A stretch of 52,649 nt of DNA from Christensenellales bacterium (GTDB lineage: Bacteria > Bacillota > Clostridia > Christensenellales > DTU072). A program made the translations under genes and the position numbers. The notes under the pieces are model-generated. The model did not search any database, was not told the origin of the DNA, and was given only the letters and a program-made list of their open reading frames with translations. The stretch spans positions 1 to 52,649 of the forward strand of contig JBJETX010000079.1 in assembly GCA_051883535.1 (NCBI GenBank), written 5' to 3'. This document shows positions 1-52,649 of the stretch, in pieces. Positions within the stretch are counted from its first letter, which is position 1, and each line of letters opens with the position of its first letter.

Positions 1-3000
1 TTGTTTTCGCGCAGGTTCACGTCTCCCGTAGTCGGCAGATATCCGTCGGGCGAAACGACAACCGCCGCCTGTCCGCTCTGTGCGAGCAATACGTCTTTTA
101 TCTCTTCGTAAAGTCTGCAGACCTCGTCGTCGCACTTCGCCGTTCCCGCAACCGTATCGTACATCACCTTGCGTCCGTAGGACTCGCATCCGACGGTTCC
201 GCACGCAAGCGTAAGTTCCGTCGTTCCCGTCGCGGTGTGCGTATGTCCGCACTTATTGCAGACGAAGGAAAGATTGTTCAGGTTGAGGACGTAGTTTATT
301 CCCGTTTCCTCGCATACGAACGTCGCCGTATTGCCGTTTACTTCGACGAAAAGTCCGTCAAGCGTAACGAACGCGATTTCGGAAATCGTCATTCTTTCGC
401 AACTGTACGTCGCCTTGGTCGGCGCGGTGGAGTCGCTCTGTTCTTTGAGTCCGTCGAGCGTGAACTGTCCCACGTCGGCGTTTCCGAGGTAAACCAGACA
501 GCCGCTCTGCTGCGACAACTGATTGTTGACGACTCTGTTCTTCTGCAACGCTTCCCAATAGATGACGTATCTCTTACGCGCGTTGACCGCCGCCATCGTG
601 TCGTCGTCCGTGCCGTATTCGAACAGCCTGCTGTCTTCGGGATAGAACAGTTTTCTCACGAACCCTTCTTCCTTATCCTGCACTTTTATGCCCACGAACG
701 CTCCCGACGCGTCTTCTTCGAAGATTATTCTCTTTACTCCCTTTTCTCCCGTAACCGGGTCGGGCATAATTATTCTCACAGCAAACGCCACGAGGTAATA
801 ATCCTCTGCGGAATACGGCGTGTACGCCGAGAAGTAGAAACCGAGAGGATTCATATACACGAATCTCCGTTGTTCTCCTTCCGCTTCGAAAATCGTGCCG
901 CTCGCCGCGTCCGTTCTGCGATAGAACCCGGCGTAACTCCATTTCGCCACGAACACGCTCATCTCGACTTCCTGTCCCGCGTCGCTCTCGATTCTGCCTT
1001 TTACGACCTGCTTCGAGCCGTCGGTAACCGTCGTTATGTTGCCCGTGGGCTGAATTCCCACGTTGTTCCATCTGACCGTCATCATCTGTCCGCCTACGAT
1101 AATTCCCGCGGGCATATCGTCCGCCTGCGAGAATTCAAACGGATTGTAAACGTACAACGACTGTCTGACGAGTTTTCCGCTTTCGCCGTACTCGTTCGCA
1201 AACGTATACACGACGGTTCTCTGCGCGTCGTATCCCGAGAACTCGGACATCTCTTTGTTTCCGAATCTGTCCTCGTATTTAAGGGTGTACGCTATTTTGC
1301 CGTTCGCCTCGTAATCGGAAGGCGTCGCAAGCGTAGCGTCGTAAGCGTAATAATAAACGTATCCCGAACGCGCCTTATACATATAATAAAGTCCGTCCGA
1401 AGTCAGTTTGCCGTCGTACGTTCCGTCCGCCGCGTACGCAAGACCGTCTTCGATATATTCCGTCGTAACGCTCTTGTCCTCGTCCGCGAGCACGCGTCTT
1501 TCGGCAATCGCCGCCATATGTATGACGACGCTTTCTCCCGTAACTCCCGAACCGAGCGTTCCGCTGAGCGTTCCCGTAATTCCCGCGTAACTTACGTTGC
1601 CCGTAACTCCGTCCACGCTCCACGCGATTTCGGTCTCGTACGGTTTTCCGCTTTCGTCGTCCGTTCTGTCGTCGCCCGAGAAGAACACGAGAATCCTGTG
1701 CGGCACCGCGCGATAAGAGTAATACGGTTCGATAAAGTATTCCGCGAGGTTCGCGTCAAGCAACGCGGCAAACCTGTCGAGAGAATATCCGCTCGCGCCG
1801 TATCTGCCGACTTCGATAATCTGCCCGTTGATCTCCTGCATATTCTTTATCGTGCCCATATATTCCGCTTCCGCGTATACCGTTTCGGTGAAACTCTTTA
1901 TTCCCGCGATTATAAGGTTGCGCAGAACGTCCGTCACCGCCGCTCCGCTCACGAGACTCCTTCTCAAAGAGTTTATCGTCGTGGCGTAGTTCGTTATGGC
2001 GTTATACGAATACCTTATTACGTTGCCGAACAGTCCTTCGTACTCGTTCCATCTCGCCATATCTCCGCCCGTAAACGCGGTGAAGTCCATCGCCTCGCGC
2101 ACGGCGTTTACAAGGTACGCTCTCATAACTTTCTTCGTCAGTCCGGCGGCGGTTCTGTTATACGCGTAGTTCTTTACGAACGCGTCGAACGTATACGTTT
2201 CCGCTTTTACTCCGCCGTAAGCCGTTCCGCCGAATCTGTGTTTATTCAGATCGAGTCTGCTTTCGAACAGTCCGATTACCGTTTCTTTTATCGCCGCCGC
2301 GTCCGCGTCTCCCGCTACGACGGTTGCGTCCGCATAGTCGTACGCTTCCAGAATCGCCTGTACGATAGCCGCATATGCGAGTTCTTCGTAAGTGTATTTA
2401 TTTGTCAGTTTCTGCGCCTGTCCGGCGGATCCCGAACGGTAAACGGGCAACGCCGTTCCGTCGCCGTATTTTACCGTAGCCGCTTTATCCGCGGCGGACA
2501 ACTCGGAATAATTTACCTTTCTGCCTCCGACCGTGTAATCGACGTATTCGGGAAGGAAACCGAATCCGATTTCTTCCGCGTCCGCAACGTCTATCTGCTT
2601 GGCGGCAAACTCCGCGCTTACTCCGCTCTTTTCGAGCGAACGCAGTTTGTATACGTCCGCGATTACCGCGTCCGCGTCGAACCCGGCTTCTATCATATTC
2701 TTATAGCCGATCGCGTCGTTGTACTCTTCGTCCGTCATGCCGTCGAGTTCTACGGCAAACATTCTTTCGTATTCTTTCTCGACGCAACCCCTTATAGCCG
2801 CGTTGTATCCGCTTTGTACGAACTCGTCGAAGTACGCCGCGATTTTCTCGTTTATCGACTTTTCTTTCGCCGTGTTCGAACCGCTTCCGCGGATTATCGA
2901 GAGTATCGACGTAACGTACGACCCCGCGTTTTCTCCGTCGTAATACGCCAGCGCGATCGCCGCGGCTTTCAGTTTGTCGAGCGCGTAGTTGTAACTCTCG

Positions 3001-6000
3001 TCCTCGTCGTACGCCCTTCTTGCCGGCAACGCGCTTTCGTCGTAAATTCCTCTGAACGCGATTTCCGTCGTCCAGGCAAGCAGTTTTTCGCTGACTGACG
3101 CAGCCGTCGTTCCCACGTCGGGCGTTATGCTGATATTTTCAATGGAAAGGCGTATGCCGCTCCTTATTTCCTGCGCCGCCGCAATTACGTTTTTCAGGTT
3201 GGTTTCCACCCTTATAAGGTTTACTCCCGTAAGCAGAGAACTCTGATACGCCGTGAAGTCGCTGCGTTTCTCCTCGTATATCGCGTTCCTTATAGCCGCG
3301 TCGTCGATATCTATCACGGCAAGCGCGTCGTTGTAAATAAGGCTCGCTTTCTGAGCGTATCCGCTTGTTCCGACGGTGTACAATTTTACTTCCGTTCCTT
3401 CGATTACGGCGTTTTTCTGCTCATCGCTGAGCAGGTTGTACCTTACCTGCTGTCCGTCTTCGTAATACGGCTCGTAGTAGTACAGCAGATTCGCCGCTTT
3501 CGCGTATCCGTCTTCCCCTTCGACGAACAGATATTTATCCGTCGTGCCGACCTTTTTCGCTCTTTCCGATTCGGGCAGATCGGCGTAAAGCACTTTGCTG
3601 TCGTCTATCAGATATTCGGTATAATAGACTATTCCTTCCGTCTCCTTGGGCCGTTTGTTGTGGAAATAGAATCTTATGTCGAGATTCTGTTCCAATCCGA
3701 GTTCGACGGTAAGTTTAAGTTCTCTTTCGTTGAGCAATCCGACGCTTATTCCCGACAAATCGCCCGAAGACGACGTCATCGCCTCAACGTCTATTCCTCT
3801 CGCGTCGAAGTAAATTTTCGTTACTTCCCTCGTTCCGCCGTAAACATACCTGACTCCCGAGAACGAGAAGGTCTCTCCGCTCGTGTAACTTGCCAGCAGG
3901 TCGGTCGGCAATTCGAGGTAATGCCTGCCGTCGTCGTCGGTCTTTATCGCGCCTTTTCTCACCGCGTCGGTATCCGCATACGCGTCGATATAAACTCTGT
4001 ATACGCGTTTTCCGCCGCTTTCGAGCGTCTCCGTCGCAAGCCCGTTGCCCCTGTCGTCCGTCTCCCACGGGAGAAGCACTACTTCGGCGGATTTTATCTG
4101 TACGTACAGAGAAATCGCCGTCGTTCCGAAACGGTTGCCCGCGCTGTCCGTACAGCCGAGAATCTCCGCCGTAGCCATAACGTATTTGCCCGTCGTTCCC
4201 TTATAGGTAAGCCCGGAAAGCACCGAATCGGGCGCGCCGTACCACACGGGGTTGATTTTCCATTTGACTCCGCTTACGTTTATCGTTCTGCCGTTTACCG
4301 ACACGTTTATCGTGGAAGGCAGATACTTCGTTCCTCCGAGATATTCCACTACGCCCGGATTGGTGAAGTCGTATACGTTATCCACGGTTATCAGACCGTC
4401 GGATACGGCGAACGTTCCGGTATCGGCAAACGACGCGGAAGGATTACCTCCCGAGAACCCGTCGTTCATGCTTACGGGCAGTTCTTCGAACACTATCGTC
4501 CTCTTGATTCTGAACCCTTCGCTCGTAAGCGCGCTGATCGTAATCTGCCTGTTCTTTCCCGTAGCGTAAATCGCTTCCGCGGGAATAAACGATATTACGT
4601 CTCCCGCGTTTATTCCGTCTATGTTGGTCGGGTTGCCGCCCGACATTACTTCGACGTACCACTCCGAAAGTTTTTCGTCGGTCGCGTTGCGGTTGTAATT
4701 GAATTTACGCGTGTTGTTCGTTCCGTCGTTGACTATCGCCGTAACCGTCGCGCTTACCGAGTTACCCATAATATATCCGTCCGAATACTGCGCCGCGCCG
4801 CCCGCGGTGTATACGGTAACTTTGACGGTTTCCGTTCCGCGCGAATCCTGCGTGAGGTAATATCCGCCCGTAAATACGAGTTTTGCCCTGAGGTCGTACG
4901 ACCCCGTTCCCGTTCCCAACGCAACGACGTATTTTCCGTCGGGCATCGGGTCTCCCGAGTCTCTCGGTCTTACGAGCATATCGTTTACGTCCATTATTTC
5001 GTAAAGATTCTTTATCGAAATATTCTTGTTCGCAACGGTCCTGGTCGTTCCCTCGGACACGCGCAGATAACGGTAATAATTCGTCAGCCTGTATACGATT
5101 TCGCGGTAACTCATGGTAACCGTACGGTTGAGACTGTTTTTCAGTTCGATTTCTCCGCCGTCTCTCAATCCGAGAGAAGAATCGATTTCCACCTTCTTTT
5201 CTTCGGAATGATAACTTACGTACGCGGAAAGCAGACTTGCCGACCCGAAGGGCGCGCCGTTCGCGTCCGTCGTTACGCCGTTTACCGAAACGACTCTCCA
5301 ATCAACGTATTTTTCCGCCATATCCTCGCCGATAATGTAAGCGGCAAGTTCCGCGTAACTTATATTCCGCGCCGCAGATTCTCCGTAACTTATGGTGAGC
5401 AGTCCGTTCTCGTTCACCGCCGCGGTGTACTCGACTCCCGTCCCGGGGTCGATATATTTAAGTTCCACGGTCATTACGTCCGCGTTTCCTTCCGCAGGGC
5501 GGAACTCGTATTTAACCGTAGCCGCTTCCCTGATCGATACGGTAAGCGTCGCCGTTCCCCTTCTCATAAGTATGGAATGGTCGAATACCGACGCTTCGTC
5601 GTTAATAATCTTCTGCGACGCCATATCGGTTTCGTATTTGTTGAGGCTGAGCGTCGCTCTCGAATACAGCGAAGTTATGAATTCGTACACGCCGACCGAT
5701 CTGCGCCATACGTATCTGCCCGTTTCCGCGTCAAGCGTATAAAGTCCGATTTCTCCTCCGGGCGTATCTCCGTCCTCGTCCGCTCCCGTACTGATATGAA
5801 TATAGTAGGCGGACGTGCTCTGATAGTAGTATCCGATTTCCTTGCCGTCCAGTTTGAACAGGCTTCCCACCGTTACTTTTCTGTCGAGAACTTCTCCGTT
5901 CTCGCTCTTTATCGTCACGTAATACGAACTGAACTCGTTGCTTACTTCCATCTTGTTGAGTTCGTAGTTTTCCACCACGACGACGAGATAAATGTCAACC

Positions 6001-9000
6001 GTAACGCCGCCGTCCGTTCCTATCGTGGTAACCAGCGTCATTACCGTGTTCGGCTCGAAAATGAAGTCCGCGCCGGTTTTCGCAGGTCTCCAGGTCGGAA
6101 TGTAAATCTGCGTATGTCCGTCGCTGAACGTCGCCACGAGCCTGTCGGGCAGTCTGAAGTTTTCAAACGTATTCGCGTAATAGGTGTAATACGTCAGTTT
6201 CGTCATAGAACTTCCCGAAACGACTTCGGTTATCGTCGCGGGCGTTTCCAGTTTTTCTCCCGTGGAATTGACGTAGAAGTCCACGTTCGTCGGGTCTTTG
6301 CTGAGAATTCTCACCGCCACCGTGATTTCGCGGTATCCGCTCGTCGCGTTTCCTATCTTAACCATTGCGCGGAAGATAAGTTCTTCGGTGAGTTCCTCGA
6401 CGTCGATAGCGACTTTATAACGCGTCTTTCCGCTTGCGTCGGTCACGACTTCTATAATCGGTACGTACGCTCCCTTCTCGGAATCGTAATAGGTATAAAC
6501 GGGGTTGCCCGCCGCGTCAAAGTACGCGCACCAGGAAAGATTGCCGAAAGTATGCGCGCTTACGAACCCTTCGTATCTGAAATAGATTTTCAGCGAATCG
6601 GGCAGATAAAGCGTTTCCGCGTTAAGCGGATCTACTTTGTAATATCCGAGCGCGCCTTCGTCTCCCGCGTCAACCTTGTTCATAACGAAAGTCTCTCCGG
6701 TAAGCCTGTCGGTTTCCGGTCCGACCACGTCTACGTCGAGTTGCGGACAATCGGCGACTATTCTCAGTTCTATCAGCGAGAAGTCGGTTATGCCCACCGC
6801 CTGATCGTTGAGGTGATCTGGATCGATAATTCCGTTGGAAAGCGTGCTTATCGCGTAAAGTTCGTTATCCAGCGAGAAGTACAACCTGAACAGGTAATAC
6901 AAATCCAGTCCCGCGGTTGTTATCTGATCGGGATTATCGGTGTTGAATCCGTATTTTGCCCTCGTCTCGGCGTCTCCCGCAACGTAAAGTTCGTACTCTT
7001 CTTCCGTAAGATGCACGGGTACGTCCGGATTGCTCCTGAGATAGAAGTAATAGAACGGACGGTTGTACGCCGTGGTTTCGCCCTCTACGTCCGTATCCCT
7101 TATCATGGCGTTGCCGACGCGGTCGGATTTGTATTTCGTCGCCTCTCCCGAACCGTATTCGACGGTAAATACCGTTCCTCTGAGTTCGGACGCGGAAAGA
7201 ACGGTTCCGAGTTCGGAATACGTCCAGTTGTTTCTCACTTTGACTCTGCCGTCCGCGGTTTTAACGTACAGATAATCTTCCGTGACGGTTTTGTCCGTAC
7301 GGAATATCTTGACTTTCTTTGCTCTCAGCGTTTCGCCGAGCGCGTCGTAACGCTGTTCGAGGTCGGTGTATTCGTTCTCTTTGTACAGATAAGAATACGC
7401 GTATTCCCCGTAGGACGAACCCTTGCTCGTTACGTTGATTATCGCGGGATTTCCCCACTTGACGCGGTACGAATCGTCGATATCGTACGCTCCCGAATAC
7501 GTTCCGTCGCCGTTTTTCAGCAATCCCCTCACTATCTGCATATCGAAAACGTACTCGTACTCGTTTATGCCGTCGGTAAATACGAAAATAGGTCTGCTTT
7601 CTATCTCGTAAGTGCTTTCGTCGTAATAGTTGCCTCTGTAAACGCCGTTGACGTACGTGTCCGTCGCGCCGTTGCCCGCGTTATAACTTTCGGGCGAGAA
7701 TTCGTCGGTATCGTAGAATTTAAGGTGAGAAAACTCTCTCTTTCCGATATTAACGCGCAAGGCGATAAGTTGTCCGCGGAAGTAAGTATGAAGATAAATC
7801 GTTCCGCCGAGAGGAGAAACCGAGGTTTCGACGTTGTTGCCTTTCTCGCATATATCGTAACTCCAGTCGTAACGCGTAAGAACTCCGTCCGCGTAGTTGT
7901 CGTAACTTCTCGCAATATACGTATTGCCGACGTCGTTGGCGTACAGATAACTCTGCTGCCATGCAAATTGTATGGAAAACGCGAATTTCGCCTGAGAGAA
8001 ATATGCCGCGGAGAACGCCTTTACCGCTTCCGCGTACGCGCTTGCGACGTCTTCGCGCGAATGAAGAATCGCGGGATTGAAGTTCGCGGTGTCGGAAAGA
8101 TACGCGTATTTTGCGATCGCGTAATCGTACGGATCCACGCTGATTTCGTCCACAACGGGCGCGCGGGAAGCGACTTCTTCTTCCGTCGTGTAAACGGAAA
8201 CGTAATCGTCGGTGTCTATTTCTCTGTTTACCACGATTATTCTGACGGGGAAGGTTATCTCGCCCATCATTCCGGGCGCGACGATAACTTCGGTTACCGT
8301 CATATATCCTTTTTTGTCGGCGGAAGCGAGGTTCCAGTCGATAACGAATCTCGCGTTGAAGTTTTTCAACTGCGTCGTGGTGCTGTCCGTCTTTACGTTG
8401 ACTTCCACGCTTTCGCGCAGGGGTTCGCACGGCTCCATAACGTAGAGAGAGATCGGCGTTTTCGTACTCGAAATAAGCACGCCGTCGTCGTCGTAAACTT
8501 CCACGACGTATTCTTCGTCCGCTTTGCTGTAATACTGCGGATATCCGCTCGATTCGTCGTAATAAAGCGTCTCTATCTTACCGAGTTCGCCCGAGTCGAG
8601 ACTCTCGAAAGTGATAAAGTATCTTCTCACTTCTCCCATAAAACTGCCGTTGGTTCTCGGCGCGTACTGCGTCTTGCAATCCTCGGTTATCTTTATCGAA
8701 TCGGGGTCGTATTCGAACAGCAAATCCCTGTCGGTGCTTACGGATATATAAGCGTGATCGCCGTTTTCGTCCTCGACCGCGCGGTTCCTGTCGAAGAAGT
8801 AATAACTCGCCCCTTCGTCGTGGAACACGACTTCGTTTATTCCCGCCCAGTAAACGTATACCGTTCCGTCGTCGCCGACTTCGATATACTCTTCCCTTAC
8901 CTGACGCTGTTTTCCGTAATACGTCCTGTAATAATACCTTCCCTCGTTTTCGTAAACGAGCATATTCTCTTTGCTTCTTTCCTTCGTCGGGTCGAGAATA

Positions 9001-11984
9001 AGGTCGTCAAGCACGAATTTAACGCGGGAAATATCCTGATTGTCCGCGCTTTCCTTGTTGAAGAACGAACTCGACGCGTAGTCGATATTCTGCCTCGAAA
9101 CGACTCGTCTCGCCCCGAGTTCGAACAGATATATCGTTCCCGCAAGTATCATCGTTCCGTCGTCGAGAATAACGTTGTCCTTGTAAACGAGAAAGTCGTA
9201 TTTAAGCGGGTCGTATTCGTCCATATAGTCTTCGTAGAAGTACACGGGAAGTCTGTCGTGCAACGCGGTGTCGTACGGGCTGTTTCCCGTTATGTTGTCG
9301 AAGAATCCGACTTCGTACATAAGATACTGTTTTCTTATCGATTCAAGACCTTTTACGCGGTATTCGAACCCTGCGTCCACTTTGATATTACCGATAAGCC
9401 CGTTTACTCTGAACAGGTTCTGCAACGTTTCGTTGGAAGAAGTTATTTCGAGTTGTTCCGCCGCGGCGATAACGTACGCGTCCTTGCAGAGCGCGGTTAT
9501 GATACTCGTAAGCGACAGGTTGAAATCGTTGTCCGCAAAACTCGTCACGTCGTCCTCAATCGACGTTTCGTTGTTCATATACGCCGACATAGACGCCATG
9601 AACACGTCCTCTCGTATCTTTACCTTAGGTATAACCTGAGTTCCGTTTTTCGTAACGCACGCGATGTTGACCCAGACGTAACCGAGTTCGTCTTCTCTCG
9701 CCGGCAAATCCTTGTATACTTCGTTGTCGAAACATACGTCGTCCGACGCAAGTCCGATTATTATCGAACTTTCGCTTCCCGTCAGCCATACGGTGAGTTC
9801 GAACGCGCTCCTTCCCGCTTTTTTCAGCCGCCCGTCCGCATACTGATCCTTTACGAATTGGTCGTAAATAAGCGTAAACGACAGCCCCGCGTTCTGCGCA
9901 AGCACGTACGGCGTGTTAAGACCCGAACTCTCGCCGATGGTGGCGGACAGCAATTTACTTAAATCGACGGTCTCCTGCGAACTGAATATGAAATTACCCC
10001 TGAGCGTACCCGAATAGGTGTAAATCTCGCCCAAAGGTTTGAAGTTTGTGAAGTCTATCTCGGTAATCGAGACGTATTCGCCGAAATGTATGGGAATGAG
10101 TTCCAACCGGAAAATCATCGTCGAGGGTTCGCCCGGAACCACGCCGACGTTGGTATACATAATTATCGTGAATTCCTGCTTGTCGACGTCCCACGTAAGC
10201 GTGAAATACGTCTTTTCGAGCATTATCTCCGCGCTCGCTATGCCGAGCATAATGGCGATCTGATCCATCGTATACGGCATCATCGAGTCGAGAATGTTGA
10301 TAATCTGTCTCGTCGAATACGAACCCACGCCCGTTTCTTCGAGCATCTGTTTGACGAGTTCTATATCGAGTTGCAACGTTTCGCTGTTTATCGAGAATAT
10401 GTCGTCGGGGTCTTTCTCCGTGAAACTCGTCTTCGCCATAAGGTATTCGAGAACTTTGTTCTCTTTGTCCGACGACGCCGGGTTCAGTATGGAGTCCACT
10501 ATGGAAACGATTACGTTGTTCACCATCCGGAAGAACTTACCGAGCACTTCGGCAAGGTCGAGATGTTCGTCGTATACCTGCGGGAACCCGAGGGATTCGA
10601 CGTCCACCCAGCCGTACATATACGCCATACCCGATATGTCGAGCCACGCCCTCTCTTCGCGGTAGTACAGACCTATCATAAGTTCGCCGTTGGCTATGTC
10701 GCGGAATTCCATAAACACGTTGTTCGTGCTGTTGTCGTATTGCTGAATGTCCGTCTTGATTTCCGCGTCGAACTGCGCGTCCCACGCCGGAACGTAGAGC
10801 ATACCGTCGAACTCGTAGTTACCGTAATCGAACATCGTATAATACTGCGTGTCGAGCGTAAGCGTTTTGGGATACGTCCAGCCGTAGTCGAATTTTATGT
10901 TGGAAGTGTACGTGTAAAGAACGTCGTAACTGTTTACCACGCCGCCGAAAGCGAATTCCGCGTTCGTAAGAACGTTGGTAACCCCGCTCTTGTCCGGCGA
11001 TATTATCGCCCGCATGTCCGCGTTTATCGTCTGAATGAGCGCGTTCGCCACCGTACTGAATTTGAATCCGAGGAACTTATACGTCATCGGGTCCCATTTA
11101 CGCCCGAATACACCGAGCAGGTCGTAAATAAGTTCGTTCACGTTGCCCGCGATTGCGTCCAACGTAACGGAATAGAACAGCAGGCTTATAAGGTCGCCGT
11201 TCACCACTCGCTTGTAGTTTTCGCCGACAAGGCTGGTCAGGGTCGAGTTAATCGAACTCGTTCCCGCGTCTCCCTGCAAACCGAGAGATTCGAGCAATCC
11301 TTCGACGGAGAGATTTACGAGAAGTCTCACGAGTTGCTGATAAATAACCGTGTCGCCGAAATCGGGGAAACTGCGCTTGTAACCCTGTACGTTCATATAC
11401 AGAATATTCCCGGGGTTGTCCGCGTTGCTGTTGAGTCCGTCGAAGTACAGACCTATAAGAACCTCGTTGGTCGCGCCGTTGTACCATTCGATGCAGATAT
11501 CGGATTTCTTTATCGCTTCGTTATGAATTTCCAACGCGCTTACGAGCGTTCTCGTACCTTCTTCGTTATTCTCGTCGTAATATTTTCCGTTTTCGTAATA
11601 TTTGTAGATGGGGTTTCCTTCCTCGTCCTCGTAAGGATAGGTATAGAGATAAGCCTGAACGCGGAGAGCGAAGTTGCCGGCGGTATTGTCGCTCGGATCG
11701 AGAATATCGATGTCGAAATCCACGCCCATATAGTAACCGCTGTCCACGAAAGACTCGCTGTCGAGATATTTACGCAAAGCGGTAATGGACTCGGTGAATT
11801 CGTCTACGGCTTCCTCGTTGGTCGTATGGTCTTTGTTGTAATAGTTTCCCTGATTGTCGTTTATGTAGTAGGTGGAATCTCTGACGGGATCCTCCAGTTC
11901 GCACGCCGAAAGCACGACGGAAAACATCAGCGCCGCCAGCACGCACATCAGGAATTTTTTGAAAAGACCGTTTTTCGTACCCAT
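1..11984 (-). CDS. giant predicted lipoprotein, N-terminal >=3994 codons (3' end lies beyond the left edge)
   Basis: Absent from the ORF track because there is no in-window stop. I reverse-translated by hand the frame whose codon low coordinates are 0 mod 3, at 11984-11460, 6000-6059, 3060-3180 and 3-600. All four stretches give ordinary protein with no stops. N-terminus is MGTKNGLFKKFLMCVLAALMFSVVLSAC/ELEDP, a signal peptide with an LSAC lipobox. GGGGAGG lies 9 nt upstream of the ATG at 11984-11982. No other minus ORF of this frame is listed in 1-11984. The three long + ORFs here are in exact antisense register and are R/V/F-rich. Confidence 0.8.
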   Translation of the reverse strand, partial: MGTKNGLFKKFLMCVLAALMFSVVLSACELEDPVRDSTYYINDNQGNYYNKDHTTNEEAVDEFTESITALRKYLDSESFVDSGYYMGVDFDIDILDPSDNTAGNFALRVQAYLYTYPYEDEEGNPIYKYYENGKYYDENNEEGTRTLVSALEIHNEAIKKSDICIEWYNGATNEVLIGLYFDGLNSNADNPGNILYMNVQGYKRSFPDFGDTVIYQQLVRLLVNLSVEGLLESLGLQGDAGTSSINSTLTSLVGENYKRVVNGDLISLLFYSVTLDAIAGNVNELIYDLLGVFGRKWDPMTYKFLGFKFSTVANALIQTINADMRAIISPDKSGVTNVLTNAEFAFGGVVNSYDVLYTYTSNIKFDYGWTYPKTLTLDTQYYTMFDYGNYEFDGMLYVPAWDAQFDAEIKTDIQQYDNSTNNVFMEFRDIANGELMIGLYYREERAWLDISGMAYMYGWVDVESLGFPQVYDEHLDLAEVLGKFFRMVNNVIVSIVDSILNPASSDKENKVLEYLMAKTSFTEKDPDDIFSINSETLQLDIELVKQMLEETGVGSYSTRQIINILDSMMPYTMDQIAIMLGIASAEIMLEKTYFTLTWDVDKQEFTIIMYTNVGVVPGEPSTMIFRLELIPIHFGEYVSITEIDFTNFKPLGEIYTYSGTLRGNFIFSSQETVDLSKLLSATIGESSGLNTPYVLAQNAGLSFTLIYDQFVKDQYADGRLKKAGRSAFELTVWLTGSESSIIIGLASDDVCFDNEVYKDLPAREDELGYVWVNIACVTKNGTQVIPKVKIREDVFMASMSAYMNNETSIEDDVTSFADNDFNLSLTSIITALCKDAYVIAAAEQLEITSSNETLQNLFRVNGLIGNIKVDAGFEYRVKGLESIRKQYLMYEVGFFDNITGNSPYDTALHDRLPVYFYEDYMDEYDPLKYDFLVYKDNVILDDGTMILAGTIYLFELGARRVVSRQNIDYASSSFFNKESADNQDISRVKFVLDDLILDPTKERSKENMLVYENEGRYYYRTYYGKQRQVREEYIEVGDDGTVYVYWAGINEVVFHDEGASYYFFDRNRAVEDENGDHAYISVSTDRDLLFEYDPDSIKITEDCKTQYAPRTNGSFMGEVRRYFITFESLDSGELGKIETLYYDESSGYPQYYSKADEEYVVEVYDDDGVLISSTKTPISLYVMEPCEPLRESVEVNVKTDSTTTQLKNFNARFVIDWNLASADKKGYMTVTEVIVAPGMMGEITFPVRIIVVNREIDTDDYVSVYTTEEEVASRAPVVDEISVDPYDYAIAKYAYLSDTANFNPAILHSREDVASAYAEAVKAFSAAYFSQAKFAFSIQFAWQQSYLYANDVGNTYIARSYDNYADGVLTRYDWSYDICEKGNNVETSVSPLGGTIYLHTYFRGQLIALRVNIGKREFSHLKFYDTDEFSPESYNAGNGATDTYVNGVYRGNYYDESTYEIESRPIFVFTDGINEYEYVFDMQIVRGLLKNGDGTYSGAYDIDDSYRVKWGNPAIINVTSKGSSYGEYAYSYLYKENEYTDLEQRYDALGETLRAKKVKIFRTDKTVTEDYLYVKTADGRVKVRNNWTYSELGTVLSASELRGTVFTVEYGSGEATKYKSDRVGNAMIRDTDVEGETTAYNRPFYYFYLRSNPDVPVHLTEEEYELYVAGDAETRAKYGFNTDNPDQITTAGLDLYYLFRLYFSLDNELYAISTLSNGIIDPDHLNDQAVGITDFSLIELRIVADCPQLDVDVVGPETDRLTGETFVMNKVDAGDEGALGYYKVDPLNAETLYLPDSLKIYFRYEGFVSAHTFGNLSWCAYFDAAGNPVYTYYDSEKGAYVPIIEVVTDASGKTRYKVAIDVEELTEELIFRAMVKIGNATSGYREITVAVRILSKDPTNVDFYVNSTGEKLETPATITEVVSGSSMTKLTYYTYYANTFENFRLPDRLVATFSDGHTQIYIPTWRPAKTGADFIFEPNTVMTLVTTIGTDGGVTVDIYLVVVVENYELNKMEVSNEFSSYYVTIKSENGEVLDRKVTVGSLFKLDGKEIGYYYQSTSAYYIHISTGADEDGDTPGGEIGLYTLDAETGRYVWRRSVGVYEFITSLYSRATLSLNKYETDMASQKIINDEASVFDHSILMRRGTATLTVSIREAATVKYEFRPAEGNADVMTVELKYIDPGTGVEYTAAVNENGLLTISYGESAARNISYAELAAYIIGEDMAEKYVDWRVVSVNGVTTDANGAPFGSASLLSAYVSYHSEEKKVEIDSSLGLRDGGEIELKNSLNRTVTMSYREIVYRLTNYYRYLRVSEGTTRTVANKNISIKNLYEIMDVNDMLVRPRDSGDPMPDGKYVVALGTGTGSYDLRAKLVFTGGYYLTQDSRGTETVKVTVYTAGGAAQYSDGYIMGNSVSATVTAIVNDGTNNTRKFNYNRNATDEKLSEWYVEVMSGGNPTNIDGINAGDVISFIPAEAIYATGKNRQITISALTSEGFRIKRTIVFEELPVSMNDGFSGGNPSASFADTGTFAVSDGLITVDNVYDFTNPGVVEYLGGTKYLPSTINVSVNGRTINVSGVKWKINPVWYGAPDSVLSGLTYKGTTGKYVMATAEILGCTDSAGNRFGTTAISLYVQIKSAEVVLLPWETDDRGNGLATETLESGGKRVYRVYIDAYADTDAVRKGAIKTDDDGRHYLELPTDLLASYTSGETFSFSGVRYVYGGTREVTKIYFDARGIDVEAMTSSSGDLSGISVGLLNERELKLTVELGLEQNLDIRFYFHNKRPKETEGIVYYTEYLIDDSKVLYADLPESERAKKVGTTDKYLFVEGEDGYAKAANLLYYYEPYYEDGQQVRYNLLSDEQKNAVIEGTEVKLYTVGTSGYAQKASLIYNDALAVIDIDDAAIRNAIYEEKRSDFTAYQSSLLTGVNLIRVETNLKNVIAAAQEIRSGIRLSIENISITPDVGTTAASVSEKLLAWTTEIAFRGIYDESALPARRAYDEDESYNYALDKLKAAAIALAYYDGENAGSYVTSILSIIRGSGSNTAKEKSINEKIAAYFDEFVQSGYNAAIRGCVEKEYERMFAVELDGMTDEEYNDAIGYKNMIEAGFDADAVIADVYKLRSLEKSGVSAEFAAKQIDVADAEEIGFGFLPEYVDYTVGGRKVNYSELSAADKAATVKYGDGTALPVYRSGSAGQAQKLTNKYTYEELAYAAIVQAILEAYDYADATVVAGDADAAAIKETVIGLFESRLDLNKHRFGGTAYGGVKAETYTFDAFVKNYAYNRTAAGLTKKVMRAYLVNAVREAMDFTAFTGGDMARWNEYEGLFGNVIRYSYNAITNYATTINSLRRSLVSGAAVTDVLRNLIIAGIKSFTETVYAEAEYMGTIKNMQEINGQIIEVGRYGASGYSLDRFAALLDANLAEYFIEPYYSYRAVPHRILVFFSGDDRTDDESGKPYETEIAWSVDGVTGNVSYAGITGTLSGTLGSGVTGESVVIHMAAIAERRVLADEDKSVTTEYIEDGLAYAADGTYDGKLTSDGLYYMYKARSGYVYYYAYDATLATPSDYEANGKIAYTLKYEDRFGNKEMSEFSGYDAQRTVVYTFANEYGESGKLVRQSLYVYNPFEFSQADDMPAGIIVGGQMMTVRWNNVGIQPTGNITTVTDGSKQVVKGRIESDAGQEVEMSVFVAKWSYAGFYRRTDAASGTIFEAEGEQRRFVYMNPLGFYFSAYTPYSAEDYYLVAFAVRIIMPDPVTGEKGVKRIIFEEDASGAFVGIKVQDKEEGFVRKLFYPEDSRLFEYGTDDDTMAAVNARKRYVIYWEALQKNRVVNNQLSQQSGCLVYLGNADVGQFTLDGLKEQSDSTAPTKATYSCERMTISEIAFVTLDGLFVEVNGNTATFVCEETGINYVLNLNNLSFVCNKCGHTHTATGTTELTLACGTVGCESYGRKVMYDTVAGTAKCDDEVCRLYEEIKDVLLAQSGQAAVVVSPDGYLPTTGDVNLREN

Positions 11985-12040
11985 CAAGAAGTACCTCCCC
12001 GAGAAAAAAGAGCATAGTATACCCTTTTTGCTTTGTAAAT

Positions 12041-12069
12041 ATTATATATATTTTCTCCTTGCCTGTCAA
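12041..12069 (-). promoter_or_regulatory. sigma-70 promoter of the giant lipoprotein gene
   Basis: The minus strand reads TTGACA-17 nt-TATAAT, a perfect consensus. The -35 is 12069-12064 and the -10 is 12046-12041. This leaves a leader of about 50 nt with a GGGGAGG RBS. Confidence 0.7.
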
Positions 12070-12179
12070 GACGTGTATGCGCAATTAAGTTTTATTTATA
12101 TATAAATTATAAAACCCGCGCCCGTCGCGTTCCCGACCTGCGTTTTTTACGAAATCCCTTTTCCCGAAAGCGTTTTCGT

Positions 12180-12208
12180 TTGCTTTTTGCGGCGCGTTAT
12201 GTTAAACT
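12180..12208 (+). promoter_or_regulatory. candidate extended -10 promoter of ecfA1 (leaderless geometry)
   Basis: TTGCTT (12180-12185), a 17-nt spacer, then TGtTAAACT (-10 at 12203-12208). The ATG at 12216 follows after 7 nt, and there is no Shine-Dalgarno. Confidence 0.45.
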
Positions 12209-12215
12209 CTCAACT

Positions 12216-13049
12216 ATGGCGTCGATAATCGAAATAAATGACGTGTCTTTTTCTTACAAGACCGACGAATCTCTTGCCGTGGGCGTTAAAAACGTCTCCC
12301 TCTCCGTTGAAGAAGGGGAATTTTTCGTGTTGCTCGGGCATAACGGCAGCGGAAAAAGCACGCTCGCAAAACTTATAAACGGCTTCATTTCCCCCGACGA
12401 AGGGAAAATCACGGTCGCAGACATCGACGTCTCCGACGAAAACCGCGTTTTCGACCTGCGTTCCACCGTCGGTATGGTTTTTCAGAACCCCGACAATCAG
12501 ATGGTCGCGTCCATAATCGAAGACGATATCGCTTTCGGTTGCGAAAATCTCGGCGTTCCGCCCGAAGAAATCCGCCGCCGCGTGGACTGGGCGTTGGAAA
12601 CCGTCGGTATGTCCGACCGCAAAGACGGAACTCCTTTCAAACTGAGCGGAGGGCAGAAACAGCGCGTGGCAATAGCCGCGATTCTCGCCATGCTCCCCAA
12701 AGTCCTCATTCTCGACGAAAGCACCTCTATGCTCGACCCCGAGGGCAGGAAAGAAGTTCTCGACACCGTACGCACCCTTAACAAGGAACACGGTATGACG
12801 GTAATACTCATCACCCACTATATGGACGAAGCCGTCTCCGCCGACAGAATAGGCGTTATGAACGGAGGCGAACTCTTTCTTACAGGTTCTCCGAACGAAG
12901 TGTTCGGGAACCCGAAAGTCCTTAAAGAAGCAAGATTGGAACTTCCTTTCGCGACGGCGGTCGCATACGAACTCGCCGCAAAAGGCATTCCCGTCGGAGT
13001 CTGTCTCGACGACGACGCGCTCACGGAGGAACTATGCCGATTGTCGTAG
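12216..13049 (+). CDS. ecfA1: ECF transporter ATPase component EcfA1
   Basis: Track ORF is 12180-13049. Motifs: Walker A GHNGSGKST, signature LSGGQKQR, Walker B LILDEST. It is the first of two tandem ABC ATPases followed by ecfT. I prefer ATG 12216 (MASIIEINDVSF) over TTG 12180. Confidence 0.9.
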   Translation: MASIIEINDVSFSYKTDESLAVGVKNVSLSVEEGEFFVLLGHNGSGKSTLAKLINGFISPDEGKITVADIDVSDENRVFDLRSTVGMVFQNPDNQMVASIIEDDIAFGCENLGVPPEEIRRRVDWALETVGMSDRKDGTPFKLSGGQKQRVAIAAILAMLPKVLILDESTSMLDPEGRKEVLDTVRTLNKEHGMTVILITHYMDEAVSADRIGVMNGGELFLTGSPNEVFGNPKVLKEARLELPFATAVAYELAAKGIPVGVCLDDDALTEELCRLS

Positions 13050-13900
13050 AAAATCTCTCGTTTACTTACGGCAAAAAGTCGCCGTTTGAAAAAAAGGCTC
13101 TCGACGGAGTGTCTTTTTCGGTCAGCGACGGCGAATTCGTCGGCATCGTCGGCAGCACGGGAAGCGGCAAAAGCACTCTTATTCAGCATCTCAACGGACT
13201 TATAAAACTGACCGACGGCAAGATAGTCGTCGACGATATCGATCTCACGGCGCGCAAGCCCGATCTTCAGAAACTCCGTAAAAAAATCGGTATGCTTTTC
13301 CAATACCCCGAGTATCAGTTGTTCGCCGAAACCGTTCTCGAAGACGTTAAATTCGGTCCGCGCAATTTCGGTATGAGCGACGAAGAAGCGACTCGGAACG
13401 CGGAAAACGCGTTGCGCATGGTCGGACTCGATTTCGACGCGATAAAGGAACGCTCTCCGATAGAACTCAGCGGCGGAGAGAAGCGTCGCGTAGCCGTCGC
13501 CGGCGTTCTGTCGTATAATCCCGACTTTTTAATTCTCGACGAACCGACCGCCGGGCTCGACCCCGCGGGCAAACGCGATATGCTCGACCTGCTTACCTCC
13601 CTCCGTTCTTCGGGCGCGGTGAAAACCGTAATAATGGTAAGCCACAATATGGATGAAATAGCCGAATACGCCGACCGCATAATCGCAATGTCGGCAGGCA
13701 GGATAATCTGCGACTCCACCCCGGAAAAATTCTTTTACGACTCGTACGACGAAAGCATCGGACTCGCTCTTCCGCACGCCGTTTCCGTCACGCAAAAACT
13801 CGCTTCCCGCGGCGTGGTTCTTCCCTGCCGACCGTTGACGCGCAGACAACTCACGGAATGCCTGTCCGCCTTTTTTGCGGGAAAAGGAGGGAAAGCGTGA
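13034..13900 (+). CDS. ecfA2: ECF transporter ATPase component EcfA2
   Basis: Motifs: Walker A GSTGSGKST, signature LSGGEKRR, Walker B LILDEPTAGLD. It overlaps ecfA1 by 16 nt. Confidence 0.9.
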   Translation: MPIVVENLSFTYGKKSPFEKKALDGVSFSVSDGEFVGIVGSTGSGKSTLIQHLNGLIKLTDGKIVVDDIDLTARKPDLQKLRKKIGMLFQYPEYQLFAETVLEDVKFGPRNFGMSDEEATRNAENALRMVGLDFDAIKERSPIELSGGEKRRVAVAGVLSYNPDFLILDEPTAGLDPAGKRDMLDLLTSLRSSGAVKTVIMVSHNMDEIAEYADRIIAMSAGRIICDSTPEKFFYDSYDESIGLALPHAVSVTQKLASRGVVLPCRPLTRRQLTECLSAFFAGKGGKA

Positions 13901-14712
13901 ACAGAGAAATCGTTTTCGGGCAGTACTATCCGGCGTCCTCTTTTATCCACAAACTCGACCCGAGAATAAAACTTTTCGCCGTCCTCGTCTTTATCGTGGC
14001 GGTCTTCCTCTGCGACACCTTCTACGCTTACGCGGCGTGCTACGCTTTTCTGTTAATCGTAATTTTGGTATCCCGAGTCCCGATTTTAAGCGTCCTGAAA
14101 ACCGTAAAAGCGATATTGTTTATTATTATTCTTACGGCGATTATAAACGTATTTTTCTATAAGGACGGAAACGTCCTCTGGGAGTGGAAGTTCCTGAGAA
14201 TAACCGACGGCGGTCTGATTTACGCCGCGAAGATGGCTCTTCGCATTATCTTCCTCGTCGTATCCACGTCCATGCTTACGTTTACTTCCACCCCGATGGC
14301 TCTCACCGACGGAATGGAAAGTCTGATGAAACCTCTTGCTTTTCTTCGTTTCCCCGTGCACGACGTCGCGGTTATTATGAGTACCGCGCTGCGCTTCATT
14401 CCCACCCTTATGGAAGAAGTCAACAAAATAATAATGGCGCAGAAAGCGCGCGGCGCGCATTTCGACACGGGCGGTTTGTTCAAGCGCGCGAAAGCGCTTC
14501 TGCCCGTTCTCATTCCTCTTTTCGTATCCACGTTCCGCAGGGCGGACGAACTCGCGATGGCTCTCGACGCGCGTTGTTACAACGCTACGCCGCACCGCAC
14601 GAAAATGAAACCTCTGCGTTTTTCTTACCGCGATTTAATCGCGTTTATCGCGCTTGCCGCGTTTATGACGCTCATCGTGCTTCTCAAACTCGGCTTTTTC
14701 GGTCTTATCTGA
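13897..14712 (+). CDS. ecfT: ECF transporter transmembrane component EcfT
   Basis: Track ORF is 13858-14712. The product is polytopic. FIHKLDPRIK and AQKARGA motifs are typical of EcfT/CbiQ. GTG 13897 overlaps the ecfA2 stop as GTGA. Confidence 0.85.
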   Translation: MNREIVFGQYYPASSFIHKLDPRIKLFAVLVFIVAVFLCDTFYAYAACYAFLLIVILVSRVPILSVLKTVKAILFIIILTAIINVFFYKDGNVLWEWKFLRITDGGLIYAAKMALRIIFLVVSTSMLTFTSTPMALTDGMESLMKPLAFLRFPVHDVAVIMSTALRFIPTLMEEVNKIIMAQKARGAHFDTGGLFKRAKALLPVLIPLFVSTFRRADELAMALDARCYNATPHRTKMKPLRFSYRDLIAFIALAAFMTLIVLLKLGFFGLI

Positions 14713-14728
14713 CGGCGGCGGTGTCGAT

Positions 14729-15478
14729 ATGAGAGTGATGATAACCGTAGAATACGACGGCACGGATTTTTGCGGATGGCAGATCCAACCCGAAAAAAGA
14801 AGCGTTCAGGGGGTTTTGCAGGAGGCTCTTTCTTCCGTTCTCGGCGAACCCGTGGTTCTTCACGGAAGCGGCAGAACGGACGCCGGCGTTCACGCCGTCG
14901 GGCAAACCGCGCATTTCGATATTTCCCGCGATTTTCCCTTAAACAAACTCGCCCTCGCCGTCAACACGCGCCTTCCGCGCGACGTAAGCGTAAAAACTGC
15001 CGTCGAAGCGGACGACGATTTCGAGGCGCAATATTCCGCCAAGAAAAAAACTTACCGTTACGACTTTTATTTATCGCGCGTTTCCCGCCCTCTTTCCGAC
15101 CGCTACGCGGCGCGGGTTCCGTATTCGGCGGAAAATTTCGACGTAAACAAAGCAAAAGACGCTCTTTCGTTTATAGAGGGAACTCACGATTTCGCGGCGT
15201 TTTCCAACACGGGACGCCCGGTAAAATCTTCGGTACGCACGATTTATTCCGCGTCGATAACCGACCGCGGAAACGGCGCGTATTCGATTGTTCTGACGGG
15301 AAACGGATTTTTATACAATATGGTCAGAGTAATTACCGGAACGGTAGTCGAGGTCGCGCTGTCGACAAGACCCGTTTCCGACGTGAAAAAAGCCCTCGAA
15401 ACGGGCTTACGGTCTTTCTGCGGAAAGACGTTCCCGCCGCAAGGGCTTACGCTCGTATCCGTCGATTACGACGTCTGA
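14729..15478 (+). CDS. truA: tRNA pseudouridine(38-40) synthase TruA
   Basis: Motifs VEYDGTDFCGWQIQP and GSGRTDAGVHA. It follows ecfT, as in the conserved Firmicute cluster. Confidence 0.9.
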   Translation: MRVMITVEYDGTDFCGWQIQPEKRSVQGVLQEALSSVLGEPVVLHGSGRTDAGVHAVGQTAHFDISRDFPLNKLALAVNTRLPRDVSVKTAVEADDDFEAQYSAKKKTYRYDFYLSRVSRPLSDRYAARVPYSAENFDVNKAKDALSFIEGTHDFAAFSNTGRPVKSSVRTIYSASITDRGNGAYSIVLTGNGFLYNMVRVITGTVVEVALSTRPVSDVKKALETGLRSFCGKTFPPQGLTLVSVDYDV

Positions 15479-16378
15479 TTACTTCGCCCGTCGTTTACGC
15501 AAGCGATAATTTTTCGTGCCGCCGGACGCGGTTTTTTTCATTTCTATATCGTTTTTCAGATCCTTCCACCCCCAAATGAAACCTATTGCGTGCGCGAGAA
15601 TTTCGCCGTACACCATAAGCGGACAGAACAGCCATACCCACGGCCAGTAGTAATCTCCCGTTCTGTATCCGAACCCGTGTTTCATAAACTCGGGAACGAG
15701 AGCGGTTAAAAATCCGAGTTTCCCTTCCATCTCCGCGGTAAGTCCGAATATGTAAACGCTGTTTCTCTCCGACGGATCCGCTATCATATCTTCGAGCGTC
15801 GACACGGTAAATCCCGCGGCGCGCAGCACGAGTTCGTTAAGCGCGATCACGCCGAGAACGATAAACAGGCTGATAGGCGCGCGCCAGAAACGTTTATAAT
15901 GCGGTCTGTGCACTCCGTATACAAGCGTATAAAACGCCTGCATAAACAGCAGAACGTGCGACAGATAAAATCTTATCGATTCGAGCCTGAACGGAGCGTA
16001 TCCCCACGCGCCCGTCGGCACGAAAATCGCCGCCGCTCCACCTATCATTCCGAGGAATACGACGTAATCTTTCGCCGTGTCGCTTTTGCTCATCATAACG
16101 AACGGATAAATCAGAACGCTCACCGCGCATATGTTCTCGAACGTACATTTGCGCCAACTCATCGGATAATCCGCCTGATATTCCGGAAGAAGCATTTTCA
16201 GAAAATGCACCGCAAGGTTGATAAACGACAAAGCAAGCACGTAATAAAATTTCGCTTTATCCGACGCCTTCCGGAAGGGGAAATACCCCGCGACGATAAC
16301 CGCCGCGGAAACGATTATATAGAAAAAATACCATACGTTGCCTAATTCAAGCGTACCCATTACCGCACCCCGCCTCAA
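15479..16378 (-). CDS. polytopic integral membrane protein (YwaF/TMEM164-like, weak)
   Basis: 299 aa with about 8 hydrophobic segments. The family assignment is from memory only. TTG 16378 overlaps the permease stop as TTGA. ATG 16360 (MGTLELGNVWYFF) is an alternative start. Confidence 0.6.
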   Translation of the reverse strand: MRRGAVMGTLELGNVWYFFYIIVSAAVIVAGYFPFRKASDKAKFYYVLALSFINLAVHFLKMLLPEYQADYPMSWRKCTFENICAVSVLIYPFVMMSKSDTAKDYVVFLGMIGGAAAIFVPTGAWGYAPFRLESIRFYLSHVLLFMQAFYTLVYGVHRPHYKRFWRAPISLFIVLGVIALNELVLRAAGFTVSTLEDMIADPSERNSVYIFGLTAEMEGKLGFLTALVPEFMKHGFGYRTGDYYWPWVWLFCPLMVYGEILAHAIGFIWGWKDLKNDIEMKKTASGGTKNYRLRKRRAK

Positions 16379-17454
16379 TATACGTCTCTTTTTTCCGTTA
16401 CGAGGAAAACCGCAACGAGCGAAGCGGCAAGATAGAACACCACAACCGCAAGGGAAACGAAGAAATTACCGTTTCTCACCACGTCCCCCACGCCGAAGTA
16501 CTTCATAAAATCGAGGGAATACGAAAGGGTAAACGCCGTAATTCCGAGCGAGGAAAAGAATCCGCCTATACCGAGGACCACGGCGAGCGACACGATAACT
16601 CCGACCGCGGAATTGCGGGTTACGGTTGCCAAAGCAAACGATAAGGTTGCCAGAACGAGAATATTTATTAAGTTATTGATAATCGTTCCGAGCGTCAGCG
16701 CGCCCACGGTCGTCATTCCCGCGGAACTTGCGTTGAAACTGTAAATTACTTTTACCGACGCGTCGGTCCCGAACGCGATCGCTCCGTAAGCGTAACTTAT
16801 CAGCACGGGCACGAGGAACGCAACCGTCACCGTGGCATACATCGAAAGCAGTTTCGCAAGCGTAAGCGAACTCTTTTTTACGGGACGGGTCATAACGAGT
16901 TTGATCGTGCCGCTTTTGTATTCCGCGCTGTACGTCTGCGCGCCGTAGATTATTCCGTATATCAGCACGACGAGCGCGATTACCGAGCCGTACATAGTGA
17001 CGAACCCTTCCGCGCTTGCTCCGTCGCCCGTGCCGTCGTAATTCAACCCGAGCAGGCGCGCCTCTTTATCGTAAATCCCGTGTGCGAGCGCGTAGTCGAC
17101 TTCCGCAAGTTTGCTCTTTTCCGCAAAGAGACGGTCGTATACGTTTTTATTCTTCTTATACTCTTTTTCCAGTTCCGCGACGTTGTGTTCGGTTATTTCT
17201 TTGAGTTCTTCGAGATCCTGTTTCGTCAGCCTGTCGAGAAAGAATTCTCCGCCGTTTATTTCGAGTTCTCCGCCGAGTTCTTCTTCGAGTCCTTCCGTCG
17301 TAATTTCGCCGCTCATTATGTCCTTAACGAGGTCTGCGAGCATATTATACACCACCGCAAAGAGTATAAGCAGAACCACCGCCGCCACGCTTATTCCGAT
17401 AATCGCGTTTCTCTTTACGTTCTTTTTTATTTCCCAGACAAAAAGGTTTTTCAT
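16375..17454 (-). CDS. ABC-2 type transporter permease
   Basis: N-terminal TM, an acidic coiled loop of about 130 aa, then 5 TM segments. It is coupled to the upstream ATPase by an ATGA overlap. Confidence 0.75.
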   Translation of the reverse strand: MKNLFVWEIKKNVKRNAIIGISVAAVVLLILFAVVYNMLADLVKDIMSGEITTEGLEEELGGELEINGGEFFLDRLTKQDLEELKEITEHNVAELEKEYKKNKNVYDRLFAEKSKLAEVDYALAHGIYDKEARLLGLNYDGTGDGASAEGFVTMYGSVIALVVLIYGIIYGAQTYSAEYKSGTIKLVMTRPVKKSSLTLAKLLSMYATVTVAFLVPVLISYAYGAIAFGTDASVKVIYSFNASSAGMTTVGALTLGTIINNLINILVLATLSFALATVTRNSAVGVIVSLAVVLGIGGFFSSLGITAFTLSYSLDFMKYFGVGDVVRNGNFFVSLAVVVFYLAASLVAVFLVTEKRDVY

Positions 17455-18413
17455 TTCTTTTCTCCTCCGTTTTCCGTAACGGACATAAAAAATTCCTCGA
17501 GCGAGGTTTCTTTTTTCGATATTCCGAGCACGTTTACTCCCGACAAAATGAGTTCTTTCGCCACGTCGTTTACGGGCTTTTCGGTGGTAAATCCCACTTT
17601 GCCGTTCCCGAGAATAATACTGTCAAGACATAAAACGTCTTTCAGCACGTCTTTCGCCTTCACCACGTCGTCGGTAACGAGGATTATTTTGTTCCCTTCC
17701 GTCTTTTCTTCTATGTCTTCTCTCGTATAAACTCCGCTTATCTTTCCCTTGTTAATAATGACGAATTTATCGCAGGTCATCTGAATTTCGGTCAGCAGAT
17801 GGCTGCTCACGAGCACCGCCATTCCGTATTCTTTGCTGAGTTTGATAAGAACGTCTCTCACTTCTTTTATTCCCGACGGATCGAGACCGTTCGTCGGCTC
17901 GTCAAGAATGAGCAAATCGGGTTTGCACAGCAACGCCTGCGCTATGCCGACGCGTTGTTTCATTCCGAGCGAATACTTTCTTACGGGGTCGTTGCGCCTT
18001 TCGTAAAGACCGACCATTTTCAGAAGTTCTTCCGAGCGCTCCTTTACGTTTTTGCGAAACTCCGCGCCCGTTCCGAATTCTTTTTCTCCGCCGAGCGCGG
18101 CAAAATATTCGAGATTTTTCATCGCGCTCCAATCGCGGTACAAATCGGGGTTTTCCACCACGCACCCTACGCCGGCAAGCGCGGCGACGCGTTCTTGTTT
18201 TATATCGAATCCGTTTATTCTCACCGTTCCCGAAGTCGGTTCGGCAAGTCCCACGGCGATTTTAAGCGTCGTGCTTTTCCCCGCTCCGTTTTTTCCGATA
18301 AATCCGACTATTTCGCCTTTATCCACGGTAAACGAAACGTTTTCCGCGGCGGTAACCGTTCTTCCTTTGCTTTTGTACACCTTGGTTACGCCGTCTATTT
18401 CGAGTACAGCCAT
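17451..18413 (-). CDS. ABC transporter ATP-binding protein (ABC-2 exporter type)
   Basis: Motifs: Walker A GKNGAGKST, signature YSLGMKQR, Walker B LLILDEPTNGLD. Confidence 0.9.
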   Translation of the reverse strand: MAVLEIDGVTKVYKSKGRTVTAAENVSFTVDKGEIVGFIGKNGAGKSTTLKIAVGLAEPTSGTVRINGFDIKQERVAALAGVGCVVENPDLYRDWSAMKNLEYFAALGGEKEFGTGAEFRKNVKERSEELLKMVGLYERRNDPVRKYSLGMKQRVGIAQALLCKPDLLILDEPTNGLDPSGIKEVRDVLIKLSKEYGMAVLVSSHLLTEIQMTCDKFVIINKGKISGVYTREDIEEKTEGNKIILVTDDVVKAKDVLKDVLCLDSIILGNGKVGFTTEKPVNDVAKELILSGVNVLGISKKETSLEEFFMSVTENGGEKK

Positions 18414-18418
18414 ACTCT

Positions 18419-19168
18419 TTATTCCTCCTTTGCTCCGCGATACGCGGGATGATAGTATTTCTTCTCTTCGCTGTTTTTAAGCGTTCCGAACCTGACAGCG
18501 CACTTCGGGCATACGTTTATACAGGCAAAACATTGGTAACAACTTTCCGCCTTTTCCCCGAATACCGCCTTTCCGTTCTCTATTTTTATATTCCCCGCCT
18601 TGCAGACTTTAAGACACTCTCCGCACCCGACGCAGTTTTCGTCCGCGCGTTTTTTGTATACGCCCACGATTCTGCCGAACATAAACCACACCGCTTTCGA
18701 CCTGAACCCGAGAGGCTTTTTCGCTTTTATTTCCTTCCTCTCCGCTCCGTCGATTTTCGCCTTGATTCTCTCTATCCTTTCGTCCGCGCTGTCAAGAAGT
18801 TTTTTTACCACCTTTCTCGGAAACGCGTACAGAACGCAACTGTCCGGCATAACGAGACTTTCCGCAAAATCCAACGTCGCGCCCTTGGAACAAAGCAGAT
18901 ATTTGAGAGAGGAAAAACTCCTGCCCGCGCTCGCGCCGCAGGTGCATACCGCAAACGCGTAATCGGGTTTGTTTATCGCCGATTTTTTCATAAATTCTAT
19001 CAGTTTCGGCGGCATGTCTCCGCAATAACACGGGAACACTACGCCCAATCTGCTTTCGTCGCAGACGGTAAATTCCTCTTTTGCCGCGTCCACGAGTTTT
19101 TCTCCCGCGTTAAGCAGTTTTTCGGCAACGTAACGCGAGTTGCCCGTTCCGCTGAAGTAAATTATCAT
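18419..19168 (-). CDS. flavodoxin-like / 2x[4Fe-4S] ferredoxin fusion (EFR1-type)
   Basis: The N-terminus MIIYFSGTGNSRYVAEKL is flavodoxin-like. Two cluster motifs are present: CVGCGECLKVC and CYQCFACINVCP. An AGGAG RBS starts 5 nt after the stop of the giant gene. Confidence 0.8.
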   Translation of the reverse strand: MIIYFSGTGNSRYVAEKLLNAGEKLVDAAKEEFTVCDESRLGVVFPCYCGDMPPKLIEFMKKSAINKPDYAFAVCTCGASAGRSFSSLKYLLCSKGATLDFAESLVMPDSCVLYAFPRKVVKKLLDSADERIERIKAKIDGAERKEIKAKKPLGFRSKAVWFMFGRIVGVYKKRADENCVGCGECLKVCKAGNIKIENGKAVFGEKAESCYQCFACINVCPKCAVRFGTLKNSEEKKYYHPAYRGAKEE

Positions 19169-19184
19169 ATTCGTTCTCCTTTTA

Positions 19185-22100
19185 TCAGTTCGTTCCGATT
19201 AAAACGTACGCCGTTATCGCCGTGCCGCTACTCTTAGGCGTGAGCGTGATCTCCCACAGATAATACGTTTTCCCTCCGACGTCAACGCTCTTTCCGCTTG
19301 CAGACGGAGTTGTCGTATACGGCGCGGAAGTGTATTTGGAGTCGGTTATGGCAATAGAATAAGTATTTCCGTCAATGGTCGCCGTATAGGTTTTTAACGT
19401 ACTGTTTACCGTATAGACTCTTGTCGCCGTCGTCGTATAAGCGCTGCCTTTACCGCAGAACGCGCAATACTTATTCAACACCTTAATAGTTCCGTTGTCG
19501 TAAACCATTTCCTGCACGCCGTACAAGGTTTCGCTATGCTCCTCGTCTCCTGTTCCGTAATCCGCTCCGCATTCCGTGCAGACGTGTCCCGACCCGTCGG
19601 AGTTGGATTTATAATCCGTACATTTATGCGGGAACAGCATCGCGTAAACGCCGTCGTGCGAGAGCGTATCCGTCGCAAAGCGGACGTAAGTTATGCCGTA
19701 TACCGTGCCTTCTTCGTCTCCGCCTACGTCGACGAACGTTCCGTCGGGTTTCAGTTTTATCGAAACGGGATAGAGTTTGTACAGGTCTCCCTTGTCTTCC
19801 GCAAGTCGCGCGGGCAATTCGTAGTAACCGCCGTTTCCGTTCTTGTCGGCGGCGTAAGCCGTCATCTTAACCGAAGCGAGTTCGGCGCTTAGTCCCTCTG
19901 CCGTCGCAGACGAGAGAACAACGGGCGTTCCCGTTCCGCATATCGCGCATTTATTGATTACGAATTCGTACGTATTGTCTCCGACTGTATATTTCGCCGT
20001 ACCCGTCACGGTTTCTTCGTGCGCCGCCGCGTAATCCGCTCCGCAATCCGCGCAGACGTGCGCGCTTCCGCTGTGCAGGAAGTTATGGCAGACGTGGTTT
20101 ACCGCAACGTAATAACTGCCGGCGAGCGTTATTCCCGTAGTCGCGTTGACTAGAACGACTTCCACTACGTCGCAACCCGTCGTTTCTTCCACGAAGTATC
20201 CTTTTACGAGTTCGCCCAGCGCAAGCCCGTCGTAGTTTTCTTTTACGGTAATGCGATATTCCGCGTCGTTGTACTCGACGAGGTATCCGAGCAGAACGCC
20301 TTTGAGTTCTCCCACCGTGGGCGTCGCGCTCAATTCAAAGTACGCGTTTCCTTCGCCGCCGACCACGCACTTCGCTCCGATAACGTTGAGCGTTTTTCCT
20401 CCGACCGTCTTCGCTTCGGAAACCACCTTACAGATATGCGCGGAGTCGTTCTTTACGGGAAGGATAAATCCTGTCGTCCTGCTTTCTCCGCCGACTTCGT
20501 AAGCATACTCTTTCGTAATCGCTTCGTCGTCCGTCCTCGTAAGCGTTACCGCAAGCGCGTAATACGTAATTCCGTTTTCGGCGAAGGTAAACGCCGCCGC
20601 CTCGACTATTCCGAGCGAGGATTCCGCGGTAATCGAATACTTCCACTCGTACCCGTCAAGGGTAACGGTAATCGCGCTTACCGCAGTAATCGCTTCGGCT
20701 ACGGTCGCCGCTTCAACGCTCAGCAATTCGCCTTCTCCGCAAACGCCGCAGACTTTGGTCACCGCGCCGTAAACCGCCGCGCCGTTTTCCGTTTTCTTCG
20801 TGGCGTACGTATCCGCAACGTGCGGCGTTTCTTCGGTTTGTCCGCACCCTATGCAGGTATGCGTTCCGTTTTCGTCGGGTTTGTAATGGCAATCGCTATG
20901 GGCTACGAGAACGTAATAATCAACGTTCGCTTCCACGTTCACCTTCACGATATAATATAACGTTCCGCCGACGGTTACGCTACCGGTCGCTTTCGCTCCC
21001 ATAGGCTCGTCTCCGTCTCCCTGCGCGGAAATGCGTTTCCCCTCTTCTCCTATCGCGGACGGCGCGAGGAAGAGGTTCATCTCGTTGAATTCTTTTTCTG
21101 TCGTCTCGCAATCGATTATAAGAAGCGTATGCCTGTCGTTACATACCGAGCAAACTTCGCCGAGTATGAATATCTGTTTGCCGTCAACGAAGTAATTGTC
21201 GTCCATATACGCCGCGGCAACGTATTCGGAAACGTGTTCTTCGTACAATCCGCAGACCGTACAACGGTGTTTTCCGCTTCCGTCGTCTTCCGCGAACGTA
21301 TGTTCTCCCGTGGCGGGCAGAATTCTCTGTCTGTCGTGTTTGATAACGAGCGGCGTTCCGTCGCTGAGTACCCCTTTTACTTCGTATTTGCAACCCGTAT
21401 ATCCTATTTCTCCGCAAGTAGGCGCAACGACGACTATTTCCTCTCCTTCGCAGTTGGATACCGCTCTTCCTTTAAGTACCCCGCCGTCGTATACGTCCAC
21501 CGTTACTTCTTCCGCAACCTCTGCTTCGCTCGTATAAACGTACGCGGTACAACCGTCTTTCGTAAACATCCAGCCGCCCGAATATATAACCGTCGTTTCA
21601 TCTGCGTTCAGCGTTCCTCCGTTGTTTTCAAGTCCGCCTCCCGGTTGTAAAGTCACTGAATATACGTTAAGGGCCCCTCCTGCCTCGAGAATGGCTTTTC
21701 CTCCGCTGTATACCCACGCTTCTCCTATTGTTGTCACACCACTATCATAATAATAAACTTTCAACTCCGCATTTATCGTTACCGTTCCTCGAATGGACAA
21801 AAATCCGGAAGTTATTATTTCCGTCGTTCCCGACACGGTGAGCGCGAATCCGATTTCAGACATATAGATTCTATTTTCGTTTCCGACAAAAGTAAGACTT
21901 ATATCTTGCGTACTGCCGTAAGTAATCTCTCCGTTTATTACGACCTTACCGTTCGCCGTAACGTTCGTGCCCGTTTCTCCGAGATATAAGGACTCTGCGG
22001 TAATTCCCGCCGCGATTTCGTAATTACCCGCGCCGAAAGACATATTCGTTGCCGTAAGCGTTTTCCCGACCGTCGATTCCACCGTTCCGCCGTTAAGACT

Positions 22101-25100
22101 GAACGAATCGACCGTCAGATTTCCGCCGATCGTCGTAACCGAACCATTTTCTCCCGTTATCTCTCCTTTGAGCGAGCAGTCCGCAGTTAAGACCAGCCGT
22201 CCGCCGTTTACTATTTTCGACGAAGCGGTCGTTACGGTCTCTCCGTAAATCGTCACGCTCGCGCCGGAACTTATCTTCATTCCCTCTCCGACGTTGACCT
22301 TGCCGCCCGCGTTCACCGTAACGTCGACGCCGGTCGATATCTCAAACTCTTCTTCCGAAATTCCGCCGAAGAAAATCAGCCGTCCGTTGATTGCCGCGTT
22401 CGTTTCTACGCTAAGTTTTCCGCCGGAAGAAATTCCGATTTTGCCGTTTATTTCCACCGCGGACGCGCTTGCTACCGTCGCGGTTCCGCTCGCCACTATC
22501 GTTTCTCCTTCGGGCAATTCGGTTATCGTCGCGTTATTCACGCGGATAATTCCGCCTTTTCCGAACGCGTCGGTTACGTTCATGTAATGGCTGAGATATC
22601 TCGCCGTCGCGCCGTCTCCGTTGTTTGCCGGTTCGTCGCTCGTCAACGCGTATCCCGTCTGCATACGCGTTCTTCCTTCGTACAGATACTTCGTGCCGCT
22701 TCCCGCTTCCGCAGAACCGTAATACAACGCCATCGCGCCGTTTCCGTCAAGCGCGTAAACCTCTCCTTCGTAAGAAGAGCCGCTTAGCGTTGCGTACGCG
22801 GTAACGTACTCCGCCACCGCGCCCGTTATCCGAGCCGCCGCCTCGAGAGTAACCGCCGCGTATTCCGCCACGGAAGAATCGGCTTTGCCGTATCCGACGT
22901 AGAGAACCGCGTCTCCGTCCGCGTTGGTGACGGTTCCGCTTACCGACACTCTCGCGTAGTTGCCGTCATCGTTTCCGTTTTCCACCGCCACTATCGCGCC
23001 GCGGTATATTCTCTCATCTCCCACGAGGGTTATTCCCCTCGCCGCGGTCGCGCTTACCGTTCCGCTTATCGACGTATATCCCGCGCCGACCGTCAGGATT
23101 CCCGCGGTCTGTCCCGCAACCGTCGCTCCGCTCTTCACGTTTATAAGCGGCGTAGCCGTATCCGTCGTCGTTTCCGTCGGACGTACGGATTTTATGCCCA
23201 CGTCGCCGCTTATCGTCGCTCCGCTTTCCGCCGTTACGACAACCGCGCTTCCTTCGGCGTAAACCGCAGAGTTATTCGTTCCCGTCGCTCCGACTGCGCC
23301 CGTGATTACTACGTTCGCCGCGCTTCCGACGACTTTCAGTCCGAAGTCGTAACCCGTTACCGTTCCGTTTATCGTCGCGTCCGCGCTCGTCGCTATCGCC
23401 GTTCCTCTCGCGCTCGTTACCAGCGCCCCCGCGTTGACGGTAACTTTTCCGCTTCCGTCGATCGCGCCGTATTCGGTTTCAATCGTTCCGCTTTCTACGA
23501 CGATCTCTCCCGTTCCCGAAAGCGTCGTCGTTTCTCCCGTCGCGCTCACGCTTGCGTTTTTCAGCGTAAGTTTTTCGTTCGCGGTAATTGCGCCGCCGTT
23601 GAAAGTCAGCGTAAATCCGTTAAAATCGAGAACGGTCGCAACGGAAGGCGCGTTTACGCTTTCTCCGACGGACAGACTCTTTCCGAGCAGATACGTCGCT
23701 CCCGATTCGAGCGCGCTCGCGTCGCCGTATGCAATTGAAAGCGTTCCGTAATAATTCTTCACGTCGGAACCGAGCCTCGAAACCGCCGCGTCCACCGTCC
23801 ACAGCGCGCCGCCTTGTCCCGCCGAATACCCGCCGAGTCTGACGAGTCCCGTTTCGGCAACGGTAAGTTCCGTTCCTGCCGCCGCCTCGTATGAGGAAAG
23901 AACGGCAACCGCCGATACGGTCAGCGCGCCGCCGCTTATTTTTAACCTATATCCCGTCTTTTGTTCGTAATCGTAGTTTATCTCCGCTTCGCCGCTCGTC
24001 ACGGTATAGTCGTATCCCGACTCGCCGCTTCCGACAATCGTTTCGCCGGAAAGAACTCTTATACCTTTTCCGTACCCGTCTTCGGGCGCGTTTCCGTTGT
24101 TTATAAATCTCTCGGAACCGATAACGATTTCCGCTCCCGCAAGCGCGGCAAGTTCTCCTCCGAGCGCGCCGCTTAATCTGAACGACGCCGCGTTTACCTT
24201 TACTTTTACTCCGTCGTTCACGACAAATCTGTCAACGCCGAGGTTCGTCGTCGCAAGGAACTCGACGGCGCGCGCAACTTCGAATTCCACCGCGTTGACG
24301 GTAAGAGAGGATTCAAAGGAAATCGCTTCGCCTTCGGCTATTTTCAGGTGCGTATATCCGCCGAACGCGTTTTTATCTATGAAATCGCCCTTGTCGTACG
24401 CAACGGCTTTGAAATATTGCGCCGTTTCCGATTTTTCTATAGTCGCGCCGCCTACGGATAACAGTTTTCCGTGTATGGTCGCGCCCGTCTTAATGACGAA
24501 CACGGTAGACGTGCCGTTCAATTCGAGTTCATCCGTTTTTTCCACGCTGAAATCGATATTTTCAAAAGTGGTCATCGTTCCGACAAGCGTTCCTTTCAGT
24601 CCCGTCGCGGTCTGAGTTACGGTAAACGCTCCGCTGTCTATTTTGGCAAACATTGAGGACATAACTCTGCCCATCATATTAACCGTCATCCGTTCGGGAG
24701 CCGTCGTGCTGCCGAACGCACCCGCCTTGAACACCGCGGTTTCGTTGCCTTCGTCCACAGTCAACGCGGTTACCGGCGCGCCGCTGAACGCGCTCTCTCC
24801 CACTGTTATACCGTCCCTTTCGGGTAGAGACACCGCGGTTATTCCCGTATCGGCAAACGCCCTGTCGCCTATAATAAGCGAAAGAACGGAAGCGGAGACA
24901 ATCTCTATTGCCGTAAGGTTGGTCGCTCCTGCGAACGCGCCTGCGCGTATATTGCTTACGTTCGCGCCGAACACCGCTTTCATTCCCGCCGCCGAGCCTG
25001 CGCCGAAGAACGGCTTTGCCGCTTCCGTACATTCGTATTCCGCGCCGTCGGGATTGAAGTTGACGAGCGTAAGACCGCTCATCATTCCGAACGCCTGCAC

Positions 25101-28100
25101 GCCTATCTTTGTCACCGTTTCGGGTACGGTAAGCGTTTTCACCGCGGTAAATCCGTAAAACGCGTAATCGGGTACGGTCTCGACCTCTTCGCCGATTATC
25201 AGTTCGCAATTCGTACTGTATGTCTGAACGAACGTAGCGCTGCCCGCTCCGTCTTTATTCGCTCCGTTTCTGACGTTATACGTCAGTTTTGCAAGGGAAC
25301 TCGCTCCCACGAACGCGCTCGCTCCGAGAACCGTCGCGTCGCCGCCTATCACCGCTTCTTTTACCGAACTGCAATAGTAGAACGCTTCCATGCCCATCAA
25401 CACGAGATTTTCCAGACGGACGACCTGTTCTCCTCCGCCTTCTTTCGCCATTTCGGAAACGTGCGTTATTCTCACGAGTTTCGGCGCTTCGCCGCCGTCG
25501 CCCTTGCTGAACGCTCTTTCTCCTATCGTGCTCAATCCTGCGTCGGAAGAATAATACACCGACGTAAGGTCTTCGCAACCGCTGAACGCGTACCCGCCGA
25601 TTTCCGTCACCGCTTCGGGAAGAACAACCGTCTTCACGCCGCTGTATTCAAACGCTTTTTTCCCTACGATCGTAAGGGATGTACGCGATAAATCCGCCTC
25701 TTCGAGCGAAGCGCAGTAACCGAACGCGGATTCACCTATCTCGGTAACGCGTTCCGTCGCGTCGAATCTGACGAGTCCGCTTCCCGCGAACGCTCCGCCG
25801 GCAATCGTAACCCGTTCCGCATTGTCTCCCGAGGCAAACGATACCGAGGTAAGATACTTTCCGTTTTCCTCATAACCGCCGAGAGAAGTCCTCGAACAGA
25901 ACAGATCTTTTACAATCGCGGTAACTCCCGTACCCACGATAAACGCGATACCTTCCGCCGCGTCTTTTCCCGAATTGCCGAATACCTGCGAGCCGACGTT
26001 AAGCGGGTTAAGCCCCGAAAGAGTCGCCGTAGAAAGGTAGTTTATCGTCGCAAGATTATTTATTTCGGCAAACGCGCGGTTTCCTATCTTCGCCACACGC
26101 TCCCCTATCGTAACTTCGGTTAACGCCGAACAGCCGTAATACGCGTCCTCTCCTATTTCTTCAACCGCGTCGACGAGACCCGTCCCTGTAAGCGAAGAGC
26201 AGCCGCTGAACGCTCTCTCTCCTATCTTCGTCACCGTCTCGGGCATAATAACGCTCGTTATCGTGTAAAAACCGATAAACGCCTCGTCCGCAAGCGCGGT
26301 TATCGCCGCTCCGTCCGCGCCGACGGCGGGCATTTCTATTTGTCTGTAATACGCTCCGACGTAGTTCTTATACTCCGCCGTGTTTTTTATCGTGTCGTTA
26401 AGTTCGGCTACCCCGCTGTCCGAAGTTATCATTCTGATAAGATAACAACTGAAATACGCGTGAGAAGCGTACGTTTCGTGCTTGTAAGTCCTCTCTGCGG
26501 AATAAGAACCCGTCGCGTCCTTGAATCCGTCTCCCTCTGTCTTCGACGAATCGAGCGTATCGCCTTTGTACCATCCGCTGTACATGACGTTGTCGACGTC
26601 GAGTCCCGCGTTCTCCGCGACGACTTTGGTTTCGTCGTCCCCTATAAGTCCGACCGTACCGTTGTAATTAACCGTATACGTCGTTTGCGCCAAGGCGTTA
26701 CCGTACACCGTAACGGGCGCGCCCGACAAATGGTTGAGCGAATCGGCAACGGAATATATGCTGTAATACACTCTGTAATTTATCGCTTCGATTTCCGCTT
26801 TTACGTAAACGTCGCAGACGTATTTTTCTTCCGTCGTTTTCATTATCGCCGAAGCCGTGGGATAAGAAAGGTTTTCTTCGTCGAATCCCGAACCGAGCGT
26901 TTCCGTAACCGCGGTCATATCCGCATTTTCCGATACGGTAAACCCGGTTATCTTGTTTCCGTTACGCATTATCGCCGTATAGTTGCACAGAAAATCAAGC
27001 GTGCTGCCGTATTCGAAAGTATAAACCAAGGCGAATTTATTCGACCCCGCCGACGAATCTTTTATCTGCGTCCTGTCGTCAACCGCCCTTGCGGTAAACG
27101 TCATTACCTTGAACTCCGCTTCTATCTCGGAATTCTCCGTCAGAAAAACGGTTATCGTTCCGTCGTCGTTTACGCGGTATTTGAATACTTTGTTGCCCGA
27201 AGTAACTTTATAAACCACTCCCTCTTCCGCTTCGGAAATGTCGAACCTCACGATTACGTCGCTCTGTCCGTCGGTATGAGAAGTTATTTTCCATACGGTA
27301 AAATCGTATCCCGTAGGCGAATGTCTTTTAAGGGTTATCTCCGAAAAATACAGGTGTCCCGAAGTAACGAACGGATTGCTTTCTCCGTAAACCGTTTCTT
27401 CTTCCCTTTCCACTATTTTATTTACGTTCGCGGTCTCAACGTTGCCCGCGCCCTCGTCGAATCTAAACGTGTTTTTCGCCACGGATACGGTATACGACTG
27501 AAGTGTAAATCTTCCGTACGCCCATACGCTTCCGTCGGGCATCACGTTTTCGTTATACGGTTTGTCTCCGCTCATTCTCGTCCATCCGCCGAAAGAATAC
27601 CGCCTTTCGGTCGCGTCTATCGTCGGATCTTCGATCTGCTGTCCGTAAACCATATCGTACGCCGTAACGTCTTTCATCGAGCCGTCGGAGGCAAGTACGC
27701 CCGTCACGAGATAGTAGTCCAGGTCGCCGACCGTTTTCTTGTCTCTCGTATCTACCGCAATATAGCCGGATAAAAGTCTGTCCGCGTCGGCGTGCAGATA
27801 ATCCGCGCTGACGTAGTATTTGACCGTATGAATATTGCGCTCCGCGTAAATAACGTATATCGTGCTCTTTCCGCTCTTTATGAAAACGAAATTTATCTCG
27901 CTTTCGTATTCTCCCGTATTCGTTATTCCGTATCCGCTCTCTTCTCCGATCGCTTCCCCTCCGACTCTTACGTTGTGCATTCTGTAACCGTTGTCTACGG
28001 TAACGTCAACGTCGAACGCCGAACCGAAAGGCACTACGTACACCGAACCCGAGGCGTATAACGACGGATCTTTGCCGTTTATGGCGGAAACTTCGTACGT

Positions 28101-30215
28101 TCCCACTCCTTCCTGCGCGGAAAATCCGACGGAATAACTGTTTATCGTGCAGACGGACCTCACGACCACGTCGTACTTGGGCATTACGAAATCGTTGAGA
28201 TCTCCGAGACCTTCCCTGTCCGCTTTCCAATCGCTGACGGTCCAGTTCGCCGCGCCGTAAATAAGCGCAAGCCCGTCGGGCGTCGCGTCACTCTTTATCT
28301 CGACTTTGGGTTTCAACCCTCCGCGCACGCCGTAATTACGCGTTTCGCTCGTCACGTTATAACCTTCGGTATACGCTCCGTTTTCAAAGAATGCGGGGTC
28401 GTCCGTCACGTCGTTTCCGTCGTAGACGACGCTGAGAATATACGTTATCGTATAATCCCTTTCGATAAAGCGAACGGTGAAACTTTCTTCCTGTTCCACG
28501 CGATATCTGTAAACGTAATAAATCGTATCCGTTTTTACTTCGTCTCCGTACTGAATTACCCTTCCGGAAGCGTCGTTGTTTTCCTTATCGAGCCATTGCC
28601 CGAATTTATATCCCGATTCCGCGACGACGTATATCTCTATCGTCTGCCCGTATTCGTAATATCCGCTAAGCGTTCCGCTCGCGCCTATTTTTGCCGTCCC
28701 TTTGTCCGATTCGTCGGATTTTACCGATATCTTATGCGTTTCGGGAACGAACGTTCCTCTGACGTAAACGTCTCCGTCTGGCATTACGGAAGGAATTCTT
28801 CCCGAATTGTCCGCGTTCTCCCAATTACCGAATTTATAATGAGAAATCGCGGGAACGGCGGCGAGCACGACGGCGTTGTTATAGTCGTAGTATTCTTCTT
28901 TCAGGAAGACGCCTTCTTCGGTTGCAGATTTTTCAAATCCCGCGCCGATAAGTCGGTTTTCCCCTTCTGCGTCGAGACAGTATTCTCCGTTGACGTTGCA
29001 GTCTATACGGTAAAACACCGTGTGTTCTTTTCTTATGAACTCCGCTTTAAGCAAAGTGTTCGCGCCGCCCGAAATAACCGCGCCCGTCCGCTCTATCTCC
29101 GCAAGCGTGAACGTCTCGGTTATAGGAGATTTTTCCGCGCCGACTTCCGCTACGGGCAAAGTCACCGCGCGGTTTTCTTCCTCGGAAAAATACGTCGCTT
29201 CGTCGCCGTTTATGAAACACAGCGTTCCGTCCGACGTCCTGCCGAGAACGTACTGCGTTCCTCCGTAATTTATTCTCCATTCCACGAAATTGCTTCCCGC
29301 GGGAACGGTTCCCGATACGTTGACCGTATCGTTACGAGCGTAAAATCCGCCGCCCGAACCGCCTATTACGGTAAGTTTGTACGCCTCTCGATATTGCGCT
29401 TCGAGAACGTAGGTTTCTCCCGAAACGACGTTATCTCCGGTAAGAGAGAAAATAAATTCTCCTTCGTCCGCTATACTTGCTCCGCCGAGTTTCCAGCCCG
29501 TACACTGCCTGTCCACTATGTCCGGCGCGACTATTCTCACCGCGCCGTCTTCGATATACGCTTTGATTTCTTCGGTTACTTCTCCGGTTTCCGCGTTTTT
29601 CAGCACTATATTGACAAACGGATTTTCTTTGTAAACCGCGTGAAAAACCGTTTCTCCGCCTTCGTAAACGCCCGTGGAAGTTCCGTTTGCGTCGGTTACG
29701 AGAGTTTCTCCCGCCTGCCAGCCTACGAAACCGAATCTGTGTTTTTCCGGAACCGGCAGAATATATCCGTACCCTTTAAGCAACGCGCCGTCCGTATCCG
29801 AGAGAATGCCTCCGTACGCGCTGACTTTTATAACGTAGTTCTCGGGAAGGGTTCCCCCGTCGGCGTCGAGAGTGACCGCGTCCGCTGAAGCGTATACCGC
29901 TCTTACGACGGCGTCGCTCGTCACTTTATAGACGGTTTCTCTATCGTAAGAAAAAGGTTTACCTTCGGCAAGCCAGCAGACGAACATTTCGTCCGCCGCA
30001 ATCTCCGCTTTGAGTTTTATCTCCGTACCGAGTTCGTAAGCCCTGAGAGTTCTGTTTTCTCCGCATATAATTTCCACCGTGCGCAGTTCGGTCGCTTCGG
30101 GAATTTCGCCGCCCGGAGTGTCGTCCGTATTTTTTTCGGAACACGACGCCATTATGCAGACGGTTGCCGCCAGCACTGCCAATATCGCTAATCCCACGAA
30201 CAATCTTCGTTTCAT
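19185..30215 (-). CDS. 3676-aa mosaic surface lipoprotein (InlB-B/Listeria-Bacteroides-like repeats, BspA-type LRR, beta-helix-like region, C-terminal Cys/His modules)
   Basis: This is a track ORF. Signal peptide MKRRLFVGLAILAVLAATVCIMASC/SEK, with GGAGG 5 nt upstream. Repeated G[YH]xFxGW motifs are present. The LRR_5-like units are of the form TVTKIGERAFSGCSSLT / IGEDAYYGCSALT / IGGYAFSGCEDLT. A long G/T/S/A/V-rich segment follows, then four HxC...HxCxxCG...CxxCG modules at the C-terminus. Confidence 0.9.
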   Translation of the reverse strand: MKRRLFVGLAILAVLAATVCIMASCSEKNTDDTPGGEIPEATELRTVEIICGENRTLRAYELGTEIKLKAEIAADEMFVCWLAEGKPFSYDRETVYKVTSDAVVRAVYASADAVTLDADGGTLPENYVIKVSAYGGILSDTDGALLKGYGYILPVPEKHRFGFVGWQAGETLVTDANGTSTGVYEGGETVFHAVYKENPFVNIVLKNAETGEVTEEIKAYIEDGAVRIVAPDIVDRQCTGWKLGGASIADEGEFIFSLTGDNVVSGETYVLEAQYREAYKLTVIGGSGGGFYARNDTVNVSGTVPAGSNFVEWRINYGGTQYVLGRTSDGTLCFINGDEATYFSEEENRAVTLPVAEVGAEKSPITETFTLAEIERTGAVISGGANTLLKAEFIRKEHTVFYRIDCNVNGEYCLDAEGENRLIGAGFEKSATEEGVFLKEEYYDYNNAVVLAAVPAISHYKFGNWENADNSGRIPSVMPDGDVYVRGTFVPETHKISVKSDESDKGTAKIGASGTLSGYYEYGQTIEIYVVAESGYKFGQWLDKENNDASGRVIQYGDEVKTDTIYYVYRYRVEQEESFTVRFIERDYTITYILSVVYDGNDVTDDPAFFENGAYTEGYNVTSETRNYGVRGGLKPKVEIKSDATPDGLALIYGAANWTVSDWKADREGLGDLNDFVMPKYDVVVRSVCTINSYSVGFSAQEGVGTYEVSAINGKDPSLYASGSVYVVPFGSAFDVDVTVDNGYRMHNVRVGGEAIGEESGYGITNTGEYESEINFVFIKSGKSTIYVIYAERNIHTVKYYVSADYLHADADRLLSGYIAVDTRDKKTVGDLDYYLVTGVLASDGSMKDVTAYDMVYGQQIEDPTIDATERRYSFGGWTRMSGDKPYNENVMPDGSVWAYGRFTLQSYTVSVAKNTFRFDEGAGNVETANVNKIVEREEETVYGESNPFVTSGHLYFSEITLKRHSPTGYDFTVWKITSHTDGQSDVIVRFDISEAEEGVVYKVTSGNKVFKYRVNDDGTITVFLTENSEIEAEFKVMTFTARAVDDRTQIKDSSAGSNKFALVYTFEYGSTLDFLCNYTAIMRNGNKITGFTVSENADMTAVTETLGSGFDEENLSYPTASAIMKTTEEKYVCDVYVKAEIEAINYRVYYSIYSVADSLNHLSGAPVTVYGNALAQTTYTVNYNGTVGLIGDDETKVVAENAGLDVDNVMYSGWYKGDTLDSSKTEGDGFKDATGSYSAERTYKHETYASHAYFSCYLIRMITSDSGVAELNDTIKNTAEYKNYVGAYYRQIEMPAVGADGAAITALADEAFIGFYTITSVIMPETVTKIGERAFSGCSSLTGTGLVDAVEEIGEDAYYGCSALTEVTIGERVAKIGNRAFAEINNLATINYLSTATLSGLNPLNVGSQVFGNSGKDAAEGIAFIVGTGVTAIVKDLFCSRTSLGGYEENGKYLTSVSFASGDNAERVTIAGGAFAGSGLVRFDATERVTEIGESAFGYCASLEEADLSRTSLTIVGKKAFEYSGVKTVVLPEAVTEIGGYAFSGCEDLTSVYYSSDAGLSTIGERAFSKGDGGEAPKLVRITHVSEMAKEGGGEQVVRLENLVLMGMEAFYYCSSVKEAVIGGDATVLGASAFVGASSLAKLTYNVRNGANKDGAGSATFVQTYSTNCELIIGEEVETVPDYAFYGFTAVKTLTVPETVTKIGVQAFGMMSGLTLVNFNPDGAEYECTEAAKPFFGAGSAAGMKAVFGANVSNIRAGAFAGATNLTAIEIVSASVLSLIIGDRAFADTGITAVSLPERDGITVGESAFSGAPVTALTVDEGNETAVFKAGAFGSTTAPERMTVNMMGRVMSSMFAKIDSGAFTVTQTATGLKGTLVGTMTTFENIDFSVEKTDELELNGTSTVFVIKTGATIHGKLLSVGGATIEKSETAQYFKAVAYDKGDFIDKNAFGGYTHLKIAEGEAISFESSLTVNAVEFEVARAVEFLATTNLGVDRFVVNDGVKVKVNAASFRLSGALGGELAALAGAEIVIGSERFINNGNAPEDGYGKGIRVLSGETIVGSGESGYDYTVTSGEAEINYDYEQKTGYRLKISGGALTVSAVAVLSSYEAAAGTELTVAETGLVRLGGYSAGQGGALWTVDAAVSRLGSDVKNYYGTLSIAYGDASALESGATYLLGKSLSVGESVNAPSVATVLDFNGFTLTFNGGAITANEKLTLKNASVSATGETTTLSGTGEIVVESGTIETEYGAIDGSGKVTVNAGALVTSARGTAIATSADATINGTVTGYDFGLKVVGSAANVVITGAVGATGTNNSAVYAEGSAVVVTAESGATISGDVGIKSVRPTETTTDTATPLINVKSGATVAGQTAGILTVGAGYTSISGTVSATAARGITLVGDERIYRGAIVAVENGNDDGNYARVSVSGTVTNADGDAVLYVGYGKADSSVAEYAAVTLEAAARITGAVAEYVTAYATLSGSSYEGEVYALDGNGAMALYYGSAEAGSGTKYLYEGRTRMQTGYALTSDEPANNGDGATARYLSHYMNVTDAFGKGGIIRVNNATITELPEGETIVASGTATVASASAVEINGKIGISSGGKLSVETNAAINGRLIFFGGISEEEFEISTGVDVTVNAGGKVNVGEGMKISSGASVTIYGETVTTASSKIVNGGRLVLTADCSLKGEITGENGSVTTIGGNLTVDSFSLNGGTVESTVGKTLTATNMSFGAGNYEIAAGITAESLYLGETGTNVTANGKVVINGEITYGSTQDISLTFVGNENRIYMSEIGFALTVSGTTEIITSGFLSIRGTVTINAELKVYYYDSGVTTIGEAWVYSGGKAILEAGGALNVYSVTLQPGGGLENNGGTLNADETTVIYSGGWMFTKDGCTAYVYTSEAEVAEEVTVDVYDGGVLKGRAVSNCEGEEIVVVAPTCGEIGYTGCKYEVKGVLSDGTPLVIKHDRQRILPATGEHTFAEDDGSGKHRCTVCGLYEEHVSEYVAAAYMDDNYFVDGKQIFILGEVCSVCNDRHTLLIIDCETTEKEFNEMNLFLAPSAIGEEGKRISAQGDGDEPMGAKATGSVTVGGTLYYIVKVNVEANVDYYVLVAHSDCHYKPDENGTHTCIGCGQTEETPHVADTYATKKTENGAAVYGAVTKVCGVCGEGELLSVEAATVAEAITAVSAITVTLDGYEWKYSITAESSLGIVEAAAFTFAENGITYYALAVTLTRTDDEAITKEYAYEVGGESRTTGFILPVKNDSAHICKVVSEAKTVGGKTLNVIGAKCVVGGEGNAYFELSATPTVGELKGVLLGYLVEYNDAEYRITVKENYDGLALGELVKGYFVEETTGCDVVEVVLVNATTGITLAGSYYVAVNHVCHNFLHSGSAHVCADCGADYAAAHEETVTGTAKYTVGDNTYEFVINKCAICGTGTPVVLSSATAEGLSAELASVKMTAYAADKNGNGGYYELPARLAEDKGDLYKLYPVSIKLKPDGTFVDVGGDEEGTVYGITYVRFATDTLSHDGVYAMLFPHKCTDYKSNSDGSGHVCTECGADYGTGDEEHSETLYGVQEMVYDNGTIKVLNKYCAFCGKGSAYTTTATRVYTVNSTLKTYTATIDGNTYSIAITDSKYTSAPYTTTPSASGKSVDVGGKTYYLWEITLTPKSSGTAITAYVLIGTN

Positions 30216-30291
30216 ATAAACCTCCGACGCGGTCTGTCAGACCTATACTTTCGCGCGCTTAACGCGCGTAAAATAAATCTATAAATTTAAT

Positions 30292-30319
30292 ATTATAATA
30301 TGTTCCGCGTTCTTGTCAA
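30292..30319 (-). promoter_or_regulatory. sigma-70 promoter of the 3676-aa lipoprotein operon
   Basis: The minus strand reads TTGACA-16 nt-TATAAT. The -35 is 30319-30314 and the -10 is 30297-30292. Confidence 0.65.
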
Positions 30320-30365
30320 GTCCGAACTTCGTCCGCTTAATCGCCGTTATCGGCTCGGGATATAA

Positions 30366-30395
30366 TTGACTTAACCCTCTTCGTTGCGTTATAAT
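30366..30395 (+). promoter_or_regulatory. sigma-70 promoter of the SDR gene
   Basis: TTGACT-18 nt-TATAAT, divergent from the lipoprotein promoter. A GGAGGA RBS lies at 30424-30429. Confidence 0.55.
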
Positions 30396-30432
30396 ACCGA
30401 TGAATTACGGAAAACGGTCGACCGGAGGAACA

Positions 30433-31155
30433 ATGCAGAAAACGGCTTTTATTACGGGAATTACAGGCGGAATAGGCAGCGCGCTTTTGAAAAAATTTAC
30501 CGAAAACGGTTATTTTGTAATCGGTCAGTTTTGCAAAAATACCGAAAAAATTGATTTTTGGAAATCTTCGGAAATCGGTAAAAACTGCGCGTTTTTTCAA
30601 TGCGATTTTTCCGACGTTTCCGCGGCTACGCGTATGGCGAAAGAAGTTTGTTCTTCCTTCCCCGACATCGACTGCCTTATAAATAACGCCGGCATAACCC
30701 GCTCTTCGGTTTTTCAGGATGCGGACGACGATTTTCTCAGAACCGTCGCTTCGGTTAATCTTCTGTCTCCGATGGCGGTTACCCGCGAAGTCATAAAAAA
30801 TATGATTTCCGCAAAAAAAGGGTCTGTCCTGAATATTTCTTCCATATGGGGAACGTACGGGGGCAGTTGCGAAGTCGCTTACTCCGCTACGAAAGGCGGT
30901 CTTATCTCTTTTACGAAAGCGCTCTCGCGCGAACTCGGTGCGTCCGGAATAAGGGTAAACGCCCTGTCCTGCGGCTTTATCGACACTCCTATGAACGCTT
31001 CCCTCGATAATTCCGACAAACAAGCGTTTTGCGATTCTCTCTCCCTCGGGAGAGTGGGAAAAGCGGAAGAAGTAGCGGAAGCGGCTTTCTTCATATGCTC
31101 CGACAAAGCGTCTTACGTTACGGGTCAGATACTCGGCGTAGACGGCGGTTTTTAA
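30433..31155 (+). CDS. short-chain dehydrogenase/reductase (FabG-like)
   Basis: Track ORF is 30400-31155. Motifs: TGITGGIGSAL (TGxxxGxG), NNAG and YSATK (YxxxK). ATG 30433 has the RBS. Confidence 0.85.
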   Translation: MQKTAFITGITGGIGSALLKKFTENGYFVIGQFCKNTEKIDFWKSSEIGKNCAFFQCDFSDVSAATRMAKEVCSSFPDIDCLINNAGITRSSVFQDADDDFLRTVASVNLLSPMAVTREVIKNMISAKKGSVLNISSIWGTYGGSCEVAYSATKGGLISFTKALSRELGASGIRVNALSCGFIDTPMNASLDNSDKQAFCDSLSLGRVGKAEEVAEAAFFICSDKASYVTGQILGVDGGF

Positions 31156-31197
31156 TACTTTTCCTCTTTTTTTAATCTTAAATTCGCCCTTGCGGCG

Positions 31198-31226
31198 TTG
31201 ACACTTCGCCCGCGCGCGGTTATAAT
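31198..31226 (+). promoter_or_regulatory. perfect consensus sigma-70 promoter, leaderless geometry
   Basis: TTGACA-17 nt-TATAAT. The ATG at 31234 begins 7 nt after the -10, and there is no Shine-Dalgarno. Confidence 0.65.
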
Positions 31227-31233
31227 ATCGTTA

Positions 31234-32802
31234 ATGAAAAAATCGTTTATCGCGCGCGCGTTCATTATCGTGTTACTTATCGTCGGCGTTTTCGCCGTTT
31301 TTTCTTCGTGCGAAAACAATACGTCGTCTTCCGGAGTATATACCCGCGAAGGCGTTGAAGACGGCGTCACATACCGCTACACCCTTACGGTCGACGAATC
31401 GCGCGGAACTTTTTCCATAACCCGTCAATCTAATCCGGAAATCGTTTATTCGGGTACTTTTACAAATAAAAACGGATACCTTATTCTTGAAAGTAAGCAA
31501 AACGGAACGGAGTACGTTAAAATTATCGGAAACACGTTTTCTTTCTTTACTCCCGACGACGCGGTAAAAAATTGCGAACACGATTACGTCTATTCTAAAG
31601 AATCGGCGGGCAACTGTATAAGCAAAGGTTACGTCCTTTATAAATGCTCTTTATGCGGCGCGGAAAAAACCGAATACACGACGTACGGAAACCACTCTTA
31701 CGAAACGGTTTCTTATAAAAAAGGAAACTGCAAAACGAAAGGCTGTACGACTAAAAAATGTACTTTGTGCGGAGAAACCGTCGAATTATTCGATAAAGAA
31801 TACGGAGAGCATACTTTAAGCGAAGAAACGCGCGTGGATACTGGCTGCATCAATAAAATAGAAGCAAGAAGGCGTTGCACAACCTGTAACGTTTATATAG
31901 AAAGCGTGGAACTCGACGAATACGGAAGTCATCACTACGACGAAAACGGAGTATGCACTATCTGTCACTACGACGCAAGCGGTCTATGTCATATCCATAC
32001 CGACGAAGACAAAGACGGAAACTGCGACGACTGCGCGATAAAAATCGAGGTTGCGGAAGCAATAGACGCAAACGGATATTACCTGTCAGACGACGGAAAA
32101 ACCCTTTATTTCGGCGCGTACCCGACTCTTAAAGCCGATTACGAAGTATCCTCGATTATTTCCGAAGGAAAATTCGATCCTACGACGGGTTATTACCGTT
32201 ATGAAAACGCAAGTTTTGCGATAAAAGAAAAAAGAGGCGTAAAATACGCGTTTCTCGTCACCCCGTTAAGTTGGAGTAAATTCACGATAAACGGCGTGAG
32301 TTACTTCGCCTGCAATTATATAGCGGACCGCAAAGTTTACCTTAATTCCGTAGATATTAAACGTACTCAGAAACAAGAAGATTCAACAATTATTTACGAA
32401 TATTACAATAATAATTACTATAACGAGAGTTCTAATTTTAACGTAAAAGCAAATAATTGGGAAAAAAGCGCGCTTTACGAATTTGCAAATAATAACTTCT
32501 TAAACACCGCTTTTACCTCTCTTCAGAAAGATATGATAACGGGTTCAATAGGTATCCCGAGCGCGGATTTCGACGACGCGACGGAAGAAGAAAATTCTTA
32601 CGCTTTATCCGTTTGCTCATCGGCAGAAAATACGGATTATTCTATATTCGTTTCCGAAGTGAGCGAAACTTCGTTGATTTTCACTTCTTCCTCAGGCTCT
32701 GCCGGTAATACCGTTAAATGTATAAATGCGTATGAAATAAGAGACGCTTATATTAACAATACCTACGGTTTCGTGCCGGTAATACGCTTTTCCGTCGATT
32801 AA
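31234..32802 (+). CDS. Cys/His-repeat lipoprotein with DUF6273-like C-terminal domain
   Basis: Track ORF is 31198-32802. Signal peptide MKKSFIARAFIIVLLIVGVFAVFSSC/ENN has a lipobox. Repeated YG.H...C...G....C..CG units are present. The C-terminal NNWEKSALYEFANNNFLNTAF ... GFVPVIRF pattern resembles DUF6273, recalled from memory. Confidence 0.8.
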   Translation: MKKSFIARAFIIVLLIVGVFAVFSSCENNTSSSGVYTREGVEDGVTYRYTLTVDESRGTFSITRQSNPEIVYSGTFTNKNGYLILESKQNGTEYVKIIGNTFSFFTPDDAVKNCEHDYVYSKESAGNCISKGYVLYKCSLCGAEKTEYTTYGNHSYETVSYKKGNCKTKGCTTKKCTLCGETVELFDKEYGEHTLSEETRVDTGCINKIEARRRCTTCNVYIESVELDEYGSHHYDENGVCTICHYDASGLCHIHTDEDKDGNCDDCAIKIEVAEAIDANGYYLSDDGKTLYFGAYPTLKADYEVSSIISEGKFDPTTGYYRYENASFAIKEKRGVKYAFLVTPLSWSKFTINGVSYFACNYIADRKVYLNSVDIKRTQKQEDSTIIYEYYNNNYYNESSNFNVKANNWEKSALYEFANNNFLNTAFTSLQKDMITGSIGIPSADFDDATEEENSYALSVCSSAENTDYSIFVSEVSETSLIFTSSSGSAGNTVKCINAYEIRDAYINNTYGFVPVIRFSVD

Positions 32803-32825
32803 AAAATTATAAAACGTAAAAAAAA

Positions 32826-32853
32826 ACCGCCCGAAGAAAATCTTCTTCGGACG
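32826..32853. terminator. bidirectional rho-independent terminator
   Basis: CCGCCCGAAGAA-aatc-TTCTTCGGACGG is an 11-bp stem with one mismatch. An A-run lies upstream and a T-rich run downstream. It sits between two convergent genes. Confidence 0.75.
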
Positions 32854-32861
32854 GTTAATTT

Positions 32862-34457
32862 TTATTTTGCGTATTCGACGCTTCTCGTTTCCCTGATGAC
32901 GTTTACTTTGATTTGTCCGGGATATTCGAGTTCGGATTCGAGTTTCTGCGCTATTTCTTTAGCGAGGAATACCGTTCTCGCGTCGTTTACCTGGTCGGGT
33001 TTGACAATAACTCTTATTTCTCTTCCCGCCTGAATCGCGTAGGATTGTTCTACGCCTGCGAACGAATTTGCCAAGGTTTCCAATTTTTCCAAACGTTTAA
33101 TATAGTTTTCAAGCGATTCTCTTCTCGCTCCGGGTCTTGCTCCGCTTATCGCGTCCGCCGCCTGAACGAGAACGGCTTCTATCGTTTCGGGTTGTACGTC
33201 GCCGTGATGCGCGGCTATTGCGTTGACTATGTTGTCTTTTTCTTTATATTTTTTCGCAAGGTCTACGCCTATCTGTATATGCGTTCCTTCGTATTCGTGG
33301 TCAACGGCTTTTCCTATATCGTGCAGAAGTCCCGCTCTCTTCGCGGCTTTTACGTCCGCGCCGAGTTCCTGCGCCATCAATCCCGCAAGAAAACTTACTT
33401 CAAGCGAGTGATTGAGTACGTTCTGTCCGTAACTCGTACGATATTTCAACTTTCCGAGCAACTTTACAAGTTCGGGATGCACTCCGAAAATTCCCGCTTC
33501 GAAAACCGCTTCTTCTCCCGCTTCCTTAATCTGAGCGTCTATTTCTTTACGGACTCTCTCCGCGACTTCTTCTATCCTGCCCGGATGAATTCTTCCGTCG
33601 CTGACGAGTTTCTGAAGCGTCTGTCTTGCAACTTCTCTTCTTACCGGATCGAATCCCGTCAGGGTAACCACGTCGGGAGTATCGTCGATTATTACGTCTA
33701 CGCCGGTAACCGACTCGAACGCTTTGATATTACGTCCCACTCTTCCGATTATTCTTCCCTTCATTTCTTCGCTCGGAAGTTCGACTACGCTGACGGTGGT
33801 CTCCGCCGCGTGATCTACGGCGCATCTCTGAATAGCGAGTCCGATAATGTTTTTCGCTTTCTTTTCACCCTCTTCTTTGGCTTTCGCTTCAATATCCTTT
33901 ATAATTCCCGCCGCTTCGATTTTTGCGTCTTCGGTCATTTCGTTTACGAGAATTTGTTTCGCTTCCTCTCTCGACATTCCCGCGATTTTTTCGATTTCGT
34001 TTACGATATTGGCTCTTTGCTGTTCCAACTCGTTTTCCCTTATATCGAGTTCTGCGCGTTTTTTATCAAGATCCTGCTTCGTTCTGTCAAGAGATTCGAT
34101 TTTATTATCGAGTATAAGTTCTTTTTTGTCGAGCGCGTCCTCTTTCTGGTTAAGTCTGTTTTCGGTTTTCTGAATTTCGATTCTTCGTTGTTTGGATTCC
34201 TTTTCAAACTCGTTACGCAACCTTAATTGTTCTTCCTTTGCTTCAAGCAAGGCTTCCTTACGCATACCTTTCGCTTCCTGTCTGGCTTCTTCGAGAATTC
34301 TTTCCGCCTCTTTGGTAGAATTACCTATTTTCTTTTCGGTAATTTTTTTATAGGCGAATAATCCTATTACCGCGCCGATAATCAGACCGGCTATCGGAAG
34401 ACAGACGTACAGAGCGACAGAGGCAGCCCGGGATATTGCAACCAGATTGCTTAACAT
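32862..34457 (-). CDS. rny: ribonuclease Y
   Basis: N-terminal TM, a K/E-rich coiled coil, a KH motif ([15 protein letters not shown]) and an HD motif (LLHDIGK). A GGAGG RBS is present. Confidence 0.95.
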
Positions 34458-34529
34458 TCTTTACCTCCTATTTATATTTTTTTTAAGTTTCACGTCAATA
34501 TAATCGTTCGCTAAAATATTTGACAACTA

Positions 34530-34558
34530 ATTATAACCCATATAAACGGAAAAGTCAA
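34530..34558 (-). promoter_or_regulatory. sigma-70 promoter of rny
   Basis: The minus strand reads TTGACT-17 nt-TATAAT. The leader is about 65 nt. Confidence 0.6.
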
Positions 34559-34838
34559 TACCGACTCTCCTTAATTTAGGTTATATTATATTTTACACTC
34601 TTTTAACCATTTTTATATTTAATACCTGTGAAACGTTATTAAAAACTTCAACGGACCACCGTTTTTATTTATAGTACGTTTTTCTTTATTTTTATGATTT
34701 TTTTGCGTTTTTTCGCACTTTTATTACGTAAATATCGCTGAAAAATTGTTCTGATTTTTGAAACAAAAAATATTATATTTGTTTAACGTGAAACATTTTG
34801 TAACATTTGCAACAAAATTTATTATTATCGGAAAAACC

Positions 34839-36080
34839 TTATATTTTTACTATATTTACCGAAAAATTCTTAATAGAAGAAAGTTTATTTTCTTCTTTTC
34901 CTATGGCGTATTCGCCGCTGTAAAGATAAAAACCGGCGAGTTTATCGAAATTATCTATTACGTTTTTATTCTTTAATATATAGTATCCGAAGTCCTCGTT
35001 ACTTTCGTTTATCGTGCTGAAAAACACCGTACAGACGGGATATTCTTTGAAAACGGTTTTCATTCCGTCTTTAATGTCTAGCAGTTCTTTTCTTGTAAAA
35101 TCGCCGTCAAAATAAATTCCCGTCGCTCCGATATCGAGATATTTTCTTACGGTAACGAGATATTTTCTCACGCAATCAGCCGAGTCGAGTTTTATTTTAT
35201 ATTTATCGGATGAAATTACGTCGTAATCTTCTTTATTAAAATACTTTTTAGCGGTTTTTTCACCTACGATTTTATCTATTGCATAGATTATATCTATTCC
35301 GTTTTTCTCCGCTTTTACCGTTTCGGGTTTTATTTTTACCGGGTCGAAACTTCTTTTTTCTATTATTATTCCTTCGGCTTTTATTCCGTTTTCTTTGCAA
35401 TATGCGTTTATTCTTGCCTCGTCGTATTTATCCGTTCTTATAAATACCGCGCCCGCGTTGTATTTTTTTATTCCGACGTTATTCTTTTCGGGCGTATTTA
35501 TCGCGGCATAAATGTTTTTGGCAAACACGATAACGAACGTTGGATTTTCGCTTTTTACTTTAATGAAAATATTGTCTTTTATCTCGTATTCGTAGTCCGT
35601 TATATTTACGTTTTCGAAAAAGTACGATTCGGATATGAAAAACGCAAGTTTTTTATCGGGATCTACGATACGTTCTTTTTTATTGAAAAATCTGTTTTTT
35701 AAGGATTTTTTTATCGGAGTTTGTTCTTTTTTGAATTCGTATGAAGGTAGTCCGTATACTTTTTCGCTCTCTTGTTTATAGAGTGTAAAACAAAGTTCGT
35801 CGTAACTTTCGTTACATACGATTTCGCATCGTACGCGGTTTTCCGTTTGCGTTATTTTAAGTTTTGCCTGCGCGTTTTCCTCGTAGAAAAGCACCTCGAA
35901 GCCGTCGATTATTTCTTTTATTCTGAACTTATAAAGCGACGTGGACGTAACTATTCCGTTCTTGTTTTTCTTCAGAACGATAAAAGGCATACTCTTACCG
36001 TTCTGAAAAATAACCTTTTCTCCGTAGTAAAAATATACCTTTTCGTTATACGTCTTGTAATTAAGTCTGCTTTCCGACAA
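34839..36080 (-). CDS. hypothetical protein, low GC (very remote GH31-like pattern, weak)
   Basis: 413-aa track ORF. The start is TTG with GGGGGA 11 nt upstream. It is K/N/I/Y-rich, and spot counts give about 30-35% GC. It has an EKVYGL motif, and ...YLDIGATGIYFDGDF loosely recalls GH31 YGLGE / GvdGfW.DmnE. No confident family assignment is possible. Confidence 0.6.
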   Translation of the reverse strand: MSESRLNYKTYNEKVYFYYGEKVIFQNGKSMPFIVLKKNKNGIVTSTSLYKFRIKEIIDGFEVLFYEENAQAKLKITQTENRVRCEIVCNESYDELCFTLYKQESEKVYGLPSYEFKKEQTPIKKSLKNRFFNKKERIVDPDKKLAFFISESYFFENVNITDYEYEIKDNIFIKVKSENPTFVIVFAKNIYAAINTPEKNNVGIKKYNAGAVFIRTDKYDEARINAYCKENGIKAEGIIIEKRSFDPVKIKPETVKAEKNGIDIIYAIDKIVGEKTAKKYFNKEDYDVISSDKYKIKLDSADCVRKYLVTVRKYLDIGATGIYFDGDFTRKELLDIKDGMKTVFKEYPVCTVFFSTINESNEDFGYYILKNKNVIDNFDKLAGFYLYSGEYAIGKEENKLSSIKNFSVNIVKI

Positions 36081-36101
36081 AATAACCGTTTTCCCCCGCT
36101 T

Positions 36102-37205
36102 TTACACTACTCTTACAGGAAGTATCACGCAACGGAACTCGTCTCCTTCCATTTTTTCCACTATTATAGGTCTCGTGCCGCCGTCGAATTTTATTCTGAC
36201 GTAATCCTCTTTTATCCTCGAAACCGCTTCCTGAAGGAATTTGTTATTAAGGCATATTTTAAGAGGTTCTCCGGTTACGTTACAATCTATATATTCGTCG
36301 ACTTTTCCTTTTTCGCTTTCCGCAACGATATTCATTACGTTTTCGTCGATATTGATTACAACCGTATTATAATAATTTTCACGGCTTATTATACCGGCGC
36401 GGTTAAGACACTCTTCTATCTCTTCTCTCTTGATAACAACTTCGGTTTTAACGTTTTTGGGAATATTGTTTTCGTATTTATAAAACTCTCCGTCAACCGT
36501 AGTCGTTCTTATTTTCGTATGTCCGAGATCGAAAATAACCATATTGTTATATTTACTTACGATAACGTCGTCGTCGGTATCCGAAAGAATCTTTATAATA
36601 TCGGATATTATTTTTCCGAGTATCACGCATTTGAAGTTTCCTTTTATATCTTCGGGTTTTTTACGCGAAATTCCCACTCTGAATCCGTCGAGACATACCG
36701 CTTCGGCTTTATCTCCCTTTATTTCTATATTGCAACTTTTAAGCAGCATTCTGTTGTCGTTCGCCGAAACGCAGAATATAGCGCGCTCGAGAAGTTCTTT
36801 TAGATCGGTTTGTTTCATTCTTACGCTTACGTTTTCGTCGTATTCTCCGAGGTTGGGAAAATTATTGACGTCGTAATAATTTATTTCGCTGAAACTTTTA
36901 CCGATTTTGAAACTCAGTTTGTTTTTTATTCCTTTTTCTATCTCAACCCGATCGCGGTTACTGATTTTATTGGAATAATCGGTAAAGATTTTACCGTTTA
37001 CGATAAGTTCACCTTCGGAAAGGACCTCGGCTGGAATCGTCTTTTCTATATATAATTCCTGATTGAACGCGCTGAGAGTAAGTTCGCTTCCGTGCGCGTT
37101 GAGTTTGATACCCTCGAGCATAGGAATACCTTTATTTATTGCAACCGCTTTATTTACTATGTTTGCGGCGTTTGAAAGATTGGTTCCGTCACAATAAAAT
37201 TTCAT
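36102..37205 (-). CDS. dnaN: DNA polymerase III beta sliding clamp
   Basis: 367 aa, immediately downstream of dnaA. The three-domain-sized product starts MKFYCDGTNLSNAANIVNKAVAINKGIPMLEGIKL. An AAGGAGG RBS is present. Confidence 0.9.
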   Translation of the reverse strand: MKFYCDGTNLSNAANIVNKAVAINKGIPMLEGIKLNAHGSELTLSAFNQELYIEKTIPAEVLSEGELIVNGKIFTDYSNKISNRDRVEIEKGIKNKLSFKIGKSFSEINYYDVNNFPNLGEYDENVSVRMKQTDLKELLERAIFCVSANDNRMLLKSCNIEIKGDKAEAVCLDGFRVGISRKKPEDIKGNFKCVILGKIISDIIKILSDTDDDVIVSKYNNMVIFDLGHTKIRTTTVDGEFYKYENNIPKNVKTEVVIKREEIEECLNRAGIISRENYYNTVVINIDENVMNIVAESEKGKVDEYIDCNVTGEPLKICLNNKFLQEAVSRIKEDYVRIKFDGGTRPIIVEKMEGDEFRCVILPVRVV

Positions 37206-37220
37206 TTTAAGAGCCTCCTT

Positions 37221-37407
37221 CGTTAATTAAAATAATATATTTTAAGGACTACTATTATTATTAGGTCTGTTGATAATGTAGATAACCCTAAAAATCAACC
37301 TTATGCGGCATCAATCCTCTGAAAACGCATAAAAATCAACTCTTTTTCTGTGGATAATTATCAACAATTCATAAACAGGTTATCCACAGGTCGGGTTTTT
37401 ATCCACA
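37221..37407. promoter_or_regulatory. candidate oriC core: AT tract, TAN-trio run and six DnaA boxes
   Basis: Three perfect DnaA boxes: TGTGGATAA at 37349-37357, and TTATCCACA at 37380-37388 and 37399-37407 (the last overlaps the dnaA stop). Three one-mismatch boxes: 37268-37276, 37277-37285 and 37358-37366. TAC-TAT-TAT-TAT-TAG lies at 37250-37264. An AT-rich stretch lies at 37221-37249. Confidence 0.7.
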
Positions 37408-38772
37408 CTTTATCGAGGAGCGTATATCCTCGACCGCTTTGGCTACCGCTTTGTTTGCGGCTATCTGAGCGGCTATTTTATCCCTCGAATAAATAACCGT
37501 CGTATGGTCTCTTCCTCCGAAAATCTGCCCGATGCTGACGAGAGGAAGGTTTATCATATCGCAGACGAGATATATAGCCACCATTCTCGCTTCCACGATG
37601 TCTTTCGTCTTTTTCTTTCCGATTATATCGGAAGCGGGAATACGGTAATACTCGCTTACGTAGTTTATTATTTTGTCGCTGTCTATTTGTTCGGTAAACT
37701 CTTTTTCCTTTTCTTTGAGGGCTTCTCTCGCAATCTCCACGGTGGGTTTGCGGTGAGTTAGATTACAGAACATAATAACTTTAAGCAACGCGCCTTCGAG
37801 TTCTCTTATGTTGGTATTTATTTTTTCCGCGAGAAAATAAATAATATCGTCGTCGAGTTCGTGGTTTGACGCGGACAGTTTTTTCTTTATTATGTTAATT
37901 CTCGTATCGAGACTCGGCGCGGAAATATCCGTCATAATACCGCTTTCAAACCTCGAACGAAGACGGTCTTCGATGTCGTTTATCTCTTTCGGCGGACGGT
38001 CGCTTGAAAGTACGATTTGTTTTCCGTTTATGTAAAGGTCGTTGAAAATATGGAAGAAAACTTCCTGTAAACCGCCTTTTTTCTGCATAAACTGAACGTC
38101 GTCAACCATAAGTACGTCGCATTGAGCGTATTTTTTACGGAAATTACGATAAGAATCCTTGTCCGTCGTGTACTGATTAAGAGAGGCGAAATAATCGTTG
38201 CTGATCTTTTCCGCAGTCGTATAAATAACGTTCATATTCGGATTGTGTTCGAACAGATAATTGCCGATAGCGTGAAGAAGATGAGTTTTTCCGAGACCGA
38301 CGCCCCCGTAAATATAAAGAGGGTTGAGAGTCAGGTTGTCGTTGGAACCGGGGTTTTGAGAAACCGTCTGAGCCGCAACCGACGCGAATCTGTTGTTGTC
38401 CGCGATTACGAAATTATCGAACGTATACTTTGCTACGAACGGATTTTTTCTTTCCTCTTCGGTTTTTTCCTCTTTATTTTCGTTTTCTTCGGAATAACCC
38501 TCGATTTTATCGAGTTGTTCTTTCGTGATAAAGGAAAATTCGTAGACGGGAACGTCTGCCGAACGCGCAACGGATACGAAAACGTCTCCGTAATGACTCG
38601 TCAGCGTATTTGCCGCGTTTTCGCTCGGAGCGATAAAAGTCATACGGTTGTTATTTACCGAATGAGGAATAAGCGGATGAATCCAGAGCATATACTCCGC
38701 GCTGCTCAGTTTAATGGACAACTCGAGTTTGATTTTGTTGCTGTAAAGCTCGGATTTTTCTTTATTCGTCAT
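37399..38772 (-). CDS. dnaA: chromosomal replication initiator DnaA
   Basis: Track ORF is 37399-38781. Motifs: Walker A GGVGLGKTHLLHAIGN, Walker B VLMVDDVQF, and a C-terminal DNA-binding region (VAIYLVCDMINLPLVSIGQIFGGRDHTTVIYS). I prefer ATG 38772 (MTNKEKSELY) over TTG 38781, because the TTG lies immediately next to the -10 box. Confidence 0.95.
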   Translation of the reverse strand: MTNKEKSELYSNKIKLELSIKLSSAEYMLWIHPLIPHSVNNNRMTFIAPSENAANTLTSHYGDVFVSVARSADVPVYEFSFITKEQLDKIEGYSEENENKEEKTEEERKNPFVAKYTFDNFVIADNNRFASVAAQTVSQNPGSNDNLTLNPLYIYGGVGLGKTHLLHAIGNYLFEHNPNMNVIYTTAEKISNDYFASLNQYTTDKDSYRNFRKKYAQCDVLMVDDVQFMQKKGGLQEVFFHIFNDLYINGKQIVLSSDRPPKEINDIEDRLRSRFESGIMTDISAPSLDTRINIIKKKLSASNHELDDDIIYFLAEKINTNIRELEGALLKVIMFCNLTHRKPTVEIAREALKEKEKEFTEQIDSDKIINYVSEYYRIPASDIIGKKKTKDIVEARMVAIYLVCDMINLPLVSIGQIFGGRDHTTVIYSRDKIAAQIAANKAVAKAVEDIRSSIKCG

Positions 38773-38781
38773 AATAATCAA

Positions 38782-38810
38782 ATTATATCACAGATATAAT
38801 TCTTTTTCAA
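38782..38810 (-). promoter_or_regulatory. dnaA promoter, near-leaderless geometry
   Basis: The minus strand reads TTGAAA-17 nt-(TGa)TATAAT. The ATG at 38772 begins 9 nt after the -10, and there is no Shine-Dalgarno. Confidence 0.5.
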
Positions 38811-38918
38811 TCGAAAATTAAATAAATGCCCGATAAAAAAGATATTGAAAAAAATTCGCCGATAAGATATAATTTTATTTGGCTTTCAAGCGAAATCTGA
38901 AAAAGGAAGAAAATTGCA

Positions 38919-39917
38919 ATGGAAAGAAAAGAAAGAATGCCGTTTATGGGGAAGATGTTCGATATCGTGGAAAAATCCCGTGCGGATATAAACGCGAAAA
39001 CTCCGTTTATCAAAGATACGGACGTAACGAAAAACGTGGTGTATAAGGAAATCGACGGGAAAAAACTCGTTATGGATATTTACGTTCCGAAAAATGCGGA
39101 AGAAACGAACGCTCCCGCCGTTATGATTATTCCCGGCGGAGGTTGGATGGTCAACAACCGTGAAAGAAGGGGCGGATACGCTTCTCTTTACGCGTCGCTC
39201 GGAGCAAAAGTGTTCGTCGTGGAATATCGACTTACTCCGGGTATAACTTTTCCCGAAAACTTAAAAGACCTCGTGGACGCAACGGATTTTATTTATGAAA
39301 ACCGAGAAAAATACGGTATAGACGTCGACAAATTCGTGGTTACGGGCGATTCTGCCGGAGGACATCTTGCCGCTTGTCTCGCCTGCGCGGCGACTACGCC
39401 CGGATATGCGGAAAAACTCGGAACGAGAATACCGAAAATAAAACCTGCCGGATGTATTTTCATAAGCGCGTCGTTCAGTTTCAAAACGATGTGCAGAATA
39501 CCCGTTTCTTACACGTTTATCGTAAAAAACTTCTGCGGACTTTCCACGAAAACCGCGTTCCGCAAGTGGAAATACTATAACGAATCGTATCCGTGGAACT
39601 GTATAACGGAAAATTTTCCGAAAAGTTATAACAGCGGCGGAAAAAGCGATCCGTTCTGCACGGGAGACGCAAAAAGAATGGCTGACAAACTTACCGAAAA
39701 AGGCGTGGAAAACGAATATTATATCGGTAAAGGGATACACGCCGACCACTGCTACGTTCTGAGAAATCCCTATCTGTTTGCGAGAAAAGATATGCTCAAA
39801 ATAATGACCTGGTATAAAAAACTTCTCGAATCGCTGTCGTACGACTTCGGAGACAAATTCGACGCGCTGAAAAACTACCTCGAAAATCCGAATAAAAAAT
39901 ACGTTTACGAAGAATAA
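38919..39917 (+). CDS. alpha/beta hydrolase, HSL-type esterase/lipase
   Basis: Oxyanion-hole motif IIPGGGW and nucleophile elbow GDSAGGHLA. A GGAAG RBS is present. Confidence 0.8.
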   Translation: MERKERMPFMGKMFDIVEKSRADINAKTPFIKDTDVTKNVVYKEIDGKKLVMDIYVPKNAEETNAPAVMIIPGGGWMVNNRERRGGYASLYASLGAKVFVVEYRLTPGITFPENLKDLVDATDFIYENREKYGIDVDKFVVTGDSAGGHLAACLACAATTPGYAEKLGTRIPKIKPAGCIFISASFSFKTMCRIPVSYTFIVKNFCGLSTKTAFRKWKYYNESYPWNCITENFPKSYNSGGKSDPFCTGDAKRMADKLTEKGVENEYYIGKGIHADHCYVLRNPYLFARKDMLKIMTWYKKLLESLSYDFGDKFDALKNYLENPNKKYVYEE

Positions 39918-39939
39918 AAAAATAAAAAAACAATTGAAA

Positions 39940-39960
39940 AGCCCGACGTATCGTCGGGCT
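39940..39960. terminator. bidirectional rho-independent terminator
   Basis: AGCCCGACG-tat-CGTCGGGCT is a 9-bp perfect stem, flanked by AAAA and TTTTT. It lies between two convergent genes. Confidence 0.8.
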
Positions 39961-39986
39961 TTTTGAATTTATCCGAAGATAAAAGA

Positions 39987-40397
39987 TTATCTCTTCGAGA
40001 ACTGCGGAGCCTTTCTTGCTTTGTGGAGACCGTATTTCTTTCTTTCTTTCATTCTCGGGTCTCTCGTAAGGAATCCTGCTTTTTTCAGTTCGGGACGGAG
40101 AGTTTCGTCCGCTTCGCAAAGCGCTCTTGCAATACCGTGACGGATTGCGCCCGCCTGACCGGTAAGTCCGCCGCCGGTTACGTTTACGATAACGTCGTAT
40201 TTGTCGGCGGTATTGGTAAGTTCGAGAGGTTGCTTAACGATGAATTTCTGCGCGTCGGTTTTGAAATAATCGTCGAGAGAAACCTTGTTTATGATAATTC
40301 CGTTTTCGCCGCCCGAAGATATTCTTACGCGCGCGATTGCTTTCTTTCTTCTGCCAACTCCCCAGAATTGGATTTTAACATTTTTCGTCTTTTTCAT
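39987..40397 (-). CDS. rpsI: 30S ribosomal protein S9
   Basis: 136 aa. The C-terminal [11 protein letters not shown] is typical of S9. It follows rplM. Confidence 0.95.
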
Positions 40398-40409
40398 TTT
40401 TCACCTCGT

Positions 40410-40841
40410 TTATTTCAAGCAAAGCGCTTTGGGCTGTTGCGCGGAGTGGGGGTGTTCGCTGCCTTTGTAAGCGAAAAGTTTTTTAATCATACTTCTGCCG
40501 AGGCTGTTTTTGGGGAGCATTCCCTTAACCGCTTTGGTAAGAGCAAAATCGCTCTTGGTATCCATAAGTTTGTCGTATCTGATTTCTTTGAGTCCGCCGA
40601 CGTATCCGGTGTGATAACGGTAATATTTCTGTTCCGCTTTCTTTCCCGTAAGTTCGATTTTGTCGGTGTTGATTACGATGACGTAGTCGCCCGTATCCAC
40701 GTTGGGAGTATAAGTGGGCTTGTTTTTTCCTTTCAATATCGATGCAACCTGAGAAGCGACTCTTCCGAGAGGAAGACCGGCGGCGTCAATGACGTACCAA
40801 TCTCTTTTCACTTCGGCAGGTTTTGCCATATAAGATTTCAT
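40410..40841 (-). CDS. rplM: 50S ribosomal protein L13
   Basis: 143 aa starting [39 protein letters not shown]. An AAGGAG RBS is present. Confidence 0.95.
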
Positions 40842-40933
40842 GGTAAAACTCCTTTACTTTATTACGTATTTTACTTGACCTTCTTATCGCGGCGAGGGGC
40901 TAATTCACCATAATAATTCAGTTTTGCCTAAAT

Positions 40934-40962
40934 ATGATAATACAGCCGAAAAACTTTGTCAA
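40934..40962 (-). promoter_or_regulatory. sigma-70 promoter of rplM-rpsI
   Basis: The minus strand reads TTGACA-17 nt-TATCAT. This leaves a leader of about 85-90 nt. Confidence 0.6.
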
Positions 40963-40999
40963 CCGAATTTACACCGAAAAACGCAAAAATAAGAGTTTT

Positions 41000-42439
41000 T
41001 TAACGCCGTGAAAGATGCCTGTGCCATTTACGCAGGTTGCCTGCGGCGATAAAATCTTCGTAAATCAGTATTTCGAGCGTTTCCGCGTCTTTTTCCGAAA
41101 GAACTTTTTTTCCGTAACCGAACAGTAAATCGCATTGCGCGAACGAAGAAAACGACGACTTCACGACGTTTTTTTCTTCGTATTCTTCCGCAAGACCGCG
41201 GAAAACGACGTGAGGGGGAAGTTTTTCGGTGAGAAAACGTATGCTTTTTGAAAATCTTCCCGAATTATAGTACAAATCGAGCATAGACACGGTTTTTTTC
41301 AGTTCGACAAGGTCGCTTTCGCTCATATACGGCGTACTTTTTACTTCGTAAGGCGGTTCGTTTTCGGTTATAAACCCGTCGGAGCAACCCGATAAACGCG
41401 AGCCTTTGAGAATTTTCAGAAAACCCGCTTGCAGACAATCGGGTTTAATCGCAAACAAACGGTCGAATCCCCGTAAAAATTCGCTTTTCGATTCGCACGG
41501 AAGTCCCGCGATCAGATCGACGTGCACGTGTACGTTTCCCATATTTATAAGGCGGGCGAGAAAAGCGTCGATAACTTCGGTATCGGCGCGGCGGTTCACC
41601 TTTTCGAGAGTTTCTTTTTTGTAACTCTGCACGCCTATTTCAAACTGAAACAGTCCTTTCGGAGCGCGAGAGATAACGGAGAAAAGGCTTTCGTCGAAAA
41701 GTTCGGGTGCCATTTCGAAGTGGAAACGCGTTCCCGAAGCGGAATACCTCTCTATAATAAAGTTAAAAATTTTCTCCGCCCGTCGCTTGTCGTAGTTGAA
41801 AGTGCGGTCTACGAATTTGACGAGTTTCGGAGAAAAAGACATAACTTTCTCCACGTCGGAAAATATTCTTTCGAGGGAAAAACTGCGTACGCCGAGCGTG
41901 TTCGCGCTCATACAATAAGAGCAGGAAAACGGGCAGCCGCGGCAGGTCTCCATATATATAATTTTGTTTTTACCGGACAAAGAAAGATATTCGTCGGTAT
42001 ACGGACTTTTTATCGAGTCGAGGTCTTTTACGGTACCCGAATCGAGTATTTGAGGAGGCGTAATTTTATTTTCCGCTATAAGAGAAAGAAGATTGCCGAA
42101 CGCAAAATCCCCTTCGCCTTTAAGTATAAAATCGCATAAAGGAATCAGTTCTTCGGAGTTAAAAGCCGCTTCGTAGCCGCCTAGAATTATTTTGGAATCG
42201 GGCAATGATTTTCGTATATCGGGCAATAATTTTTTTATATAAGAAATATTGAAAATATAGCAGGAAAAAGCGATTACGTCGGGGCGTTCGTTTATAATGA
42301 ACGACAGGGTCCGGTTTCCGTCGACGTTGACGTTGGTTTCGTAGACGTCCACGGGAAGCGGAGAGTTTGCCGCGAGGTAACGCGGCGCGAGAAGGGTGTG
42401 AACGTAACTCGAAGACAATGCGATCAGAAGCGTTTTCAT
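41000..42439 (-). CDS. B12-binding-domain radical SAM protein (DUF4080-type)
   Basis: CRGCPFSCSYC is the CxxxCxxC cluster motif. The N-terminus MKTLLIALSSSYVHTLLAPRYL is typical of this family, from memory. Confidence 0.8.
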   Translation of the reverse strand: MKTLLIALSSSYVHTLLAPRYLAANSPLPVDVYETNVNVDGNRTLSFIINERPDVIAFSCYIFNISYIKKLLPDIRKSLPDSKIILGGYEAAFNSEELIPLCDFILKGEGDFAFGNLLSLIAENKITPPQILDSGTVKDLDSIKSPYTDEYLSLSGKNKIIYMETCRGCPFSCSYCMSANTLGVRSFSLERIFSDVEKVMSFSPKLVKFVDRTFNYDKRRAEKIFNFIIERYSASGTRFHFEMAPELFDESLFSVISRAPKGLFQFEIGVQSYKKETLEKVNRRADTEVIDAFLARLINMGNVHVHVDLIAGLPCESKSEFLRGFDRLFAIKPDCLQAGFLKILKGSRLSGCSDGFITENEPPYEVKSTPYMSESDLVELKKTVSMLDLYYNSGRFSKSIRFLTEKLPPHVVFRGLAEEYEEKNVVKSSFSSFAQCDLLFGYGKKVLSEKDAETLEILIYEDFIAAGNLRKWHRHLSRR

Positions 42440-42446
42440 CGGAAAT

Positions 42447-42475
42447 ATTATATCACCGATATAAATAAAAGTAAA
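42447..42475 (-). promoter_or_regulatory. extended -10 promoter of the radical SAM gene, leaderless geometry
   Basis: The minus strand reads TTTACT-17 nt-(TGa)TATAAT. The ATG at 42439 begins 7 nt after the -10, and there is no Shine-Dalgarno. Confidence 0.5.
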
Positions 42476-42502
42476 ATAAGCGCGCGGCGGTTATAAATAC
42501 GC

Positions 42503-42531
42503 TTGCGGAAAAAAAATATATTATATATAAT
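42503..42531 (+). promoter_or_regulatory. sigma-70 promoter of luxS
   Basis: TTGCGG-17 nt-TATAAT. A GGAG RBS lies 9 nt before ATG 42561. Confidence 0.55.
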
Positions 42532-42560
42532 TATCGTGAAAACATACGGAGTAAGAAAAA

Positions 42561-43061
42561 ATGAATACGATACCAAGTTTCAAAATCGACCACTTGAGGC
42601 TGAAAGCGGGATTATACGTCGCGCGCAGGGACCTTGCCGGCGACGAAATGATAACCACGTTCGACATCAGGATGAAAAGACCTTATCACGAGGACGTTAT
42701 GACCACGGGAAGCGTTCACGCTCTCGAACATATATGCGCTACGTTTATGCGCAACGACGAATTGTGGGGAAACCGCGTTATCTACTTCGGACCGATGGGA
42801 TGCCGTACGGGATTCTATCTTATCGTGGCGGGAGAAGCGGACACCGACACCATTCTGCCTCTTATAGAAAGAACTTTCGATTACGCCGCCGAGTTCGAAG
42901 GAGAGATACCGGGCGCGACGCCGAAGGAATGCGGTTATTGCGTCGATATGGATCTCGAAGAAGCGAAACGCGACGCAGCGTTGTATTATAATCTGCTCAT
43001 CGACGCGAAAAAGGAAAACTTCAATTATCCGAAACCGCGCAAAAAGAAGGGAGAGAAGTAA
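42561..43061 (+). CDS. luxS: S-ribosylhomocysteine lyase LuxS
   Basis: Metal site HALEH plus GPMGCRTGFY. 166 aa. Confidence 0.9.
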   Translation: MNTIPSFKIDHLRLKAGLYVARRDLAGDEMITTFDIRMKRPYHEDVMTTGSVHALEHICATFMRNDELWGNRVIYFGPMGCRTGFYLIVAGEADTDTILPLIERTFDYAAEFEGEIPGATPKECGYCVDMDLEEAKRDAALYYNLLIDAKKENFNYPKPRKKKGEK

Positions 43062-43078
43062 TTTTTTCTTTTTTACAT

Positions 43079-44005
43079 ATGAAAAAAGCAAGCGGAGTAT
43101 TGTTTTTATTGGGCGCAGCCTTGCTATGGGGCGTTGCGTTCGTTGCGCAGGACGTGGGGCTTGAACATATCGAGCCTTTTACTTTTACCGCGGTAAGGTG
43201 TTTTCTCGGAGGAATCGCTCTGCTTATTATAGCCTTGATAAGCGATTTGCTGAAAAAAAAGAAAAACCCCGAAACCCTGTCTCCCGAAGAGAAAAAAACG
43301 AGAAGAAAAAATCTTATAATAAGCGGATTGGCGTGCGGCGCGATTATGGCTTGCGCGACGAACCTGCAACAGATAGGATTGGTTTATACCACCGCGGGAA
43401 AGTCGGGTTTTATAACCGCGTGTTATATCGTTCTCGTGCCGATAATAGGATTGTTCTTCCGCAAAAAATGCCCGATAACGGTGTGGATTGCGGTTGTGCT
43501 TGCGGTAGTCGGATTATACTTTTTGTGCCTTTCCGACGGTTTCGTCGGATTCAATAAAGGCGACGCGATCACGTTCGGTTGCACAGTCGCGTTCGCGTTC
43601 CATATAATAGCGGTGGATTATTTCGTGGTAAAAACCGACGGCATAAAACTTGCCTGCGCGCAATGTTTCGTGTGTTCGGTAATCAGCGCGGTGTTTATGT
43701 TTATTTTCGAGCATCCGACTATGGACGGTCTGCTCAAAGCGTATATACCGCTGTTATACACGGGCGTGATGAGCGCGGGCGTTGCCTATATGTTTCAGAT
43801 ACTCGGACAAAAACGCCTGAGCCCGACAGTCGCTTCCCTTATAATGAGCCTTGAATCGGTAATAAGCGTAATCGCCGCGTGGCTTATCCTCGATCAGAAA
43901 CTTTCCCCGCGTGAAATAATCGGCTGCGTGGTGATTTTCGCCGCAATAGTCCTCGCGCAGTTGCCTAAAGATCTGTTCTCTAAACTGAAAATCAAAAATA
44001 AATAA
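43079..44005 (+). CDS. DMT superfamily (EamA-type) transporter
   Basis: 10 hydrophobic segments in a two-repeat EamA-like layout. No clear RBS. Confidence 0.8.
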   Translation: MKKASGVLFLLGAALLWGVAFVAQDVGLEHIEPFTFTAVRCFLGGIALLIIALISDLLKKKKNPETLSPEEKKTRRKNLIISGLACGAIMACATNLQQIGLVYTTAGKSGFITACYIVLVPIIGLFFRKKCPITVWIAVVLAVVGLYFLCLSDGFVGFNKGDAITFGCTVAFAFHIIAVDYFVVKTDGIKLACAQCFVCSVISAVFMFIFEHPTMDGLLKAYIPLLYTGVMSAGVAYMFQILGQKRLSPTVASLIMSLESVISVIAAWLILDQKLSPREIIGCVVIFAAIVLAQLPKDLFSKLKIKNK

Positions 44006-44513
44006 CGTCGTCGAGAACGACGTCGTTTTCATCGGTCGGAACGAAGTCGAATTTTTGTTCGGCAAACGCAAGACCGATTTTTTTTGCGTTTGACGAAGCG
44101 AGAAATTTATCGTAGCACCCTTTTCCTCTGCCGAGTCTGCGGTTGTTTCCGTCAAAACCGAGAAGAGGAACGAAAACGACGTCGAATTCGCTTTCGGGGT
44201 TCACAACAACGGGTTCTCGTATACCAAAACCGTTTATTGAATATTCCGAATCGGGGTAGATACGCGTAAAAACGAGGTCGAAATTTTCCGTCGTTATCGG
44301 AGCGAAAACGCGTTTATCGGCATCGAACAGTCCGCGTACGAGGGCGTCGGTGGAAAGTTCTTTGCCGAAAGAAAGATACACCGCTACGGATTTGCAGCGG
44401 TTGTCTTTTACGAAAGCGAGGGCTTTTTCCGTAACGGCGGATTCTTTTGCGGCGCGGTTGTTTACCGAGCCGAGCGCGGCGCGCGCTTCCGCGCGCAAGG
44501 ACGATTTATTCAT
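43992..44513 (-). CDS. 5-formyltetrahydrofolate cyclo-ligase family protein
   Basis: Track ORF is 43992-44654. PLLGFDGNNRRLGRGKGCYDKFL matches the family motif. I prefer ATG 44513 (MNKSSLRAEA), because the upstream extension lies inside the larA-like gene. Confidence 0.8.
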   Translation of the reverse strand: MNKSSLRAEARAALGSVNNRAAKESAVTEKALAFVKDNRCKSVAVYLSFGKELSTDALVRGLFDADKRVFAPITTENFDLVFTRIYPDSEYSINGFGIREPVVVNPESEFDVVFVPLLGFDGNNRRLGRGKGCYDKFLASSNAKKIGLAFAEQKFDFVPTDENDVVLDDVIYF

Positions 44514-45762
44514 TTTCGGGTTGGGGAAGGGTGCTTCCGCCGTAAGGCATAACGATAACCGAGGAATTTTCGCCGAGAACTTCCGTCGCGGCGGCAAACG
44601 CCTTTTCGAGGGAAGAAAACGGTTTGAGTCCGCATTTAAGCACGGTTTCTTCATCCATCGTGCCGACGAAATAGATATCGGCTTTTTGTCCCGCGATTGC
44701 GACGGCGGCGGCTTTGTGACCGCCGAGGACGAAGTTGCGTTTTATTTCCTCTATGCGGAAAGAGGGAGAATACTCCGTCATCCATTTTTCAAACGTGTCC
44801 GAACCGAACCCTTCGCGGCATTCGGCGAGCCATACGATTATACCGCCGCGTTTTACCGCGTGTACGGCGTTGTCGAGGGCTTTCTGCGCCTGATACATAT
44901 TCAGGTCTTTCGGGTATCCGCCTGCGGAAACGACGACGATATCCGCAGGGGTTGGAATTTTTATTTTATAAAACCCGTCGAGGTATTCGCAACCGCGGCG
45001 ATGCGCTTTTATGACGTCTCCCGAAAAGCATTTTATCACGGTTTTCTTTTCGTCGAGAACGACGTTTACGATAAAGGAAACTTTGAGGAATTTCAGACAG
45101 ACTTCTTCCGAATCCTTTCTTACGGGGCTGTCGACGTTGCCCGTCCGCGCTTCGGGGAGAACCATCATAGAATGGTTCGCTTTGATAGCGGCGCGGGTGG
45201 AAACTCCGGGCATTACGGCTTTGCTTCCGCCGCTGTATCCTGCAAAATAGTGGTATTCGACGTTGCCGAGACAAATCACTTTATCCGCTTCCGCAACGGG
45301 ACGGAAAATATCGACGGGCGTTCCCGCCGAGGTAAATCCGAGACGGACCGAGTCGCTTTCGTCGCTGTCAAGCAGAGCGAAGCGGGAATAAATTTCTTCT
45401 CCGACGAGATATTTCTTCTCTTCTTCGGTGTGCTTTCTGTGGCTCCCGAGGGCGAAAACGATTGTTACGTTTTCATCCTTCACGCCCGCTTTTTCAATAC
45501 GCGCAAGCACGGGAGGAAGAACAATTCTGCTCGGCATCGGACGGGTAATATCGCTTGTGATTATTGCGATTTTGTCGTCGGGAGAAAGGATTTCTTCAAG
45601 CCGCGGAGAGCCGACGGGATTGTCGAGCGAGCGTTCGATTTCTTCTCTTCCCGTAAGGTCGATTTCGACTTTATTCGGTTTTAATACTCCCTTAATCCGA
45701 TTATCGGGAACCGAAAACGTTATTTTTTGTTTACCATATGAGAGTTCGGTTTCCATACGCAT
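44506..45762 (-). CDS. LarA-family nickel-pincer-cofactor 2-hydroxyacid racemase/epimerase (DUF2088)
   Basis: Motifs ALGSHRKHT, NVEYHYFAGYSGGSKAVMPG (catalytic His plus cofactor Lys context) and KANHSMM. Its start overlaps the pgk stop as TAATG. Confidence 0.8.
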   Translation of the reverse strand: MRMETELSYGKQKITFSVPDNRIKGVLKPNKVEIDLTGREEIERSLDNPVGSPRLEEILSPDDKIAIITSDITRPMPSRIVLPPVLARIEKAGVKDENVTIVFALGSHRKHTEEEKKYLVGEEIYSRFALLDSDESDSVRLGFTSAGTPVDIFRPVAEADKVICLGNVEYHYFAGYSGGSKAVMPGVSTRAAIKANHSMMVLPEARTGNVDSPVRKDSEEVCLKFLKVSFIVNVVLDEKKTVIKCFSGDVIKAHRRGCEYLDGFYKIKIPTPADIVVVSAGGYPKDLNMYQAQKALDNAVHAVKRGGIIVWLAECREGFGSDTFEKWMTEYSPSFRIEEIKRNFVLGGHKAAAVAIAGQKADIYFVGTMDEETVLKCGLKPFSSLEKAFAAATEVLGENSSVIVMPYGGSTLPQPENE

Positions 45763-47006
45763 TACCGTTTCATACCGTCCGTCATCGCTTTAATCAGGGG
45801 CAGAGTCACGCCGCTTAAAAAGCGAACCATCGCGCCGCCGGCAGTGCAGACGTAGTTGATTTTTTTCACGTCGATAAATTTATTCGCCGCGCTGACGGTA
45901 TCTCCGCCGCCGATGACCGTATAAGCGGGAGAAGAAGCGAGCGCGTTCCATACCGCTTCCGTGCCGAATGCGAACAAGGGATTTTCGTACACGCCCGCGG
46001 GACCGTTGACGAAAACGGTTTTCGCTTCGGCGATTTTCCGTTGAAAAACTGCGGCTGTCCGTTTGCCGATATCGAGGAAGGACGCGTCGTCGAGGGGCAG
46101 ACCGCCGACGTCGGTTTCTTCGCGTTTACCGTCTTTTTCGTAAGCGAGATCGGACGGAAGAACGAACCTGTCTCCGTACAGAGCGAGGAGTTCTTTCGCC
46201 TGCGGAACGAAAGCGAGAAGGTCGCGGTCGGCAAGCCACTTTTCGTAGGTTTTTCCGACTTTAATACCTTTTGCGAGAAGCATTATTACGCCGGTTACGC
46301 CGCAGGTCAGGATTTCCGTCGCCGCGCCCGTTGCGAGAACCTGTTTCATCATTCCGAACGCGTCGGAGATTTTCGCTCCGCCGAGTACGAAAACGCAAGG
46401 TTTTTCCGCGCCGTTCATAATCTTCGTGAGGGCTTCGTATTCGTTGAAGAAAAGCGGACCCGCGTAAGAAGGCATAAGGCGTTGAAAAGCGACCATACTC
46501 GGGCAGTTGCGGTGCGCCGCGCTGAACGCTTCGTTGACGTAAATATCAAAAAGCGGCGCGAGCCTGCGCACGAGGTAGGCGTCTTTCATTTCGTCCGCCG
46601 TCAGTTTTACGTCTTTTTCAAACGTGGAAACCTCTTCCGTGAGGTAGCGTAAGTTGCCGAGAAAAACCGCTTCGCCGTCGCGCAGAGAGCGGATTTTTTC
46701 TATTGCCGCGTCGCCGCATACGTCGTCGATATAAGGGATTTCTTTTTCGACCATTTCGCCGAGAATTTGCGCGTGTTCGCTCATCGGAATGAGGTTCGCG
46801 TAATCGAGAGTGTCTCCCTGATGGGCGATAATCGCCGTTTTCGCGCCGTTTTCCATCAGATAGCGCAAAGTGGGCGCGGTTTTGGAAAGGCGGTTTTTGC
46901 TTACGATTTTATGCTCCGCGTTTATCGGCGAATTTACGTCCGGACGGAAGAGAACGAACTTGCCTTTCACGTCCGCGCCTATTATGTTTTTTATGTCTAA
47001 ACTCAT
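45762..47006 (-). CDS. pgk: phosphoglycerate kinase, archaeal-type sequence
   Basis: Motifs IIAHQGD, NEAFSAAHRNCPSMVAF, KPCVFVLGGAKISD, FVNGPAGVYE and CTAGGAMVRFLSG. From memory these match archaeal PGKs rather than the bacterial MSHLGRPKG type. Confidence 0.85.
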   Translation of the reverse strand: MSLDIKNIIGADVKGKFVLFRPDVNSPINAEHKIVSKNRLSKTAPTLRYLMENGAKTAIIAHQGDTLDYANLIPMSEHAQILGEMVEKEIPYIDDVCGDAAIEKIRSLRDGEAVFLGNLRYLTEEVSTFEKDVKLTADEMKDAYLVRRLAPLFDIYVNEAFSAAHRNCPSMVAFQRLMPSYAGPLFFNEYEALTKIMNGAEKPCVFVLGGAKISDAFGMMKQVLATGAATEILTCGVTGVIMLLAKGIKVGKTYEKWLADRDLLAFVPQAKELLALYGDRFVLPSDLAYEKDGKREETDVGGLPLDDASFLDIGKRTAAVFQRKIAEAKTVFVNGPAGVYENPLFAFGTEAVWNALASSPAYTVIGGGDTVSAANKFIDVKKINYVCTAGGAMVRFLSGVTLPLIKAMTDGMKR

Positions 47007-47063
47007 TTTTTATCTCCCGAAGTTTATTTGAGGGCGTACAGAAGTACGTTTGCGACGTTCCTC

Positions 47064-48095
47064 TTATTTTCTCCATTTGCCGATACCGAGGTATTCGTTG
47101 GTTAAAGTCGTTGCCGACAGGCTGTCGGGTTGCATATTCATACACGCTCTGATACCGTCCATCGTTTCGGGAATGGTAACCGATTCCTGCGGAATATTGA
47201 TAGCGTACATTATCGAATCGCCCGTTTCCACGATACTGTCTTTCCACAGGGCGATTTCGTACATATCTCCTCTCGGATTTCCGAGGTCGCGCGCGTAGCG
47301 GAAGAGAGAAGCGTTGCCTTTGAATCCTTCGTCAATGCTTACGAGGCGGATACGCGGATGTTTTTCAAACGCCGCGAGAGCCATTTCTTTGGTGATTTTC
47401 CGTTTGCCCGTCGCAACTACCGTGATGATGTGTCCGTGCGTTACGGGGGTGTGAACGAGAATACCCGTCGCTTCGACGTGCGGCATAATCGTCATAAGGT
47501 CTACCGCCTGATGAGAGGGCGCTTTGTCGATTTGCAGAGCGTTGGTAAGACCTCTGTGATAGTCGCCCGGATCCGCGACGCGGCGGATTATCGTGATCGC
47601 GACGCGTTCGATACCGTACGCGCGGTCGAGGCAGTCTACCGAACGGATAAGTCCCGTCGTGTTGCAACTCGTGAGTTTGAGAGATTGCTGACCGAGACCT
47701 TTTTCGTAGTTCGCATAACCGTGGAAGAAAACGTCGGCAACGGAGTTTTTCTCTCCGCCCTGGAATATCGCTTTTACGCCGAATTCGTCGTAAAGAACTT
47801 TGTTTTTCGCGCCTACGCCGCCGGGGGAAGAATCGAGCACTACGTCCACTTTCCCGAGCAGGTCGCGGATGGAACCGCTTACGGGAATGTCGAGAGCGTC
47901 GAATTCGGGTTTTTTATCCATATCGACGAGGTAGAGAGCATACGGCATACCTTTTTCCCTGAGCGCGCGAATGCTGAGCGTGGGAGCGAGGTCGACGATG
48001 CCGACGAGTTCCATATCTTTTTGAAGGGCTACGCCGTCCGCGAGCCTTTGTCCGATAACGCCGTAACCGACGACGCCGACTTTGACTTTGTTCAT
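47064..48095 (-). CDS. gap: type II (archaeal-type) glyceraldehyde-3-phosphate dehydrogenase
   Basis: Motifs VGVVGYGVIGQRLAD, KAIFQGGEK, catalytic SCNTTGL, IIRRVADP, PSHQAVD and QESVTIPETMDGIRA. From memory these parallel archaeal GAPDH. An AAAGGAG RBS is present. Confidence 0.85.
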   Translation of the reverse strand: MNKVKVGVVGYGVIGQRLADGVALQKDMELVGIVDLAPTLSIRALREKGMPYALYLVDMDKKPEFDALDIPVSGSIRDLLGKVDVVLDSSPGGVGAKNKVLYDEFGVKAIFQGGEKNSVADVFFHGYANYEKGLGQQSLKLTSCNTTGLIRSVDCLDRAYGIERVAITIIRRVADPGDYHRGLTNALQIDKAPSHQAVDLMTIMPHVEATGILVHTPVTHGHIITVVATGKRKITKEMALAAFEKHPRIRLVSIDEGFKGNASLFRYARDLGNPRGDMYEIALWKDSIVETGDSIMYAINIPQESVTIPETMDGIRACMNMQPDSLSATTLTNEYLGIGKWRK

Positions 48096-48126
48096 AATTG
48101 ATAGTCTCCTTTATACATAAGATTTG

Positions 48127-49506
48127 TTATTTTTTATCGAAAAGCGACGTTATCGCCCTCTTTATCCTGTTAATAACGGTAAGGGATTCTTCGCCGCGGT
48201 CGAACGCCTCGCCGAGCCCTTTGGAAAACGCGTGTCCCGCTTCGATATGGTCGAAACCTTCGAGGAAAATCACGTTGTCCGCTTCGGGATTTCCGAGCGT
48301 CGCGCTGATTACGGGGACGGTTCCGTCTCCTTCCGAAGAAACCGTAGAAGAATAACGCGTGCCGCTCTGAACGGCTTCCGTGGTGGTGGGAACGCCCGTT
48401 CCGACGAAGTAATAAGTGTTGACGAGTTTCGACGAATGAACGCCGTCCACGTAGAACGCGTCCCAATAAGAATCGAGGTCCGCTATCCACGGGCGGAGTT
48501 CCCCTTTGTCGTTATACGCCCAATCGCGCGAGCGGTAATAAGCGAGCAACTCTTCTTTCGTGCGCACGGGGTTTCCGTCGTACACGAGCGAACTGTTTAT
48601 TCCGTCCGGACAAATCTGCTCGATCGTGGGCAGGAGTTGAGTCATGGACGGATAGCCCTGAAACATCGGAAGGACGTCGTTCAGGCATTGATAGCGCAAA
48701 GAAGATATTTTTTCCGCGAGAACGCTCAGGAAAGAGACGGAAGAAACGGTTTCTTCCAGCGTATCTATAAGGGAATTTATCGTTGCCGCGCCGTTTTCGA
48801 GAATATCGAGCGCGACGAACGAGCCGTAATAAGGCGCGGCGCAAGCCATATAAAGCGCAACTTTTTTACGGAAGTCGGGGTTTTTCGCGAGCGCGAGGGA
48901 AGTTACGATATTTCCCATCGAATGGGCGTAAATAATCACTTCGTCGTAGCCTTCCGCCATTTCGCACAAACCGTCGACCGCAAGGCGGTTGTCTATGCGC
49001 CAATCGTATTCGTAAATCATTACGTCGGTGTTTTTCTCCGAACCGTAGAGTTCTTCGCAATAATCGTAAGGAACGCGCGTAGCCTGCAACGCGCCGTAAC
49101 GGCAGTATCCCGGATGGGAAAAGGGAACCGCGACTATCCCGTCCATAGCGTTGCCGTCGTCGTCGAGGTGCCACGGCGTGAGGAAATTGGGTTGTTCGCC
49201 GTCGATGAAAGCGAGAACTTCGTCGAGAATGTCGGTATTGAAAACCGCGTCCATGGCGACGGAAAACATTTTGCCGTTATAGAGCATATCGTCGAGAAGG
49301 TATCCGCGTTCGTCGGTTTCGAGAGGGTCGTAAATCACTTCGCCGGTATTTTCGTTATAAAGCGCGCTGTTGAGAAGTCCGGGAACGACGATGACGGCGC
49401 GTTTTCTCGTCGCGTAGTATGCGGGAACCGCGATACAGAAAGAAAAAAGGACCGCCACGAGCAGGCATACGACGGAAAGAACGACGGCTACGGATTTTTT
49501 AATCAT
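48127..49506 (-). CDS. membrane-anchored esterase/lipase (LCAT/PGAP1-like alpha/beta hydrolase)
   Basis: Track ORF is 48127-49593. ATG 49506 (MIKKSVAVVLSVVCLLVAVLF, a TM anchor) has an AGGAG RBS. Nucleophile elbow is AHSMGN. The longer ORF would begin inside its own promoter. Confidence 0.75.
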   Translation of the reverse strand: MIKKSVAVVLSVVCLLVAVLFSFCIAVPAYYATRKRAVIVVPGLLNSALYNENTGEVIYDPLETDERGYLLDDMLYNGKMFSVAMDAVFNTDILDEVLAFIDGEQPNFLTPWHLDDDGNAMDGIVAVPFSHPGYCRYGALQATRVPYDYCEELYGSEKNTDVMIYEYDWRIDNRLAVDGLCEMAEGYDEVIIYAHSMGNIVTSLALAKNPDFRKKVALYMACAAPYYGSFVALDILENGAATINSLIDTLEETVSSVSFLSVLAEKISSLRYQCLNDVLPMFQGYPSMTQLLPTIEQICPDGINSSLVYDGNPVRTKEELLAYYRSRDWAYNDKGELRPWIADLDSYWDAFYVDGVHSSKLVNTYYFVGTGVPTTTEAVQSGTRYSSTVSSEGDGTVPVISATLGNPEADNVIFLEGFDHIEAGHAFSKGLGEAFDRGEESLTVINRIKRAITSLFDKK

Positions 49507-49564
49507 TGCCGGAAACTCCTTGTTTTTTGTATTGGTAAGCGCGTATAAACGCAATAATATATTT

Positions 49565-49593
49565 ATTCTAACATAAACTCCGCTTTTTTTCAA
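49565..49593 (-). promoter_or_regulatory. sigma-70 promoter of the lipase-gap-pgk-larA-like operon
   Basis: The minus strand reads TTGAAA-17 nt-(TGt)TAGAAT. Confidence 0.55.
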
Positions 49594-49766
49594 GACGGAA
49601 AATCAGTTTCCGCGAAAAAAACGAAAACGCCCGGCGGCGAGAGAAGGCGTTGCGGCAAAAACGGCAATAAGGGTAACCGAAAATCAATATTCAAGAACCT
49701 TAAACCAAGTGACAAACGGTCGCCGGGCGGAGGGCGAAGACGAAATCGGAGCGAAATAAAATACGC

Positions 49767-49795
49767 TTGCCATTTTTATAAATATTTGATATACT
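49767..49795 (+). promoter_or_regulatory. sigma-70 promoter of the M16 peptidase gene
   Basis: TTGCCA-17 nt-TATACT. A GGAGGGG RBS precedes ATG 49821. Confidence 0.55.
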
Positions 49796-49820
49796 TATTT
49801 GAGTATATTACGGAGGGGTT

Positions 49821-51095
49821 ATGGCTAAACTTCTTAAATTTCCGAGCGGGCTTGCCGTTTGTTACGAAAGAAAGAAAAGCGCGGGGAGTTGCGCGTTCGG
49901 TATCTTCGTAGGCGCGGGGAGCCGCGACGAGAGAAAAGACGAGAACGGAGTCGCGCATTTTATCGAGCATATGCTCTTCAAGGGAACGGAAAAACGCAGC
50001 GCGTTCGATATTGCCAACGAGATAGACGGAATGGGGGCGAACGCAAACGCGTACACGTCGAAGACCAACACGGTTTTTTATATATCCGGACTTGCGAAAT
50101 TCCTCGTCAGATACGTCGACGTTCTGTCGGATATGCTGTTTGAATCCACGTTTACCGAAGAGAATATCGAAAGAGAACGCGGAGTTATCCTCGAAGAAAT
50201 CAAAATGTACGACGACGAAGGGGATTCGGTCTGCGCCGATCTTCTCGCGGAGAAGTTTTACGGAAAAAATCCGCTTGCGAGACCCATACTCGGAACGGAA
50301 AAATCCGTTAAATCCCTTACGGCGGAAAAAATGCGCTCGTTTATGGAGAGGTATTACGTTCCCGGAAATATCGCGCTTTCGTACGCGGGACCCGCGTCCG
50401 AAGAAGAGATAAATAGTCTCGTCGAAGAGTATTTCGAGAAGAGATTTTCCCATAGCGTAAAGTTCGTCCCGCCCGTGCGCAGAAACGTCCGCACGAACGC
50501 GGTTTACGCGGTAAGGAGCGACAAGCCGTTCGAGCAGGCGAACGTGATGATAAGGTTTCCTTCGTATCCCGTTACCGACAAGAGGTCGGACGCCGCGCTT
50601 ACGCTTGCGATAATGCTCGGCGGAGGAATGAGCAGTCGTCTGTTTCAGAAGGTAAGGGAAGAAAAAGGACTCGTATACGAGATTTACAGTTCCGCGACGG
50701 CGGTAAAAGGCACGGGATACCTCGACGTGGGGTTTGCCACCGCGCCCGAACTCGCGGCGGAAGCGATTGCTGCGGTAAGGGAAGTTTTCGAGGAAATCAA
50801 AACGAACGGATTTACCGAAGAAGAATTCGAAAAAGTGAGACTTCAGCGCGAAACGGGCGCGGTTCTCGGAGGAGAAACGACGTTCGATATTATGCGCCTT
50901 ATGGGTAAATACTATTTTCTCGTCGGCAAACCCGTAAGTTATCGCACGCTTATAAAGAAAATGGAAAAACTCAGCCTCGCCGCCGTCGAAAACGCGTTCG
51001 GAGACGTTATCGACTACGACAAGGCGGCGGTTTGCTACGTAGGAAAACCGACGGAAGCCGACCTTTCCGCGATTCTGAAATCGGGAGGGAAATAA
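49821..51095 (+). CDS. M16 family (pitrilysin-like) zinc peptidase
   Basis: HFIEHMLFKGT is the inverted zincin HxxEH motif. 424 aa. Confidence 0.85.
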   Translation: MAKLLKFPSGLAVCYERKKSAGSCAFGIFVGAGSRDERKDENGVAHFIEHMLFKGTEKRSAFDIANEIDGMGANANAYTSKTNTVFYISGLAKFLVRYVDVLSDMLFESTFTEENIERERGVILEEIKMYDDEGDSVCADLLAEKFYGKNPLARPILGTEKSVKSLTAEKMRSFMERYYVPGNIALSYAGPASEEEINSLVEEYFEKRFSHSVKFVPPVRRNVRTNAVYAVRSDKPFEQANVMIRFPSYPVTDKRSDAALTLAIMLGGGMSSRLFQKVREEKGLVYEIYSSATAVKGTGYLDVGFATAPELAAEAIAAVREVFEEIKTNGFTEEEFEKVRLQRETGAVLGGETTFDIMRLMGKYYFLVGKPVSYRTLIKKMEKLSLAAVENAFGDVIDYDKAAVCYVGKPTEADLSAILKSGGK

Positions 51096-51102
51096 CTCGA
51101 AT

Positions 51103-52649
51103 ATGGGAAAATTCGGAAGATTTGCTTACGAACATAAAAAAGAACTGGTTGCGTTCGGCGTGCTTTTCGTCGTTACGGTACTGCTTTGCGTGCCGTTTAC
51201 CATGAAGTATGCGGTCAAAGTTTTCGGCTGGGCGGTCTGGTTTTATCTTGCGTCGGGTTACGCCGCGGCGTTGTTACATTGCCGCAAGAAAAAGATAAAT
51301 CTTACCGTAAAAACGGCGGTGTGGCTTATTCTGTCGTTGTTTTTCGCGCTTGCGACGTTGCACGTCGCGTGTATGGACCGCGTGCTTACGAAAACGTTTA
51401 CCGAATACATAGTCGGCTCGTACGAGACGGGTTCGGCAGGCGGCGCGATTTTCGGAATTCTCACTTCCCCCGTAACCGTATGGTTCACTTACGTCTGGGC
51501 GATCGTTTTTTATATGGTCGCCACCGCGGTCTGTTCGTTCTTTTTCTTCAGACCGTTTATTTTTGCGGGAACTGCAAATCCGTTTGCCGCGCCTAAAAAG
51601 AAGAAAAAAATCGAGGAAACGCCGGTTTTCCACGAAGTCATTCTGGACGAATCGCCTTTTCTCAGCAAGAAAAATCGTCAGGAAAAGAGCGCGCCCGTCG
51701 CTTATATGACGGAGAATATCTCTCCCGACGACGAAAAAGACCCGAGAACGCTTCTTTTCGGAGGAATCAAAGAGAGTTATTCGCCCACGGTCTCCTCTTA
51801 TTCTGGAGACGGAGAGTATGACGTTAAACCGTACGTTTTCCGTAAAAAGAGCGGCGAAGACGAACTTACCGAAGAGCGCGCCGCGGAAATACTTCTCGGA
51901 AACGACAAAGACGCCGAGAAAGAACCCGTTCTCAATTACGACGACGAACCGGACGAAACGGTGATTTTCGACGATGAAAAAGACGAGAGCATTCCCGACC
52001 TGCTCAGGCCGAGGGACAATCCGTTTTTGCAGGCGCTTAAACAGAGCGTAAACGAAAAATACGCGCCGTCGCCGATACTCTACGGGGCGGCGGAAGAAAC
52101 GCGAGAGGAAGAAGTCTCCTACGCGCAAGGAGAAACGTACGACGAGGCGGACGACGAACCGACGGAAGAACCCGTCGCGCAGAACGCGGGCGGCAACGCG
52201 GTTTCCGCAAGCGGCAAGGTGGACGTATCGAGCGATTACGTTTATTACGAAGGGAAACTGATACCCGTAATGAAGAGCGGAGCGGCGGACGGGTTCGCGG
52301 CGCGCGAGCAGAAAGTTCATACGGGACCGATAGTCTCCTCTTCCATGCCCGTTACGCCCGTCGAAGAAGAACCGCAGGAAGAGGCGCGGCATAAAATCGT
52401 GCAACTCGTCAAGAGACCGAATCTGCCGTATAACAAACCGCCGATATCCATACTGAAAAATCACGTGACCGAGAATTTCAGTCCGACAGTGGACAACTGG
52501 GACGAACTTAAAGAAATTTTCGAGGTAAGACTCCAGAACTTCGGCGTGGAAGCGCGTCTCGTCGACGCGGTAAAAGGACCGACGGTAACCCTTTGCGCGC
52601 TGGAACTCGGCGACAGGTGTCCGATAGCGAAACTGATTTCGTTGAAAAC
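51103..52649 (+). CDS. ftsK: DNA translocase FtsK/SpoIIIE, N-terminal part (runs off the right edge)
   Basis: Absent from the ORF track because there is no in-window stop. GGGAGGGA precedes ATG 51103. My hand translation gives MGKFGRFAYEHKKELVAFGVLFVV..., then hydrophobic segments, then an acidic linker. It continues KRPNLPYNKPPISILKN...NFGVEARLVDAVKGPTVTLCALELG, typical of the start of the FtsK motor region. Confidence 0.8.
   Translation, partial: MGKFGRFAYEHKKELVAFGVLFVVTVLLCVPFTMKYAVKVFGWAVWFYLASGYAAALLHCRKKKINLTVKTAVWLILSLFFALATLHVACMDRVLTKTFTEYIVGSYETGSAGGAIFGILTSPVTVWFTYVWAIVFYMVATAVCSFFFFRPFIFAGTANPFAAPKKKKKIEETPVFHEVILDESPFLSKKNRQEKSAPVAYMTENISPDDEKDPRTLLFGGIKESYSPTVSSYSGDGEYDVKPYVFRKKSGEDELTEERAAEILLGNDKDAEKEPVLNYDDEPDETVIFDDEKDESIPDLLRPRDNPFLQALKQSVNEKYAPSPILYGAAEETREEEVSYAQGETYDEADDEPTEEPVAQNAGGNAVSASGKVDVSSDYVYYEGKLIPVMKSGAADGFAAREQKVHTGPIVSSSMPVTPVEEEPQEEARHKIVQLVKRPNLPYNKPPISILKNHVTENFSPTVDNWDELKEIFEVRLQNFGVEARLVDAVKGPTVTLCALELGDRCPIAKLISLK

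Follow-up and report, generated by a model that had tools for sequence, protein, structure and literature searches.

A giant lipoprotein gene in Christensenellales and the candidate role of its product as a paired, adhesin-like surface protein

Introduction

What is encoded in the left 12 kb of a Christensenellales contig where only three long plus-strand open reading frames (ORFs) are listed, and what might its product do at the cell surface? The question concerns a stretch of 52,649 nt (contig JBJETX010000079.1 of assembly GCA_051883535.1), referred to here as the window. The Christensenellales are anaerobes found widely in guts and digesters, and to our knowledge almost nothing is known of their surface biology. 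A first-pass annotation, made from the letters of the window alone, had proposed that the minus strand carries a true gene for a giant lipoprotein, cut by the window edge. The analysis reported here supports these main claims, and our best reading is that the protein represents a new family of an already known kind, that of giant, adhesin-like surface lipoproteins.

Results

The gene and its reading frame

We translated the reverse complement of the window and searched for an in-frame stop across positions 3 to 11984. None was found: the minus-strand frame is open for 3,994 codons and continues past the left window edge, as the first-pass annotation had read it. With a stop frequency of 0.048 per codon from base composition, a frame of this length would stay open by chance with a probability of about 1e-86. 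GC content at codon positions 1/2/3 is 0.51/0.38/0.65, a normal coding pattern. Compared with the ortholog in a Christensenella MAG (locus L001), the frame carries 451/303/1422 differences at the three codon positions and zero indels over 12 kb. The minus-strand frame is a real gene under purifying selection.

The three plus-strand ORFs (237-3098, 3660-9962 and 10086-12017; 953, 2,100 and 643 aa) are long enough to be taken for genes. However, all three lie in a single antisense frame, and their high content of Arg (12-17%) and of Val (14-16%) is that of shadow ORFs, in line with their earlier description as nonsense. When codons are read in the minus frame, the substitutions relative to the ortholog concentrate at third positions, and it is the minus-frame protein that has 64 homologous clusters and confident fold models. 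That the plus-strand ORFs are the true genes has virtually no probability left and can be regarded as refuted.

Across the 3,994 residues encoded in the window, the L001 ortholog has 85% identity; its total length is 4,292 aa, so that about 294 C-terminal residues of the window protein are expected past the edge. The full product of the coding sequence (3..11984, minus strand) is thus predicted to have about 4,292 aa and a mass of about 480 kDa, and to be acidic, with a pI of 4.5. The location of dnaA at 37399-38781 agrees with the earlier placement of the gene about 25 kb from oriC.

Promoter, leader and signal peptide

A sigma-70-type promoter, TTGACA-17-TATAAT, lies at 12041..12069 on the minus strand and matches the consensus at 12 of 12 positions. 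The hexamers and spacing are identical upstream of the orthologs at L001 and L003 and near-consensus at L004, L006, L007 and L002. Between the -10 box and the ribosome-binding site, the 5' leader contains a stem-loop of about 10 pairs followed by a T-run (12005..12029, minus), which is the RNAalifold consensus in six loci; most pairs are kept, with a two-sided change at one pair only. This hairpin may act as an mRNA stabiliser or as an attenuator. By direct reading, the ribosome-binding site GGGGAGG (11994..12000, minus) is located 9 nt upstream of the ATG at 11984, and relatives keep GGGAGG or GGAGG.

Residues 1-28 of the frame (11901..11984, minus) form a lipoprotein signal peptide with its lipobox, reading MGTKNGLFKKFLMCVLAALMFSVVLSA and then C. 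The segment has the positively charged n-region, hydrophobic h-region and lipobox ([LVI][ASTVI][GAS]C, here L-S-A-C at aa 25-28) of bacterial Lgt/LspA substrates, and it is the sole TM-like hydrophobic segment of the protein. In family alignments the lipobox Cys is nearly invariant, and all complete members carry the same kind of signal peptide. The protein is therefore a predicted lipoprotein, with Cys28 as the predicted lipidated residue. Start codon, signal peptide, lipobox, ribosome-binding site and promoter had all been noted before, and each reappeared on re-reading.

A small family of giant lipoproteins

Sequence databases offered no recognised relative. The window protein matched nothing in Pfam, either whole or as 500-aa tiles at E<=5, nothing in NCBIfam or PADLOC, and no PDB sequence by phmmer or profile search; Rfam gave no match on the whole window. 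More specifically, Pfam detected in the window protein no RTX, Big or cadherin family, no SLH, CWB2 or other wall-binding domain, and no recognisable ligand-binding domain (lectin, LRR, vWA or similar), and neither Pfam nor NCBIfam matched RHS/YD, CdiA, hydrolase or lyase families anywhere in it. The C-terminal 799 aa of the L001 ortholog were likewise empty in Pfam, even at E<=0.1, and no RTX/type I secretion signal was matched there or in the window protein. The ortholog ends in ...YEYDLLQMILQ, without LPXTG or a hydrophobic tail. Literature searches found nothing on the family.

An exhaustive HMMER profile search nevertheless recovered 64 representative clusters, 44 of them at E<1e-30, almost all of which are giant lipoproteins of 2,300-6,800 aa. 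About 20 clusters are collinear with the window protein along nearly its whole length. All named members are annotated as "hypothetical protein" and come from Christensenellales, Christensenellaceae or Clostridia MAGs; several of the database entries are partial. A word-indexed homolog search returned only two N-terminal fragments and nothing for the C-terminal 1,000 aa. Because close full-length relatives exist that this index missed, we consider it unreliable for the family. The profile searches show a small, uncharacterised family that appears to be confined to Christensenellales/Clostridia MAGs. The first-pass annotation had called the family unrecognised, which holds for Pfam, NCBIfam, PADLOC and PDB sequences, but the protein is not unique.

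The family features present in the window are the lipobox, a conserved N-terminal module of about 900 aa and a long collinear, non-repetitive body. Members differ two- to three-fold in length through domain gain and loss. Conservation across the family is highest at aa 100-900, and identity to the ortholog falls from 90-95% at aa 1-1200 to 75-78% at aa 2801-3600.

The N-terminal module

The family-defining module (aa 29 to ~930; 9195..11900, minus) adjoins the membrane anchor. Identity is about 67% within the subgroup and reaches 95% to the ortholog at aa 401-800. AlphaFold2 modelled residues 1-940 with a mean pLDDT of 80.5 and a pTM of 0.72, as an alpha/beta module of long antiparallel strands with helices. 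Foldseek returned no significant structural match for this model in PDB or BFVD (best E 1.2e-3), and Pfam none for the module even at E<=10. The weak best neighbours are open or half beta-barrels, namely LolA/LolB, AttH/kievitone hydratase, DUF1329, lipovitellin and S. aureus SAOUHSC_02783, with probabilities up to 0.9 and target TM up to 0.42 but query-normalised TM <0.15, which is not significant in a whole-model search. For LolA itself, probabilities were 0.77-0.91 with target TM <=0.30 and no match at E<=1e-3. With a confident model and no structural neighbour, the module may represent a new fold. The module has many invariant polar residues (E166, D182, K203, R220, D298, N418, K789, E792 and D793). 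These might belong to a catalytic or ligand-binding site, in which case the module would be more than a simple base.

A predicted chain of beta-sandwich domains

Downstream of the module, aa 941-2140 (5565..9164, minus) were modelled by AlphaFold2 with a mean pLDDT of 81.6 as a chain of sequence-unique, Ig/cadherin-like beta-sandwich domains and one helical hairpin. Foldseek against PDB gave 137 matches at E<=1e-3, with E down to 2.9e-7. The top matches were desmoglein and protocadherin ectodomains, the multidomain BbgIII of Bifidobacterium bifidum and the ice-binding adhesin MpIBP. Structurally, the modelled region appears to be built like an adhesin stalk, the beta-sandwich stalk of giant adhesins, with domains diverged beyond sequence recognition. 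The first-pass annotation had called the protein unlike most giant adhesins; this description fits its sequence, which lacks repeats, but not its modelled structure. The modelling covers aa 1-2140 of about 4,292.

Within this chain, aa 1941-1966 (6087..6164, minus; LPDRLVATFSDGHTQIYIPTW) form a Big_4-like motif segment. The orthologous segment of one relative (P0003) matches Pfam Big_4 (PF07532) at E 2.7e-7, and 4 of the 13 relatives scanned match the family, while the window protein itself scores below the gathering threshold. MBG_3 matches are also present in relatives, and two of the 13 show a weak Beta_helix match (best E 2e-4). The scan of these relatives covered regions other than the insertions of the 5,000-6,800-aa members.

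The distal region

Sequence comparison identifies the distal region (aa 2141-3850; 435..5564, minus) as the least conserved. It is collinear with about 20 relatives at 22-37% identity, and it retains 75-84% identity to the ortholog, compared with 90-95% at the N-terminus. Further Big_4-like motifs, of the LP..V.V...W type, occur at aa 2555, 2692, 3427 and 3624, faint profile links join aa 2680-2783 with 1787-1902 and aa 3416-3500 with 1935-2010, and residues 2141-3994 include alpha-rich stretches.

Self-BLASTP yielded the trivial self-match only. By profile tiling with hhalign, the only detectable internal repeat is a pair of tandem 49-aa units (aa 2787-2835 and 2836-2884; 3333..3626, minus) with a third related copy at aa 3147-3198, inside a related piece spanning aa 3147-3221, at hhalign probabilities of 86-88% and 67-69%; the region is mostly missing in relatives (occupancy 0.26). 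Apart from this weak duplication, the protein has no tandem arrays of sequence-similar domains of the Bap/Ebh/SiiE/LapA/MpIBP type, and the earlier statement that it lacks tandem repeats stands.

Near the window edge, the family alignment reveals a Cys-rich segment (aa 3891-3956; 117..314, minus) with seven Cys, comprising one CxxCG-H and two CxxxxC motifs. The Cys columns are kept in the window protein and in L001, P0003, P0004, P0006 and P0009, and the remaining 11 relatives in the alignment have gaps or other residues there. The segment is, as far as this alignment indicates, a lineage-specific insertion absent from most relatives. It had been likened earlier to the two other lipoproteins of the window. 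The segment is real and the likeness exists at the level of motifs, but homology to their CxxCG regions is unsupported, as no significant alignment of the Cys regions was obtained.

A conserved giant partner

In all seven related loci with context (L001, L005, L006, L007, L008, L009 and L010), the gene corresponding to that of the window is followed on the same strand, after a gap of 28-114 nt, by a second giant lipoprotein gene. This partner is a distant paralog in six of six loci compared, with similarity centred on the N-terminal module; residues ~180-700 of the window protein are the only part common to the partner subfamily. Three partner proteins searched against Pfam had no match. The window gene would thus be the first of a conserved two-gene unit, with its partner expected past the left edge. 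The site beside the core genes ecfA1A2T-truA is conserved in L001, L003, L004 and L009, and in L010 the gene pair adjoins rnpA-yidC-jag-mnmE. The protein probably works with its paralog as a two-protein unit, and from operon order and paralogy we infer that the two may heterodimerise.

Discussion

Comparison with known systems

The window protein falls into the same size class (>4,000 aa) as the acidic, extracellular giant Ig/cadherin-like adhesins, such as MpIBP of Marinomonas primoryensis (PDB 4p99), SiiE, LapA and those of the Bap/Ebh type, and like them it has a distal part more variable than its base. The MpIBP repeat region and cadherin ectodomains are what Foldseek aligned to its modelled stalk. 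In contrast to these adhesins, it has no sequence-level tandem repeats, its anchor is an N-terminal lipobox and not LPXTG/sortase or type I secretion with an outer-membrane plug, its N-terminal module of about 900 aa has an unmatched fold, and its gene is paired with that of a giant paralog. With Big_4 proteins it shares the LPxxVxVxxxxGxxxxxxVxW-type motif at aa 1941-1966 and several other sites, although little of the protein's length is accounted for by this motif.

The same window encodes another giant, the BspA-type LRR lipoprotein B (19185..30215, minus, 3,676 aa), presumably also a surface protein, which starts with a similar signal peptide and lipobox. No homology between the two proteins was detected, the best BLASTP alignment spanning 35 aa at E 0.086. 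Lipoprotein B has LRR_5, Flg_new_2 and four CxxCG pairs, whereas the Pfam families LRR_5 and Flg_new_2 are absent from the protein described here, which is thus not of the BspA type.

Paired adhesin operons are known from Mollicutes, with P1 and P40/P90 in Mycoplasma pneumoniae, P140/P110 in M. genitalium and the P97/P102 paralog families as examples; in each, one operon encodes a pair of large surface proteins in an invariant order, and the two function jointly. The Mollicutes proteins are much smaller, the anchor type of P1/P140 differs, and the likeness drawn here is one of description only.

Proposed function and alternatives

We infer that the product is probably a lipid-anchored giant adhesin or extended surface fibre that works as a two-protein unit. 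The 137 structural matches of aa 941-2140 and the Big_4/MBG_3 matches in relatives argue for a stalk, and the fall in identity from 90-95% in the N-terminal part to 75-78% in the distal part, with a conservation peak at aa 100-900, argues for a conserved base and a variable tip. Once exported by Sec, the protein would be processed by Lgt/LspA at Cys28 and held by its N-terminus on the outside of the cytoplasmic membrane. The N-terminal module would then form a membrane-proximal base and probably pair with its homologous counterpart in the partner protein made from the same transcript. From there, a long series of unique beta-sandwich and helical domains would reach through and past the wall, giving a fibre in the 100-nm range, and the faster-evolving distal part would present binding surfaces for other cells, host glycans or particles.

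A gene of 13 kb under a consensus promoter points to an abundant product, and abundance would fit a structural part of the envelope no less well than an adhesin. The protein might accordingly be an abundant scaffold, spacer or S-layer-like coat that shapes the wall and has no specific external ligand. The perfect promoter, origin-proximal site and leader hairpin all suggest high constitutive expression, and the conserved position beside core genes (ecfA1A2T-truA, or rnpA-yidC-jag-mnmE), the maintenance of the pair across the family and the lack of a ligand-binding domain detectable by Pfam agree with such a role. However, a faster-evolving distal part and a two- to three-fold variation in length form a pattern seen more often in interaction surfaces than in a lattice, and Pfam detected neither SLH nor CWB2 nor any further wall-binding domain, so that we regard this account as unlikely, though deserving some weight. 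An enzymatic or toxin-delivery function, of the glycan-degrading or polymorphic-toxin type, would have to place its catalytic part in the distal or off-window C-terminal region. The 1,850 window residues and 294 off-window residues outside the structure models leave room for it, and the weak Beta_helix matches in two relatives point the same way. Against it, the ortholog's C-terminal 799 aa are empty in Pfam, no RHS/YD, FHA, CdiA, hydrolase or lyase family was matched in the window protein, orthologs share a conserved, non-polymorphic C-terminus, and the downstream gene encodes a giant paralog instead of a small immunity protein; there is very little to recommend this explanation.

The N-terminal module invites a different idea, that of a device for hydrophobic ligands or lipids resembling the open beta-barrels of LolA, with the whole protein serving as an envelope-spanning transfer or bridge system. 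The closest structures found for it, all of them weak matches, are open or half beta-barrels, and the module, made of long antiparallel sheets lying on helices, partly recalls LolA/LolB; it also contains many invariant polar residues and is common to both paralogs. Yet the likeness is partial and statistically insignificant, with no match at E<=1e-3, and in size the module exceeds LolA four- to five-fold. AsmA, TamB, LolA and other lipid-transfer Pfam families remained unmatched even at E<=10, and the remaining ~3,300 residues are discrete beta-sandwich domains where modelled (aa 941-2140), not groove-like. The host is a Firmicute, with no outer membrane evident here to bridge. We therefore hold this idea to be highly improbable. 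Only slightly less speculative is a bolder version of the paired adhesin, in which the paralogs would form a Christensenellales-specific heteromeric surface machine whose N-terminal modules bind or transfer a hydrophobic or glycan ligand and whose >100-nm stalks tether partner cells. H2-consuming methanogens, which co-occur with Christensenellaceae, would be an example of such partners. Improbable as it is, this arrangement would make the locus the molecular basis of syntrophic contact.

Significance

Genes of this kind seem to be overlooked or broken up by gene callers and annotators: the window's ORF track lacks the giant gene, and the family is represented in part by incomplete entries. With its partner, the locus would take about 22-33 kb for two proteins unrecognised by domain databases, which is on the order of 1% of the genome, taking an estimated genome size of a few Mb. 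This layout, with a consensus promoter and neighbouring core genes, is kept throughout the order. The family would provide a clean example of a giant stalk built from non-repeated beta-sandwich domains, which bears on how misfolding and recombination are avoided in very long proteins. If the two proteins are surface fibres, they would be prime candidates for cell-cell or host attachment in Christensenellales.

Identification of a giant lipoprotein gene

Translation of the reverse complement yielded a minus-strand frame of 3,994 codons (3..11984) with zero stops, still open past the left window edge, as the first-pass annotation had read by hand. Base composition predicts 0.048 stops per codon, which puts the chance of an open frame this long near 1e-86. 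GC at codon positions 1/2/3 was 0.51/0.38/0.65. Direct reading of the minus strand also bore out every element of the proposed start: the ATG at 11984, a signal peptide (MGTKNGLFKKFLMCVLAALMFSVVLSA) running up to a lipobox cysteine at residue 28, the ribosome-binding site GGGGAGG at 12000-11994, and the promoter TTGACA-17-TATAAT at 12069-12041, which matches the consensus at 12/12 positions. The promoter hexamers were kept or near-consensus in seven loci, and six of these (the window and the relatives' loci L001, L002, L003, L004, and L007) carry a leader hairpin of ~10 bp followed by a T-run, which in the window lies on the minus strand at 12005-12029, past the -10 box and ahead of the ribosome-binding site. 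Covariation in the hairpin was weak, with one compensatory pair only; candidate roles are stabilisation of the mRNA as a 5' stem-loop and attenuation.

Scanning the GTDB species representatives turned up a single relative, located on a MAG contig from an uncultured Christensenella sp. (L001). Its ortholog is a complete ORF of 4,292 aa beginning at the equivalent ATG and is 85% identical to the window protein across all 3,994 residues with zero indels, indicating that ~294 C-terminal residues of the window protein are missing from the window. Nucleotide differences between the two sequences numbered 451/303/1422 at minus-frame codon positions 1/2/3, and 1,098 codon changes were synonymous versus 600 non-synonymous, a pattern indicating purifying selection on the minus strand. 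The three long plus-strand ORFs (237-3098, 3660-9962, and 10086-12017), which had been described as nonsense, share one antisense frame and contain 12–17% Arg and 14–16% Val; they were therefore rejected as genes and regarded as shadow ORFs. These results show a real giant lipoprotein gene under selection, leaving practically no probability that the minus frame is not a gene. The mature L001 ortholog is ~479 kDa with a pI of 4.5. Its signal peptide is the sole hydrophobic segment, and no LPXTG or membrane anchor was found at its C-terminal end.

Family membership and sequence features

The window protein is absent from every curated family library searched: it had no match in Pfam (whole or as 500-aa tiles, up to E 5), NCBIfam, or PADLOC, nor among PDB sequences by phmmer or by profile. 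A word-indexed protein search recovered just two N-terminal fragments, P0001 (82%) and P0002 (43%), each from a Clostridia MAG; the C-terminal third gave no match. With a profile built from the first 940 residues, an exhaustive HMMER search across 1.84 billion representatives identified 64 clusters (E<1e-30 in 44), with full-length members nearly all of 2,300–6,800 aa. Because the word-indexed search overlooked P0003 and P0004, 78–82%-identical full-length relatives found by HMMER, its null result cannot be read as orphan status; giant proteins seem to be poorly served by the word index. Approximately twenty relatives, such as P0003 (52%), P0004 (47%), P0020, and P0007, align collinearly with the window protein along nearly its entire length. 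Complete members begin with a lipoprotein-type signal peptide, whose cysteine is nearly invariant in the alignments. Those to which a source gives a name are called “hypothetical protein” and derive from MAGs of Christensenellales, Christensenellaceae, Clostridiales, and Clostridia, with one partial entry binned as Spirochaetia. The window protein is thus a member of a small clade-restricted family.

Conservation within the family is highest at aa ~100-900 (~67% identity within the subgroup) and drops distally to 10–35%. Between the window protein and the L001 ortholog, the N-terminus is 90–95% identical and aa 2801-3600 only 75–78%. The claim that tandem repeats are lacking held at the sequence level: self-BLASTP detected no internal repeats, and an hhalign comparison of a 17-sequence family profile with its own tiles revealed only one 49-aa unit duplicated in tandem (aa 2787-2835 and 2836-2884; hhalign probability 86–88%) and a related unit at 3147-3221. 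These units sit in a segment missing from most relatives. Pfam matches among 13 relatives were limited to Big_4 (4/13), weak Beta_helix (2/13), and MBG_3 (1/13). The Big_4 match of P0003 corresponds to aa 1941-1966 of the window protein, which has similar LPxxVxV...W motifs at about seven sites.

Seven cysteines lie at aa 3891-3956, a lone Cys at 3891 followed by CNKCGH, CGTVGC, and CDDEVC. Their columns are kept in six close relatives; in the remaining eleven of the aligned members the segment is either deleted or substituted, which makes it a lineage-specific insertion. The first-pass annotation had likened this region to two other lipoproteins in the window; the likeness stands at the motif level (CxxCG-H), but there was no significant alignment with the Cys motifs of either. 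One of them, gene B (19185..30215, minus strand), encodes 3,676 aa with a signal peptide ending in CIMASC, BspA-type LRR_5 repeats (E 1.5e-55), Flg_new_2, and four HxCxxCG...CxxCG pairs at aa 2985-3587; no sequence relation to the giant gene was found. The other, a 522-aa lipoprotein (MKKSFIARAFIIVLLIVGVFAVFSSC...; 31234..32802, plus strand), shows several motifs of the types CxxCG...H and CxxC and had no Pfam match, and its gene has a GC of 0.41 versus 0.51–0.53 in the giant genes.

Predicted structure

The model of aa 1-940 (32-sequence alignment; mean pLDDT 80.5, pTM 0.72) consists of long antiparallel strands with interleaved helices. Foldseek found no significant match for it in the PDB (best E 1.2e-3, query TM below 0.15) or BFVD; the weak neighbours, LolA/LolB, AttH/kievitone hydratase, DUF1329, and lipovitellin, share a common flavour. 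The model of aa 941-2140 (26-sequence alignment; mean pLDDT 81.6) comprises mainly short strands, together with a single helical hairpin and two linkers of low confidence. It had 137 PDB matches at E<=1e-3. At the top of these stood ectodomains of desmoglein and protocadherin, BbgIII, a multidomain protein of Bifidobacterium bifidum, and the MpIBP adhesin, which is stabilised by Ca2+; the TM-scores were low, reflecting differing relative domain orientations. This region is predicted to be a chain of beta-sandwich domains, which would imply an adhesin-stalk architecture whose domains have diverged past sequence recognition. At the sequence and profile level, aa 2141-3994 contain further Big_4-like motifs, faint links to the modelled domains, and alpha-rich stretches. 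Overall, the models predict a ~900-aa base module lacking a structural match, followed by a beta-sandwich stalk.

Paired gene arrangement and genomic context

In L001, ~50 nt past the ortholog's stop, another lipoprotein gene (MTKKRTKLLLFLLTLTIIATMFAMIAC...; L001 13944-23009) can be read without a stop for 3,022 codons or more, up to the locus end. This partner resembles the window protein solely at aa ~180-695 (21% identity) and belongs to a distant subfamily (P0046, P0048, P0049, P0051-53, P0058, P0060, and P0066), whose E-values in the profile search ranged from 1e-32 to 9e-4. In L001 and six loci from diverse members, a gene like that of the window protein is followed on the same strand, after 28–114 nt, by a giant lipoprotein gene. 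The first and second products measure 3,153 and 3,855 aa in L005, 2,770 and 3,601 aa in L006, 3,626 and 6,332 aa in L007, 3,928 and at least 1,425 aa in L008, 4,356 and 5,669 aa in L009, and 4,301 and 6,803 aa in L010. By BLASTP, the second genes of L005, L007, L008, and L009 group with the L001 partner. Those of L006 (P0048) and L010 (P0046) are listed above as members of its subfamily. Pfam gave no match for three partner proteins. The two-gene arrangement is therefore conserved in relatives, and from L001 and the six other loci a giant lipoprotein gene, a distant paralog of at least 3,022 aa, is expected directly downstream of the window gene, beyond window position 1. Further lipoprotein-like genes near the giant pair, at L007 7421-9703 (760 aa), L006 23670-25079 (469 aa), and L006 26059-30806 (1,950 aa, running off the locus), likewise had no Pfam match and suggest larger surface-protein neighbourhoods.

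Upstream of the giant gene, ecfA1-ecfA2-ecfT-truA (12180-15478, plus strand) is divergently transcribed, a synteny common to the window, L001, L003, L004, and L009; the L010 pair abuts rnpA-yidC-jag-mnmE. The previously noted distance of 25 kb from oriC agrees with the positions of dnaA and dnaN, 24–27 kb from the giant gene. Within 36102-38918, GC is 0.38 in dnaN, 0.43 in dnaA, and 0.25 in the 137-bp AT-rich stretch upstream of the latter, a likely oriC region; all three are far below the giant genes. Directly downstream of dnaN lies a 413-aa Lys/Asn/Ile-rich ORF (34839-36080, minus strand; GC 0.34) with no Pfam match.

Possible role of the giant lipoprotein

We consider it fairly probable that the protein is a lipid-anchored base bearing a projecting stalk fibre with a binding distal region. 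Its main rival, a structural envelope scaffold, is unlikely. Lipid handling by a LolA-like base is improbable; the LolA-like flavour of the weak structural neighbours of aa 1-940 is a lead only. The presence of a hidden enzyme or toxin domain has a slightly smaller chance again.

Giant surface proteins whose stalks are Ig-like form a familiar class, which the window protein resembles in its predicted stalk build. It differs from them in its lipobox anchor, its lack of sequence repeats, and its large conserved N-terminal module without sequence or structural neighbours, and the family differs in an obligate pairing with a giant paralog, as seen in the relatives' loci. In the favoured reading of an anchored fibre, Cys28 would be the lipid anchor site, and the membrane-proximal base may associate with the partner's homologous module. 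The fibre would be of the order of 100 nm and project past the wall, where the faster-evolving distal region may mediate binding.

Follow-up and report, generated by a model that had tools for sequence, protein, structure and literature searches.

An apparently undescribed repeat domain with putative zinc sites at the C-terminus of a giant lipoprotein from a Christensenellales bacterium

Introduction

Zinc knuckles rich in Cys are generally seen as belonging to the cell interior. Extracellular proteins usually depend on disulfides or, in Firmicutes, do without Cys. The contig JBJETX010000079.1 (52,649 nucleotides, referred to as the window) encodes a very large putative lipoprotein whose C-terminus carries tandem Cys/His modules, which raises the question of what such modules are and what they might hold outside the cell. 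The host is an uncultured gut-type Christensenellales bacterium. Phrase searches of the literature for zinc fingers or ribbons described as extracellular or extracytoplasmic turned up nothing relevant.

Results

A giant lipoprotein ends in a gapless array of five units

The gene spans positions 19185 to 30215 on the minus strand (ORF list and translation). Its 3676-aa product exactly matches MGN0768198.1, listed at NCBI as 'MAG: leucine-rich repeat protein [Christensenellales bacterium]'. The translated N-terminus reads MKRRLFVGLAILAVLAATVCIMASC|S. A basic n-region, a hydrophobic core and a lipobox were all recognized by eye (MKRR-LFVGLAILAVLAATVCIM-AS-C25), with signal peptide and lipobox occupying aa 1–25 (...IMAS|C25; 30141–30215, minus strand). 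Orthologues carry FASC, MVSC and MVAC at the equivalent place. As read from the sequence, the lipoprotein-type signal proposed in the initial annotation is thus present and kept in the orthologues, and the protein would classify as a Sec/SPase II lipoprotein. Tat export of a pre-folded metalloprotein was rejected. The 'KRRLF' stretch does look like a twin-arginine motif, but the corresponding residues of orthologue P0042 are KRK, and 3676 aa is implausibly long for a Tat substrate.

The region to which the protein partly owes its name lies far from the array. Pfam LRR_5 matched in four stretches (E = 1.5e-55, 187 bits, cut-off 27.7; best stretch aa 1470–1570), marking a BspA-type leucine-rich repeat region with approximate borders at aa 1290 and 1800 (24816–26348, minus strand). 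Together with a weak and partial NCBIfam match to the adhesin HupY/LrrG, this region accounts for the GenBank name. The protein therefore contains the repeat typical of BspA-type surface proteins, but 1200 residues upstream of the Cys/His array, in which the Pfam and NCBIfam scans found no match.

With a whole-unit HMM, five units covered aa 2964–3676 (713 residues) without gaps; all lie on the minus strand. Unit A (aa 2964–3099; 20919–21326) has its core at aa 2972–3029 (21129–21302) and seven putative ligands, H2972, H2983, C2985, C2988, H2994, C3022 and C3025. Unit B (aa 3100–3248; 20472–20918; core aa 3106–3160, 20736–20900) has H3106, C3109 (His in the orthologues), H3119, C3121, C3124, H3132, C3156 and C3159. 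Next comes a degenerate unit, B' (aa 3249–3367; 20115–20471), matched by the unit HMM with 75 bits at aa 3255–3372. Unit C (aa 3368–3523; 19647–20114; core aa 3374–3427, 19935–20096) presents H3374, C3376, H3386, C3388, C3391, H3399, C3423 and C3426. Unit D, the one modeled with AlphaFold, runs up to the stop codon (aa 3524–3676; 19188–19646; core aa 3530–3588, 19452–19628), with H3530, C3532, H3544, C3546, C3549, H3560, C3584 and C3587 as putative ligands.

The eight CxxC motifs of the protein are arranged as one pair in each of four modules (aa 2985/3022, 3121/3156, 3388/3423 and 3546/3584), the two knuckles of a pair being 35–38 residues apart, and none occurs in the first 2960 aa. Shuffled sequences contained 0.6–0.7 CxxC on average and at most five (5000 trials). 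Pairwise Smith-Waterman comparison of the cores (~65 aa) against shuffles gave z-scores of 6.7–14.9 in five of six pairs; the A-C pair was weak (z = 1.9), these two being joined via B and D. A profile of the four modules retrieved their four counterparts in orthologues P0038 and P0039 with domain E-values of 1e-14 to 1e-24. The modules are thus true divergent repeats, as the initial annotation had proposed, and the four peptides that it quoted are exact. Only short DNA matches exist between units, and a recent duplication was rejected.

Two parts of that first description have to be revised. Four is the right number for the CxxC-bearing units and the wrong total, the fifth unit being the degenerate B' in the 207-aa segment after B. 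Nor are the modules separated by beta-rich spacers: HMMs built from the tails only (types A, B and D) matched one another at 10–19 bits, in agreement with the stacked alignment. Because the tails are mutually homologous, the repeat is the entire unit, and the Cys/His core and the following beta-rich part form a single repeating domain of 120–160 aa.

The domain matches no described family or fold

An AlphaFold model of Unit D reached a pLDDT of 85.1 and a pTM of 0.78, with an input alignment that stacks paralogous units and may force a common fold on them. The Cys/His part was the least confident (pLDDT 65–78, residues 1–40). From a single sequence (aa 3365–3676), pLDDT was 42. Each unit contains an extended beta-hairpin, a single helix and a beta-sheet, and its last strand ('YYVLV') continues directly into the next unit. 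DSSP placed C23xxC26 between strands 21–23 and 29–30 and C61xxC64 between strands 52–61 and 67–69, so that both knuckles are predicted at turns between beta-strands. When this model was compared with PDB and BFVD by Foldseek, no hit had E < 0.1 and query-length-normalized TM-scores did not exceed 0.31.

Sequence searches of Pfam, NCBIfam and PDB likewise revealed no curated family covering the modules, and Pfam returned no match at E ≤ 10 for the C-terminal 798 aa. Single modules gave sub-threshold Pfam matches only, almost all to zinc-ribbon families and each covering one knuckle; Zn_Ribbon_TF matched 8 of 15 modules, always below the cut-off (best 20.9 bits, cut-off 29). Profile search of the PDB produced motif-level matches. 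The best PDB sequence match, 2LZE (E = 3e-4), is an artificial RNA ligase obtained by evolving a zinc-finger scaffold; it has only the motif 'GKHxCxxCG...H...CxxC' in common with the array and was rejected as a relative. The novelty that had been suggested for the module is upheld by these searches, and the domain appears not to have been described before.

The array does resemble zinc ribbons and rubredoxin-type knuckles (TFIIB Zn ribbon PF08271, Zn_Ribbon_1 PF13240, ribosomal L33/S27a) in its two C-x-x-C(-G) knuckles at beta-hairpin turns, and the modeled secondary structure is in keeping with them. However, its knuckles lie ~35 residues apart, split by a 23-residue hairpin of a larger sheet, and a further three or four conserved His/Cys point to a second site. 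Whereas a zinc ribbon is a small cytoplasmic finger binding nucleic acid or protein, the element found here is embedded in a 150-aa, presumably extracytoplasmic repeat domain.

The CxxCG...CxxCG pattern is also common to rubredoxin-type sites, and an array of rubredoxin-like iron centers could serve as an extracellular electron-transfer element. The only matches pointing this way were to RUBY_RBDX in Pfam (E = 0.15–0.31), far below threshold and confined to a single knuckle. The knuckle spacing with its long hairpin and the invariant His is not rubredoxin-like, no redox partners are encoded in the gene neighborhood, and Fe(Cys)4 sites would need to acquire their iron outside the cell, once Sec export is complete. 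We therefore regard iron as very improbable. Heme binding, as in a multiheme c-type cytochrome, was rejected on the motif itself: the residue after CxxC is G or N in all eight cases and never H.

Conservation of the Cys/His residues argues for metal

In domain numbering, the conserved set comprises one or two of H7/C9/H10, then H21-x-C23-x-x-C26-G, H37 and C61-x-x-C64-G. Among 15 modules of five proteins, H21, C23, C26, C61 and C64 were invariant and H37 occurred in 14, the lone exception being a Cys in module C of P0038. The motif of the initial annotation, H-x-C followed by two CxxC knuckles with conserved His, thus holds for the knuckles and the His; the first Cys of H-x-C is not conserved, its position being taken by a His in an F/W/Y context in type A and by His in type B orthologues. 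In type B, our protein has Cys at column 10, where P0038, P0039 and L002 have His, and H21 is replaced by Asp in module C of L002. Exchange among His, Cys and Asp characterizes metal ligands rather than disulfides. Across seven strain variants, none of 31 ligand positions varied, compared to 44 of 195 other core positions (Fisher p = 0.001).

Could the Cys residues instead form disulfides, making the modules disulfide-stapled loops or a small cystine knot-like element? The extracytoplasmic location would favor this, four Cys per module could pair, and strain variant P0004 has lost both Cys of Unit B' together, as expected if they were bonded. The modules contain 4, 5, 5 and 5 Cys, however, an odd number in three of four, and disulfides leave the invariant H21, the near-invariant H37 and the His-to-Cys swaps at two columns without explanation. 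CxxC pairs at hairpin turns are, moreover, a metal-knuckle signature, an intra-CxxC disulfide being a strained redox motif rather than a structural one. In a published analysis, exported proteins of anaerobic Firmicutes lacked the bias toward even Cys numbers that marks disulfide use (PMC2823432). The two conserved His, the His-to-Cys and His-to-Asp swaps, the odd Cys counts and the unvarying ligand positions among strains together favor metal, and disulfides appear quite improbable to us.

In four of the five units, the conserved Cys/His residues most likely hold two zinc ions. Eight candidate ligands per module would fit two zinc sites; type A modules offer only seven. Unit B' bears on how the ligands might be shared out. 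It keeps only H3260-x-C3262 and C3283 and has lost the entire first-knuckle segment, while its orthologous counterparts retain H-x-C...C-x-x-C-G. Such a unit, with H-x-C and C-x-x-C kept and the inner segment gone, would fit a nested arrangement as well as or better than a zinc ribbon, suggesting an outer site of H7/C9/C61/C64 and an inner site of H21/C23/C26/H37. Units without any Cys/His exist among the orthologues, so the fold can do without the metal sites.

The domain is confined to one syntenic gene

An exhaustive profile search of 1.84 billion representatives, which we take as the trusted result on distribution, identified three clusters of full-length orthologues plus two clusters of fragments. 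All relatives are syntenic giant lipoproteins of related Clostridia, and 2 of 185,579 species genomes contain the family. Two further matches (P0040 and P0041) were rejected as low-complexity repeats. Scans of metagenome contigs with D-type and C-type alignments yielded no relatives. A word-indexed search of proteins gave no result for the C-terminal 798 aa and, for module alignments, only fragments of the same protein; since it missed the protein's own cluster, its negatives carry no weight. By these searches, the family is very rare and restricted to a single syntenic gene of a few related lineages, and the 'shared surface module' originally envisaged overstates its distribution.

The related motifs reported for both neighboring lipoproteins did not match the module profile. 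The module HMM scored ≤ 6 bits on the 534-aa neighbor (31231–32802, plus strand) and < 0 on the upstream giant, the whole-unit HMM matched neither, and a profile-profile comparison between the array module and the 38-aa units of the smaller neighbor gave a probability of 18%; none of the comparisons with these units is significant. The 534-aa protein is nevertheless also a lipoprotein of the same locus, a pairing conserved in the syntenic locus L003, and its units ('H-x-Y ... C ... C-x-x-C-G ... G-x-H') have the C-x-x-C-G knuckle and the H-x-aromatic boundary in common with the array. They differ in having a single knuckle, with three Cys and one His in 38 aa, and in lacking an attached alpha/beta domain. 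Only a Cys element preceding Unit A resembles them, as seen in the alignment by eye (aa 2915–2971). This element, 'NCEGEEIVVVAPTCGEIGYTGCKYEV...', was delimited in the same way at aa 2915–2963 (21327–21473, minus strand), lies outside the five-unit array and is invariant in the seven strain variants. Elsewhere in the window, long plus-strand ORFs at 237–12017 are Arg-rich antisense artefacts of a minus-strand giant gene.

Within the family, the array itself varies. The number of putatively Zn-bearing units differs between syntenic orthologues, P0042 having two in addition to Zn-less units and L002 having one extra Zn-less unit. In seven strain variants, 19.9% of columns were variable in the array versus 9.2% in the remaining protein, which suggests an exposed and evolving tip.

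Metal sites of this kind might have a function of their own, in capture or buffering of zinc at the surface or in zinc-bridged cell-cell adhesion resembling the staphylococcal G5-E 'zinc zipper'. Pneumococcal histidine-triad (Pht) proteins are surface lipoproteins with several tandem His-rich zinc-binding motifs, and the array likewise places several tandem, putatively zinc-binding and His-rich motifs on a lipoprotein. Type B modules start with H-x-x-H-x-[FY], and a seven-ligand type A site could leave a coordination position to a partner or an exchangeable ion. The likeness ends there: the HxxHxH triad is absent, Pfam matches to Strep_his_triad or G5 were not obtained, half of the putative ligands are Cys, and Pht proteins have ~800 aa compared to 3676 here. 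Cys4 and Cys-rich sites hold zinc too tightly to exchange. No zinc-uptake genes lie near the gene, and the flanking ABC transporters are of the ECF type and the ABC-2 type. The variation in Zn-bearing units among orthologues and the existence of Zn-less units suit an accessory stabilizer better, and a functional role of the sites is, in our estimation, improbable.

Discussion

We favor, by a little better than even odds, a model in which the putative zinc sites are structural staples, two Zn(II) per module, in the membrane-distal and strain-variable tip of an adhesin-like protein. The protein would be exported unfolded via Sec and lipid-anchored at its N-terminal Cys, which would place the array at the distal end of some 3600 residues. 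Outside the cell, each module would take up two Zn(II) ions. One site would most likely be formed by the two CxxC knuckles as a zinc-ribbon-like Cys4, the other being His-rich and drawing on H7/C9/H10, H21 and H37. In a strict anaerobe not relying on disulfides, the ions may thus rigidify the loops of a surface-exposed and fast-evolving tip domain.

A bolder version is tentative and on balance unlikely: that the unit represents a new fold whose zinc site, extracytoplasmic and binuclear, combines a Cys4 with a His-rich part, replaces disulfides in strictly anaerobic Clostridia and stabilizes the exposed and rapidly diversifying tip of a giant adhesin. If this were true, the degenerate and Zn-less units would record gain and loss of metal staples within one repeat family.

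The array is a real, narrowly distributed curiosity rather than a widespread new surface module. Its impact is limited by this distribution, a handful of uncultured Christensenellales/Clostridia lineages, and it comes with no functional handle. A two-zinc module at the outer tip of a surface protein, if confirmed, would offer a concrete case, amenable to expression, in which metal staples take the place of disulfides in the envelope of an obligate anaerobe, and would add an undescribed domain to the adhesin repertoire of gut bacteria.

Results

The Cys/His array is encoded at the 3' end of a 3676-aa ORF (19185..30215, minus strand), whose product is identical to the public entry MGN0768198.1 ('MAG: leucine-rich repeat protein [Christensenellales bacterium]'), which falls in a 90%-identity cluster of seven members. 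The protein carries an N-terminal lipoprotein-type signal (MKRRLFVGLAILAVLAATVCIMAS, then Cys), and orthologues keep the Cys at the equivalent position after FAS, MVS or MVA. In the 3676-aa protein, the sole Pfam matches were to an LRR_5 region of the BspA type (E = 1.5e-55, strongest over aa 1470-1570) and, marginally, to Flg_new_2; NCBIfam gave only a partial adhesin HupY/LrrG match. Since the lipid anchor is N-terminal and a C-terminal anchor motif is lacking, the array would form the membrane-distal end. Housekeeping genes flank the ORF. On one side, these encode an Fe-S/flavodoxin protein, an ABC-2 transporter, a TMEM164-like membrane protein, TruA and the ECF transporter (EcfT/EcfA/EcfA'); the other side harbors genes for a short-chain dehydrogenase/reductase (SDR), a 534-aa lipoprotein and RNase Y, then dnaN and dnaA. 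The latter two are present in the region made up of 36105-38781 (minus strand) and about 38782-38918. The cumulative GC skew has its minimum at ~36-38 kb, and the chromosomal replication origin probably lies immediately upstream of dnaA. Both genes for giant lipoproteins are situated 8-38 kb from this putative origin and oriented with replication. GC content falls to 0.34-0.39 over 34-38 kb of the window, and a 413-aa ORF without Pfam match (34842-36080, minus strand) occupies the low-GC stretch adjoining dnaN.

All eight CxxC motifs of the 3676-aa protein occur within the last 700 residues (2985/3022, 3121/3156, 3388/3423, 3546/3584); shuffling the whole protein or the last 713 aa alone (5000 trials) yielded a mean of 0.6-0.7 and a maximum of 5. 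Smith-Waterman comparison of the ~65-aa cores gave z = 6.7-14.9 in five of six pairs (A-C, z = 1.9), and a four-core profile retrieved the four corresponding modules from two orthologues of <50% identity (domain E 1e-14 to 1e-24). Taken together, these results confirm the mutually similar modules with paired CxxC proposed in the initial annotation, and the array is a real feature.

A profile was searched exhaustively against 1.84 billion representatives and returned seven matches at E <= 0.001, two of which were discarded as low-complexity false positives. The true matches were the full-length orthologue clusters P0038 (3659 aa), P0039 (3682 aa) and P0042 (4001 aa) and the fragments P0037 and P0043. 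A single scan covering 185,579 species genomes identified two loci, from 'uncultured Christensenella sp.' and 'uncultured Clostridia bacterium', and no locus emerged when JGI metagenomes were scanned twice. Only a few uncultured lineages carry the array. P0042 has the same neighborhood (RNase Y, a 508-aa protein, SDR, the giant LRR protein, ABC transporter, TruA, ECF), indicating that the giant proteins are orthologues at one chromosomal locus. The 3676-aa protein has four putatively zinc-bearing units plus a degenerate one, compared to two in P0042.

The initial annotation had described four modules, each followed by a beta-rich segment. The four Cys/His modules stood; the segments turned out to belong to the repeat, and the units number five. 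Alignment of units from five proteins revealed that the segments after the cores are homologous too. They have in common a helix that directly follows the second knuckle, a strand with 'DG..Y', a hairpin with 'GG.TYY..V.V' and a last strand, 'YYVLV', that leads straight into the H-x-C of the following unit. HMMs built on the tails alone cross-matched at 10-19 bits for types A, B and D, and more weakly for C and B'. The fifth unit, B' (aa 3249-3367), lies inside the 207-aa 'tail' of module B and retains only H3260-x-C3262 and C3283; its orthologues read H-K-C ... C-T-V-C-G (P0039), H-K-C ... C-S-C-C-G (L002, locus CALVYG010000052 of an uncultured Clostridia bacterium) and H-V-C ... C-A-D-G-G-C (P0038). 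The first-knuckle segment is wholly absent from B' in all orthologues compared. With a whole-unit HMM, five consecutive matches tile aa 2965-3673; this HMM matched no other part of the protein and neither of the two neighboring lipoproteins. Units without any Cys/His elaboration occur in relatives (L002 unit 2; P0042 units 1 and 3). From the homologous tails, unit B' and these elaboration-free units, we therefore infer that the repeated entity is a whole alpha/beta domain of ~100-120 aa, most copies of which bear a Cys/His-rich elaboration of 45-65 aa. In L002 (1-2706), the extra elaboration-free unit is inserted between B and B'. Units C and D share ~33% protein identity overall, in contrast to 94% identity over a 31-nt stretch (19556-19586 vs 20030-20060) encoding the first knuckle, HVCxxCGADY; either local gene conversion or a strong constraint at the codon level may underlie this.

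In an alignment of 15 modules, H21, C23, C26, C61 and C64 (column numbers) are invariant and H37 occurs in 14. The N-terminal segment adds one or two type-specific candidate ligands (H10 only in A; H7 with H10 or C10 in B; H7 and C9 in C and D), resulting in eight per module (type A: seven), and eight is the number for two tetrahedral sites. Ligand-for-ligand swaps occur at H37 (Cys in P0038 module C), at column 10 (Cys in the 3676-aa protein, His in three orthologues) and at H21, which precedes the first knuckle and is elsewhere invariant (Asp in L002 module C). Comparison of seven strain variants showed no change at any of 31 ligand positions, compared to changes at 44 of 195 other core positions (Fisher p = 0.001). 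The Cys count is odd in three of four modules, and the 3676-aa protein has no CxxCH motif. Daniels et al. (PMC2823432) found no bias toward even Cys numbers in the exported proteins of anaerobic Firmicutes, which are thus not generally disulfide-dependent. Taken together, these observations favor metal ligation over disulfides, and we regard disulfide formation by the Cys residues as improbable.

Single-sequence AlphaFold reached a pLDDT of 42. With a 25-row alignment of stacked paralogous and orthologous units, unit D was modeled at pLDDT 85.1 and pTM 0.78, with confidence >90 over hairpin, helix and sheet and 65-78 over residues 1-40, the part that would need metal. In this model, both CxxC motifs are placed at inter-strand turns, resembling zinc knuckles. 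Foldseek against PDB and BFVD gave no match (best E = 0.15-0.2, query-normalised TM-score <=0.26), and a sequence-profile search of PDB only motif-level matches to zinc proteins: 2LZE, an artificial zinc-finger-derived ligase (E = 3e-4), and L33, Nop10, zf-CHCC and GATA at E > 0.1. Single modules yielded sub-threshold Pfam matches, nearly all to zinc-ribbon families and each covering one knuckle. The suggested zinc-ribbon character is in line with the modeled turns and these sub-threshold matches. No already named domain emerged from the databases or fold libraries searched.

Comparison of the array (aa 2964-3676; 19188-21326) with the strain variants P0002-P0007 revealed 19.9% variable columns, ~2-fold the 9.2% in the rest of the protein. 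The most diverse part is the final 76 residues, where pairwise differences average 0.15 vs 0.043 overall. In P0004 (3542 aa), both Cys of unit B' are lost together and the terminus falls within unit D. This variability would fit an exposed tip under diversifying pressure.

The 534-aa lipoprotein (31231-32802, plus strand; 523 aa from the second Met) matches no Pfam or NCBIfam family and contains three 38-aa units (H-x-Y ... C ... C-x-x-C-G ... G-x-H) followed by more CxxC, five in total. At the syntenic locus L003, a 508-aa protein takes its position. The second giant gene (1-12041, minus strand, extending beyond the window start) encodes >4013 aa in the window. Its product carries a signal of the lipoprotein type (...MFSVVLSAC) and a Cys-rich C-terminal end with one CxxC; Pfam recognised nothing in the last 400 residues visible here. 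Plus-strand ORFs at 237-3098, 3660-9962 and 10086-12017 were rejected as Arg-rich antisense artefacts of this gene. A surface module shared with both neighbors, as initially proposed, was not borne out: neither module nor unit HMMs matched either protein, profile-profile comparison of modules with the 38-aa units gave 18% probability, and only a generic knuckle motif is common. By eye, aa 2915-2971, preceding module A, is the sole part resembling the 38-aa units.

Discussion

Zinc would be the metal assumed by default in Cys/His knuckles that are loaded once Sec export has taken place; iron in rubredoxin-like sites is very improbable. The putative sites may be arranged as a classical ribbon (C23/C26/C61/C64, with the second site rich in His), nested (outer H7/C9/C61/C64, inner H21/C23/C26/H37) or cross-braced. 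The nested pairing would match unit B' at least as well as the ribbon, because B' keeps the outer H-x-C and C-x-x-C, loses the inner segment, and in one strain loses both Cys jointly.

In the best account, which we hold to be somewhat more likely than not, zinc ions would act as structural staples in the repeat domains at the distal end of a lipoprotein resembling adhesins. That the array instead captures or bridges zinc as its function is unlikely. Zinc-knuckle stabilisation itself is already known; what is new is the array, undescribed in the databases and fold libraries searched. It would represent putative zinc-knuckle stabilisation in an extracellular setting, within a repeat domain that has no match.
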